Made by a program: the position numbers and the translations under genes. DNA of 64,000 nt from Atractiella rhizophila (lineage: Eukaryota). The stretch covers positions 62,001 through 126,000 of the forward strand of contig MU271191.1 of assembly GCA_021432655.1 (NCBI GenBank). Direction: 5' to 3'. The notes under the pieces were generated by a model. It was not told where the DNA came from. It saw nothing but the letters and a program-made list of their open reading frames with translations, and did not search any database. Below are positions 1-64,000 of the stretch, piece by piece (the stretch's first letter is position 1; every line of letters starts with the position of its first letter).

Positions 1-620
1 ACAGCCTATGGTTGACACAATGGCACCCCAAAAGGAATTAAAACGACACTGAAGGAACGTGGGCTTTGGATTGATGGTCTGAGAGGTTACTGCAAGAAAA
101 TGGTGGAGCATCGTGACCACACCAAGTGTTGTACCCATAAGTAATCTCAATCTTTCCTTCTTTTTGTGTATTGCTAACTGAAAGATAAAGCGGTGGATGG
201 CAGCTCAACCAGATTTTCAAGCTCAAAAAAGTGCTGTAATTGAAGCAGTAGAAGCTACTGGTCATTATGAGATCATGCTTCCAAAATTTCATTGCGAGAT
301 CAATTACATTGAGTTTTTTTAGGGGTCGGATAAAGTACTATTGCCATGGTAAGTCTTCCGCCATTTGAGCTGCTGTCAATAATGATTTGTTAGAGAACTG
401 TGATTATACATTTGAAGGACTGAAGAGGACCATTCCTGCAGCATTGAAGTTTGTCAAGCTGTCCACAATATGGAAGTTTGAACAAAGGACCATGAGATGG
501 GTACAAGCATACTTGGAGGGGAATGTGGTTGATGCATCTTATGGCATTAAACAGTACTCTTCTCATGGTAGGGTCCCCGAAAAGGCAGCAAGTAGGGATG
601 ATTATTATTTTGCAGATTAA
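1..620 (+). pseudogene. Tc1/IS630-like (DDE_3) transposase, C-terminal remnant running off the window start
   Basis: Translates to PKGIKTTLKERGLW ... QPDFQAQK ... GHYEIMLPKFHCEINYIEFF* ... ENCDYTFEGLKRTIPAAL ... RWVQAY, the typical C-terminus of fungal Tc1-like DDE transposases. Contains an in-frame stop and probable GT-AG introns. Confidence 0.8.
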
Positions 621-963
621 TTGGAATAATGATTTATAACAATGATGAAAGACTTATAGTACATTTTGGCCAGTCCATCCTCACTTTTCTTGACTCAAAA
701 TTCATCACATTTGACAAGAAAAAAATGGCAAGAAAATTTTGGACCTCCTTAGCACTATGAGTCATGCTGAGTCTTTTAGGTTGGACTAGACTAGATGTCC
801 AGCACCAGAGCTCTGGGAACCGAGGCGCACAAGGGAACGCCATTACTACTATTATAGGCGGACATCGAGGATTTCATTCCCCATACAATCTAATGTGAGG
901 AAGATGAAAGATTGAGACGAGCGAGACACTCTTAGCAGGCATGGCATATGACAGCGCTAACAG

Positions 964-1236
964 TCAGCGCCGAGCACGAGGGCTGGCATGATCTTGATCA
1001 TGGACAAAATATAGATCGGTCGAACGATGGAACGAATGAAGTGCAAAAGCCTTCAAGACCTGGCAGTCATCGATCAGAATCGGAGGGTCAAGAGGCGCGG
1101 AATAATCAGGGGTTCGTCGGTCGGTAATTTTAGGCATTATCACCGATTGATGTGGCTCATCACCCTTCCAAGTCTTCCATTCAAATTCGGAAACATGTAT
1201 TGTCATCAATGATCGGGGCAATATTGACTTCTTCAA
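964..1236 (-). pseudogene. Possible degenerate LINE reverse transcriptase fragment
   Basis: WK..SVIMPK...PDYSAPL..PILI loosely resembles the LINE RT motif WK...IPK....DYS....YRPI.L. Heavily decayed. Confidence 0.35.
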
Positions 1237-4200
1237 GGCAGACTCTTATTTGAGCATTCGGGAAAACTTTGCGAACAAATTGAACGCGTGCGCGTGTGAT
1301 CGCTGACGACGTCCGTCCTGTCTTTCACCAAAGTTGAAACATTGAGACGACTCACCGTGAACGAGTATAAAAAGGGCAACTGTCACAGAGTTCTCACCTA
1401 TTTCTCCTCTCCTTGGCTTGACCAGTATTTCTATCCCTCGATTCAACACAGGATAACTTAACACTCGGAAATGTCACCTACAAGGCGAAGAAGAGCTAAA
1501 TCGAGGTTGGTCTTCTAACCTTAATACGGATACGAAACTGAACAGTTATCGACAGTTGCGTGGTATGATTCTGATTGGTAAATTTTGGAATGGTGACCAA
1601 GAAATTTCCAGCCATACCCCAAAAGAAAGATTCGGTGTGCTAAGGTAAAAAATACTTGCTTGTAGTAGCCGTGATAAAGACTGATCAATTTGTAGAAACT
1701 ACCGCGCCACACCTGTTCGATGTGAGTGAGGCGATTTTACGGCAAGTTTTGAGCCTGAGCGGACGCTGCAGGCGTGCTGCCTGCGAGGAGTCTCACCAAA
1801 GAGCACAAGGCGGTGTACGTTTCTTGACGGTTTAGTAGACTTCGGGTAATTCTAAATACGTTGCAAGTTGAACCACAATCTATTCGATGATGACTCGGCA
1901 CGACGACGTATGTCGATCTTTCTTTCATGATTTGTCTGAAACTGTGCTAGTGGTCGTTTTGGAGCAGCAGGTTCATCGTTTGCGAGAAGAGCAAGCAAGA
2001 CTCACTCATCTGCTTGCGATCGTACACAAGGCTGCGAACACACCCGTCATCCAAGGTGTAGGGATCCCAGTTCACCTGATCACTCGCCAATACCGCCTAG
2101 TTGCCTCCGCCGGCAGTTTAGGTTTCCTTCCTAGTCAGATCATGGTGCCAAGACGTTGGGGATCCAGCACTGTACATTACTTCCGCCTGGCACCGTTCGC
2201 TTAGCCTTATGAACGAACGACATTCTACAACAGTCACAGTTTGCCCGCCAGTAGATCCACAGGAGCCTAAAAAGCGGCTGAAACCATGCGTATGAGTTCC
2301 TGTAAATACATAGCTTAACAAGCTACGACACAGATCTCCATTGAAAGGAGAACAGATGCACCAACGACCTGGTAAATAACTGTGAAGGAAAATTGAGAAG
2401 AAAATGGCTCCCAAGAAGCTACAAAGTTAGTACTTAGCTGGATGCAAAGCAAGGCCTACAAGCCAAATAATCGTCTGAACAATTAGCACCAATCGTCGGT
2501 GTGACCAATTATGGAGCTTTTGTGGTTAATGAGGCCATGAAGCGCTTCGCCGAACTCAAAGCCACTCAAACACGGACCCTCCCTCTCCTTCTTCAACTTT
2601 CCTCCTCTTCTTCCTCCGCCTAATCCACTTTTAGCTGGAATGAATGACAGCATCCAGGCAAGAATTGACACTGGAGATGCCAGTTGTGGTAAATACAAGG
2701 TGAAGAACCAACAGGAGGTTTTCCAGGAACTGCTCCTGTTTTTCACGTACTGGGAATCTGGGTTTCCAGGGGGCTGTGGTGGTAAACAGTACTTACTTTG
2801 GAGGTCAACGATCGCAAGGCTGCGGTGTGGAGCAACCCCGAGAAATATTAGTTCGAGAAAGGCGCAAAGACAGATGGAGGATAAGGAGGAGGCTTCTGAT
2901 GAGGATGAGTGATGAAACAAACAAGTTGATGCCATTCGATTACATATGAAAGGTACTTCTGAACATGTGAATCGACCAGGGAAGTTTCTACATTGGAACT
3001 TCTCTCGAGTCTGAATATGAAGATGGAGGACTAGAAAATGCTTTGAAGTGAAGCACTGAATTGGGGAGTCCAGGATTGGCGTTACAACGTCAACGGCTCG
3101 AGCCAGTCGTTATCACAATGCGTGGAGGAATCATAAGTTCTACAACAAGCCTACGCTACGAATGCGTACGAAGACTCTAACAGTAGCTATTTTGTTTATT
3201 GGTAGGTGTAACCGCCAGCTTGCCAGTTGGAAATTGTCTCCTGCTGGCGAATAACCGGATTGATTTTGAGGGTTTTGAGGATCACCATGTATTCTGCCTT
3301 CTTCCTGAGTTGACGAGGGGAAGGTTATGAATGAAAAAATGTACGTCTGGTAGGGAGCGTACTGTTTGTGCTCCGCTGGGTCTGCAAAGAGATATGGTCT
3401 AATGTCTGGATCCGAGTCCCACGGCGGCTCTGAATATTGAGTGCTTGAAGAAGACGACGAGGACGCTGGAGTGTACTGTATGACAGCTGGAGGATAAGCT
3501 GGAGGGTATTTTTCAGAAGAGGGATGGTGACACATTAAAGAAGGGTATGTAGGGGCCATTTGTTCTGAAGCGCCACCAGGGACGTATATATAGAAGGTGC
3601 TGGCCAGGTGCGTCCTTAAACAGAAGGTTGCAGTTTTAAGAAGCAACGGGCTCCAGAGGGCCAGTCTCGCCTCAGGGCCATGGATTGATGTTGCAGGAAC
3701 CATCCTGGTCTGGTTCGACGGAGTCGCACCACGTCCAGCCCAACTGACCAGGGGCCGGGTGAAGAAACGCAATATTGGCTCGTCACGCTAGCTTCATCCA
3801 AGCATGCGAGCAAAAAGGCTTCCGTCTCAGAAAGCCGTCACACCTTGTCGTGTGGCCAGGTCTACTTGACCCTTGATTGCGGTGTCTTATCAGAGCTTTG
3901 TTGAAGCAACCTGCGATATTCAGGACAAGTTCGATGGGAAGAGTGCGGATGAACGCCATCTGTTTACCGTTAGCAGGCCTGGAGCCAATGGAGCCAACGA
4001 AACAGGGGCGGTAAGGAGGTGTGGAGAAACTTGAATGCTTTTCCGAGATTTTCAAGCATCTGTATCCTGCAGTCGGTGGGAGTTTGTCCTGCATAAAGAG
4101 GCGACTACCACAGCCCGTCCAACAGGAGGACATTTATCCAAAAAGTTGATAACCATTCATGTCCACTGGCATTCATCCAGAGTACGTGTTACGAATGACT

Positions 4201-4629
4201 GTTCGTGACGATGACTGTTTGATCTGGGGTATGGAAAAATATCCGCCTTGATCCATCGTTTCTTCCAAATGACGGAGGAATCCCATATTATCCAACGGGA
4301 ATCACCGTTTGACCAGACTATTCCGTCGCCTTCCCAAGGAATAAGGCCTGTTGGTGATTGACGCCTCATTGTTCTCTGACATGCTCATTTGATGGGATGG
4401 CGGGATCTTTGGTTGGATGAGAATCGATTGGTAAAGTTCCGAGTGTGCGGAGGGCTGCGAGAAGAGGAGCATGGTCTTCGCACTTGCGCGAATAGTTTTT
4501 AAAATTGAAAAACACAAAGCTGAATAATAGAGCAGGGCAACGTCGGATGCAAGAAGATCAAGTGAAAACGCAGCGGGCCTTCCGCTTCTTCAACCTGCTC
4601 TGTGAATTCATATCCAGTTCCGAATCCAT

Positions 4630-5862
4630 GATTTGGCGGACAATACACTCAAAAACAGCAGAGGCCTTCGACTCCCAATCTTGTTGATGTCTCATAATAC
4701 CGAACTCCGCCTCAAAACACCGAAAGAGAGGCTCCAACCTCACATTATGAGGTCACACTTGTTACAAATCAGGACGAAAGGAACGTTTTCCTGCAAAGAA
4801 AATAAAGGTGTCAGCTGCAATTCTAATAAACAGTTATCCAAGTCGTTGCTGCATCCTTCTGCCGTACAATATTGTCTCGCATTGGAGGCTGACCATCACC
4901 CGCAATTCATTCACAGGTTCCTTCTAGAATAAATAAAGTATGGGAGGCTTTGAGCCATGCCTTCTTCAACCTCCATCTATCCAGACCAAGATACAATCAC
5001 ACCATTCATCTCACAAGACTGGAGGATTGAAACTACCCGCCGAAAAGCTATCTGCAGTCCTCGACCACCCAATCCGCCAACAAACCAGGGTAGTAGGGGT
5101 GCCGTTCAGCCTCTCCTCTCTTCGATACAGCGCTAGCGGTATAAGAGGGATGCGCCGGGAAGCAATGCCACACAAGAGCAGACCACAAATCTTTGGGACG
5201 AATCCTCCTCAGTCGTCATACGTACGCTGCGCTGGCATCACTTCCAGACCAACGTGCGCCGTCATCACGCCGTTGAGGACAAGGCACTTGGGTTTCGAGA
5301 TTACCTTTCAGGAGGCGCGTTATATGAACAGTGCGGGGAGGGAGAGCCGGATACTGCCGAGCACTTCCTCCTCACATGTCCTGCTTTCATAAATCAGAGG
5401 GTGGCGACCAGAAAGGCGCTCAGGAAGAAGAATTTGAAGTGCGCAAAATTGGAGGCTTTCTTGAGGAGGACAGGATGCGTGCAGTTGTCTACTGAAAGCA
5501 ACATGCAGTTGATTCGCAAGTGGGGAAGGTGAGGAGGCTAGAGAAGAACAAGGCGGAGAGGTCAGGAAGGAATGGAGGGGAATAACCGAGGAAGATGGAG
5601 AAGGAGACGTGGGGTACAGTCTGAGAGGCAGGTTTGCAGAATCCTCTCAGTTTCCAATGTGTCAGTTTATTAGGTGTTTTGTCTCGTTTCTCGTGTAGAG
5701 CATCCTTGCCCTCCCACGTTTAAGCCACAGTTAGAGAGGTCTAAAACACGGCGATACCTGAGTGGCATGTTTTCTGTTCTAGATGGAGGAGCGTTGTTGG
5801 TCATAGAGGAGAGCCTCATACATAAAAAATGGCTCTAGAAATGATATTAAAAATAAATAAAA
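4630..5862 (+). mobile_element. Tad1-like LINE, 3' fragment (ORF2 C-terminus, 3'UTR, A-rich tail)
   Basis: ORF 5254-5532 contains C.E.EPDTAEHFLLTCPAF...R, the C-terminal CCHC-type knuckle of LINE ORF2. Followed by an A-rich end (TTAAAAATAAATAAAA) near 5862. Left boundary approximate. Confidence 0.6.
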
Positions 5863-6199
5863 TTTCTCTCCCTTCTTGCTTGCTCCTCTTCCTTCACGAG
5901 GAGAGCTTTCGTTGATGGTCGAATTCGAAGTCACCATCCTGTCGTTGAAGTGGCGGCAGCGGTCTCCGGTCTTCGCGTAGAGCCGTCCATATCATCCTAT
6001 CGTCGACGTCTTCTGGGACATACCCTTCTCCTAGTACCCTGCCTCCACTCTCTTCCACTCTCATCCACTCCTTATAATCCACCTCCAGCCCGTACTTCTT
6101 GAGCCTATTACGACTGTGGATACCGCACTCTTCAGCTCTGATAGCTCCTTCTTCCACCACCTCTTCGCAAAGCTCGGCGGTGAGGAAATAGGTAGGTAA

Positions 6200-7210
6200 G
6201 AGCTTTGAGGCGGTACCAAGAAAAGATGGAGACTCAAGAACACGAATGTTGGCGGAACTTCCTCTCCAACGTCAATCGGAACAACTTCTGGACAGCAGCG
6301 ACAATCGCGAAAGGGAACTCTGGATCGGATTTCATTCATCCACTCGTCCACAACAACACAACATCCTTCGAGAATTCCGACAAAGCTTATCTCCTCCATC
6401 ACGCTTTCAACGCACTTCATCCCAACCTAACCCTCTCGAACATTGCTTCCGGCAGCGCATCCCCCTCCTCGTCTCACTATGATTCAGTCTCGGATTCGAT
6501 CGACTTCGGTAGTATCTCAACTGAGGAGCTCGTCGTAGCACACACGCAGGAAATCCGCACCTGAATCGATGGAGGTTCCTACCGTGTTCTCAAGGAGTTT
6601 TGGCAGATTATCAGACATCCTCTCCACACAATCACTGCCCCTGCCTACGGGGTTGGGACTATCCAAAGAAGTGGAAACACTTCAATACCATCATCTAACG
6701 GACACCCAAACGCGGGTAGACTATTCCGTTCCGAAAGCCTACCGTCCCTTCAATGTTCACAAAGGTCTACGATGGTGTCTCGCCGGCAAACTCTCCTTTT
6801 CCAACAGATTCTCCCTCCTTCTGGATCATCATTTTGGTGGTAGACCAGGACGTAGCTCATCTGATGTGCTGACATATGCCACTAGCTTCATTTTCGACGC
6901 ATGGAGGACAAACATGCAGTGGGGGTGGCTTTTCTTGAGGTGAAGGAAGTGTTCCTTCAGTTATCCACTCTCGTCTGGTTGATAACCCGAAGAAGGCAAG
7001 AGTGGACCCAAAGGTCTTGAGAATCGCGGGAGATTGGCTGAGGGGGTAGATCAACAAGCTACATCTTCGACGACTTCACGTCAGATCCATCTTTTTCATC
7101 CATCCTTTTCCTTGTCAACGATGCCAACTTACTTCGAATTCTAGGTTTCAAACTAACCACGGGAACAGGATGTATAGATGACATCTCCTTTTTTGCCAAC
7201 GAAAGACGAT
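6200..7210 (+). pseudogene. Tad1-like LINE ORF2 reverse transcriptase fragment, frameshifted
   Basis: WRNFLSNVNRNNFWTAA, KSAP.IDG, DYSVPKAYRP, HFGGRPGRSSSD, FDDFTSD and CIDDISF (YxDD box) motifs found across frames. Confidence 0.85.
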
Positions 7211-7795
7211 CCTAAGGTCTTTCTCGAATTTTTGAGAGAAACTGCACGTTTTCAGAATTACTTCAGTGATCTATTTCCTTAAAATACTTCAGCATTCAGC
7301 CCTCATTTCACTACATATTCACCTTTCTTATTTTCTCTCTTAGAGTCACCTTTTGATTAGATCTTTGTCCGCAATTCCTGCACCCATTATCTGCTTATCC
7401 CTATTATACTCTTTGGGTTGCAGAGCTGTATAGTCTTGTACTCAATAAGTTAGCTTGTTAATTGACTCAACAACAACATCGTGCTTTTACTGTAGGATAT
7501 CTGCTCAAATTTTCCGGGAAAGTTTGCCACATTCTGCAGTAGGTTACACTCACAAATAATGTTGTTGCAGGTTGTGATAATAGGCTCGTTCAGTCTTGAT
7601 GTCAGCGTGCAACACCTGCTCCGGATAGTTCACCAAGCCATTGATGGATCTCTTGGAATCCAAGGCTATACCTCCAAACACTTCCGACTTGGTGCTATGC
7701 TACTTCGAATTGGTGGCGCACGGCTTGTGTACACATTTCACAAAGCCAGTGGCCTTCCCTCCCTCGGTGCCATCCACCGGTTTGTCGGTCACATA

Positions 7796-10700
7796 TAGGG
7801 ATGGCTGTCGTCCCGGCATTTCCGGCTAGACGGTGTCCGGTACCGAGACCGGACACCGTCCGTCCACACAGACGAAAGACGACGAGGTGGACGATGATGA
7901 GGAGGAGGCGTGCACCGTCCCGTCCGCCCCAGAATAACGTGGACGACGGCCTCCGGTAGGACGGTTTGGTTGGATAGAGCGATTTTGCAGTGGAGCTCGG
8001 GCTGCTTGCTGGTGGGTGCAGAAGGTATGTAGCCTTTCCTGCCTAAGTTCTCGGGTGAGTTTGAGATCGAGTCGCGCTGGCAGCCCTTGCTACACCTTAT
8101 TCAGAGTGTGAAGAAGCCCCGCTCTGTGTCTCAGAAGGTTGGGAATCCACCTGGTTCTCACTTGTTTGTGCCTGCCCATGCTAGTTTCAGGTTTGTTTCA
8201 TTATGTGAGCACTTTTCTTTCACTGATCCAAGATATTGAAATGCTGATCATGCCCTTTAGATGTATCAACAATGTAAATGCTGCAATTCTACCCAAACCT
8301 CGTCTGAGCACTCTTTCCTCATAAAAGCTGCCTCTCCTTCCTTATTCCCTTGTCAACAACCACCTCATATTTGTTCCTTGATCGAAGTTGTCATAAAATG
8401 GCCGAACCCACCACCAGATCATCACGGCAGCGAACCCTCATTGATATGGTGAAGAAGAATAACGAGGATAACACAGCTCTCAGTGACAAACTCAAAAGGA
8501 AGGAGCAAAAGGCGGAGTGAGGATCTTTTGCACTTCATTAGATACACCAATACTAATCTGATTGGCGAGACAGGCTGTCTAACATTCCTGGCTACGAGCA
8601 TCTCCAGCTTCTCTTAAGTGCCTCTCACAACATGGAAAAGCACAATGACTATGTACGTCCGTCCTTGCTTTTTGCCGCCGTACATTCCTTCATTTTCTCT
8701 GGATAACGTACGGGGCTAACTACAAAGGCGGGTATCAGGTCAATGCGCCACTTTTTAATAAGGCGACATCACTTCTTCATGACCTTGAATCCACAGCAGA
8801 AGACAATGAAGACCCATTCCACTCGGCATTCTCCGGTTGGCGACCTACAGTGGCTGATACCGGTCTTCAGCAGGGCATCAAAGCCCTTCGTACTCTGTGG
8901 GATGCTCTGCTAAAGCTGAATGCCTCGCAGGCAGTCCCCAAAGTCTTGCTCGATGCACGGAAGGGTTATGTGTGCTCTGCTGCCCAGCACATTCATGCAG
9001 CTTTGGCTGCGGAAGGTCTGGTTAACCACGTCGGAGAAGACACAGTCTATCAGGATGAATCTGAAGACTCTGATGTTGTCATGCTAGACCTTGAAGCGGA
9101 ACCCCAGGCAAAAGAGATTGACAATGACGAAGTGGCAGACAATCTTCAAAAGAAGCAGAGGCCAAAGCGGAGAAACAAGAGGCAAAAGGTATGTCCTCAT
9201 CGTACTTAGTTCCCTCGCCCTCACTTAGATCCATATAGGTTACTAGAGGTGTAGAGCAAGGGTCGGATGGAGAAAGGGTTGTTGCCACTTCCTCGCTCAA
9301 AGCAACAGTGCGGGAAGAGTTGGTGGTGATGGATTCGGTATGTTGAATGTTCATCTCTGATTCATCCCTTCTTTCTGGCTCGTCGTGACGATGTGTTTCG
9401 ATGCCAGCCGATAATTTCTCGATCATTGATCCTCTATTTTTACGAGCAGACAACAGTCAAGCGTGCAAGCGCCGCAGTTCGAGCTCGACATCAAGAGGGT
9501 GACAGGTATTATCAATGTAACCATTGCACACATATTGTCCGTGTCTCCAAAGCGAGCAATTCTAACTACAAAGGGCTTGTCAAACATTTTAACAATCTCT
9601 CCGCCCATCAGAAATCTGTGGTGCAGTTTTATGGTCTTCTGAAGACCAAGAAGGACAATGACCTGGAGATTACACAAGAGGACCTTGACAAGGCAGCCGG
9701 AAGAACCAAGGTCTGTCACCTGTTTGACGTAGTGTTTGGCTATAACTACTGAGCTGCCTCCTCCGAATAGATCACAGATTTAGACGGCAAAACTGCTCAC
9801 ATGCAATCTGAGCACGTCGATAATATCTTACAGCGCTTAGAACAGCAGTATGGGTCTCAGGTTTGTCTTTCGTCTGCACTAGGTGCTCCATGTCCTTGAC
9901 ATGTGATTACAGCAGTTTGACCAACGGGTCTTTGACAACCTCCTTCAAAAATTTATCGTATCAGCGGACCAACCTTTCTCCTTGACGGAAAATCCCGAGT
10001 TCATAGAGTTGATCTGCTATGTGCACTGGACTCGGTCAACCCTGAAAAATGTTGTGACAAGTGCCAACGGTACTCAAGATGCCACTGCTTCTGTGGACCA
10101 GAAGGGTATCAAGGGTACAAAGCTTGAGTTTCCAAGCCGAAAGGTTATGAAGGAGAGAATCATGAAGATGTCGGAGCAGAAGTTTAATGAACTTGGAAAA
10201 AGTTTGCGTGTAAGTCGGTTCATTGCTCTTGCTACATGTTCAGTTAATGGTGTGGTGTAGCGTATAGAAACGAAAGTTCACTTGTCCTTGGATGCCTGGA
10301 CATCAACCCCTTCATACTACTCCTTCCTTGCCATTGTCGGCCATTTTATCAATGATGATTGGGAACTGGAAGAGATTTGCCTTGACTTCTCAGAGCTCAT
10401 AGGTAGCCACACTGGGGATAACATGGCAGATGTTGTTATGAAGTGCTTGGATCGCTATCATATTGCGCCCATGGTTTGTTCCTTCCCCTTGATTTCTGTG
10501 CTCTGTAGTTGCTGAACTTGCTTCCGCACTATAGCTCGGGATTCTGATGGCAGATGGTGCAAGTAACAACAACACCCTTGCAGAGAGCATTGCAAGTCGT
10601 CTTGCCAGGAGGGGCATCCACTTCAGCGCATACGAACGTCATCTCAATTGCATGCCACATATCATTCACCTTGCAGCCATCGCCCTTCTCGAAGCCCTTG

Positions 10701-12406
10701 ATGTCTGGCCAAAGGAGACAAAGAGTCCTGGCGTTAATTATCAAGAGTGTGTCACAGCCACACCAGAGGAAGGGGATGCGAGTCGGCTAGATGAGGAAGA
10801 GTTAAATAGAGAGTCGGACGATGCTGTTGTGGTGAAACTTGAAGGTGCTATCCCAAAGGTTCGTGCTCTTCCTCACGGTCTTATCCAAAAAGTAATAGGG
10901 AATGTACATATCTAGCTCAGAGCAATCATCAAGCACCTACGTAGCTCCTCACAACGACGGAAGAGTTGGCTGCAGCTACTGGAAGATGCCATCGAGAGCC
11001 TTGAGAACATGTGCGATAAGACAATGAGAATGTTGATTCTCGACGTGCGGACTCGGTGGGGGTCTACACATGACATGCTCGATCTGGCTCTTAGGTGTCG
11101 TGAAGCTTTGAAGGCTTATATGGATCGTCATGATCTTGAACCCCTGGTTTTGTCGGAAGAGGACTGGAATGGGATTGAACTGGTACGATCAGTTACTATT
11201 CTGCCATATTCATACTCTCTGTGGGTCTGATACTACGAAACTTGGAGCAGGCAACTAAGTGGCTTGAAGTTTTCCGGAATGCAACGTATGACATGTCTAT
11301 GACAAAGAATTCCTGCCTTTCACAAACTCTCGGTGTGTTCCATGGTCTGCTCCAACATCTCGAAGCCTCCATCAGGGAATTTCCTGTCTGCCTCGACACA
11401 AAATATCGTGGAGCACTTGTTGACGCTTACAATAAGCTTGCAACCTGGCACCTTAAATCAGATGCCTCTCCGTACCCTGTTTATTCTATATGTGAGTCCT
11501 CTGTTCTGCTAATAAATCTTGTTAATGCTGAAATATGCTTTGTTAGTCCTAGACCCACGGATGGGTATTAAATATTTTGAACTGCCAGTATTCTCTGATG
11601 CCGATCGGAAAGATGTTGAGAAGCACAAGGACAACTTTGCGGCCCTGTTCCGAAGAGAGTATTTCAAAGAGTCTGCTCTGTCGGTTGCAGCATCGGAGCC
11701 TCAAGATGAAGAACTAGGCCGAGCGAAAATGAAAAAGAGAAAGCGTATCAACCTGGCGGCCAACTTAATGAAGTCCCAAGGAATTACGGTTCAACCTCAA
11801 GACTTAGCGCAAAAAGAACTGGATTATCTTTTTCAACATGAACAGCTTGATTGGGCCGTCGATCCTCTTCTGTTCTGGAAAGAAGAATCACAAAAAAATC
11901 TTCCCAACCTTTCTCGCATGGCTCGGGATATCCTTTCCATGCCAGGCATGTAATTTCGCGTCACGTTTGGATGGATTGCTGATGTTGACTGTAGGGAGTG
12001 CTGTTGCAGTAGAGCGCCTCTTTTCTGGTGCCCGTGATACCATTGGGATACGAAGAGCTCGCTTAGATCCAGAGTCTATTCGAGCGCTGAGGTTTTTCAC
12101 TCAGGATGGACCGTGAGAAAAGGATTGCAGGACTGAGGCGGGAGATGGAGGAAGCATTGGAGACTTAGCAAGGAAGTTTAGCATGTCGCAACTTCGGATC
12201 TTGTTATTTACATATTTTAGCTCTCTTTCAATATACACTTGCACACTCGTTCTTCCACCGTCTCTTCGTCCTTGACCATCCCGTCCTTCAGGTCGCCCAA
12301 TCCCCCTTTCAGAGGGCGGTAGGGCGGGACGAGACGGAGACGACCAGATCATCGTCCCGTCCGTCGAAGCCTGAGCCTGCCACAAACGGGACGATAGCCA
12401 TCCCTA
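7796..12406 (+). mobile_element. hAT DNA transposon, family A, copy 1 (4.6 kb)
   Basis: TIRs TAGGGATGGCTGTCGTCCCG (7796) and CGGGACGATAGCCATCCCTA (ends 12406), 19/20 match. Subterminal GACGG/CCGTC repeats and an internal hAT transposase. Flanks GTCACATA and GGGGGGAT do not form a TSD. Confidence 0.95.
8398..12180 (+). pseudogene. Multi-exon hAT transposase, near intact, with a small C-terminal frameshift
   Basis: BED-like finger YQCNHC...VKHF..LSAH; catalytic LSLDAWTS and MADGASNN; CMPHIIHL (CxxH); TRWGST; dimerisation domain DPLLFWK...LSRMARDILSMP and AVERLFS. Many short GT-AG introns. A short deletion near 12090 relative to copy 2 shifts the last exon. Confidence 0.9.
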
Positions 12407-12721
12407 GGGGGGATAGGCAGATTTGGTGATAAAGGTAAGAATCAGCCTGCTTCATGGCAACTGTTGACCAGGGAGTATAGAATATCAGATTAAGCCTGTG
12501 TCCATTAGCTAATGTGCATGAAAGGTAGTACATTAGAATCTGGTCTTCAGACCATCATAACGGAGGAGACAGCAACTCATGACTTCCTGGAGGCTCGATT
12601 CGGAAGCTACGCCCACCTCCTTGCTTACTGTGGTGATGGAGACAGCAAGTGATGGAAAGAGTTTGGGATCTATTTGCAAAGGAGAAGATGCATTGCATCT
12701 TTCCTCGGCTTTATAGAACCA

Positions 12722-12795
12722 CAAGTGTGTTAACGGCCTTCGTCCCTTAGGCCCCCCACCCACTTGCAAGGGGCATGGCCCCTTGAACCCTACTG
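12722..12795 (-). mobile_element. Orphan Helitron 3' terminus
   Basis: Plus strand A|CAAGTGTGTTAACGGCCTTCGTCCCTTAGGCCCCCC...AAGGGGCATGGCCCCTTGAACCC aligns to the 59207 Helitron end A|CAAGTGTGTCAGTGCCCTCGTCCCTCGGGCATCCCCCC...AGGGGCTTCGCCCCTTGGACCC. Reads CTTG|T on the minus strand. Confidence 0.7.
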
Positions 12796-13169
12796 TGACT
12801 GTTGTCAGGGTTCGAGTCCAGTACAAAACACATTTTTCAACCATTTCAGAATAAAATTTCCTTGTAGGTTTAGAAAGGGGCAAGCATATGGGATATGATG
12901 GTATAGTATATTTCATTCTATTGTGTATGGTGAGGGAGGTGTGAGGGCTCAAAAGTGCGTCTTATGACTCATGCCAAGAACTGATGAATCTTAGAGTATA
13001 GGATACGTGACGACCTTCCTCTTTTCGATTATCTGACCTCCGCAAGTGGCATCCTCCCTGTTTTTGATGTGAAACATCTCTGGAAGCGATTCGCAACAGC
13101 TCTGTGGCAAAAAGGAGGCATCACAATTGGCCATGTGTCCGATGGATGCCAACTAATAATCAATAAGGA

Positions 13170-14230
13170 TGGTACTAGAGCAAGGAAGACAGATCTATTC
13201 AGCAAGTTTCTCTGCATTGCAGTATCCTTCATGATTCTTCCCATACTCTAACAGTTCACCCGCTTCCTCAAGACATCCCTTTGTGGAGCAGATGAAGTGT
13301 GACCTGTCAAACCATGGCCTTGTTGCAGCTAGATTCACCATGAAAGACAAGGACAACTCAGCGTGTACTGGAGGAAGGTCCTTGATGACCTCCTTCATTA
13401 CATTACCAACTTCATACTGGCGTTGTTGTAGGAGGTATCTTTCAAAGTGAGGGATAAAGACATCCTGCCGATACTTGATGACATCAGGTTTTTCATGACC
13501 ACTGGAAGATATTAGCTCAGCTGTACACAGAGTAACAGCTCACTCAAAGTAGAGAATCTTCTTGTAATATGTCCACTGAAACCCCTCTTTCTCACCATCT
13601 CCTGGCCATCCTCAATAATATCCATTTTGGCCCTGGCTTGAATCAAATGTTAGGAAAGAGCTCCACTTCAAGGTACTCTCTCAATCCTTTCTGTATCTCT
13701 TCATGCATTGTTTGCTTTGCATACTTCTCAAGTGCAAGTGGGACCATTGTGTTGACATGGAATCCAGCAAGGTTCATTGGGTCTATCAACCACTGTGGTT
13801 TGGAGCCAGGTACAAAGAATGGCACAAGTTTCTGGATCATTAAGTAGATATACATTTTTATGTGTCTCCCTGCATACATCACATCAGTCCTTATCAACTG
13901 TCAAGAAGACAAACTGACCTGTTTGACACTGGCCACTCACCTGTCTTCTTGAAATGAGAAGCCCATAAACAAACACACCATGCACTGTAAGTGAGTCCCA
14001 ATCGATGTGATGCTGCCACAAGCTGCAATGACTCCAGCTTCCCCCTTATACCCAGCTTTACCAGATTATATACATTTCCAGCACCTGTACCCTCCATCCT
14101 TGACGGTATGTCACCAATTTATTCTGCTGTAGAAGTTACTTAATCTGAGCGGCCTTCGTCACATAATTGTTGAGCTTCTCCCTCTTTTGCTGAGCTCTCT
14201 CTTCCTTCATGAGGCATATCTACTTTAGTG
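13170..14230 (-). pseudogene. Tc1/IS630-like transposase, N-terminal and central remnant
   Basis: MARRW..RGF, GHEKPDVIKYRQDVFIP and GKNHEGYCNAEKL correspond to the DGHER.DV..YR and GKN.EGYW motifs of fungal Tc1-like transposases. Many stops. Confidence 0.7.
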
Positions 14231-15299
14231 CAGGTGATTCAATGTGGGACACTTCTTCACTTGATCTCTTTAAGGGTTTGACAGGAGGTGCAAATCGTCA
14301 GTGAGTATGATGTTGTTGGAGTCTGAGAAGAGGAAGTGTTCCACGTAGAGGATATGGTGGGAGAGTGTAATGCAGGTGGGAGGGAGTTGACAGGAGAGGG
14401 GGCAAGTGAGATGTTAGGAGAGAGGACTTCTTCTTCCTCATCCTCATCATCAGTCAGCACGTTGATTGTATCGTCACGCGTTGTGTAAAGTGAGGGTAGC
14501 TGTGACAAATGTAGCTCTCAAAGAGGTTTGAACAGTTTATCAATTTGCTCATAGCCAGTAAAAGTGGGAGTTAACACAGAATACAGATGTTTTAAAGACT
14601 TGCCGTTCCTTGCATGTGTTTCTACGTCACACTGAATTCTGTGCTTTGGTGTTGTATATCCTTGAGTCCTTGACTTGCCCTGCTGCTTCTCTCTCTCAGC
14701 CTAAGGGTTCAAATCCACCACCCAGCTCATAAGGTCATCATAGACTGATCCCAGGAGGTCATCCTGCAGGGAATGATGAGCCAGGGATTCCGTGCTGTCT
14801 GGTGCCTCCTCCTCCCCTCTGTCTATTTCAATTTCCCCATCATCGGTCTCTTCCTCTTCCTCCTTCTCACTATCCCACTGGCCTGAATCACTAACATCGT
14901 TGTAGAAGGGATCTGGAGATCGTTTCTTAGTGCTCATGATTGTGCCTTCATCATGGAAGATGAGAGTTTACACCCATCTTGGTCTGTCCTTGAGGAATGT
15001 CAGGCGAACAACCCTGACAAAGCCTTGTTAATGTTCTCAACGTTGTCCATTAATCGGTCAGCACTAAGGTAGATTTTTTCCTGTTGGAAGACAAAGTATC
15101 ACTGTGTGTCTTCTTGCACTTCTTGGCAGTTGGACCTATGATACCTCGCCATAGCCTAACCATCAATTCCGTAAAGTTAAAACTTTGGTGATGCATTGCG
15201 TCCTTACTAGGCAAAAAGGTGGGCTGCCACCAAGATTTTCAATTTGAGAGAACAGACTCTCTGAGATGATACCGTAATCTCGTTGAAGGCACTTCTGAA

Positions 15300-16900
15300 C
15301 TGTGACCTGATGATTTGCCTTTGCTTGCAAAATGGCTACAACCTGGGCATGCTATTGTTTGGGTGTCTGTGTGGGAAGGTTGTGAGGGTCATAATTGGGA
15401 CATATTGATAGAGGCTCCTGATAGTTAGTGGGTGGGTGAGAGGAAAGTAGTATATTGGAACACCAGGTTGATGTATCCCAATCAATGTACACCCATTGAT
15501 ATGACAGCCCATCCGACCATTATATCCAACTTCTGCTGAAACTACTGCCTGGCACAGCATATTGAAAAGACGAAGGGCTATAAAAGGTTGGGATCAAAAC
15601 CATTGTTTCCATTGACCATCCAACAAAGGAAAGCCAGTTGCATGGAGACATTTGATGTGATCAAATATAGGTAGGGCTTTGCACCGTCCCGTCCGTCGAT
15701 TTTTCTGCCTGAGACGCACTGTCACTGAACATAGGGACATTCTGACGCTGACGGGAGTGTGACAGCAAGAAAAGGGGTGCAGTCGGACGGGTTTGACGGT
15801 GAACATGGGTGTTCAACAAATTGTTCCATTATTCTGTCCGGCACCACCGGAATATGTCATTCATGCCATGTTCTAGCCGCTAACTACTAATGCCGGCAAG
15901 CCTAGGCCTGTTTGGCTGGGTGGAAAGGTGATTTGGTTGCCCCAGCTATGGCCCGCAAGCAGCTGGCCCACATAAGGTTAGGTTTGTACTGACCCGAAAG
16001 GCCGTTTCTGGCCGTTTCAAGCCATGCAAAGGAATGTTTGCTCAGCTGCAAACAAGAAAATATGAAATTACGAAAAGCTTGCAGCAAAACAAGCAAAAAA
16101 CTGGTAAAAACAGGTTTAAAACTTAAAATTCATATGACACCCGTTGTTCCCCGTCTGACCCATCATGGAAGCGCAAGAGGGCCGACGGACGGGTAGCACC
16201 CGTCCGTTTATACCGTCCATCATCAAAAAACAAAGTTGTGACGGTGACGGGACGGGTGGCCAAAAATGCCGTCCGTCCCGGACCCGTCACCCGTCTTGAC
16301 AGTGACGGGACAAAGCCCTAAATATAGGGAGGGGCAAAGAATCCTGATTCCACAGAGGGTTTGTGCCTGGTATAACAGCAAGAGGGATGACAAACTGTTG
16401 CTTATAACAAATTTTTGAGGTAGGTTATAGTCAATCAAAATGATGAAAATAGAATCTGACAGTTATTTGGTGTTTATATTTGCGCTCCATCAAGCAAGAG
16501 ACCTAAGACCCTGGAGACTTGAGCAGAGCAGCTGTCAGGATTTTGGCATGTTGAGCGTCATTCATTGCCACCTGTTCTGTGGCTGTTTTTCTTGAACGTT
16601 CTGGACTTCCATGCTTACCAATGTTTGCCACCTACTGTAAGGGTATAAAAGCACCAGATTCTTTATCGTAATACAATGAACTTGTAATTTCATCAGCAGC
16701 CACTCTGGTTCATTTTCATGAAGATTCACCGTACTTGGGACAATCGGTTCGATCATTTCCAGTGTCCCGTATATGCCATGTGAGTTTGAGAGCACATGTC
16801 AAAAGATTCTGGAATAATTGCACTTTGTTCTGCGACAAGCTTTTGAACAGCATCGAGGGTACGTTTCTCCATCTAAAATCGCTTGAGATGGAGCTGTCAA
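15300..16900 (-). pseudogene. CACTA/EnSpm (Transposase_21/tnp2-like) transposase remnant, interrupted by a MITE
   Basis: SDSIFIILIDYNLPQK..YKQQFVIPLAVIPG.NP...DS, then after removing the MITE LPIFDHIKCLH..G..LLDG....F.SQPFIAL...VGYNGRMGC...C...G.H.PG...YYFPL. Boundaries approximate. Confidence 0.7.
15672..16320 (-). mobile_element. Non-autonomous hAT/MITE (649 bp) of hAT family B
   Basis: TIRs TAGGGCTTTGCACCGTC and GACGGGACAAAGCCCTA; perfect 8-bp TSD AATATAGG (15664-15671 and 16321-16328). Both ends are homologous, in reverse orientation, to the ends of 53769-58683. No transposase inside. Confidence 0.95.
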
Positions 16901-19614
16901 AAGTCCTTGTAGAGTTCACATGATGCTCGATCATGACAAGTTATGTATAGCTCTACAGACATCAACTCTTTGGTCAGAGGCATGATCTGATCTGTCCCCC
17001 TCTTGTCGCGTTTAATGTGCGTTCGTGGGCTTTACTCCAGCATCTTATCTCCCAAAGAAGAAAACATTGATTTCACAGAAGGACAATCAGGAACCAGGGT
17101 CAGCCACACTAGTTCATCTTATCGCCCCAGCGGCGTTAAAGCATAGCACTCTGATCCACCTCTCTGTCCTTCTTTCCTTACGTGCCTACCTCCATCAATT
17201 GACATGTCCAGATCACATTTGTCTTGTCTCCTGAATTCTGAAGCGAGTCTTATGGGTTGTCAAAATCATCCTACTTCTCTCTGGCAGGTCCTGGGCTGGA
17301 GCAATGTAATGCTCCGAATCTATTGAAGTTTGGAGCGGTATGTATCTCTGGATTTTCTGTATGGTACTGAGAGTGAGCTGGAACATGGATCGGCGCATGA
17401 AGTGCTGCAGAAGGTGGAACTCAAAGCGGACCTTATGGTTATTGCTCATAAGGTGAGACAGCACCAGCACGCCCTTGTTCGGCAGTGGTATGTCGGCGAG
17501 GAAATGGAGGTGCGTCTGTGTTCCCTCAGTTGATGTGATGCGATATATACCAACCTGGCCGCAGGATTATCTTTGCCAGCTTATCTCTGAGCTCCTCCGA
17601 GCACATGATCTGTTCGCGTATAAAGCAAAGTTTGGTGACTGGGCCAGAGTTTGTGCTTTCTCTTGCCATTGTGTTTCTCCACTGACTATCCAATAGAAAT
17701 ACATTGAGAAAGTAGAACGTAATGCTGGAACAAACATCTTTGCAGCTTGGACCCTGTCTCATTTCCTTTATCAAAACAACCAACTCTGCTGTCACCTGGT
17801 CGAATCTAGCGAAACTCTTCACTCCTCTCTCTGGCCAACCATTCTGTCCACTGATTCTGCCTCACGAAAGGGCTTGGATCGCCGCGTATTATTTTTCAAT
17901 GGTTTGGTGATCGTAACCGGGATTCTCATGGCAGTTGGTGGTTTGTTTCTTTGCATAATCCAGGTTTTGTATTGTTAAAGCTTTCAAACAGGTGTTATTA
18001 CTCTGCTCGGCCACGATACAGGCAGGAAAGAACGCCCTCACCAGATGGTCCGCACAAGATACGTGATGGATGACAACATAGGACAACCAATGAGTCTGAG
18101 AGATGCCTACCGTAGTGGACGGTATTGCGGGGTCTTTGGATATTCAACTACAGATTATCAATCCTGCCCTGGACAAGATATCCACAGTGGCATCATCCTG
18201 TCGAATATCCCGAGCAAGTTCTCATCAGAGGTCTCCGCGTTGACCATGCAGTTCCGCAAAGTAAATTTTATACCTTGATTTCTGTTTCCTGTCTGAGGCC
18301 TCAATAGCTTTTATATAGGGGTTTACAAATAACAATATGGTGATGCAATATTTTCTGCAGGCTATATGGCACAGATGGGCATATTCGCCCTCAGAGAAGG
18401 TATTTTTGGCATTGAAGGCAAGGTTCCACATCGTCTTTTTCTTTTAGACTCATTGGTGATGGTTAAGGGGCCGTTGTTGATGTGGGGGAACATCCTGGAA
18501 TCAGTTGATTGAACCATACCTTCCACAACAATAGATCACGACGGGGCGAGTTGGAAGCAAGATGTTTCTTGGATTGAGCCGATACGTCCCCTTTGTTTTG
18601 TATGAGCTTCTGTTGAAATGAGGGAACTGGAGGTTACCGTATGCGTCAATACGAATCGTATCTTCGAATACACGACCGCTGATAAGTACTATCCGCTGAT
18701 AAGTACTATACGTGGCTTACCACTTTGGATATCGTAGATCATGGGAGGTTTTACAATCTGTATCCCTCTTTTTTACTTCTTCTGTCTAATCAAACTAATG
18801 ACGAGGCAGGACGAACGCAGCCCCAAACTTTGTGGACTATGGGGAAGGACAGAAAGGAAACCTGTGGGAACATGCACTTGCAGCTGCCACTCATTTGAAC
18901 CTGATCATGATGAATTCTCAAAACATATCTCAAAACGAAACGTTCGAAGGATATAGAGTGCCCACAAATCGTACTTCTATCAGAGGATTGAGCTCCTTGT
19001 CTTTTGTTGAGTTCAACGACATGTTTATGGATTTTCCTCTAGTCTGCCTCCCACTTCCGAGCTTTGTCGGCTCAGATGTTTGATGGTCTCTTTGTAGATG
19101 ATGGCGCCGACTTCGACGGGTTTGAGCCTCTCGACAGAAAATAAAGGGGGAGGGAGCGTTGGAGGGGAGGAAGATGTCCTTCTCAGCGAAAGAGGAGACT
19201 TTGGCGAATACGTTGGGATGTAGTCACAGAACACAGAGAAACGAGGTACGGAATAGATAACCAAACGAATGTATTCCCAATCCTCTTATTCGAGACACTG
19301 GAGCAGAGGGAACAAGAGATTGAGTTTTGATGGTAAATGCCTCATCAATTACATCAAAGACGCTAGGCTTAAGTTCTGGTCACTGAAGCGCATTCACTGT
19401 CGGAAACAGCCCAGGAAGTGCGTTGTCGCAGGTGTGGTGGTCAGATGGGCTAGAGTAGCATTCGTGAATCATTGCCTGCTCCATCCAAGCACATTGTTCA
19501 AGGTTGTTCCTCTTGTTATGATCAATTATAGAGCTTTTTGCGGCTATTGGCCATGAAGCTCTTCGTCAAGGTCCAAGTTGCTGAAGTTGCTATTAGTGCT
19601 GCCAAAATGGAACT

Positions 19615-19844
19615 TGTAGGCTGATCCCCAGCGAATATGAGATGGTGGAAAACGCTCAACATGCAATGATGACACGTACCTGATCCCCAGCGAATATGAG
19701 ATGGTGGAAAACGCTGGGGAATCAGGATGGAGAAACCTAACCCTATGTACATATTGTAATGTAGGCAGACACAGGAATGAAAAACAAATGAACGTGTAAC
19801 CGCGCCGAAGAGTGCAAAGAACGAGAGAATGGTACATTCTCTCA
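19615..19844 (-). repeat. Putative 3' LTR of the Copia element
   Basis: Minus-strand polypurine tract GAGGGGGGGTG (19855-19845) is followed by TG at 19844. The distal CA end at 19615 is tentative because there is no 5' LTR to compare with. Confidence 0.5.
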
Positions 19845-19999
19845 CACCCCCCCTCACTCAAGGCGCATGTGAACGAAAAACGAAAGATATGTATATCAGC
19901 AAAATTACGAGGCAGAATAAAGACTAGGCCAATACATGAAGGGAAAGCAACCGTCAAGAGAGAGAGAGAAAAAAAAAATTTTTGAGTCAGACCAATCGA

Positions 20000-22940
20000 T
20001 CATAATGAGAGAAGGCCCATCTCAGAACACAGTCTTGAGTGTTGCAGGTGTCCTAGACCTTTGGTAAGAACGTCGGCAACCATTTCTTGTGTCGGGATCC
20101 ATTTGAGAACAATGTCCCCATTTGCTACCTTTTCGCGTGTAAAGTGATAGTGCACGTAAACGTGCTTGGTCCTGCTGTGGTTAGATGGATGTTTCGCAAG
20201 TAAAAGAGACCCCTGGTTATCACCCCGAATTAGCGTGGGCCCTTGTTGAGCAAAACCCAGTTGAGCGAGGAGTGCTCGTAGCCAAATCGCCTCCCTCGCT
20301 GCAGTCGACAGGGCGATGTACTCCACTTCAGTTGAGGAAATGGCGACAGTAGGCTGCATCTTCGAGATCCATGAAATGGCCGAACGTCCTAACCGAAAGA
20401 TAACACTGGAGATAGACCGTCTGGTATCCACATCAGCAGCATGATCAGAGTCAGAAAATCCATCTAATGTCGTGCTTCCTGTAGCATCCCATATCAGCTT
20501 AAACCCCATCGTCCCCAGAAGATATCGAAAAATGCATTGTACCATGGACCAATGTCGACGTCTAGGGTTCGCATTGTATCGTGCAGCTCGGTTAACCGCA
20601 AACGCTATGTCCGGGCGGGTATTGACTGCAGCATAGATCAGAGCTCCCACTGCTTCAGGATAAGGAATCCTCTTCATATACTCCCTATCACCCTCATTTT
20701 GAGGAGACCAGGTATCGAAGACCTTCTCATTGACTTCACACGGTGTCTTAACCGGGTGCATGTCCTGTAAACCGTATCTGTCAATGCATTTACGGATGTA
20801 ACTTTCCTGGTCCAGCGTTATGCGACTTTGATCCTCGTCCCACGTTATCCTCATCCCTAGAAAATTCCCTACTGGTGATGTGGTGATGTTGAACTGAGAC
20901 CGGAGGGCTGTGTATAGGTGTTCTATAAGCGCGTGTGTAGAGGCAGCCACCAGGCCATCGTCGACGTGGATAGCAACAATAGTAAGACCTTCTAACCCAC
21001 TCTTGATGTACACTCCATGGTCTGCATCCAACCAAGTAAGACCGTGGCCTATAAAGAAAGTATGAGCAGCATCATTCCAACCATTGCCTGCTTGCTGGAG
21101 GCCGTATAGAGTCTTTCGTAATCTGTACACATGAGTCGGATGGTCACGGTCCACAAAGCCCTCTGGCTGGCGGAGATAGACCTCCTCATTGAGCACGCCA
21201 TTGAGAAAGGCATTGCTCACGTCGAACTGTCCTAGCTTCATGCGGGTCAAGGCAGCAAGGGCCAGAATCGCACGGACAGAAGCCATACGCACCGTAGGAG
21301 CATATGTTTCATCAAAATCAACACCCTCTGTCTGCATAGCACCTCGAGCAACCAACCGTGCCTTGTATTTAATGACACTACCGTCTAGATCCCTTTTATC
21401 AGCAATACCCATTTACAACCTACTGCTTTCTTGCCAAGAGGCAAAGGTACTGGCTCCGCCTCCCACGTCCCCATCGCCTGCAGCGCGTTTATTTCAGCTA
21501 AGATGGCCGCCCACCAATGTTCAGCATCCGGACCTGCGAGCGCCTGTCTGAACGTGGGTTCATCAAGACTGCCTGTCCATTTTGTGTTGGCAGTAAATAC
21601 CTGCCATTGTCCTACATCCTCACTGTCACCAGTAAGCGAAGACTGTAGGGAGGATCGTAACATGGACGACATTTTCCTGCCAGCTAAAGATGGAATGAAA
21701 TCTTGGGTGGCAGACCTAAAGTCAGCATCGAAATAGAACACGGAATGCTGTGGCTGGTCTAGTCGTTTATCTGAAGGTTTCCCTTTTAACTGATCAGTAT
21801 AATCAAACCGAGGGATATTCCGTTTTGGGTGCTGGTTATGTGGAGGGTATGGCGCAGGGACGTGATATGGACGGCGCTTAGGGACTTGCCTAGTGCGTGG
21901 CAGAGCAGGCTGTTCCTCAGCTTCACATATAGCAATCCGTCCCCACCCCACCTCCATCGCCAGAAATCAAAGGAGTAGGTGCAGGAGGCGCCGACGGCAG
22001 AGGGTCAGAAGGAGCTGGCAATGTGGTCGAAACTGTCAGTATAACCGGTGTTGCCGAATTCGTTTGTGTATCCTGTGTATTCGAAAGCGTAGGTATGACG
22101 GGAGGTATGATTTCTTCAGGGCCAAGGATGTTGATTGGTACTTCGTCAGCGAGGTTGTGAAAATCTGAAGGCATGAATTCATCAAGAGTCCAGTCACTCA
22201 ACCTAGCCATATCCTCTTGAGGGCGATCCCGATAAAATTCATGTTCAAACCATTTTACATCTTTCGCCTCGATGAATTTCCGTTGTGACGGTACCCAGAA
22301 CAACCAGCCCTTGGCACCAGGCAAATACCCCACGAAATATCCCCTTGCCCCTCTCAGATGAAGTTTGGAGATCTGCCGCTCCTTCGGAATATGAATAATA
22401 GCCAAACAACCAAATGTGCGAAGAGAAGAGAGATCAGGTGCATCCCCTGACCAAAGTGCTAAAGGACATTTCCAAACACCATGAGAAAATGTAGGTAGGC
22501 GGTCTAAAGTGTAGACAGCGAATTGTACAGCTTTTCCCCAAAATGACAAAGGTAACCCAGATTCTAATAAAATAGTACGTGCTACATTGAAAATAGTATA
22601 CCAGCGACGCTCCATAAAACCCATCTGATTGTGGACGTAAGGAATGGATGTTTCATGAACAATACCCGATTTCTTAATGAAGCTTGTGAAAACCATAGAC
22701 TTAAACTCCCCACCATTATCGCTTCTCAAAACTTTTACCTTGACATTGTGACGACGTTCTGTCTCCACAATCCATACTCTCAACGCCGCAGCGGCATCCG
22801 ACTTAAGTCGTAGAGGAATCCACCATATCATGGCAGTAGATTCCTCAATGATTCCAAGCCCATATCTAAAACCACTCTGCAAAGCAGGAATAGGTGCAGG
22901 GCCCCACAAATCACAGTCAATCCGTTCACCAAGGGTGAAC
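20000..22940 (-). mobile_element. Ty1/Copia retrotransposon pol (integrase-RT-RNase H), frameshifted and 5'-truncated
   Basis: Integrase: DLWGP, LRSDNGGEF, MERRW, LRTFGC. RT: GCKWV, YKARLVARG, FDVSNAFL, LYGLQQA, HVDDGL. RNase H: GFSDSDHA, SSTEVEY, GDNQG, RTKHV, VADVLTKGL. IN-RT-RH order. Frameshifts near 21400 and 21940. No gag, protease or 5' LTR seen. Confidence 0.97.
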
Positions 22941-23819
22941 GAAGACTTCTGGCTGTCTTGCGCGGATAATGCGGAAGCAGCGGTAAAACTATGTTATCTC
23001 GAATGAGTGAGTGAGTGAGTCCTCTGCAAGGAGAATGACATGCCTGGAGGAGCGCCATCCCCCAAAGGACAAACGCGACAAGCATGGAGACAGCGCTGGG
23101 GCAAACCACCTTTCCGTAGAAGTTGACCTCGAAGGGGTTAGGCGGCTGAGTTTCCATCCTTAAGTCCCCATTGATGTCTGGAATGAAAAGGGCAGCTCAT
23201 TCTCCTTCTGCACCGTTTTAAGCTTGAAGCTATGATTTGACGACAGGTTAACGGAGCTCTGAATCGAAGGGTGGAAGGGTCATTGCATAGCTGGATCAAA
23301 ACTATCATTGGATCAGATATCTTTGCATACATTATCCGGTTGCCGCGCACAGTGGATCAAATGGCTACCTGCGTACGCAGGATGGAAACTTAGCCGCCTG
23401 CGGATGGCTATTTGATCCACCGTATGCGAATGACCATTTGATCCACCGAATGCGAATGGCCATTTGATCGGCAAAACTGATGGCCCCTAGGGGTTTGCGC
23501 CAGCGAAAAAATGGTTTTGCGCTTCAGAAAATTTGGAGCCAAAATACAGGTCAAAACTGGTCGTCCAGTTTTATCGCTGACCAACTACGACCACTTGGTC
23601 GACGGGTCTGCTATTTGAATGCACCCACACTCACACGGTCGTTTGATCCACCGTATGGGGACGCCCAGCCGAGCCGGCGCATCAGCATCCAAACTATGAT
23701 GCAGGCACCCTAGTCAGTTCTACGGCAAGCTGGTCGCCCTGAGGTTTTCTGTAGTCAGTCTCACGTATTCGGTTTCCTCTCTGCGTATGACACTCGATTC
23801 TCTCTGAGGTCAGCCCGCC

Positions 23820-24290
23820 GTGGAGCAATGTTACCAGACGACTATGCGGTACCAACCTGAGGTTTCACGAAAGTATGAATGTTGGGATGTTAAAGGAGGT
23901 CATCGCGGGTTCGCTGAATGTTGGGTACACCGCTATGCATTTTGGAATGAAGAGAAGGCGAGGATTGTGTTGGATGCAATGGAAGGCAAATGGCTGGATG
24001 AAGTCACCTTTGGAAGTGGTTCAAGAAAGTGGAGGAAGGAGGAGATCGAGATCTTTTTGCTGAGGATGGGTGACAGGACCAGACGGCTTGAAGTTTTCGA
24101 TGTGGAAGACTCTCCCTCTTCAGCCTCAGAAGGTCTTCACTTATCTTCTCGCCTCAAACACCTAGACCTCTACAAGTACCCACCCCTCATATCGTTCTTC
24201 CTCCCACACACTGTCAAGGGCTTACATCTGTGTGGTCTATGTCCCCTCCCCTCCTCCATCTCAGATAACCCTCTGCCGCCTCATCCCTAA
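23820..24290 (+). pseudogene. Fragment of an LRR-like (F-box/LRR-type) fungal protein
   Basis: LxxLxL-like units (RLKHLDLYKYPPL, TVKGLHLCGLCPLPSS). Truncated where the YR remnant begins. Confidence 0.35.
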
Positions 24291-24304
24291 ACCCTAACCC
24301 TAAC

Positions 24305-25129
24305 TGGATCACTCTAATTGCTTTGATGCAGCTGTTTTAGCCTGTGCTATAATCACCTTTTTCTCTCTCTTCCACTTAGGGGAAACTCACAAATCCTTTA
24401 ATCCAGCGAAATCAATTACTCATGACGATCTCTCCTGACGTCTTACTGAAGAAGATTTCCCTTATCCCCGCATACTTCTTTGGAATGATAAATCCCTAAT
24501 CCCCTGGTCACTCTCAAGTTTTGAGGCTTCCTCAGACCAGATTAGGTGATGTCTGGACAATGGACCTCATAGTTAATCATCTTCACATCAACAACTCCAG
24601 TAACACACCTAACCACCTATTTGCATCCACTGATCACAAGAAAAATGATGGCTCTCTTCGTGCACTTACCCATTCAGCTTTTCTCTATTGATGCAACCGG
24701 ATCTGGTCAGCAGCAGGCTATTACCACTTCTCTAGTCATTCCTTCCACATCGTAGATGCCTCATTTCTCCTCCAACTTGGATTTGATATCGAGTATATTA
24801 GGATGGTAGGAAGGTGGAAAACAATCATGTATGAACGGTACCTCCTCGACGACTACACTCCCAACCTATTCACAAAAATCACCCTCCTGTCTAACAGAAA
24901 AGCTTTCCTCCCAACAATTTCTGTCTCCAAACCACCCCATAATTTCTCTGATTTCGAACAATCCTTTCTTGAACGGTTTGCATATGAGAACTTCAACAGG
25001 ATTTGCAGACTTTCAAATGACAACTCTTCCACTTCAAAAATTCCATCAAACACAGGCAAGGAACATCATGACAACGCTGAAAAAAAGTCTGCTCGTCATT
25101 TCAGTTTTGTGGCAGGACAAAAGTGCTAG
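24305..25129 (+). pseudogene. Degenerate tyrosine recombinase from a DIRS/Ngaro-like element
   Basis: FDAAVLACAIITFFSLFHLGE, NRIWSAAG....SHSFHI..ASFLL.LG....IRMVGRWK...YERYL, PNLFTKITLL. Collinear with the YR at 28290-29570. Confidence 0.85.
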
Positions 25130-26779
25130 ATGCCTCTGTCTTGAAAAATTGAGCATCGCTTGGGGTAAGCGTTCTGCCCTGATATGACGTCCTCCTGGAC
25201 AAAGGGAAGCGCCTTGAACAAGCGGCAGAGCCCGTCCCCCTACACCGTAGGAACACGGGCTCCTGCCGAATGGCGAGCTTGGAAGAGGAAGTTTCGACAA
25301 GTACCCGATTCGCGGAAGCACTGGTGGAACTTCCATCATGACCTCTCTCAAGACCAATTCGAATCATGGCTTCTGGAGTGGAAGTTGTGCCAAAGGTGGA
25401 TTTGGAACGTCTTCTGGCTTGTGAAGCAAGTTTCATGAGGGAAACAGACACAGTATCCAGGAATAGGAGCGTCTTCAACTCCTGGGTTGAGGCTTGTCAC
25501 CGGGCAGAAAGACGAGTAGGAGAGCTGCAGAGGGAGGTGGACAAGCTGAAGATGGAAAAAGACGTCCTTGAGGAGGAGACGAGAGCAGTAACGGACGAAC
25601 ATAACGAACTACATAACCGGCTCGTCAGCTTAAATGTCCCTACCAAGAGGCGTCCATCTCCGCACGATCGACCCTTTCGTTTCCTCCCTACACCACCCAC
25701 CCCCGATTGAACCCTTTGATCCTGCTCCCCAGCCCCAGCACCTCCATCAGAACTTTGGACCTCAACCGACCCAACCCCAGAAGTGGCCACAGGAGGCAGA
25801 TGGAGAGACGGAGCTCATTCAGCTGGCCAAAGACAGGAGCGCTGCCATGAAAGACCGCATTAACATGCTTTTCGACCAAAGCATGGACCTCGACTTTGAA
25901 AACCCCCCCCCCTTAGAACTCAATGTAAGTCCCCAATGTACAAAGTATTCTGCAACACACCAACATACAACTGGGCACAACCCTCTGACCGCAAAGTTCA
26001 AGGTTGCCAAAGCACCTCAAAGTACCAATGTATGGCAGAGCTCTACACTCCATGCTATAATGTCCTCCAAAGTACCAAAGTACGGCAGAGCCTTGTGCTC
26101 CTCGCCATAATGTACTCCAAAGTAGCGCGGCAGAACCTTCGTGTTTCTCGCCTTAATGAACGCAAAGTACCAAAGTGAGGCAGAGCCGCACACTCTATGC
26201 CACTATGTGTCTCAAAGTAATAAATTCACAAGTCAAAGCCTTTACCAAACAAAGACCTGTTCCCAAATTGTGGGATAGAATACACCGCAATTCCTTGCAG
26301 TTATCACATGACAGAGTACAGAGTACTAACGTTGTCCCTTCCACCAGATTGTCCCAAACAAGATAGAGAAGTAGATCCTCTCCAACCCACACAGTTACGT
26401 TCCAGCAATCTGCTTCACCAGGTCGATTAAGGAGGAAATCGAGCAGAAAAATCAGAACTACCAATGCAGCGATAAACTCCGGCGATGCCTCCATACGCTC
26501 CAGTGCCTTCAATAGCCTCGGAGACGACATAATCTTTAAGATCACAAAGGAGGGAAAGGACCTTAACATCGACCATGGCGAACATGAACAGTTACCTCCA
26601 GGTTCTTTCAAAAGCCAACGAACCAAACCTTTCAAGGGATTTACGCTGCTTCATCGACTTCATCAAGGATGCGCATGACACCTCGCACCTCCGTGCGGTT
26701 TCCAACGGTTCAGCAGCCTGGTTCGATGAATGGCCAATCTAGCTACATGTAGCCATTAAGTACGACACTACCTTCTTCA

Positions 26780-28010
26780 GCAACAGGTGGGATGGTTTCC
26801 ATACAGCAGCGTTTACTCCTCTCACTTCCACAAGACACCGAGGATATGACTCTGGATGTCAAAGCTGCCTTCAAGACTTTTCAACTAGCCCGGATTGAAG
26901 GTGCTATTTCATTTTCCAGGACTTCAAAGGTCAGTTCTGGGTAGATACGGTGGCCTCCTTTGGTTGTGCTTCTCGTCCCGGCAATTACGGGCTCTTGAAC
27001 GACTGCTGGATCGACTTTGTCTCCTCGCTCTTCTGGATTGCCATTCACTGGGTCGACAACAACCTGTTCTTCAGATCTCGACTCTCCTGGATTGCCATTC
27101 ACTGGGTCGACAACAACCTGTTCTTCAGATCTCGCTCTGCCTCTCAGTGGTACAACCTGAGGGATATCCTGAATATCCTAGAAGAGCTAGGTGTTCACAT
27201 TAACAGAAAGAAGGCCTTTGATTTCTCTCACATGTTCAAGTGCATTGGTTTCACTTGGAGCTTCATCAACCGCTCCGTGTCCCTTCCCCGCCTGAAACTC
27301 CTCAAAGCTGTCACCCTCCTAGAACTCTGGCTCGCCCCCACCTTTGGTTCCTTTCCTCGCTCCGAACTCCTGTATCTCCTAGGGTTTCTTCAACATGTCG
27401 TCCTTATCTTCCCATATCTTCGCCCATACATGCGGCCACTATATGTGGAGAGCGCTCGATTCTATGAGATCAAACACAGACTCGGCCCCAAGGTAGCTTC
27501 CTCTGTCCAACACCACTCCTTGGAACCCCTCCACAAGGATTTAGAGAAGTGGCTATCCCACTTATCTACAGCAACCCTGTCTTACCTACCATGTGACACT
27601 GAGAACCCAATAGACTTCCAGTGGTACGGAGATGCAAGTATGGCCTGGGGAATCAGCGCAGCGATCCAAGGGCACTGGTCCGTCTGGAGGTGGAAGACTA
27701 GCTTGTCACACTCGGACAAGGAGATAGGCTTTGGCGAGATGCTGGCTTGCGAGTTGGGGACTATCTTCTCCAACACCTATTCTCCATGTCGCCCTCTAAA
27801 TTCAACGTCCCCTCACCGCACCCCCGTTCCATCATCATTTACACCGATAACACAGGCGTCCAGTTCATCCTTGACAAAGGTTGGACTTCCAATGTCAGCT
27901 CCAATTCCTCCCCGAAGTGCATTTACGCCATCTGCCAACAGATTACTATCGAACTCTCTTCGCGTTGGCTAGCCTCCGCTTATAATCCTACTGACTCGCG
28001 TCGCGTGGCA
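26780..28010 (+). pseudogene. RT and RNase H of a DIRS/Ngaro-type retroelement
   Basis: TLDVKAAF, ASFGCAS.PG, HWVDN (YxDD box), CIGFTW, LLGFLQHV; RNase H YGDAS..WG, EMLACELG, YTDNTGV, NPTD. Frameshifted. Confidence 0.9.
27033..27134 (+). repeat. In-frame 54-bp-period tandem duplication within RT
   Basis: CTGGATTGCCATTCACTGGGTCGACAACAACCTGTTCTTCAGATCTCG occurs exactly at 27033-27080 and 27087-27134. Confidence 0.95.
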
Positions 28011-28289
28011 GCTTCTCACCCTTTGACCTTCAATCCAATCCCCCGTCCAGCAATATCACATTTAGTATCTTATTTCTGCAGCTATCCACACCTCTTATGT
28101 AGCGTTTCTTCTTCAGAACCCAGTTTCGAACCGTTCAATTAGTATTTCGCCATAGATACTTCCTTCATCTCCACTTATAGTTAAAAAGCTCTCCTCCATA
28201 CCCTCCTTCTTCTCCCAATGAGCAGCTCTAATTTCATCGTCCCGGCAAATCTGCAGAGACCACATTCCTGTTAGGTGCAGTTAAGCCCG

Positions 28290-29573
28290 CCTCACCATTG
28301 ACAACAAGGTCATATGGCGCATTCAGAGGGTGGTAACCGCCGCCGGATATGCCCCTGGCACCCTGGACTCTTACTCCTCCGCCCTCCCGAAGTATTTGGA
28401 GTTCTGCGACAAATGCGCGATCCCACACTCCTACCGGTTCCATGCCTCCCCCAAATCATCTCCAGTTTCTTACTCTGGTGCTCTGGACCCATGGATGGTG
28501 TTCCTAAAGCCCGAGCTCCTTCTCAGACCATCAGCGTCGACACTGCCTCTCGCTATGTCTCTGGCATCAAAGCATGGCACATCCTCCATGGACACCCCTG
28601 GATCTGGGGTCACAGGCAAGACGAGCTGAAAATCTGGTGCAAAGGAATTGCTAGACTCCAGGGAAGTCTGTTCCAAAAAGCACCACGCCCTCCAATCACA
28701 CTAGGCATGATCGCTTGCCTTGGCAATAACCTCAACCACAACTCCCATTTCAATGCGGCAGTCTTGGCATGTGCCATCGTCTCCTTCTTCACCCTATTCC
28801 GCCTTGGAGAGTCGACAGTACGTTCCCACAAATCGTACGATCCCGAATTTGCCATTACAAGAGGCGACATTGAGCATTGCGTGACGGACGAAAGTGTACC
28901 TTATTACAGTATCCACTTGCGACATGACAGGACCCTCCCCCCTGGATGCACTCGCCTCCTCTGCTTCACTCAAGCGCAGTTCCACCATTGGTGGACATTA
29001 GAGTTGCTTACGAATCACCTTAACACCAACTTCACAGAAGATAAGACTGTCCACCTTTTCATGTATGTCGACAGGCAGACAGGCTCGATGCATGCCCTCA
29101 CAAAGGAAGCCTTCCTCAACTGGGTCAATAAGATTTGGATGGACAATGGGTATGCATCTATTTCCGGTCACAGCTTCGAATCGGTGGCACATCCCTACTG
29201 CTGAAACTGGGGTTTGAGTAGAATACATCCGACTAGTCGGCAGGTGGAAGTCCATATCCTACGAGTTGTACCTTCGGTTCCTTCCTGACTACATCCCTAA
29301 CCAGTTCGCCAAAGTCACCCTCCTAGCCCAGAAAGAAGTTTTCTCCCCGTGGACCATCACCTCCCCTCAAACCTCGCCAACTTTGCTCGGTCCTTCAAGC
29401 ATGACGTGGAGCCCTTAGATATTGAGACCATCTTCAACAAAGATATCACCTCTGCCCAGGGCCACAAGAAGTTACGGGAACGAAAGGCAAAGTACGGAGA
29501 CCTCCTCCAACCCACCAACTCGCACAAGCAGGCTTCTCGCAGCTTCCTTCTGGGTGCAGGTCAGAAGCGCTAA
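28290..29573 (+). pseudogene. Tyrosine recombinase of a DIRS/Ngaro-type retroelement
   Basis: SYSSAL..YLEFCD, YVSGIKAWH, RPPIT, FRLGE (catalytic R), SGHSF(R)IGG (frameshift), GRWKS.SY..Y. Lies downstream of RT/RH as in YR retrotransposons. Confidence 0.92.
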
Positions 29574-31902
29574 CTGCTCTTTGCCCTGAAGCGCCGAGCA
29601 GCATCTGGTGTGAGCCTTCTGCCCTGTCCCTTTCTGCGCGGTCTTGCCTGTTGGCTTACGCAGGCTCTCGCACCCTGCCTGGATCAGCTCATCTTTGTTA
29701 TACTGCAATCCAGGCCCGCAAGCATGCACGATCATTCCGCGCACCCACAGGCATACACCCACCACTCCGTTCTTGTATACCAACTCATTGTGACCCTACT
29801 AAAGGAACTGCTTGCAAAGATTGAGTGTGACAGAACCTAAACATGAGCAGTGATATGAACGTGAACATAACCGTAACCACCAACACTGAGATTGGATGAA
29901 CGAACAAAAGAGCAGATTGGAACTCAGCTTCCTCTCATATCCACACTCATCCTCCTCCCTCTCTGGTAACTCCCCAACCCATTCATCCCGGTCATCACGG
30001 TGACACTAGGGAGCCTTGCCCTCCCCATCCCCATCCCAGTCGAGAGCCTTTGTATCCCATGCCCACGCCTCCTATTCCCTCATCAGCATCCATCATATTG
30101 TCCCCTTCGTACCTATACTCAGAGTGGTTGTATTCGCCACTCGTTCTCGAGGTGGTGGGAGGATTGGAAGAGCGTCCCCAGAAAAGAGCGGGAGGAGGAG
30201 TTGAGGGAAGTGGACCCGAGATGTTGGGATTGGGGAGGTGGGGGAGTGGCGGCCCTCATGCCAAAACATTCCTCCGGCTTGCTGCTGAGGCTGCTGCTCC
30301 TTTTGACGTCCAGGGCTTGGTGCTCTTTTACCGAAGAGACCCCCTGATGATTGAGGCGGAGCCGTGGGGCTTGAGGAGGAGGAGTCGAGGCTCTTGTTCC
30401 ACCGAAGAGCCCGCGAGAGGATTGACTTTGGGGTTGAGTGGGAGGACGTGTCTGCATGGGAGGAAGTGGAGTGTTTGCGGTGTTTCGTTGAAGAAGAGGG
30501 CAGACCGGTTCTCCCGAATAAGTTCGGACGAGGTTGCTGTTGGGCTTGGGGTTGGGAGTAAGAAGGGAAGGGAGCAGGTTGAGAGCTTGCGTTCGACGAT
30601 CAGCGAACATCGCGGTTGAAGGACACGGTGGGGGGCCTGGCTGTACGTCGAGACGTGGGTTCGGGGGACTGGGACTTGTGCTACCACTGGTGGAACTCTC
30701 ACCATAGAATCCGCCTCTCCAGCTTTTGGTTCCTCGATGGGACGTACATTTTAAATGGCACGCTGACGGATTTAAGCATTGGATCTGATGAAATTACAAG
30801 TTCATCGGTATTACGATAAAGAATCTAGTGCTTTTATATCTTAACAGTAGGTGGCAAACATTGGTAAGCATGGAAGTCCAGAAGGTTCAAGAAAAACAGC
30901 CACAGAACAGGTAGCAATGAATGACGCTCAATGCGCCAAAATCCCGAGAGGATCGTTACTAACTCGTGGAAGGGTACGATACTCCTATTGTAATACGCGA
31001 CGAGGTGCCAGCGCTCGACAGTCGCGCTCGGTACCTGTCTGTTGATACAGATTGAGGCTGTGGTGAGAGGAAGCGCGCCCTTTGGATAGTCCCCGTTCAG
31101 TATAAGTGACAAAGACGCCGGACATTCTGGATTGCCCGCACTGATATTATTGATCAATCAAGACATAACGATAACCAGTTAGTTCTTTATATATTCCTTT
31201 GTCAGAATGTTCGAGGAGGATAATGCACCTTCAAGTGATCAGTCCATCGCATCATCCCGCTTTTGCCTTCCTCAAAAACGAAGACGGTGCCGTGCTGGAT
31301 TAGCTCTTCCCTCTCCTGCTCGCCTAATTTTCTAGGCATATCAACGAGCTTCCCAACAACACACGTTGTGGACGATCTTCTCCACGTTTGGTGATGTCAG
31401 CTCCGTAACCATACTAAGTAGGTTGCAAAGACATAACACCTCTGGACGAGCCTGTTGGTTCCTTGTGCGAAGTTGTGGAGCGTGTTACTCTGCTTGCAGG
31501 TCTTGTTGGCGTTATTCTGGGGGAAATGTCGCTGCGAGGCGGAAAGGAAACTTCTGTGTGTTTGTGTTCCAGTCTATTTCTGTTGTTTATGTCCCAGATC
31601 GCGAAAGAAATAAAGTCTACACACTGATTCAATTCAGATCATCAACCTTATCTCCTTCGGAAGGAAATTTTGTGAACTTTCCCAAACTTTCTTCAGTCCC
31701 TGAGCAGCTGGAAGAAGATATGGCAAAAAGTCCAATGGAATAAAATTCATTTTTCAATTTGAAGAGTCTTCGGGAACGTTGAGAAAATTTCCTTCCTAAA
31801 GAGATAAGGTTGACCACACCGATATCCTCTTCCTGCGAGTGAAATGAGGGAACTGTGGAGTCTCTTAATGCCATGATGCCTACATTGGTATATAATTCGA
31901 AA

Positions 31903-32946
31903 CTAATCAGTGAAGCCTAATGGGGACAAACGGTTTGAAACTTGTTCCTGAGCCGTTCGTTTTCTCTGTAGTGAGAGAACATGGTTCGAGTGCTTCACGG
32001 TCACAGGCGTTCCACTCCCCTGTTCGTCGACCACCTCCAACCCAGGTAAGAGTTTAAAAATGTCCTGAAGGAGGCAGCCGTTCTCGGTATTCATCTCCAT
32101 CTTGCTCAGCAAGACCTGTTTGAGGTAGTCGCTGATCTCGAGTAGGCGGGAACGGGAGGCGTGGAGGGAGGAGGGGCGGAGGTGGACGAGGGAGGCATCG
32201 GAGTGCGAGGAGAGAGAGGTGACGTCGCGGAGGAGGTATTCAACCCCCCTTTCTCTGCTTCTTCAGCTTTGATCGAGGATGGCAGGTGGTGGAAGGTGTA
32301 GGATAAGGCGGATCCGTCCTTTTTTTTCGTTACAGTCAGGTTTTCATTCTCACAAATGATGCAAGGGAAAGGACAGTGAGATTAGAAAACTAACATCTTT
32401 TATTTCTTCCACTGCTTCATATCCATCCGCTGGCTGCTCTCCCTTTGTACCTCTCATGTCACATATGAGCATCATCAGCTTTGTACAGAACCGTTTGATG
32501 ACCTCATTAATCTCGCGGTCTGAGGAATGGAGCTTGGGTCCGATGTGGTACCACCGCGGAAGAAGAGACGAACCGTTGACCTTTTTGAACATGTCTGCGA
32601 TGCTCGCAAATGTAGTTGTGATCGAAGAACCAGGTGTGTTCGCCCTTGTCATCCTCTTCGGAAGGAACTATCCCAATCTTCCTTCAGTCTCTTTCACGTA
32701 TCCAACAACACATCCCAACAGCAGTATATGGGCATTGTAACGAAATAAAAAGCAAGAGAAGAGAGACAGACCAGCAAAGCTATTAGCCACATTGACGAAT
32801 CCACCTTGATCCTGTCCCAACAACCCGCCTACAACTCGCTTGTTGGACGAAGCAGCCTGCGACTTGAGCGTACGGGAGTGGTGGTCGGTTATGGAGAGAA
32901 CAAGGGGATGGCATATTATCTCTTTCCCAACTGGCGGCTTCGTCAA
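31903..32946 (-). pseudogene. RPN8: Decayed intron-containing copy of 26S proteasome lid subunit Rpn8 (MPN domain)
   Basis: HPLVLSITDHHSR, KRVVGGLLG, VNVANSFA, VPSEEDD...WFFDHNYI, DMFKKVN, WYHIGPKLHSSDREINE..KRF, AVEEIKD-DG, TFHHLPSSIKAEEAE, LLRDV, LQDIFKLLP. Contains introns, frameshifts and degenerate residues. Confidence 0.88.
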
Positions 32947-32948
32947 TA

Positions 32949-34815
32949 CCAGTGTATCAGTGCCCTCGTGGGCATCCCCCCCGCCAGGGGCTTCATCCCT
33001 TGGACCCAGCCTCCGGCCGCCACTGCCTGGAGCTCTTGCCGCTGGCAGTCACTGCGTGGGGCCTCGCCTTTGGGGAGCACATATGGACATGGGTTTTGGT
33101 ATGAATCTATACGATTTCATTATAGGTCTACATGCATGCAATTGTGAAAATTCAAAACTTCTCTGTACACTGTATTTTCCATCCTCTCATTCTCTATCCT
33201 TTGCACTTGGTGTAAATAAACTCGAAGATTCTTAGCATTCAAAACTCTAGAAAGTCCCACATAAAGTTGTCCATGCGCAAAATCTGGTGTGTCCAAATAC
33301 AATCCAACAGTCTCCACCGACTGGCCTTGTGACTTGTTGATGGTGAGACAGAAAGCCAATTTGACAGGGAATTGAAACTGGTATAAGGTAAATGGGAATG
33401 AATTGGAGACCTTGCTATCCAATGCAATGCATGGGGTGAGGACTGAGGTGCCTGTGGATCCACCTGTCATTGATGGTAGCCTCAATGACATGGGAGAGCA
33501 GCTGGGTGATAGCTGGGTGATGGTCAACCGTGTACCATTACAAAGCCCAGCTGAAGGATTGAGGTTTCGTATTAGGATGATAGGGGCTCCAACTTTGAGA
33601 TGAAGACGATGAAGGGGGAGACCCATCATATGGAGAGTATTCAGGTATTCAACTGTGAAGCCTTGTTGAATGCTCTCACTGTCGTCCATCAATCGCTCAG
33701 CACAAAGGTAGATACGTTCCTGTTGGGAGACAAATTGTCAAATAAGCTGATCGTTTATCATGTCAACATCAACATTCCAGGCCGTGAGGACCATGTGCTC
33801 TTGAAAGTATTGCCTCAACTCAACTGGGTTGACATCTTGCGTTATGGTGCGCAGTCCAGGGTATATGTCAGTCGGGAGATTGTCCAGACCATGGGTCGCC
33901 GGACTATTGTTTGGTCCTTCATAGTCAATGGACCACAGCCACAGTCTTCTGGGTTATCTGTTGCGCAATTACCAACTGACAACAACCATTCAGCAAAGCC
34001 AGGGGCAATAGCAAAGTCTCAGCTACTCATTTCGGCCTGACGACGGAGCAGGCGCATACTTACTGTGAGTGGGAGGACTCGAACTGCTGGCCAAAAGGGA
34101 CTGTTGATGACACATGCATCAACGATCTGCACACGTGAAGCTTTGGGGATGACTGAGAGGCATCGTCACATGTCGCCTAATTATTTATCAGACATGAACT
34201 CTTTGACTTGATATGCTTACCACCAAGAACCAAAATAACTCCACCGAAAGGCACATCCACCTTACGTATATCTCTCAGCATCCGGTCAACTGCTCCAAAG
34301 CACCATCGATGACTCATTCCCACTTCGTCACAAATATTAATTCTGGCTCTCGACAAAGTCAATCATGATCACTTTGAGCCATAACACCGCAGACAGAATC
34401 AGCTTCAATGTTCAATGGGATCTGGAAGCGAGTATGGGCTATTCGTCCACCTTCCAGCAGAATAGCGGCAATACCGGAAGAGGCTACTGCCAGCACAATT
34501 TTCCCCGCTAAACGTACCCTGGCAAGTAATAGGTTTTCAACAAAAGTCTTTCCAGTTCCTCCTGGGCCATCGATAAAAATAATCCACCATTTCCACTTTG
34601 CCATGCTTCTACAACCTTGTCATAAGAGTGACTTTGGTCCAGATTTAATAACAGTAACTCTGTCTGAATACCTGCGTGAAGTAGTGGTCGATCATATGCA
34701 AGTTCTTCTCCAATAATCCTTGTCTTGCCTCCCCATCTTTGTAGTCACTCTGCGGGTTGTAGTAGTCCAAAGTTACTTAGGGATTTACCATGAGCCTAGA
34801 GGAGATCTTCAGCTT
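32949..34815 (-). mobile_element. Helitron H1, 3' portion (Pif1 helicase to terminus)
   Basis: FIDGPGGTGKTF, VASSGIAA.LL.GGR.AH, DEVGM, RNLNP..GLCNGTRL, QFPVKLAF.LTINKSQGQ, HGQLYVGLSRV. Terminal hairpin then CTGG|T at 32949. Collinear with H3. Confidence 0.93.
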
Positions 34816-35367
34816 CATCTTTGACAACGCCGAGGGTAGGAAGATGGACAACCTAAAACAGGTGCCACCTCCATCGAATCGGGATGTCCTTCCTTCCATC
34901 ACTGACACAACTGTTGTACGATCTTTGCACCCTTTAACACATCTTTTAGCAGCTCTCCAATGGCTCCCCGCGAACCCACATTCTCCCATCTCCTCAAGCC
35001 GAACAGGGTCTCCTCCCCAAGGCTGTTGTGGCCAAGTGTATCCCCTTGAGCTTTGTTTCACAGGTCCTGAGAGGTGTACTCTTCATCGTCAGTATTGATT
35101 GGAAGCTTGACATCACATTCCGCACGTGTGATGGCTGCTAGAAGGCATTTCGTAGTGGTTTGGACAAGCATATCACTGTCGTTTGTATGGGAATTGGCAT
35201 GTAAGAGAGTCAGTACTCCGTCTATGACGAACATGCCGAGTACATTGAGGTTAGTGAGACAGTGGTCGTTGATAACCATAGCTTTGAGCTCATCTATCAT
35301 CCTGTCAGAAGGCGACATGGCCAAAAGAAAGAGTCTTAGAATCGGATGCCAGTGGAGCGAGAGAGCC

Positions 35368-38012
35368 AGTGGACGAGATTAAAGAGTATTTAGATGCACG
35401 GTATGTTGGTGCTTCGGAAGGTTCGTTTCATCCATTCTCCAAAAGTTGACAGTTAAGTAGTGCTATTATTCATAGCGCGCTGGTGGATTTTCCACTTCAA
35501 GCTTCATGATCACTCTCCAACTGTGATTCGACTGAGCATTCATCTTCCAAATCAACAGATGGTCATTTTTAATGTAGAAGATGATCAACCTGAAGATATA
35601 CTTTCAAGGAGAAACATTGGGAAAACAATGCTTAACGAATTTTTTCAATTTTGCCGTGACTCTCCCCAGGTCTCCCGATTGTGGACCTATCCTCGAGCCC
35701 CTTGACATTTGGTCTGGCAGAGTAATTCAAAGTGCCGGAAGATACGTGAGAAAGGCGATGCTATTGGTCAGATATATTATATTGGTCACAAGGGGAGCTC
35801 TTTTATCTTCGACTACTTCTTCATAAGATCCCAAGTCTTAAATCTTTTGAAGATGTTCGTACAATTGATGGTCAAGCTCACGAAACATTCAAAGCAGCCT
35901 GTGTGGCGTCAGGTCTACTGGAAAGTGAGGAAGAATGGGATCTGTGTCTGGAAGATGCCAACGCAATCAACCGAGGATCAGCAATCCGTTCTCTTTTTGT
36001 CTATATTGTGGGCTTTGGAGTTGCCAGCGAACCATTGCAACTGTTTCGGAGACACTATGACAAGCTCAATGACGATTGTGCACATCTTCTGCAAACAGTT
36101 TATGGAATCGCTGCACCTTCTGAAGACCAGTTCCGAGACTTATGCCTTATCGAGCTGGAGGATCTGCTACATGGTCTAGGCAAGACGCTAGAGGAGTATA
36201 GGCTGCCATTACCTGCTCACAGGTTTGGACGATGGGGAGTAGAGACAAGAAAAATTGGAGAAGAGCTGGCATACAACGTTATAGAGTTGGAGCAACATCT
36301 TGATAAGGATCTTCCTCTTATGAATGAGGATCAACGACATGCATACGATACAATCATCGAAGCCTGGCAGAGTGACACCGAAGGACTCTTCTTTCTTGAT
36401 GGGCCTGGAGGACCTGGAAAGACTTTTGGTCAGAATCTTATACTGGCAAGAGTAAGATCGTCCAAGAAGATTGCACTGGCAGTAGCCTCTTCTGGAATTG
36501 CTGCTATTCTGCTTGAAGGTGGTCGTACTGCTCATATACGATTCAAGATTCCCCTCAATGCAGATGCTCAATCAGTTTGTGGTATTTCGGCTCAAAGTGA
36601 TCATGGAAGGCTATATGTCAAGGCAGAAATTATCCTGTGGGATGAAGCGATTATGACTGATCGCCTCTCCGTCAGCTGCGTGGATCGGTTGGGACAGGAC
36701 CTTAAAAAGGATTCAAGACCATTTGGAGGAACACTTATGGTTTTCTGTGGTATGATACTTCCCTTTAAGTAGTTCTTTATTGACATACTGTTCACAGGAG
36801 ATGGCAGACAGTGTCTTCCGGTAGTGCCAAATGGAAGCCGAGCTCAGATTGTGGATGCCTGCATCATTAATTCTTACTTCTGGCTGAATGTTCAAGTCCT
36901 GCCTTTGAAAACCAATATGCGCCTTCTTCGAGGCCAACAGGAAATGGCACCAGCCGAATTTCAGGGTGCAACCAGATTTGCCCAGTGGCTCCTTGATGTT
37001 GGAAATGGTCTCATTGATGATCCATCAGGCAATGGATGTGGAGCCGTAATGATACCAGATGGATCTATTATTCCATCCCACAAAGGACTAGATGGTCTGT
37101 TGTGCTCAATTTACCGACAAATAGATTCGCTGTGAAATATCCCTCCTCTGAGCTTCCTTTAAGAATACTTCTGGGTTCGCATGATTCTAGCAGCAAAAAA
37201 TGTGGATGTGGATGGCATCAATGATCACTTGATTCAGTGGCTCGAACCCACAGGAGATCGGGTATATTACAGTGCAGATCAAATTATAGATGACGAGGGA
37301 GATCTCAGAAATCGCTTCTCGGTCGAGTACCTGAATACCCTGGAGATCTCTGGATTCCCTTCGCATCGTTTACACCTCAAGACCGGTGCACCCATCATTC
37401 TTCTGCAAGATCTCAATCCATCTACTGGTCTGTGCAATGGCACATGCCTCATAGTCACTCAGCGTCTCCAGCGAGTCATCAAAGCAACCATCATTACAGG
37501 TGCACACAGTGGCAAATCAGTTCTCATTCCTCGAATCGGCATTGACAGTGTAGTATCAAACCAGCTTCCTTTCCAATTCCGGTGCTTTCAATTCCCTGTG
37601 TGCTTAGCATTTGCCTTAACTCTGAATAAAGCACAAGGACAATCTGTAGGACATGTGGGTTTGTACTTAGAGTCTTCTCCTTTCTCTCATGGGCAGCTTT
37701 ATGTTGGTCGCGAACAATTTACGAGTATTGGTTAAAACAAAGCAAGGAGAGGAAAACAGCAAACAGATAATGTAGTTTACAAAGAAGTGTTACGAGTACT
37801 CAATCATTGATCATCTCTCAGCATGTTCCTAACAGTATAGTCAAAAGCTGACACTCAGCTTTTCATTGTTTTTTGAAGACAGTAGAGTACATATGGTGAG
37901 TCTGTGCTTGCCGAAGGCGAGGCCCCACACAGTGCCTGCTGGAGGCTGGGGTCCAAGGGGCGAAGCCACTGGCGGGTTGGATATCCGAGGGACGAGGGCC
38001 CTGACACACTTG
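35368..38012 (+). mobile_element. Helitron H2, 5'-truncated (end of Rep, Pif1 helicase, terminus)
   Basis: DEIKEYLDARYVGASE, RLSIHLP, FLDGPGGPGKT, WDEAIM, PFGG....GD.RQCLPV, GLCNGT, KAQGQS, HGQLYV. Intron positions shared with H3. Ends GAGGGACGAGGGCCCTGACACACTTG|T at 38012. Confidence 0.95.
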
Positions 38013-39499
38013 TACTCTAAAAAGACGCTTGAAGCCGTCCGCCAGGAGTCATTACCCGGCACGCTCCATCGTCTATATCGTCCTCTCGACTTCCTATGAA
38101 GGATGCGGCAATTGGGGATAGATATAGAACCTTCGCCGTTTCAAGGTACGAATCAAACCCAGTTGTTTCAACAGAGATGCGCATGTACGAGGGAAGAATG
38201 CAGTTCATTCTGCTGCGCGATGTACGGTGTTGGAAGCAGCAAGAGTAACTTCCTCTGCACGTCTTTCGTCCTATCATCATCGACAACACACATGAGTCAG
38301 TAAGGAAAACAATTTTTCGTCTTTCAAATTGGCTTTGCTGTATACAGTTCGAAGGGTGCCAGCATGCATATTCTTGTGGTATGCTCAGAATTTTGAAAGG
38401 GGTGTGCAGGCGGTGATAAGGGCTCAAAAGTACACGAATGAGTCATGGTCAAACCCATCATGCTTTTTAGATCAGGATTGCCCCACGTGATGAAATGGCC
38501 GAGCTGCTCTGGTCGAGGTATATTAATGAGGAGAGTTTTTTCATTTATTCCATCCCAATCGTCATATGAATAGTATCGTTACAGGCCAAGGGCCACGCCA
38601 AGAAGGAAAGATGGGACGAATTGCAGAGCACATCCGAGTCCATGATCGACGTCAGACCTGATGGGATCGGGAATCTTGAGGGCCGATATTATAGGCTGTT
38701 GGCTACACTATCCAGAGGCTCTACCAAGTCTTTTTTTATTCTTTCCGATCCAAAATGACATATTTGAACATTCTGATGACAGGGAAGCAGTGAACATGAT
38801 GGTCAGGTTAGAGGAACTACGAGAAGACGCCGTTGAGGTATTGGGCTTCATCGCATCCGGCACAAACGCGGCGTTCTCAAAGGATGTCCGCTATCGCCTT
38901 TTTTTGTTCATTCTGCTCTCACTTGAGGTGAAGGATGAGAAACTATGGGGTCGCTGGTTTGTATTCCTTAGTTGATATTGCAAGTACTAATATATCCAAT
39001 TTTAAACAGGGATGACGCTACAATGTTTTGTTCAGGAGAGTTTGTTCGTTTCAAATATTGTTCCGACGTTGTTAAAGGTTTCTATTGACTATGTTAGTTT
39101 CCATGGCCCTCTTCTGGTATCTGACGGAGCGTTCAGTCAGAGTCCAGAAAGGTTGACGGTGACCTCCTTCGGGTTGAGCAGAATGAGAAAATAAACTTCT
39201 GCACGACTTTCCCCTTTGCAGTCGAATGGATAGCTCAGGTCATCAGTGAAAGGGAGGTCCTCAAGAAAATAGACCGAGGTACTGCACGTGCTTCGATTCG
39301 TATCGTGAGACTAAATCGTGTCCTGGATGCCCAAACGGAGAAAGAAACGGAAAACAAACTCTTTTTCCTTCGCTGTCTGTTTCTATTTTGCTTTGCTGAG
39401 TCCAGTGTAAGTATCTGGGCGATTTCATAGATCCATCTGGAGGAGTCGGTCTCCCACCTTCCCCGATACGGAACCCGAAATCCCGCAAGACGAAGGATC

Positions 39500-40610
39500 C
39501 AAATGAGCGTCTGTGACTAGTGCTCGAACTATGCGACTTGGAGATCATTGAGCCCAGCTCCGATGAACCAGAGTCAGTTTATATCCTGGACCAGGATTGG
39601 CTGGTGAAGACCAATCACCCTATGGCGGATCCAGAATGGATTCCAGAAAATGGTGATCGATTACCGTTGGAAGCTTCAGTAATTTTTGTTCTTGTACATT
39701 TTGCATCACAAATAATCTAACTCAATCTACAGATCGCTAGTGAACATTTCAACATGTTCGATGATGACCTTAATTGGGATGCGATAGATGCAATATTGTC
39801 AACCCTGGATTTACTTGCCCCCATAGTTCGGCACAAAGCGCAAGCCAATACCTCTCGGGGGTGCATGAGCGGATTTTCTGGCCAATGTGCAGCTCAGGTA
39901 CGGAGGAGTGTTGGAAATTTTGCCCTCAAGATCAGTGGGCTTGGCAAGGTGAGCAGGTTCAGCGCATCGGATCTAGTCCAGTAAGATTCCTGATCCCCTG
40001 CATGTAGAGGCTTCGTGAAAATATCGACTATGAAGACCTCATAGAATCTAAGCTTGCGGAAGGGGTTAGAAGAGACAGATGTAAGCTGGAGCTGGCAGAT
40101 ACCAATAGTGGTGCGTCAACGTCCATGCATCTGCAGTTGCTCAAACGTATTCAGTGGCTGGATGCCGCCTCTTGACCTTGATGGAAAAGGTTGTTCCCGA
40201 AATCTATTACGACTGGAGCATGTCCAACCTGGAACATCCTTCGAAAGCAAATCTCCAATTTCTCCCTGTCACTCAGTACTGCGCTAGTGCCTATGTGGGA
40301 CCATCTCATGTCGACAAAATTGATCGCAACTTCACATACAACCACAATGCATTCAATGAAGAACGCGAGACGTACCCTTTGGCAAACTCAATATTCTTTC
40401 CGGCATTGAACATGAGTTCGAGTCCTCAAGGGCGTACAACTGACAATGTCTGTCCAGCTTGTCCTCACAACGCCTGGCCCATATTACGGCCATAGTCACG
40501 AAGTCGATGGGGAACCTCTTTTCCGGCCAGCTATGGGAATAGTTACATTAGCGAGTAGCACGGTCAGAAAAGAGCTTAGCAAAGGCAACGTGGAACACGA
40601 GATCTAGCGC
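39500..40610 (+). pseudogene. Putative TET/JBP-like 2OG-Fe(II) dioxygenase, frameshifted
   Basis: RGCMSGF.G....RSVG.F, then YCASAYVGPSHVDKID (HxD), IFFPALN, and after a frameshift VRVLKGVQLTMSVQLVL-TT...FRPAMGIV. This motif order fits fungal Tet-like oxygenases, but the distal His is not seen intact. Recognised by eye only. Confidence 0.5.
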
Positions 40611-43600
40611 CACGTTGGTTGGAACGCAAAATCCTTGGAGAAATTAACTGCAACAGCGAGAGCAAGAACGACGAAGTACATCTGACGGCGCTGGGCAAAC
40701 ATGCGGGAGGCAGCGTGAAGTCAGGGACGCGATTTATCGCGAAAAATCCTAATTCATAAGGTTTGAGTTCCCATCATGTGACTAGTAACATGGCGTTTCT
40801 CAAAACAAACCAATCACTTAAAAGCGCGTACCTCATGTGAATTAGGAGTGCGAGGGGGATAGCTTCATTGTGAACAAGCATACGCTGTTAAATGACCTTT
40901 TTCAGAGGCCAGGATTTGAGTGCAACCATTGCCACCATTCCATGCTCCTGGTCTAGAGTTTGCACAGAGGGTCTAGAGAATGTGTTGTTGAGGATTATAT
41001 TACTGCTGTAACTTCAATTCTGCTTTTAGATTTCTACCGTTATCCTTCCCTTTTGTTTTCCTTTAACTTGATATCCGTGTTAGGGATGGTTTTATGCAAC
41101 CAGAGAGGCTGCAAGCGAAAAAGGGTTTAGCACTTCAATATCTTCAATTTTAAGAACATTTGTGGTCAACAAACTTGGTCAAAACTGGACGACATCGCCA
41201 ACCAACTCCCGTCCCTCTGGTGATGGGTCTGCCATCACTCATCTGTTACTGCAATCAATTATGCCAATGCTGGTCCAGTTAGCTACGAGGAGGGTTGGAG
41301 GACAGAGAATCTCAGATTGGAGGTAGACGACGGGAATGATGGAGCGCCTCATGCAGGGGTTAGTTGATGATGATGAGATCAGCTTTCTGTGACTGTAGGG
41401 GTCATGAAGCTCTTCTCCGATGATTGGTAGTTACAGGCTTTCGAGATGTTGTAAAGTATGACCATCCTACTCCTATCCTATCTGCTACAGGTCCTACATA
41501 ACTCCCAATTGCCTTGTAATGGTGGGGTGTCATTCGTTTACTTGAACGGCTTAGAGGCCGTATCGAGTGTGTCACCCAAACCTCTGAAAACTTACCATGC
41601 AACCCCTCCGGTCGTCTCATTTGCGGACTGCAACAGGAGCGTGTAGCCTCACTGATGTATCTCACTCTCTCCGCCTAGATACTTGGTTCTTCAGATCTCT
41701 CAGCCCTCCACTCCCATCGGCAAACTAGTCGTCCAGGGTTTTACTCAAAGGGTTTTGCGACACAACTCAGGAAGAAGAGCAGGTAGAAAATCACTTCCAA
41801 CTGTCTTGTGTGCCAAGGTGGACATACCAAGTGTTGATAAATTTAAGACTCACAGGCCTGGAGACTCTTTCTCCAATCGTGCAAGACGCTTCAAGTTGAC
41901 ACTAAACACACAAAACTCAGGAACAGTCCGATATCTTGCTCTCTTTGACAGTGTGAGAAACATGCAGCGAGTGTTCGCCGATGCAGACAACGCTGGGTTC
42001 CCAGAAAGTTCTCAAGACTCTATCTACCCCACATCCCAAAGATGCATCAACCCTCTCAGGTTTCCCAGTTGTACGTATTGAAGAATTAAAAATTAGCATT
42101 GGCTTTATACGCCAAAGTTCAGCGCTCAAAACCTGAAAAATAGTAAAGTGAAATGTGGGAACTTTGAAGAGACACAAAAAAAAAGAATATAATCAAACGA
42201 CAAGTAAATCATCAAATAATACTGCACCATCGACCAACACCGTCCCCCAGAATGCAATAGCAGACTGTAACAACTTCGCAAAGCAGCATGCCATTCACAG
42301 AAAGCAACAAGGTAACCCATAAAAATCATGAGGATGTCAGGATTTCCACAGAAAGTGAGGAAAAGGTGCCAGTTGGTCCTGTGGAAGTGCAGATGCAGCA
42401 TGATCGTAAGGGATAGCAGTCTGGACCTATGGTGTTTGCCCTGGAGATAGATCTTGAGAAGGGGGCGGCTGGAACTGCTGGTGACTGGGGTTCAGAGGGA
42501 GAAAGTGTGGCGAAGGGAAGGAATATGGAGACTGGATTGCGTGAGTAAGTTGCTGTTGAGGAGGGTAATCAGAAAGTGGCACCGGAGCAGCAGAAGCAGG
42601 GTCTGTCAGTGGTGTTTCGGCTGGCGTTACTTCCACTCCAACAGGAAAAGGTTGTCAGAAAGGTCCTGATTCTACGTTTTCGACCATTTCAACGGACCCT
42701 CCAACTCTCGCCTTAGAGCCACCTTGGTCACTGTCGGAAAGAAGAGTCTCAAGACGTCCACAGACTGATTTTAAGACCTAAACAATTGTTTAATCCAGCT
42801 GTAAGTGAAGGGAAAGAGTGATCGCAAACCTCCACAAAAGATGTATAACTATTGGAGTTTCTTAATGCACCCGGATCCTCTGACACTGACGATTACTTTT
42901 AAATCTCCCAAGAGAGATAAACTCACCCTATTCTTCACCTGTACACTCGCTAGCAACAATTTGATTGCTGTTGCCGCTTGCTTAACCAAATGATTGAGAT
43001 TCTGCCCAGGAGTTCGATCTGGTACGAAAATGTCCTGTGAAAGAAGTAGCATCCTTCTTTCTCTTCGAGTATTAACGGGTGGACCCCATTTTCAATTGAT
43101 TTGAAGACGTCGGTCAAAAGAACGACGGTTGCAGGGAAGGCATTTTGGTACACTTGCCTGTTTTGTGATGCAATCAACAAACACACTGAGTTGAAGGACG
43201 AAGCTTACACAACGTGTGATAATGTTTCTGATGTGTGATTTGTACACGGTGTTAAGAGAAAGATTGCCGCAAGTGAACGCCCACCTCGCAGCTTAAAAAC
43301 TGAACAGACTACAACGCTTGCCTATCTGATGCACTGATCCTTGGAGTATCCATGCTGCAGTCGTGAACACTTGAAGAAAGGAAAAAAAGGTCGATGGAGC
43401 TTCATCACTAGATAGTGTATCTATTTACCCATTCCTGCCAGTCTGTATCCACAGTCAGACACCAAAAGTAAAGCAAGAACCATGTCTTGAGATCCGTCTG
43501 TAATATCTGTCAGGGTCGCCCTCCATAAACAGGTAATGAAGAACGTACGTTTCTGGCAATGAAGAACAGGAGACTGATATGATTTTGTAAATTTGTGAGC

Positions 43601-45277
43601 TTCGACGGGAGATGGCTCAATATGTCCTGATATTGCTGCGTGACCGCAGTGACATCAATAACCCCAATCAGCAAGACAAGGAAGGAAGTGGGTGTGCCAT
43701 ATATCATCGAGCGAAAGAATGACTTTGTATCCTGGTCCCTTGCTTGATGCACAAAGGGCATTTTCGTGCGTCCTTTGCATCATTCTCGCCGCTGCCAGCA
43801 TCAGGCGCTCGTAACTCACATCGCCGAGAACTTCAGGGGGTTGTCGAGAAACTGATGAAGACATGAGGGAGAGAGTTGTCATTCACATTCATTGGAGGCT
43901 CAGAGGCGACTAGGCACGGGTTTATGAGGTAAGCTCGATCGGCCATCGTCGTTGACATCCAATTCAGCTTTTTATCTCTCAGCACAAAGGGTAAAGGTGA
44001 AGCAAAATAACCACTGACGAAGCGTACAATCCCAAAGATTCGAAGCGCCAATTGGAGTTTCAGTGAGTTCCTTCCCCATGGAAGAGCAGGATTGTCAGGT
44101 GGCATTTTCTGCTCGGAACATCAAGCTTGATGAGGAACGGTGAGAGAACAAACGCACATTCTCGTCCTCGCCTAACCTGTGTAGTGTTAACAGCTGAAAA
44201 ATATGGATGGCAGTTCCCAAGAGGGATAGAGCAAATGTATCCGTACAAGTGGGTGTGCCAATAGTTTGCAAATTCCAGCAAAAGAGAATAATGGTTCTGC
44301 AGAAGCGTCTAGCAGTCTCACTCAACCCATATGGACACTCACTGGATAGTTCGTATTCATGGCTGTTCTTGGTACTTTCCAAGCACCAGACAGCGCTGAC
44401 AGCACATCACTTGGCCTTCTGTTGAACCTCTTCGCGTGAAAGTTCAGAAAACCCTCCAGACCACGTGATTTCACCAGTCCCGCTTGCATTCTGTTTGATA
44501 AGATCTGGAAAAAAAGAGCTAGCCATAGCAGATCGATACAGGTCTGAGGAAGATCTTTGCCAGGTGGTGATTGGAGGACAGTGCTGAGAATAAAACCAGT
44601 TGACTTCAGAAATGAAAGGTGGGAAATGGATGCAACGGGTGTGTCCAATCTGGCTATGTGGACCGCTGTTTGTCAAAAATACACTTTGTTTGAGGAGGGG
44701 AAGAGACTTTACATGGTTGTAAAACTTTGTAGGTCATCAATGTAAGCAGGTGTAGCTCTTGAGACAAGACATATCTTATCAAGGATCCAATCCCTCTCAT
44801 CTACCCCAGGGACAAGATTTATCATGCCAAGAACTTCTTCTCTCATAGCCTGCTCAAGTGGTTCTGCTCTAGCATGCCAGATACTAGTGCCCCATTCTGT
44901 TCTCTCCTGTAGAGCTGAGGGAGACTGCAAGGCTGGAGGTTGGAAACATGTGAAGGTCATTCCAGTGTGTTCTTAGCTTTACCCTCCATTTAGGGATCAA
45001 TCTCCATGAAGACGAAGACAATAAGTGACCTTTCCTTGATGACACAGCATCAGTGCACATGCAAATTAAAAGCCAGGACAAATACCACAATATTTTCCAC
45101 TACCTCCCGTGGATAAGTTATGGCTTGCAATTTGAGGGCTGTAGAATGGTTCCCATGCCTTATATAAGAATGTGTAGGGTGGACAAGCCGTCAAGAGGGT
45201 TGATGCAACTCCTGTATGGACTTGCCTGTTGGTAAACAACCATTTACATATTTAAGCAGCTCTACACTGTGGATGCC

Positions 45278-45575
45278 TTCATATGAGAGATCATTTCCTT
45301 TCTCAACACTTTCGTACGAGAGCTTATTCACTTGCTCGATATTTTCGTACGAGAGCTTATTCACTAGAATAACCTGTGCTTCTGCAAAGAGAGGGCATAA
45401 CCTTTCATGCAAGACAATATAACCTTCCATACGAGAAAAATACCCTTTCGTACGAGAGGGCATAACCTTTCGTAACAGAGAAATAATCTTTCATACAAGA
45501 CGACATAACCTTCCCCAGGACTGCAGAGTGGATAACTATCATTTCATATGAGAAGACATACCCTTTCGTACGAGA
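45278..45575. repeat. Array of about 10 TTCGTACGAGA-like motifs with palindromic core TCGTACGA
   Basis: Exact copies at about 45311, 45344, 45447 and 45565. Variants TTCATATGAGA, TTCATACAAGA, TCCATACGAGA. Spacing 33 bp, then mostly 21-22 bp. Confidence 0.85.
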
Positions 45576-48221
45576 AACGTAAAGTCGTTCAAGGGGTTGA
45601 GTGCGAGAGGCTGAACAAAATTGTGGCCTGATGGTGTGGCCAAGTTGAAAATGAGAGTAAATGGGGTTTAAAAGCACCTTGCCACCCCCAAACACTCTGT
45701 AAGACCTGTCGGATCTAGCAAGGTGAAGAAACAAAACATGGACTTCCTGAACCATCCCCAAACAGTCTGGAAGGATCCAATAACTGGGGCGGACACGATG
45801 GAACCCCTTCGGGATCGAGAATCGAAGCTCTCCAGTCGTCAATAAAACATGTGAAGTGAAGTGGTGGCCCCTTGGGTCAGCATAAGCATGGAAAGCACAG
45901 ACAATCTTCTGCTTGAGTGGGGATTATTTTGCCGACAAAGACCCTGTCTGAACTTCTTTCTGTTCGAGGAAGTCGTTCCGGTCTGGGATGGACCAAAACT
46001 TCAGTCATACCGGTCGCCATTGTGAGAGGAACACAAAAAAATGCTTGTCAGAAGAAACAAACTATTCACTACCAAATACAAGAGAAAGGGAATAACGCGA
46101 CTGAAGAAAGTGAAGATTGTCCAGCCCTAAACGATGGCACATTCACACCCGCAGCCTACAGCTTCCAACAACTTTGACTTACTCTTAGACACCATAGTTA
46201 CAGTTCAACGTTCATGCTGCCATCTTGCTTGAGCGGTAATTGTTCTTGAACTAACTTTGTGTTGTCGTTCATTGTTTCTCCTGATTGTTCACTTGCTCCT
46301 TGTTCTTGTGTTTTCACTTTATTACCACTTTACTCTTGCGTGAATATTCTAGAATCCTGGTTTGATGAGTCTATAAAGTGTGTAAGATTCACATCCTGCA
46401 AGGCAACAGGTTATAACACAACTCAGCACCAGAGTACGAAACATACTATGTATCAACAAAACCAATCTCCTACTAGTGGCTATCACAAGGGACAGGAGAT
46501 GGAGATAGATATGGGGAATGGCAGTAAAAAGAGTGCATAGTGGAAGGCAATTGTGGTTCTGACCTTGTCCCTCTCTTGCGTCTTCCGACCTTCTGTCGTT
46601 CCAAGCCTTCCCTCAAACCTATAGCGTTTTCCATGCTCCTGGATCAAGTGGACTCCGCCCATTTCTCCTCGCTACAGTATTTGATATCTCCTCTCCGTCC
46701 TCTCCTTCTTCAGGTGGAGTGGGAGCCATCAACACGTCTGGATCTACCTCCTCAGCAGGACACTGCAAACGACAATGCTGGACCGGCTTCCAAGTTCAAG
46801 GAGTATGGTGATACTGTCAGGACTTTGCAAGTGGGAATGATGAAAATTCGTGCTGAGGCCTTGCAAGCAGGAAAGATGTTCAGCAATGATCTGAAAGGTT
46901 AATGGTCTCAGCTGGAGGCAAAGGATTGGAAGTACACGACGAAAAAACCTGCTTCGCATATAGCTTGACTCAAATGAAGGTCACAAGTTCTGGTGAAGAA
47001 CAGGGGATTGGCTGCGAAACAGGTTTTGAGGTGTTGGTTGGATTAGGCAATCATTGATGGTGAATTCAAAACGCGAACATGGCAGGAAGGTGCAAAAATA
47101 GGTTCACTGTAATTCCTTGATAAGCGGCGGGTGATGACGTGGTGATAATAGACAAGCAATCGAAAGGACAAGGATGGGTTTGGTGTGCTCTAAAGAGCTT
47201 GGAGTGAAGATGAGGGAGGCTTTGAGTGTTTTCCTGGTAAGTTGTCCTTATTGGAGTCGAAGAAGAGGCTGAACTGGACGAAATAAAAGCTGTCAAGCAG
47301 CCTGGAAGGGTAAACAGCAGAAGAGATGTGAGATCGGGAAAAGGAAAGGATTCAGGATTCAATCGTGGACAGAGAGAGTGGTGACCGGGACGGCATTCTA
47401 CCTGAGGAAGAGAAAGCCATGTGGCCTGGAAGATATGGCAGCTAGCTTCATGTAGAAACAATCGACTTATATAACCTGTGTCCTCCCATTTTGTTGACAC
47501 CTGTTCCTCCTCCAGACTCTTGACCTTTCTCAACACTTCCGGATATGGGTTCTAGAACAAGTTTCGCCCCCTCTTACTACTACCAAATAGAATGGTATGT
47601 CCTTGTATCTTAGAAAGAGCTTGTGCAGCTTCTGGCCTTAAAGAACCATTTTGCAAGATTGGTCACATCTCCACTGATCCACCAGTGGCATTGCCTGGTG
47701 TTTCTTTTGCTTACTAATCTGCTTGATGGACTTGCAAAGTCCATCCCAGTTTTAACACCAACGACTCAGAATTAAGGAGGAGGAAGCAGGGCAGCATGGG
47801 ATTGAGGAAAGTGTCGTCGATCCTTCCTTTTCTTTCACCATGGGTTGGGTCCGTCAAACTCCTCTCTCCTGCCTTCTATCCTCACGTACTTTCTGTGGGC
47901 CAATTGGTATGTTGACGCCATAATCCTCAGCAAGCTCAGCTGCTACACTCGTAGGTCCCCTTTCTCTTCCATCAATCCTTCGAACCAGAGTTGGCCGATA
48001 CCACTTCACTTCACCTCCTGATACCATGTGCTTCACCTCCTGATAAAACCATGTACCTCACTGGTGAATGAAGTGAGGTGAAGCTGATTTGGAGAAAGAG
48101 GTGGTATTGGAAGGGGGTGAAGTGTAGCTCGGTCCAGAGACTATGATAAACTGCAATATTTCTGTTCTCTGCTGCGGTACCACCAACTTCTCTCTGTGAG
48201 TGCCAAGCAATACCTTGGCAG

Positions 48222-51200
48222 TAGGGATGGCTGTCGTCCCGTTTGCGGCCGGCGCAGATTTGGACGGACGGAGTGATGTTCTTGTCGTCCTCGTCCCGTC
48301 CCGTCCCACCGGCCTCGAAAAGGGGGTTGGGCGACTTGAAGGACGGGACGGTCAAGGACGAAGTGACGGTTCAGGACGAGTGCAAAATGATTATATTGAT
48401 TGAGAGCCAGAATATGTAAATACCTTTGAAGATCCGATGTGCTCAACTTACTGTGTATTCCCCATGCCCAATGCCTTTTCCATCTCTCGCTTCAGCTCAG
48501 CAATCCTCTTCTCACGGTCCATCCTCAGTGAAACCTTGAGAAACATGAGGGCTCAAATAGATTCAGGATCTAAGCGAGCTCTTCAGATTCCAATGGTATC
48601 ACGAGCACCAGAGAAAAGGCGCTCTACTGCCACCGCACTCCCTATACTCGCCATCAACAAGCTACCCAAAGCTGCCATGAGATTACTTTCCTGGCATGGA
48701 AAGGATATCCCGTGCCATACGAGAAAGGTTGGGAAGATTCTTGTGCGATTCTTCTTTCCAGAATAGAAGCGGATTGACGGCCCAGTCAAGTTGCTTATGT
48801 TCAAAAAGATAATCGAGTTCTTTTTTGAGCCAAGTCTTCAGGTTGACCGGCGCTGCCTTGAGACCTCATTAAATCGGCTGCCAGGTTGACGCGTTTCCTC
48901 TTCCTTGAGTTTGTTGAACCTTGCTGTTCATCTTGAGCATCTGATGCGACAATGGAAGGAGTTGGTGCTCTGAAATACTCTCTCCGAAACAGAGCCGCAA
49001 AGTTGTCTTTGTGCCTCTCAATCTCTTTTCGGTCTGCATTGGAGAATACAGGCAGCTCAAAATACTTGATACCCATCCGTGGGTCTAGAACTGACAATGA
49101 GGCAAATCTGAGCATCAAGAACGATTTATTGACAGAAGGGAGGACTCACGTATAGAATAAACAGGGTACGGAGAGGCATCTGATTTAAGGTGCCAAGTTG
49201 CAAGCTTGTCATAAGCATCAACGAGTGCTCCACGGTATTTCGTATCAAGGGAGATAGGGAATTCCCGTATAGAGGTTTCAAGATGTTGGAGCAAACCGTG
49301 GAACACACCGAGAGTTTGCGCAGGAGTTCTTCGTCATAGACATGTCGTACGTTGCATTGCGGAAAACCTCGAGCCACTTGGTTGCCTGCTCCAAGTTGGC
49401 AATTATCAGAGAATACAACACTTGTGAGATAACTAATCATACCAGTTCAATCCCATTCCAGTCCTCTTCCGACAATGCAAGCGACTCAAGGTCATGACGA
49501 TCCACATATGCCTTCAAAGCTTCCCGGCACCTAACAGCCAGATCAAGCATGTCATGCGTAGACCCCCATCGAGTCCGCACATCGAGAATCGGCATTCTCA
49601 ACGTCTCATCGGACATGTTCTCGATAGTCTCAATAGCATCTTCCAGTAGTTGCAACCAGCTCTTCCGTCGTTGTGAGGAACTACGTAGGTGCTTGATGAT
49701 CGCCCTGAGCTAGAATATCCATATTTTCTATTACTTTGCGGCTGAGACAGTGAGGAGGAGGCGAACCTTTGGTATAGCACCTTTGAGTTTCACCATAACA
49801 GCATCATCCGACTCCCCAGTCAACTCTTCTTCACCTAGCTGACTCGCATCCCCTTCCTCTGCCGCGGTCGTAACACACTCTTGATAAATAACACCAGGAC
49901 TCTTCGCCTCCTTTGGCCAGACGTCAAGGGTTTCAAGGAGTGCGATGGCAGCGAGATGAATGACATGTGGCATGCAATTGAGATGGCGTTCGTATGCGCT
50001 GAAATAGATCCCCCTCTTGGCAAGATGACTTGTGACGCCTTCCGCAAGCGTTTTGTTGTTACTCGCACCATCCGTCATCAGGATTCCGAGCTAAGTGTGA
50101 AGGAAAGTTGAGTGACAGCAGGACACAGGAAGCCAGGGAAAGGAACAAACCATGTGTGCAATATGATAGCGATCCAAGCACTTCAGGACAACATCTGCCA
50201 TGTTGTCCCCAGTGTGGCTACCGAGAAGCTCTGAGAAGTCGAGGCAAATTTCTTCCAGTTCCCAATCATCATTGATAAATGACCAACAATGGCAAGGAAA
50301 GAGTAGAAGGAAGGAGTCAATGTCCAGGCATCCAACGACAGGTGAACTTTTGTTTTCATACGCTACCCCGAATTCAAACTGATTAACTGATATGTGAGAA
50401 GCAATAGGTAAACTGACTTACACGTAAACTCGTTCCAAGCTCATCCATCCTCTGCTCCGACATCTTCATAATTCTCTCCTTCATAACCTTTCGACTTGGA
50501 AACTCTAACTTATCTCCTTCACGCCTTTCTGATCCACGGAAGCCACAGGACTTTGAGTACTCGCATCAGTTGTAACATCTTTCAGCGTTGATCGAGTCCA
50601 ATGAACATAGTAGATCAACTCTATGAACTCAGGATTTTCGGTCAGAGAGAAAGCTTGGTCCGTGGACACGATAAACTTTTGAAGGAGGTCGTCAAACACG
50701 CGTTGATCAAACTGCTGTAAATACACGCACACCGTTCAATCGCAGGAGCACTTAGAATCAGACCAAAAACCAACCTGTGACCCGTACTGCCGTTTTAAGC
50801 GCTTTAGAATATCATCTAAGCGCTCAGTTTGAAGTAGTGCAGTTTTGCCATCCGAGTCTGTGATCTGAAAAGGCAACTCAGTACCCAAACACTACGTCAA
50901 AGCGAGGACAACATACCTTAATTCTTCCAGCTGCCTTATCAACATCCTCTTGCGTAATCTCCAAGTCATTGTCCTTTTTGGCTTTGAGAAGATCATAAAA
51001 CTGCACAAGAGACTTGCGATGGTTGGAGAGATTGTGAAGATGTTTAACAAGTCCCTTGTAGTTGGAATTACTCGCTTTGGAGACACGGAGAATGTTGGTG
51101 CAATGGCTGCATTGATAATACCTATCGCCCTCTTGATGTCATGCGCGAACTGCTGCACTTGCACGGTTGACTGTGGTCTGCTTGTAGAAATAAAGGATCA

Positions 51201-52794
51201 ATGATCGCGAAATTGTCGGCTGACACCAAACAACATATCATGATAAGAGAAAAAGAGGATAGGAATGAGTTTTGAAGGCAAGAAACACACTGTATCTGTT
51301 GGCACGTCTTGGTGCACTGTCGCTTTGAGCGAAGAAATGGCAACACCACCTTCTCCGTTCGATCCTTGCTCGACACCTCTGGCAACCTATATGGTGTAAG
51401 TAAGGATGAAGGAAATAAGTGGAACGAGGACTAACCTTTCGCCGCTTCTTGTTTCTTCGCTGTGGCACCTGTTTCTTTTGTAGATTGTCCGCCACCTCGT
51501 CATTATCAATCTCTCTCGCCTGGGGTTCTGCTTCAAGGTCCAGCATGACCACATCTGAGTCTTCAGATTTGTCCTGAAAGACGGTGTCTTCTCTGATATG
51601 GTTCACCAGACCTTCGGCAGCTAAAGCCGCATGAACATGCTGTGCAGCGGAACAGACATAACCCTTCCGGGCATCAAGCAGAACTTTGGGGACTACCTCT
51701 GAAGCATTTAGCTTCAGCAAGCCGTCCCACAGAGTACGAAGGGCTTTGATGCCTTGTTGGAAACCGGTATCGACGGCTGTTGGTCGCCAACCGGAGAATG
51801 CCGAGTGAAATGGGTCTTCGTCATCTTCAGCCGTGGATTCAAGGTGGTGAAGAAGTGAAGTTGCCTTCTTAAAGAGTGCCGAATCCACCTGAAGCCCACC
51901 AACCTTGGTTAGTGCCAAATAACATTGGTTGAAAATGTAAAATGAAAGCCATCCGCCATTGTAAGGATAAACTTACGTGGTTGTGGTGCTTTTTCATATT
52001 CTGAGGCGCTAAGAAGAAGCTGCAGATGCTCGTAGCCAGGAATGTTAGACAGCCTGTCTCGTCAATCACATTAGTACGAGCATCTCAGGCTACGAACGAA
52101 AGATCCTTACACGGCCTTTTGTTCCTTTCTTTTGAGTTTGTGACTGAGAGCATTGTTATCCTCATTGTTCCTCTTCACCATATCAATGAGAGTCCGCTGC
52201 CGCGACGGCCTGCCATTGGGTTCAGCCATTTTATGGCAGCTTCGATTGAGGGAGTTGTCAAAGATGGAAGGAGAGGCGCTTATATGAGCCAAAGAGCACT
52301 CGGACGAGGCTTGGGTGCATTGCAGTAGTTACACGAACAATACATCTAAAGAACATGATCAGCTTGGATCAGGGAAAGAAAAAGTGCTCACACATGGAGT
52401 CAGACTTGAAACTAACACGGGCAACGAGAGGGACTTTCCAACCTTCCAGGGCACGTAGCAGCTCTTGCACACCGTGAATAAGGTGTGCTCGGCCTGCAAG
52501 GAGCAATTCCACCTCAAACTCACAGAACCTGAAGCAGGAACCAAAGACCACGTACCTTCTGACACAGCTCAACAAGCCCGAGTTCATTTACCCATACCAA
52601 AATCGCTCCCCCCCTATAAACCAGACCGTCCTACCGGAAGCCGTCGTCCACGCTATTCTGGGACGGACGGGATGATGCTCACCTCGTCCTCGTCATCGTC
52701 CAACTGGTCGTCTTTCGTTTTGGTGGACGGACGGAGTCCGGCACCGTCACCGGACACCGTCCAGCCGGTATTGCCGGCACGATAGCCATCCCTA
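48222..52794 (-). mobile_element. hAT DNA transposon, family A, copy 2 (defective)
   Basis: TIRs TAGGGATGGCTGTCGTCCCG (48222) and CGGCACGATAGCCATCCCTA (ends 52794); TSD CTTGGCAG / CTTGGAAG (7/8). Transposase collinear with 8398-12180, with several frameshifts. Confidence 0.95.
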
Positions 52795-53100
52795 CTTGGA
52801 AGCAACGATCAGGAACGGCGATGATGATGATATCTTTGAGAATCAAGTCGATAACGCAGTGGAGCTTCGTGGCCAAATAACGTTTTATAACACCGTCATT
52901 CAAATCCTCCAACACAGGACTCACATCTTTTCCATCTATATTGGTAGAGAAACAGCGCACCTCATTTGTCATTCTCCTGTTGGCACTGTTGTCACCCTTC
53001 CATTTAATTACAATAAGGAACCTTATCTTATCTTCATTGCAACCCTGTCGAGACAGAAAATGCGGTGGACTGCCTTGACCTTGGGGCTGATGATCCACTG
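52795..53100 (+). pseudogene. Fungal-type protein kinase (FunK1/Pkinase_fungal), N-terminal segment
   Basis: RGQITFY......QHRTHIFSIYI...AHLI......VVT.PFNY matches the FunK1 N-terminal pattern. Confidence 0.7.
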
Positions 53101-53768
53101 TACGTTGTCAAATTCGGTTCAACAAGCTACTACATCTCAAAACCTTTTGTGAGACTCTACTGCAAAAACAAGTTCCTTTAGCTCGACTAAAGCGAGAAAT
53201 ACGATGCTCGATCAATAAATAAGAGCTTAAACGAAAAGGAGAGACAGGAACCAGCTTATGTTAGCCGCACTGAAGTGTCAGGCCACTTATCAAGCTATTT
53301 GGTCTCAGAACAGAGAATGGATCTCACAGAAGCGCTTCTAAGGCCAAGGGAACTTACCTCAATTCTTACCGCACTTTCCGCTGTGAGGGCAGAGTAAGAT
53401 GATGAGGAATAAGACGAATTTTACATTAACAAGTGAGGCCATTTTTATAGGCCAATGAATGGACAAAGATCAGACAACATCGCGGGAAAACCTGTAATAC
53501 ATGAGTAGATAGAAATATAGAATGATCAAAGAGCATGGGACGGAGAGGAAGGTGAAGGGAATCAAATGAGTCTCACCAAGGAATTGACAGATCTCGCCTT
53601 CCAGCTTCTGGGTAAGGCAAAGATATCATGCAGTTATCTTTCCTTCTGCTCCTGGTCGACCGTACATGCTTGGAGCTGACAGGAGAGGTGTAGAGAGACG
53701 GCTGGGAGTTGTGAAGTAATCAGTGGTCAATGGGACTCCAAGTTAGGCAGGGGCCTTTTCCAGAATAG

Positions 53769-56700
53769 TAGGGCTTTGCACCGTCACCGTCAAGACGGCT
53801 GACGGGTCCGGGGCGGACGGCTTTTGTAGCCACCCGTCCCGTCACCGTCGCAGACTTCCAACTCTCAAGACGGACGGGGAAAACGGACGGCAGAATCCCG
53901 TCCGTCTGCTGTGAGCATCCTTCTGAAGACGGTTCTGACGGGTGAAACGGCTGGAATAGGCTGGAAGCAAGCAGGGCTGGATGGTCAATGAGTGGTCCGC
54001 TTTCCATTCCAAGCATTCCAGACGTTCTATGAGCTCAAGAAGGCTTGCAAGACACATTCTTAGGTTCTACGACGCCATCGCACCCCTGGCCCCAAGCTCA
54101 ACATACAGCTCCCTTGTTCACTTTTGCCAGTTCTCACCCGCACTCCCACCTACGCCCACGTCTTCATATCGTCTTCCGCTGCAATCACCACGATTCACGT
54201 TGGTTCATGCTTGTCAGAGCAGCGACTGTTAGATGTTTTCAATAGTTTACAAGGTGTGTCCCTTGGTTCTTTGATGGCCTGGAGGTTTGTTGTGAGCGCT
54301 GCCACCACACATTCACCTTTGGAGCAAGCTCTCAGACATTTGAGTGAGGCGGAGCTTGTCCTGTATAAAAAGCAGGCCGCCTGTTGAAAGCTTTCCAATC
54401 AGCAAAATGGCAGAGAATAGTCCCCATATTCGTAAAAGCACTCGTGCTAGGAAATCTGTTGACTTGTCCGCTAGGAACAACGAAAATGGGACAGCCTTAT
54501 CGCAGCAAAATCAGAAGATTGCCGTGCATACAAGGTATGTCTGTTTTCAAGCACCAATTTAATATTTTCAACTAACAGATATATAAGGCTTTTGAGGGAT
54601 GCAAAGAGAAATGGATACTCCGCTACGAAGTATCTCTTGTCTGAAGGAGACAACCTTGGCAAGAGCTTGTTGGATTTTACCGTATGTTTGTTGTGATATG
54701 TATACGAGTCACTGATGTCCAGCTCAGGATGACAATGCCACCGTACCGATTGTCTCTCGGCTCCTCCTCAATATTGTTACAAAAACGACCGCGGACGACA
54801 ACCAGCCTCTAGATGATGATGATGAATTTGTCCAGTTCGGCAAGAAAAGCAAGGAGTTCACGATGGATGACATCGGTGGCTCCGCTGGAATCAGAATCTT
54901 CAACAAGCTCTGGTCTTCAGTATGGAACCAACTGGGACACTTTCCAGTCATCTCTGAGCAGCGTCTATGCCATCTGCTCACGGTTGGAGCAACTCTCACG
55001 CAAGTGCTCATTCAGGCCGGGCAGCTTGATGATCCCCTGCAAGATGCCCAAGATTTGGACTACCTTCCTTCCGAACTGGAGGAGAGGCTGAGCGTTGAGC
55101 CGGAGGAGATTAGCGATGAAGGAGAGAGGGAGATGAATGTCGCTACTGCTGATGTGTTAAAGGAGATGGAAGGGGGATGACAGGAAGGGAAAGACAAGGA
55201 GTCAGAGAAAGAGGGAGAAGGGATGGGAGAAGAGAAAGAAGCAAAAGGGGGTGACTGCTGAAGCAGTAGAGGTGAACAGTCCTTCTATTGTCTCATCGAT
55301 CTTTGACTGAGAGAATCTGGTGATAGGTGTGTCCAGATCATGAACATTCGTCTATCGACGAAGAGTCGAATGTGGATGGGAAACGGAAGGTGTGCTATCT
55401 TTTCTTTCTCTGCTGGCAACTAAGCACTGAGGCTATGTCAAGGCACACAGAGAGCCGCAGTCGCAACTCGAGGGAAAGCGACTATCAAATTTTGTTATGA
55501 GGAGATCCAAAATCACTCGCAGCTTTCAAAGAAGAGTCTCTTGCTCAGCTTCGGTGACTCTGCGAAGCTTCAGCCTGGCAACCGCGTCTTCGAGTGTCAC
55601 AAATGCAAGCGGCTTCTTCGTCAAACTCCTGCACAAAAGCACAATTATGATGGTCTCATCAGGCACTGGTCCAGTCACGGTTCGGCTTATCAGGTGTGTT
55701 TCATACACCTTAGCAAGGTTAAGCCTGGTGACCACTTCAACGAGCATGATTTATCATTTGCGAAGGGGAATATGGCTCCGGGAGAGTATAACCGGGAGAG
55801 GAGAGTCAAGAGTCCTGTTCCTGCGTGGGCACAACCGAGGAATGTCGGGTCAAAGATGACTCGCAACAGTAATGAAGTATTGGACTTGCGTTCACAAGTG
55901 TTTTGAAGAAGTGCTGATTTCTGTTGTGGAAATAGCCGGTTGACCCAGAACGACTGAGTACCTTTTCTCTCGCTGGACCGCATCCTCTGCCCAACCCTTC
56001 ACTGAAGTCGACTGTCATGAACTCCGTGATTTGCTCACATATCTTCATGGGACTCCTCTGTCAATTCCGAGCTCTTCGACCATCCGAAGAACTACGTTCG
56101 ACTGTGCAGAGAACCTCTTAACAAATCTTTCGCTTTTTTTCAAGGTAACTTCTTCATATTTCTAGACACTCAGTCCTAAGAACCGAACACTAGTATCATA
56201 TCAGTGACTGTGAGGTTGCCCTGTCTCTTGACAACTGGACATCAGGTAACCTTATCGCTTTTCATGCGGTCTGCGCGCACTTCGTCAATAAGCAAGGGAA
56301 CCTTGTCAACGCTCTGCTCGATTTTGTAGAGCTCAAGGGGAAGCATGGAGGAGAAAGGATGGCGAAGGTGGTTTATGCGGTCTTAAAGAAGCATGGATTG
56401 TTAGGGAAGGTACACTTTCCTCTCATTCCTGTTCTGGCCGTACATCAATGAGTTTTGTGATAGATCTCTATCATAATGTCGGATAACACCACTTCAAATG
56501 ATACGATGATGACAGAGCTTGAAGACCTTTTCAAGCATGATGGGTACAACTTTCCTGCGATCGAACGGCGAGGCAGATGTCTTCCGCACATCGTCCATCT
56601 AGCTGCATTGTCACTGTTGAATGCAATTGGTGCATGGCCTGTGACAACGAAAGCTGGCAACAAAGTCGCTTCCAGAAATGCTCAGGATGCTCCACTAAAC

Positions 56701-58683
56701 AACGGTCCACTTCCTCTCATCCCTCTCAATAACGATGAACCCCCTTCACTTGCTCCTATTGATGACGATGACCAATCCGCATTGCCTTACCGGGACCAGC
56801 TCCCGATGCTGCTTAATGCTGATAGCGGCGTGTTTGTTGAAGAAGAGATTGGATTGGATGGTGGGATGGATGGAACGACGTTGACAGATGACTTAATGGC
56901 AGATATGAATGCTGATGTGGGTACGGCTATCCAACGTGTAAGTTTTGCTAGCTCTGTCTCCTTTTGAAACCACCCAATAGATTGATTTACAGCTCCGAGC
57001 AATCGTCAAATGTGCTCGTTCATCTCCACAGAAGAAGGAGATGTGGTTTAAGCTGCTCGGCCCAACCCTGGTCAATAGGCAAGAGTCTGAAAAGGTCCTC
57101 ATCCTCGACGTTCCAACACGTTGGTCCTCAACCTGCAGCATGCTGCGGCGTGCGCTTCTGTTTCATTCGGCTGTCAATGACTTTGCTCGCCATTACTCTG
57201 AGGATTTGAAAGGTGTGCGGTTGAGTGATGAAGACTGGAATACCATTGAACTAGTGGTCTCATGGTTGGAGGAGTTTGCGGAAGTCACTGTCCTCATGTC
57301 CTCCACTTCCGATGTCACCATTAGCAGTGTCATCCCGCTTTACCTGGGCTTATTCGAAAAACTGGAAATGACTATTGCCACTTTGCCTCTCCACACTCCA
57401 GAAAAGGCAAAGAATGGGCTCATCAAGGCTCATCAAAAGCTGGCTAAGTATTACAACAAATCCGACTCGTTGTATATTCTGGATGAGCGATAAGATGATT
57501 CTCCACTGCCCATAAAAAAGCTGAAGTGGGTTTCGATATCGCGTAGCTGACGACAGGAAATGCTTCTCCATGAGAAAACAGAAGCGGCGCGCAAGATTGG
57601 GCTGGATCCTCGATCACTGGTTTGGTCATTTCTTCGTTGCTTTCAGGGTTAGCCCATCCAGCTGTTCCGACGTTTTGGTTCAGTAGCTTGTTAAGGTTCT
57701 CCCTTCGTAAAGCAACTCTAGATCTGCGACTCCGCAACAGAGGGTAACTACTGTAGCATGTTAAGCATCTGCTTCTTGCTGTAGTCCCATCGTATCCAGT
57801 GTGCTCGACATTTCTCCGTCATTATATTGCAATTGGAAAGTGACGTTGCATCGTGGAGGTGTGTTATATGTTCTCTGAGAAGGACATGTCTACTACACAC
57901 ATTGGGAAGAGCGCGTCGTCAGGATTCCTTTGGTCTTTTGGAGAGTACAAGGCAGAAACTGAATGAGCGGATTGGATGCAAAGGCACAATGGAAATGTCG
58001 GTGACACCATCGCATATCCTTGACCACTACTGGAAGTACATCTGCAAACTGCAAGATCCTGATGATGGAGAACCTGACCTTAGCAGCTTGGATCCTCTCC
58101 AGTGGTGGCAAGCACAGGCAGCAGGTGGCAGGTTCCAAGCTCTGGCACCTTTAGCACGGAGTGTGCTTTGCATTCCTGCTGAGTCTTTTGTTTGTACATT
58201 TGAGATACATTGACATTGTTACTTCAGCCTCTGCAGTAGCTGTTGAGCGAGTGTTCTCCTCAGGCAGAGATGTAATCTCGCTACATGTAATCTCGCTACG
58301 TCGTGCTTCTTTGAAGGCTGAAACCATCCAAAAGCTAATGATGCTACACTCTTGGTGGATGCTAGACAGGAAAAATAATGGGAGTTTGTCTTGGCTGTTT
58401 GAATCATTCAAGCCGTCTGATGGTTCAAAAGATGTAATTGTTAACATTGACAGTGACTAGTATTTCATGTTTGGAAAGCTTTTGCAGTCCGCTGGCTCGT
58501 GCAGTGTAGTACCATTTAGACCGTCCGTCCTGTCCGTCGACTGCCTATCTTCAACCGTCTCCTGCTCCGTTACCGTTAGAGGAAGCTGAATTTCGAAGAC
58601 AGTGCGGGTGACGGTGCGGGTTGACCCGTCCCGTCACCCGTCTCAGTGGCAAAAATCGACGGACGGGACGGTGCAAAGCCCTA
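53769..58683 (+). mobile_element. hAT DNA transposon, family B (4.9 kb, defective transposase)
   Basis: Perfect 17-bp TIR TAGGGCTTTGCACCGTC and perfect TSD CAGAATAG (53761-53768 and 58684-58691). BED finger FECHKC...LIRHW..H, LSLDNWTS, SDNTTSN, CLPHIVHL, TRWSST, DPLQWW, AVERVFSSG. Confidence 0.97.
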
Positions 58684-58691
58684 CAGAATAG

Positions 58692-59206
58692 GAAGGTGTT
58701 GCCCCATTTGACTGTGTTGACCATGGTATCTCACACCTTTCACCAACTTTCACACGTATCCCATCGGTCGCAGCACGAAATGTTTCTATGCATACTGCCT
58801 CCGCCTAAAGAAGCCTGTACTTTTGAAGAATATCTGGAGGAAGATGGAGTGTAAAAAGAAGGAGACATGCTTCGTAAATTAAAATGTTGCAAAAGTCCCC
58901 CATGTTCCTGCCATTCTTGACAAGTGCGATATCGAGGGGTGACCTCCAGAAGATTGAAGGGCCTTATCGCCAAACGACGCAATATTGCGTTCAGGTAACT
59001 GACAAGATCGGACGCCGTCTGTGATCCTTCATGTCTACCTGGGAAATGGTCAACGTGGTCTGTGACGCTGTTCGTAGTTCGTGGTATGTTTCTGTCGCGT
59101 TTTTGCCGTTTGTCTGACCAGAACACAGCTCATGAAGCTATATGGGAGAGGACGAACATCTTACACCGCGATGTTTCCTCAGGCTACAACATGCCGTTAG
59201 GTATAA
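58692..59206 (+). pseudogene. FunK1 kinase catalytic segment, truncated by Helitron H3
   Basis: IGRSTKCFYAY......VLLKNIWR....EGDMLRKL, DKIGRRL.SF.ST.EMV....DA, AHEAIW...ILHRDVSSG (catalytic loop). Confidence 0.8.
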
Positions 59207-62200
59207 CAAGTGTGTCAGTGCCCTCGTCCCTCGGGCATCCCCCCCCGCCAGGGGCTTCGCCCCTTGGACCCCAGCCTCCGGCAGCCACTGCGTGGAGCTC
59301 TTGCTTCTGGCAGCCACTGCGTGGGGCCTCGCCTTCGGCGAGCACTGACTCACCATATGCACATGGGTTTTGGTACGAATATATGATTCATTGTAGGTCT
59401 ACATGCATCTGATTGTGAAAATTCAAAACTTCTCTGTACACTATATTTTCTGTCCTCTTATTCTCTATCCCTTGCACTTGGTGTAAATAAACTCGAAGAT
59501 TCTTTGCATTCGAAACCCTAGAAAGTCCTACATAAAGTTGTCCATGTGTAAAAACTGGTGTGTCCAAATACAATCCAACAGTTCCCACCAACTGTCCCTG
59601 TGACTTGTTGATGGTGAGGCAGAAAGCCAACTTGATGGGGAATTGAAACCGGCGTAAGGTGAAAGGAAATGAATTGGAGACCTTGCTATCCAAAGCAATA
59701 CGTGGGATGAGGACTGAGGTACCGGCAAATGCTCCTGTGATGATTGTAGCCTCAATAACGCGAGAAAGCAGCTGGGTGACCATCAACCATGTACCGTTAC
59801 AGAGCCCAGCTGAAGGATTGAGGTTTCGTAACAGGATGACAGGGGCTCCAACTTTGAGATGAAGCCGATGGAGAGGAAGTCCCGTCATGTTGAGAGTGTT
59901 GAGGCACTCAACCGTAAATCCTTGTTGAATATTCTCACTGTCGTCCATCAATCGATCGGCACTGAGATAGACTCGCTCCTGCCGGGAGACAAAGTCCTGA
60001 ATAAGCTGATCATTTATCAGGTCAACATCAATATTTCTGGCTGTAAGGACCATGCGCTCCTGAAAGTATTGCCTGAGCTCAACTGAGTTCACTTCTTGTG
60101 TTATAGTGCTGAGTCCAGGATAGATATCATTTAAAAGACCCTCCAGGCCACGGGATCATGGGACTATTGTTTGATCTTTCATGGTCAATGGACCATGGCC
60201 ACAGTCTTCTGGGTTGTCGGTTGCACCATTCCCAACTGACAGCAACCATTCAGCAAAGCGAGAGGCAGTCGTAAAGTCCCGCCGTGTCATTTCAGCTTGA
60301 TGACGAAGAAGGCGCATATTCACGGTCAGAGGGAGGACTTGAACTGCTGGCCAGAAAGGACTGTTGATAACGCATGCACTGACAATCTGTGCCCGTGAAG
60401 CTTTGGGAATCACTGATAGGCATTGTCGCATATCACCTGAAAATTATTAGAGCTGAACTCTTTAACTTGATTCACTCACCGCCTAGGACCAAAATAACTC
60501 CACCAAAAAGGTGCATCTATTTTGCGCATGTCTCTAAGCATCCGGTCAACTGCTTCAAAGCACCATCGATGGCTCATTCCTACTTCATCCCAAATTATCA
60601 ATTCTGCCTCACGGCAAAGTCGTCCATGATCACTCTGAGCAGTAATACTACAGACTGAGTCGGCATCAATGTCCAGTGGGATCCGGAAGCGTGTATGGGC
60701 CGTTCGTCCTCCTTCCAGCAGGATAGCGGCAATACCTGAAGAGGCCACTGCTAGTGCAATCTTCCTAGATGACCGAACCTTGGCAAGGAGTAAATTTTCC
60801 ACAAATGTCTTTCCGGTCCCTCCTGGTCCATCGATAAAGAACAATCCACCATTTCCACCTTGCCATGCTGCTACACATCGTGTCATAAGCATGACGTTGA
60901 TCTTCGTTTAATAATGGCAACTCTGTCTCAAGGCGTGTCTGAAGTAATGATCGATCATATGCAAGCTCTTCACCAATAATCCTTGTCTCCCCTCCCCATC
61001 TCTCAAACCGCTCTGCTGGTTGTGGTAGTCCAAAATCCGTTAGAGTTTTACCGTACGCCTGGAGAAGATCTTCAATTTCAAGGAGACAAAGACTGATAAT
61101 CTGCTCCTGTGTCGGATCGGCTGTGCCATACTTTGTTTGTAGAAGGTGTTTACAATCATCGCTGAGCTGCCCATTATGGCCATCCCATAGTCTTCTAGGT
61201 TCACTGGCAACACCAAATAATAGAATATAGACGAAAGAGAGACCGCATCGCAAAGCCATTCTTAACTGCACTGGCTTCATCAAGGCAGAAATCCCATTCT
61301 TGATCACTTTCTAACAACCCAAGAGCCATACATGCAGCCTTAAAAGTCTCGTGGATGGTTCCATCTACTGTCCGGATATCTTCAAAAGATTTTGGGCTGA
61401 CAACTTTATGGAGGAGCATTCGGAGATAGAATAGTTCCCCTTGTGAAGGTGCAACGTGATATATGCGTCCAATGGCTTCTTGGCGCTCCCGAATTTTCCA
61501 AGAGCGTGTGGCTGACTTCCAAGTAAGGAATTGGGGGGCTCTTGGATAGGTAAGGTCTTCAGTAATGTTGGGTTTTTCCCCTACAGTAGGTGAAGAACTC
61601 AGTCAACGTCGTTTTGGTGACATTATTCCTGTTGAGAATGTCTCCCAGTGACTCATCCTGGGGATTAAAGGTCACAAAAATGCCTATCAGGAAGGTGTAT
61701 TGCCAGGCGGATAACCACAGGGAAGTGCTGGTGTAGTGGGAAGTGGAAGATCCGGTAACAGGCTAGAAAGATATATCAGATTACCCATAATATCATGTTA
61801 AGCATTACCTTCAGAAGATCCGATAAATCTGGCATCCAAGTACTCTTGAATCTCATCCAGAACCCTCACACCTTCACCTCTTGCATGATGAAGTACAGCT
61901 TGTGCCCGATCATTTCCTTTGTAGACATATTTGAAGAGGTATTTGACTGATTTAATGGAGATGCAAAGCTCCACATTGATGTGAGCTACAAACCTCAGAA
62001 GGACATAAGCGCTGAATGGTACGACCCAGCGATTGTCGTAAATAAATCCGTTCGGTGTCTTCTGAAATGTGCGTCCATTGTTACGTCGCCGGTAGGTGGG
62101 ATAACCATCTTCGTTGATGCCTGTTTCTTCTGCAAAGGGCTTTGGAAACCCTTTGCCACAGATTTTTCTCCCAGGGTTCTTAGGATCATCTATCATGCAT

Positions 62201-64000
62201 GGAGCATCTGGGTTGATATCTCCGCAGGGTCCATGGAGCATGTGATTGCAGACAGTGTCAAATAACTCAGGATCGGTGTCCTTGTCAGGCAATTCAGCAG
62301 ATACTATGCGGTCGATAGCCTCAACATCCCGGATGGCGTCTTCGGCATTGAGAATGATGAGGATGTGAGCGTGAGGCAGACCACATTTCTGAAATTCGAT
62401 CACCCAGACAAAGCCAACTGTCCGTCCAAAGATTGAGTTATCTTTGATGTCCTGCATATAGGCCTTCACCTTCACATTGAAAACCCTAGAGACCAAGTCT
62501 GGCCTATCTGCAGCTGTTTGTCCAGGAAGCAGGGCTTCTGTGATTTCGGGCCATCGAGGATTGCAGGTAAATGTTGTAAAGATAGCGGGAGAACCTCTGT
62601 TTCCAACAATCGCCATCGCATCCTGAAATTGTTGATTCATTTGACGTGGGCTTCCAGTATGTGTGGATGGTAAAATGGTCCGCTTCCCAACATCTGCTGC
62701 ATCTCGGCCATCTTCTAAGGCATCACCAAGTCCAGCATAGGATTCAGTTCGGAGAAGATCTTGATTGAACCGAAGAAACTTCAATCTTCCACTCTCTATT
62801 TGGGCGTAAGCATCGCAAACCAATTCTTGAAATAGTCGACCACCATGGTGAATGAGAGAGAAAGTATTCTTCTTGGGTGAAAAAGATAGGAGTAATAGTC
62901 CATCTGCTTAACATGGACTCGTTCTCCCATGTTTCCAACTATTTGTCCGTCATTATTTCGATGTTCTTCCCGTGGACCACGTTGAAGCAGATCACCATGA
63001 CGGAGGGGAATGTACGTGTGCCAACCTTGCTCGCCATATATGGAAATAAAAGTGGAAATCGCAGTGGGAGATAATTGGCATTTTGATCACTGACTTTTTC
63101 ATAAAAGTTCTGACCATCAGGCCGTCGGAGTTTGACCACAATATCTCTTGTAACACCTGCGGTGGCTCCAGATTCTCTCCAATGAGAAGCACTGCAATTT
63201 CTCCTATGCCATGACCTGTTGGCCTATTATATCGACGGGGATTGAGATCTGTAGGATTAATAGTTCGAATGTGGAGTTGTAATGCTGGGTCATCTGCCAT
63301 ACGCTCCCTTGCAGTTTTATAGATTTCCGGCCATGGATTAACTCGCCACATCATGTCTTGCAACTTTCTCAATGTCACTTCCTTAAGTTTGTTCCCTCTA
63401 ATGGTCCCTATTCTTTAACGAATCTGCTCTTCAGAATCCAGCATATATATCTGTGCAAACTTTTCTTCGCCATCAGATTCCGGAAGCAAAGCACCGATGC
63501 GATGGCAAAGCTCCCCTTGAATCCGGAAAGTGTAAACTCCATGCCCAGGGATAGGTGGACGCTTGACTCTGAGAGAAGTAAAGGAAAGAGCATTATTGTA
63601 GGAGCGGATATTCTCACGAAACTGTCTTGATTCATGCGTATCTGGATTGGTGAACAGCTGAAACAACTCTGGTGGAGGATTTTCATAAGCAGGAAGAACA
63701 ATCTTTCCATGGGAGCAGCAGTTCGTAAATTTCGGATTACGCTTAGAGCTCTTGACTATTCGCTCCTCAAGCCAACGGAAGGCACTGCATTCTGAGCAGA
63801 AGACTACGCTCCAGCCAGAAAGCCGCACGGCTTCCACGGTTCCCGAAGAGTAGTTAAATGCGATGAAAGGATGCCGATCATGCCTTTCATCTCTTGGGGG
63901 CACCATCCTTGGGTCAGGAACATCATTGTTCCCAAATCCTCCATCAGAGGATCCTTCAGTGATGTCTCCATCTAAAGGCTGAGGGTCTGGCTGCCGATGT
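59207..64000 (-). mobile_element. Helitron H3, RepHel pseudogene extending beyond the window
   Basis: N-terminal C..C/CC..G zinc motif and IRSYNNALSFTS; HUH Rep TFTCNPRWPEI, EFQKCGLPHAHIL, KYLFKYVYKG; full set of Pif1 motifs. Terminal hairpin TGCCC..GGGCA then CTTG|T at 59207. Several frameshifts. Confidence 0.97.

Follow-up and report, generated by a model that had tools for sequence, protein, structure and literature searches.

A decayed copy of an Atractiella rhizophila gene family with a probable TET/JBP-type domain lies next to a Helitron

The main outcome of our analysis of the window, a stretch of 64,000 nucleotides of Atractiella rhizophila DNA, is that the plus-strand interval 38494-40718 can be read, with a probability of roughly 0.6, as a decayed copy of an Atractiella gene family that carries a divergent TET/JBP-type domain and that is situated next to a Helitron without being its cargo. 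The C-terminal part of the gene (about 270 residues) probably represents a divergent TET/JBP 2OG/Fe(II) dioxygenase domain, judging from its sequence, and in motif layout it appears closest to the 'PU-type' TET domains of rusts. The window copy is a dead pseudogene, with a deletion, three premature stops and one intron without GT. The family is small and dispersed, and is so far known only from Atractiella rhizophila (Pucciniomycotina). The gene and its parts are laid out as follows.

38494..40718, +: pseudogene of the TET/JBP-like family, to which the paralogues P0002, P0004, P0005, P0007 and P0008 map (38585-40715); probable start ATG at 38494 and natural stop TGA at 40716-40718, both read directly from the sequence
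38582..39678, +: N-terminal region, about 300 residues, aligning to P0004, P0005 and P0008
39733..40604, +: TET/JBP-like domain, in exons 39733-39948, 40008-40110, 40155-40411 and 40458 onward
39679-39732, 39949-40007 and 40111-40154, +: introns 1-3, with GT..AG ends
40412..40457, +: intron 4, 46 nt, ATGAGT..ACTGAC..CAG, with AT at the 5' splice site in the window copy
39859-39873, +: G-C-M-S-G (G.M.G), from motif search
40307-40324, +: H-V-D-K-I-D (HVD at 40307-40315), from motif search
40394-40411, +: F-F-P-A-L-N, from motif search
40521-40544, +: FRPAMGIV, candidate 2OG-Arg strand, placed only by eye against the PU-type F.R.G.S.Q
39514-39516, +: premature TGA (R at the same place in P0005)
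40478..40479, +: site of a 57-nt deletion of 19 residues (GSVHGWRSRDLYHATLLAP in the paralogues) that include the distal iron-binding His, from contig and protein alignments
40605-40607, +: premature TAG (Y in P0007, tblastn alignment)
40683-40685, +: premature TGA, from the tblastn alignment of P0007 and the sequence

The motifs G.M.G, H-V-D-K-I-D and F-F-P-A-L-N quoted in the first-pass annotation of this DNA are indeed present on the plus strand and belong to one spliced gene, and the spliced set of open reading frames that it described corresponds to a gene with four introns, the borders of which agree with the gene models of the paralogues. The frameshift that was placed near 40415 is in fact intron 4, since this intron is spliced out in the models P0002 and P0007, where FFPAF(D/N) is joined directly to LVL, and since a paralogous contig aligns to the window over 40243-40477 with one gap, straight across the intron. 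The plus-strand pieces at 38450-39480 had been taken as either an N-terminal portion of this gene or a partner gene; the former holds and the latter does not, because P0004 and P0008 extend from these pieces into the dioxygenase-like domain and the reading frame is unbroken over 39430-39678, where it runs into intron 1. A Pfam search with the N-terminal region returned no family, and the AlphaFold model of P0004, which is of low confidence, is mostly helical in this region. The candidate strand FRPAMGIV is part of a run of 22 codons treated as intron in model P0007. The public model of the locus itself, P0001, spans 38096-40492 and wrongly fuses a patatin fragment to the TET/JBP-like gene. A protein-language-model search with this chimeric protein was set aside; it gave no usable feature match, and its structural neighbours were TPR-like (TM at most 0.35, for a model with a pLDDT of 0.33).

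The distal histidine of TET/JBP domains was sought as H-x-T/V some 50-70 residues after HxD. It occurs in P0002 and P0007 as LYHAT, 54 residues past the first histidine, and is missing from the window copy, in which 7 letters lie between 40477 and 40485, against 64 in a contig of run X2 (depth 437.8). Because of the loss of this residue and the three premature stops the window copy is not an active enzyme, which removes it as the active 'anti-silencing module' that had been envisaged; being a dead copy, the locus therefore provides no direct information on anti-silencing activity. An intact member of the family would consist of the N-terminal region of about 300 residues followed by a TET/JBP-type 2-oxoglutarate/Fe(II) dioxygenase domain of about 270 residues. 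By analogy with the TET/JBP family, Fe(II) would be held by HVD and the downstream H(AT), 2-oxoglutarate would be held by the arginine of the following strand (FRPAMG), and the enzyme would oxidise a methylated DNA base, most likely 5-methylcytosine.

A phmmer search with a 128-aa open reading frame against 1.84 billion representatives yielded three proteins at E<=0.001; apart from a bacterial Ig-repeat protein, which is spurious, these were the locus's own P0001 and the paralogue P0002. Four more, P0004, P0005, P0007 and P0008, came from word-indexed searches. All are from Atractiella rhizophila and partial, which brings the family to six partial gene models, found in Atractiella only, two of them on short contigs (5.5 and 16.7 kb). 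The copy number of the gene was estimated from contig depth at about 5-6 times single copy (39108-40460), with bins 451 nt wide and with both runs (X1 and X2) being contigs of one sample; in run X1 the depth was about 434-520 for the gene and 2900-14000 for the Helitron, single-copy sequence having a depth of about 89. Over 38657-39107 the depth was only about 2.5 times single copy, and right after the gene it was 147 and then 102. The sequence at 41363-48000 is repeated 3-10 times by depth and is CpG-poor. None of the papers in the collection searched links Atractiella to TET JBP, and a search for Atractiella rhizophila together with Helitron or methylation returned only unrelated plant papers.

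The assignment to TET/JBP made in the first-pass annotation is probable for the family as far as language-model neighbours and motif order and spacing, compared by eye, are concerned, and was not supported by the alignment-based tests. In a protein-language-model search with P0007, 23 of the 30 nearest clusters belonged to Pfam Tet_JBP (PF12851), with a top score of 0.95 and 210 of 256 features shared; matches of this tool are leads, as about one shuffled protein in 100 attains a score of 0.95 and one third of shuffled proteins have all of their ten best matches in one family or clan. An HxD motif is present as HVD in the window and as HVDKTD in P0002 and P0007, with P-S in front of it (compare P-P-H.D..D of the PU type). 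Five ordered blocks agree with the PU-type domains of Table S1 of PMC12730594 in a comparison that was made by eye after both sets of sequences had been seen, with the published rust TET sequences being part of no alignment. Common to both sets are IA..F..[WF]D (block 1), G.M.G[IF][GS]..R followed after 8-9 residues by G[RT][YF] (block 2), P[PS]H.D..D (block 3), [FM].FP.F ... G.V..Wx6H.TL (block 4) and F.R.[GA].[SG] ... RKE..KG (block 5). A relaxed pattern, H.D..[DE] ... [FILMV].F[PR] ... [WF]x6H.T, which was loosened after the data had been seen, matched both of the two paralogues that hold the core, none of 300,000 shuffles of each paralogue, and no place in the six-frame translation of the window (127,996 residues). 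A stricter first pattern with rust-type spacing matched none of seven proteins tested; it failed because the stretch from HxD to FFP has 22 residues in the Atractiella family, whereas rust domains have at least 30 there.

The searches by profile and alignment were negative throughout. Pfam gave no family at E<=10 for P0001, P0002, P0004, P0005 and P0007, and pieces of the window gave only weak unrelated matches and no Tet_JBP. The PDB presumably contains TET entries; searches of its sequences with phmmer and hmmsearch (using one open reading frame, P0007 and a family profile) found no TET, with matches to an arabinofuranosidase, a haemagglutinin and PA3352 at chance level only. Structures of NgTET, TET2, CcTET and CMD1 are named in Kojima 2025 (PMC12730594). 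When the family core was aligned by hhalign with eight phage TET/JBP proteins, the probability was 0.12 (E 0.48, 15 columns), and an HMM built from these eight proteins scored P0007 at -2.0 bits, below about 60 decoy open reading frames of the window. No match was obtained in PHROGs, a tblastn comparison of P0007 with 50,697 phage records gave a single irrelevant match (E=10), and a metagenome scan with P0007 gave 104 pattern matches of which none was confirmed. A search with the PF12851 profile, covering one phage record as well as 14 control genomes, had no match anywhere, controls included, and so carries no information. Divergent members are poorly covered by the Pfam model, because gp2 of Mycobacterium phage Cooper, named as a TET/JBP member in the legend of Fig. 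7 of PMC12730594, itself stays below the Tet_JBP cut-off (26.6 against 34.9 bits). The first-pass annotation had named the lack of a 2OG-Fe(II) profile match or of a DSBH fold as refuting the assignment, and formally this is the outcome, since no profile match was found and both AlphaFold models failed (AlphaFold2 pLDDT of 40.5 for P0007 and 43.9 for P0004), the alignments being shallow (4-5 near-identical sequences) and the models unusable. One could suppose that the family is restricted to this lineage and has a different fold or function, with the resemblance in HxD...H spacing and neighbouring residues due to chance and the language-model neighbours a false lead, as the uniformly negative profile and sequence tests, the missing fold support and the behaviour of the tool on shuffled proteins would allow. 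We regard this as unlikely in view of the high language-model score with its many shared features, a combination stated to be rare for chance matches, the PU-type order of the five blocks with near-identical internal spacing (including Wx6H.T and P.H.D..D) and the absence of the combined pattern from all shuffles.

Taken as a TET/JBP-type gene, the family is likely a new member of a kind of transposon-linked fungal TET gene that is already known. The PU-type TET genes (PMC12730594) are likewise multi-copy genes in transposon-rich DNA of the subphylum Pucciniomycotina, and the order of motifs is by eye the same (IA..F..[WF]D, G.M, P.H.D..D, F.FP.F, Wx6H.T, the R strand and the RKE..KG helix). 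They are, however, from Pucciniomycetes, whereas Atractiella belongs to a different class, the Atractiellomycetes, which does not occur in the text or Table S1 of that paper. The Atractiella family also differs from the PU type in its shorter HxD-FFP stretch, in a G that replaces the N of the F.N..H motif, in its additional N-terminal region of about 300 residues and in having no Pfam Tet_JBP match, and the window copy is a pseudogene for which no carrier transposon was found, unlike the transposon-borne PU-type genes. With the KDZ-linked TET/JBP genes of Agaricomycetes, which include the solved CcTET and for which the presumed chemistry is 5mC oxidation (PMC12730594), the family shares being an expanded, transposon-associated fungal TET/JBP gene, but there is no KDZ transposase in the scanned open reading frames and the layout resembles the PU type more closely than the AG type. 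The nearest language-model clusters are viral Tet_JBP proteins of 262-295 residues. The phage TET/JBP thymidine or 5mC hydroxylases (Cooper gp2 and relatives) and the Atractiella family have N..H.D, a G.L.LP.Y-like strand, H.T and R.S.V.Y in common, although profile similarity was not detectable with hhalign or hmmsearch. If the TET/JBP assignment holds, transposon-associated fungal TET genes reach another class of Pucciniomycotina, the Atractiellomycetes, and family profiles miss whole lineages, so that surveys based on Pfam undercount.

The features that bear on the relation between the gene and the neighbouring Helitron are the following.

35750..38013, +: 3' part of Helitron H2, comprising a RepHel helicase, degenerate and spread over three frames (Pfam), and the terminus
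35750-36769, 36773-37132 and 37163-37732, +: PIF1 and Pif1_2B matches (Pfam)
38014..38290, +: orphan patatin-like phospholipase fragment, beginning directly at the Helitron terminus (tblastn)
40728..40753, +: hairpin CGCGA-TTTA-TCGCG, then 7 nt, then CTAA and T, 10 nt after the stop codon (script)

The gene and Helitron H2 are on the same strand, as had been noted, and the 3' terminus of the element (..CTGACACACTTG, then T; also written ..CACACTTG) was fixed at 38013 by three aligned copies, homology ending at the identical base in all three (the other two H2-family copies have their termini at 59206 (-) and 32948 (-)). Beyond this terminus the gene begins after about 480 nt (0.5 kb), with the patatin fragment in between; the distance of about 1.5 kb from the CTTG end given in the first-pass annotation needs to be corrected accordingly, the dioxygenase-like domain alone beginning about 1.7 kb after it. 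Residues 231-313 of P0006, which is named FabD/lysophospholipase-like and has a precomputed PF01734, match 38048-38290 by tblastn. The high-copy stretch to which the patatin fragment belongs runs to about 38440 (depth 4020 in bin 38206-38656 versus about 89), and it is at 38440 that contigs identical to the window first begin. Summed contig depth puts the Helitron family at about 30-160 times single copy.

The proposal that the gene is a Helitron-linked 5mC-oxidase cargo finds no support, since the gene is located past the mapped terminus and not between Helitron ends, with the patatin fragment in between, since it is missing downstream of both further Helitron copies of the window (0/2), and since the copy numbers, about 5-6 for the gene and about 30-160 for the Helitron, are about tenfold or more apart. 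Within the window, no part of 38014-48221 is repeated elsewhere. Nor would such a link have been new, as TET-carrying Helitrons were already described in Puccinia graminis, Pezizales and Agaricomycetes, the last with entries for Agaricus bisporus and Laccaria bicolor in Table S1 (Kojima 2025, PMC12730594). A parallel is provided by the Helitron1 families of P. graminis (Helitron-2, -3, -12, -13 and -14_PGr, with consensus sequences of 12.7-15.4 kb; PMC12730594 Table S1), which likewise have a RepHel element and a TET-like gene on one strand within a few kb, but there the TET gene is inside the element consensus, whereas in Atractiella it is outside a terminus defined by three copies, of which the others in the window are without the gene. 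A 3'-end bypass, running past 38013 to the hairpin and CTAA at 40728-40752 and thereby making the patatin fragment and the TET-like gene the tail of a spreading Helitron, would agree with the shared orientation and short distance, with high-copy sequence continuing beyond 38013 to about 38440, with a drop of paralogue depth in the same bin as the hairpin and with the occurrence of TET-carrying Helitrons in other fungi (PMC12730594), but we consider it highly unlikely. Not only do the other two copies in the window fail to continue into the sequence beyond 38013 and the gene and Helitron differ in copy number, with the depth dropping to about 2.5 times single copy at 38657-39107, but the resident Helitrons also have CTTG, not CTAA, at their end and differ in the sequence upstream of it. 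The hairpin has a stem of just 5 bp, and equally loose combinations of hairpin and CTRR occur at chance frequency (five on the two strands of the window, whereas 30 shuffles gave 6.5 on average); together with CTAA it is a weak Helitron-3'-end-like signature that is probably there by chance. We give an even slimmer chance to the fuller scenario in which an unrecognised, highly divergent TET/JBP lineage that evades the Pfam model, with a helical N-terminal part of about 300 residues, was captured by read-through of the CTTG end, together with the patatin fragment and up to a new hairpin and CTAA just past the stop codon, and the capture was preserved at this locus. Were it true, it would explain in concrete terms how TET genes can pass 'passively' from one transposon superfamily to another, for which an explanation has been lacking. 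In the preferred reading, that of a decayed family copy beside a Helitron, the adjacency would reflect how repeats are packed together where transposons abound.

Another possibility, which we hold to be doubtful although better than a bypass, is that the gene is relic cargo of another DNA transposon, the transposase of which was lost, is unrecognised or lies outside the repeated unit. The PU-type TET genes of rusts ride on hAT7, IS3EU, Harbinger, EnSpm, ESTA and Dileera elements (PMC12730594), and the PU-like motif layout of the Atractiella family points to a transposon-borne lineage; the family is moreover multi-copy and dispersed, with partial gene models only and two of these on short contigs, and the repeated, CpG-poor sequence at 41363-48000 follows the gene. 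Transposases were looked for by Pfam in 42 open reading frames chosen from those of at least 110 aa in the whole window and in 142 open reading frames of at least 60 aa at 40600-59300, with those below 110 aa covered only inside 33000-59300. The domains found were those of Helitron, Copia and hAT, next to weak unrelated matches to RRM_1 and Bflower, and no KDZ (Kyakuja, Dileera, Zisupton) transposase was present in the open reading frames scanned. Among the 142 the sole transposase domain was that of hAT at 48686-48865, inside a hAT copy at 48222-52794. No transposase domain was found within 8 kb downstream, the nearest hAT edge is at 48222, and the sister hAT copy at 7796-12406 has no TET-like neighbour; neither inverted nor direct terminal repeats bracket the gene (38000-48400), and directly past it the depth is down to single copy (102 versus about 89). 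The idea of relic cargo overlaps with the preferred reading of a decayed family copy, and the two do not exclude each other.

The first-pass annotation had placed the gene in a CpG-decayed block. The gene itself proved to be CpG-rich, with an observed/expected ratio of 0.84-0.85, whereas the window as a whole has 0.67 and each flank 0.54; the Helitron H2 part likewise has a ratio of 0.54, and only 4.5% of 310 sliding windows of equal length reach a ratio of at least 0.84. The capture by read-through mentioned above, if true, might account for a gene with a high ratio between depleted flanks. As a small oddity, CpGs have been kept in the gene and lost from the transposon DNA on either side.

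The DNA downstream of the Helitron copy H2 holds a dead copy of a gene that is probably TET/JBP-like, as the first-pass annotation had proposed from motifs that are indeed present (GCMSG at 39859-39873, HVDKID at 40307-40324 and FFPALN at 40394-40411). Paralogue proteins align to 38585-40715 on the plus strand, and the public model covering the pseudogene (P0001) and all its relatives carry the name Atractiella rhizophila.

Gene structure, from reading of the DNA, and lesions relative to the paralogues
38494, plus strand: probable start
39514-39516, plus strand: premature TGA (Arg in paralogue P0005)
39679-39732, 39949-40007, 40111-40154 and 40412-40457, plus strand: introns of the domain region
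between 40478 and 40479, plus strand: 57-nt deletion, GSVHGWRSRDLYHATLLAP lost
40605-40607, plus strand: premature TAG (Tyr in paralogue P0007)
40683-40685, plus strand: premature TGA
40716-40718, plus strand: natural stop

With the 57-nt deletion and three premature stops, the window copy is not the active dioxygenase that had been considered. The deletion has support at the DNA level: against 7 letters in the window, a run X2 contig at about three times single-copy depth shows 64. The candidate distal iron ligand, a His, falls within the deleted segment. What had been taken for a frameshift near 40415 is the last intron, 46 nt in length, with a branch-like ACTGAC and a terminal CAG. It is absent from the spliced paralogue models P0002 and P0007, and the alignment of a paralogous contig continues through it; in the window copy it begins with AT instead of GT. 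The exon-like pieces at 38450-39480 encode the N-terminal ~300 residues of the same gene, one of two options raised earlier, and not a partner gene: the paralogue models P0004 and P0008 connect these pieces with the domain, and an unbroken frame leads from 39430 into the first intron.

The assignment to TET/JBP, to which we give a probability of about 0.8, is favoured by two comparisons. In an atlas feature search with P0007, the best-preserved paralogue, 23 of 30 matches belonged to the Pfam Tet_JBP set; the best match scored 0.95 and had 210 of 256 features in common, values that the tool rates as rare by chance. Compared by eye with the PU type, the TET domain class of Pucciniomycetes transposons, using the predicted domains of rust-fungus transposons in Table S1 of Kojima 2025 (PMC12730594), the Atractiella domain has five similar blocks in the same order and with near-equal internal spacing: IA..F..[WF]D at the domain start; G.M.G[IF][GS]..R, followed after 8-9 residues by G[RT][YF]; P[PS]H.D..D; [FM].FP.F ... 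G.V..Wx6H.TL; and F.R.[GA].[SG], then RKE..KG. The fifth block lies inside 22 codons (40509-40574) that P0007 treats as an intron, which we think is a prediction error. A relaxed pattern of these blocks matched both core-holding paralogues (2/2) and was absent from 300,000 shuffled versions of each and from the six-frame translation of the window (127,996 residues); it is post hoc, since an initial pattern with rust-type spacing had no matches (the HxD-to-FFP distance is 22 residues in the Atractiella family).

Profile and sequence searches, in contrast, did not link the family to TET/JBP. No Pfam family matched any paralogue protein at E<=10, Tet_JBP was absent from the Pfam matches of the window pieces, and three sequence searches of the PDB gave no TET protein. 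A bridge set of eight phage TET/JBP proteins, Mycobacterium phage Cooper gp2 (named in the Fig. 7 legend of PMC12730594) and seven relatives, aligned with the Atractiella family in hhalign at a probability of only 0.12 (E 0.48), and its HMM gave P0007 -2.0 bits, outscored by about 60 decoy ORFs; a PHROGs search had no match. The Pfam negative is softened by the control, because Cooper gp2 itself reached 26.6 bits against Tet_JBP, below the cut-off of 34.9, and the low pLDDT of two AlphaFold models (40.5 and 43.9), built from few diverse sequences, follows from the lack of such sequences. In five records of Cooper-like actinophages, gene 2, which belongs to the TET/JBP family, goes under various annotations: queuine tRNA-ribosyltransferase, oxidoreductase, thymidine hydroxylase and hypothetical protein.

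According to Kojima 2025 (PMC12730594), TET/JBP genes occur within 11 DNA transposon lineages, including Helitron1 (five Puccinia graminis families, and families of Pezizales) and Helitron2 (Agaricomycetes families, with Agaricus bisporus and Laccaria bicolor in Table S1), so that a Helitron-linked fungal TET is not new. Its text and supplement do not mention Atractiella, and among the papers searched none joins Atractiella with TET/JBP. If the family assignment is true, the gene is a divergent new TET/JBP member in a further Pucciniomycotina class, here as a pseudogene.

The window is filled with repeat-rich fungal DNA, in which a Pfam scan of long ORFs and self-comparison located the following elements, hAT pieces among them.

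Mobile elements of the window
7796-12406, plus strand: hAT copy with hAT dimerisation domain
20003-22993: Copia element
33123-34619, minus strand: Helitron RepHel remnant
35750-37732, plus strand: Helitron RepHel remnant (H2)
48222-52794, minus strand: hAT copy with hAT dimerisation domain
57785-58457: third hAT piece
59391-62907, minus strand: Helitron RepHel remnant

Self-comparison and a three-copy alignment place the 3' terminus of H2 at 38013 (..CTGACACACTTG, then T), the base at which the homology of all three Helitron copies ends. The gene lies beyond this terminus, neither of the two other copies runs on into it (0/2), and gene and Helitron differ in copy number by an order of magnitude, so that capture of the gene as Helitron cargo, as had been suggested, is very improbable. 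A hairpin (CGCGA-TTTA-TCGCG, then CTAA|T) starting 10 nt past the stop codon does resemble a canonical Helitron end, but the window has five equally loose motifs, fewer than the mean of 6.5 for 30 shuffled sequences, and the resident Helitron family has a different end. Spread by another carrier is less improbable but still doubtful: no terminal repeats bracketing the gene and no transposase domain within 8 kb downstream of it were found, the sister copy (7796-12406) of the hAT element at 48222-52794 lacks a TET-like neighbour, and no KDZ domain was seen among the scanned window ORFs.

Copy numbers rest on contig depth in 451-nt bins (>=80% identity; two runs, both of one sample; single-copy level in run X1 about 89).

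Depth in run X1 and estimated copies
Helitron bins: 2900-14000, ~30-160 copies
38657-39107: 228, ~2.5 copies
39108-40460 (gene): 434-520, ~5-6 copies
40461-40911: 147, ~1.6 copies
40912-41362: 102, ~1.1 copies

Three word-indexed searches gave a total of six Atractiella models, all partial and several running into an intron at their end, and phmmer with a 128-aa ORF against 1.84 billion representatives returned, besides the gene's own model, only one paralogue and a spurious repeat protein.

Between Helitron and gene, a patatin-like phospholipase fragment is encoded from 38014 (residues 231-313 of the patatin-like protein P0006 match 38048-38290); the rest of that gene is absent from the window. 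By contig depth the high-copy stretch reaches past the terminus to about 38440, and the bin with the fragment has a summed depth of ~45x single copy, higher if only 38206-38440 is counted. The stretch 38014-38440 could be a high-copy repeat that has picked up a piece of a gene, or else a tail that only one subfamily of the Helitron has. P0001 (528 aa, 38096-40492) is a chimera in which this fragment is wrongly joined to the TET-like pseudogene, with artificial introns covering a stop codon and conserved coding sequence; its atlas structural model has a pLDDT of 0.33.

The gene itself is not CpG-decayed, contrary to what had been stated: the pseudogene (38582-40715) has 100 CpGs where 118.7 are expected (o/e 0.84) and is a CpG-preserved island amid depleted repeat flanks (0.54 for H2 and 0.54 for 40716-48221). 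The ratio for the whole window is 0.67, and only 4.5% of 310 same-length sliding windows attain 0.84.

The Helitron copies H1 (minus strand) and H2 (plus strand), at 32948-38013, are both 5'-truncated and stand head to head, with a junction near 34800-35300. H1 and H3 (59206-61080) are 81% identical; H2 and H3 are only 68% identical in the helicase, yet 88% in the last 92 nt. The two longer hAT copies share 78.5% identity over 4.7 kb. Direct repeats of 21-22 nt (ATAACCTTTC.TAC.AGA...) form an array at 45278-45567, within the bin 45422-45872, in a stretch of ~68x single-copy depth; the array may represent subterminal repeats of a small, abundant element.
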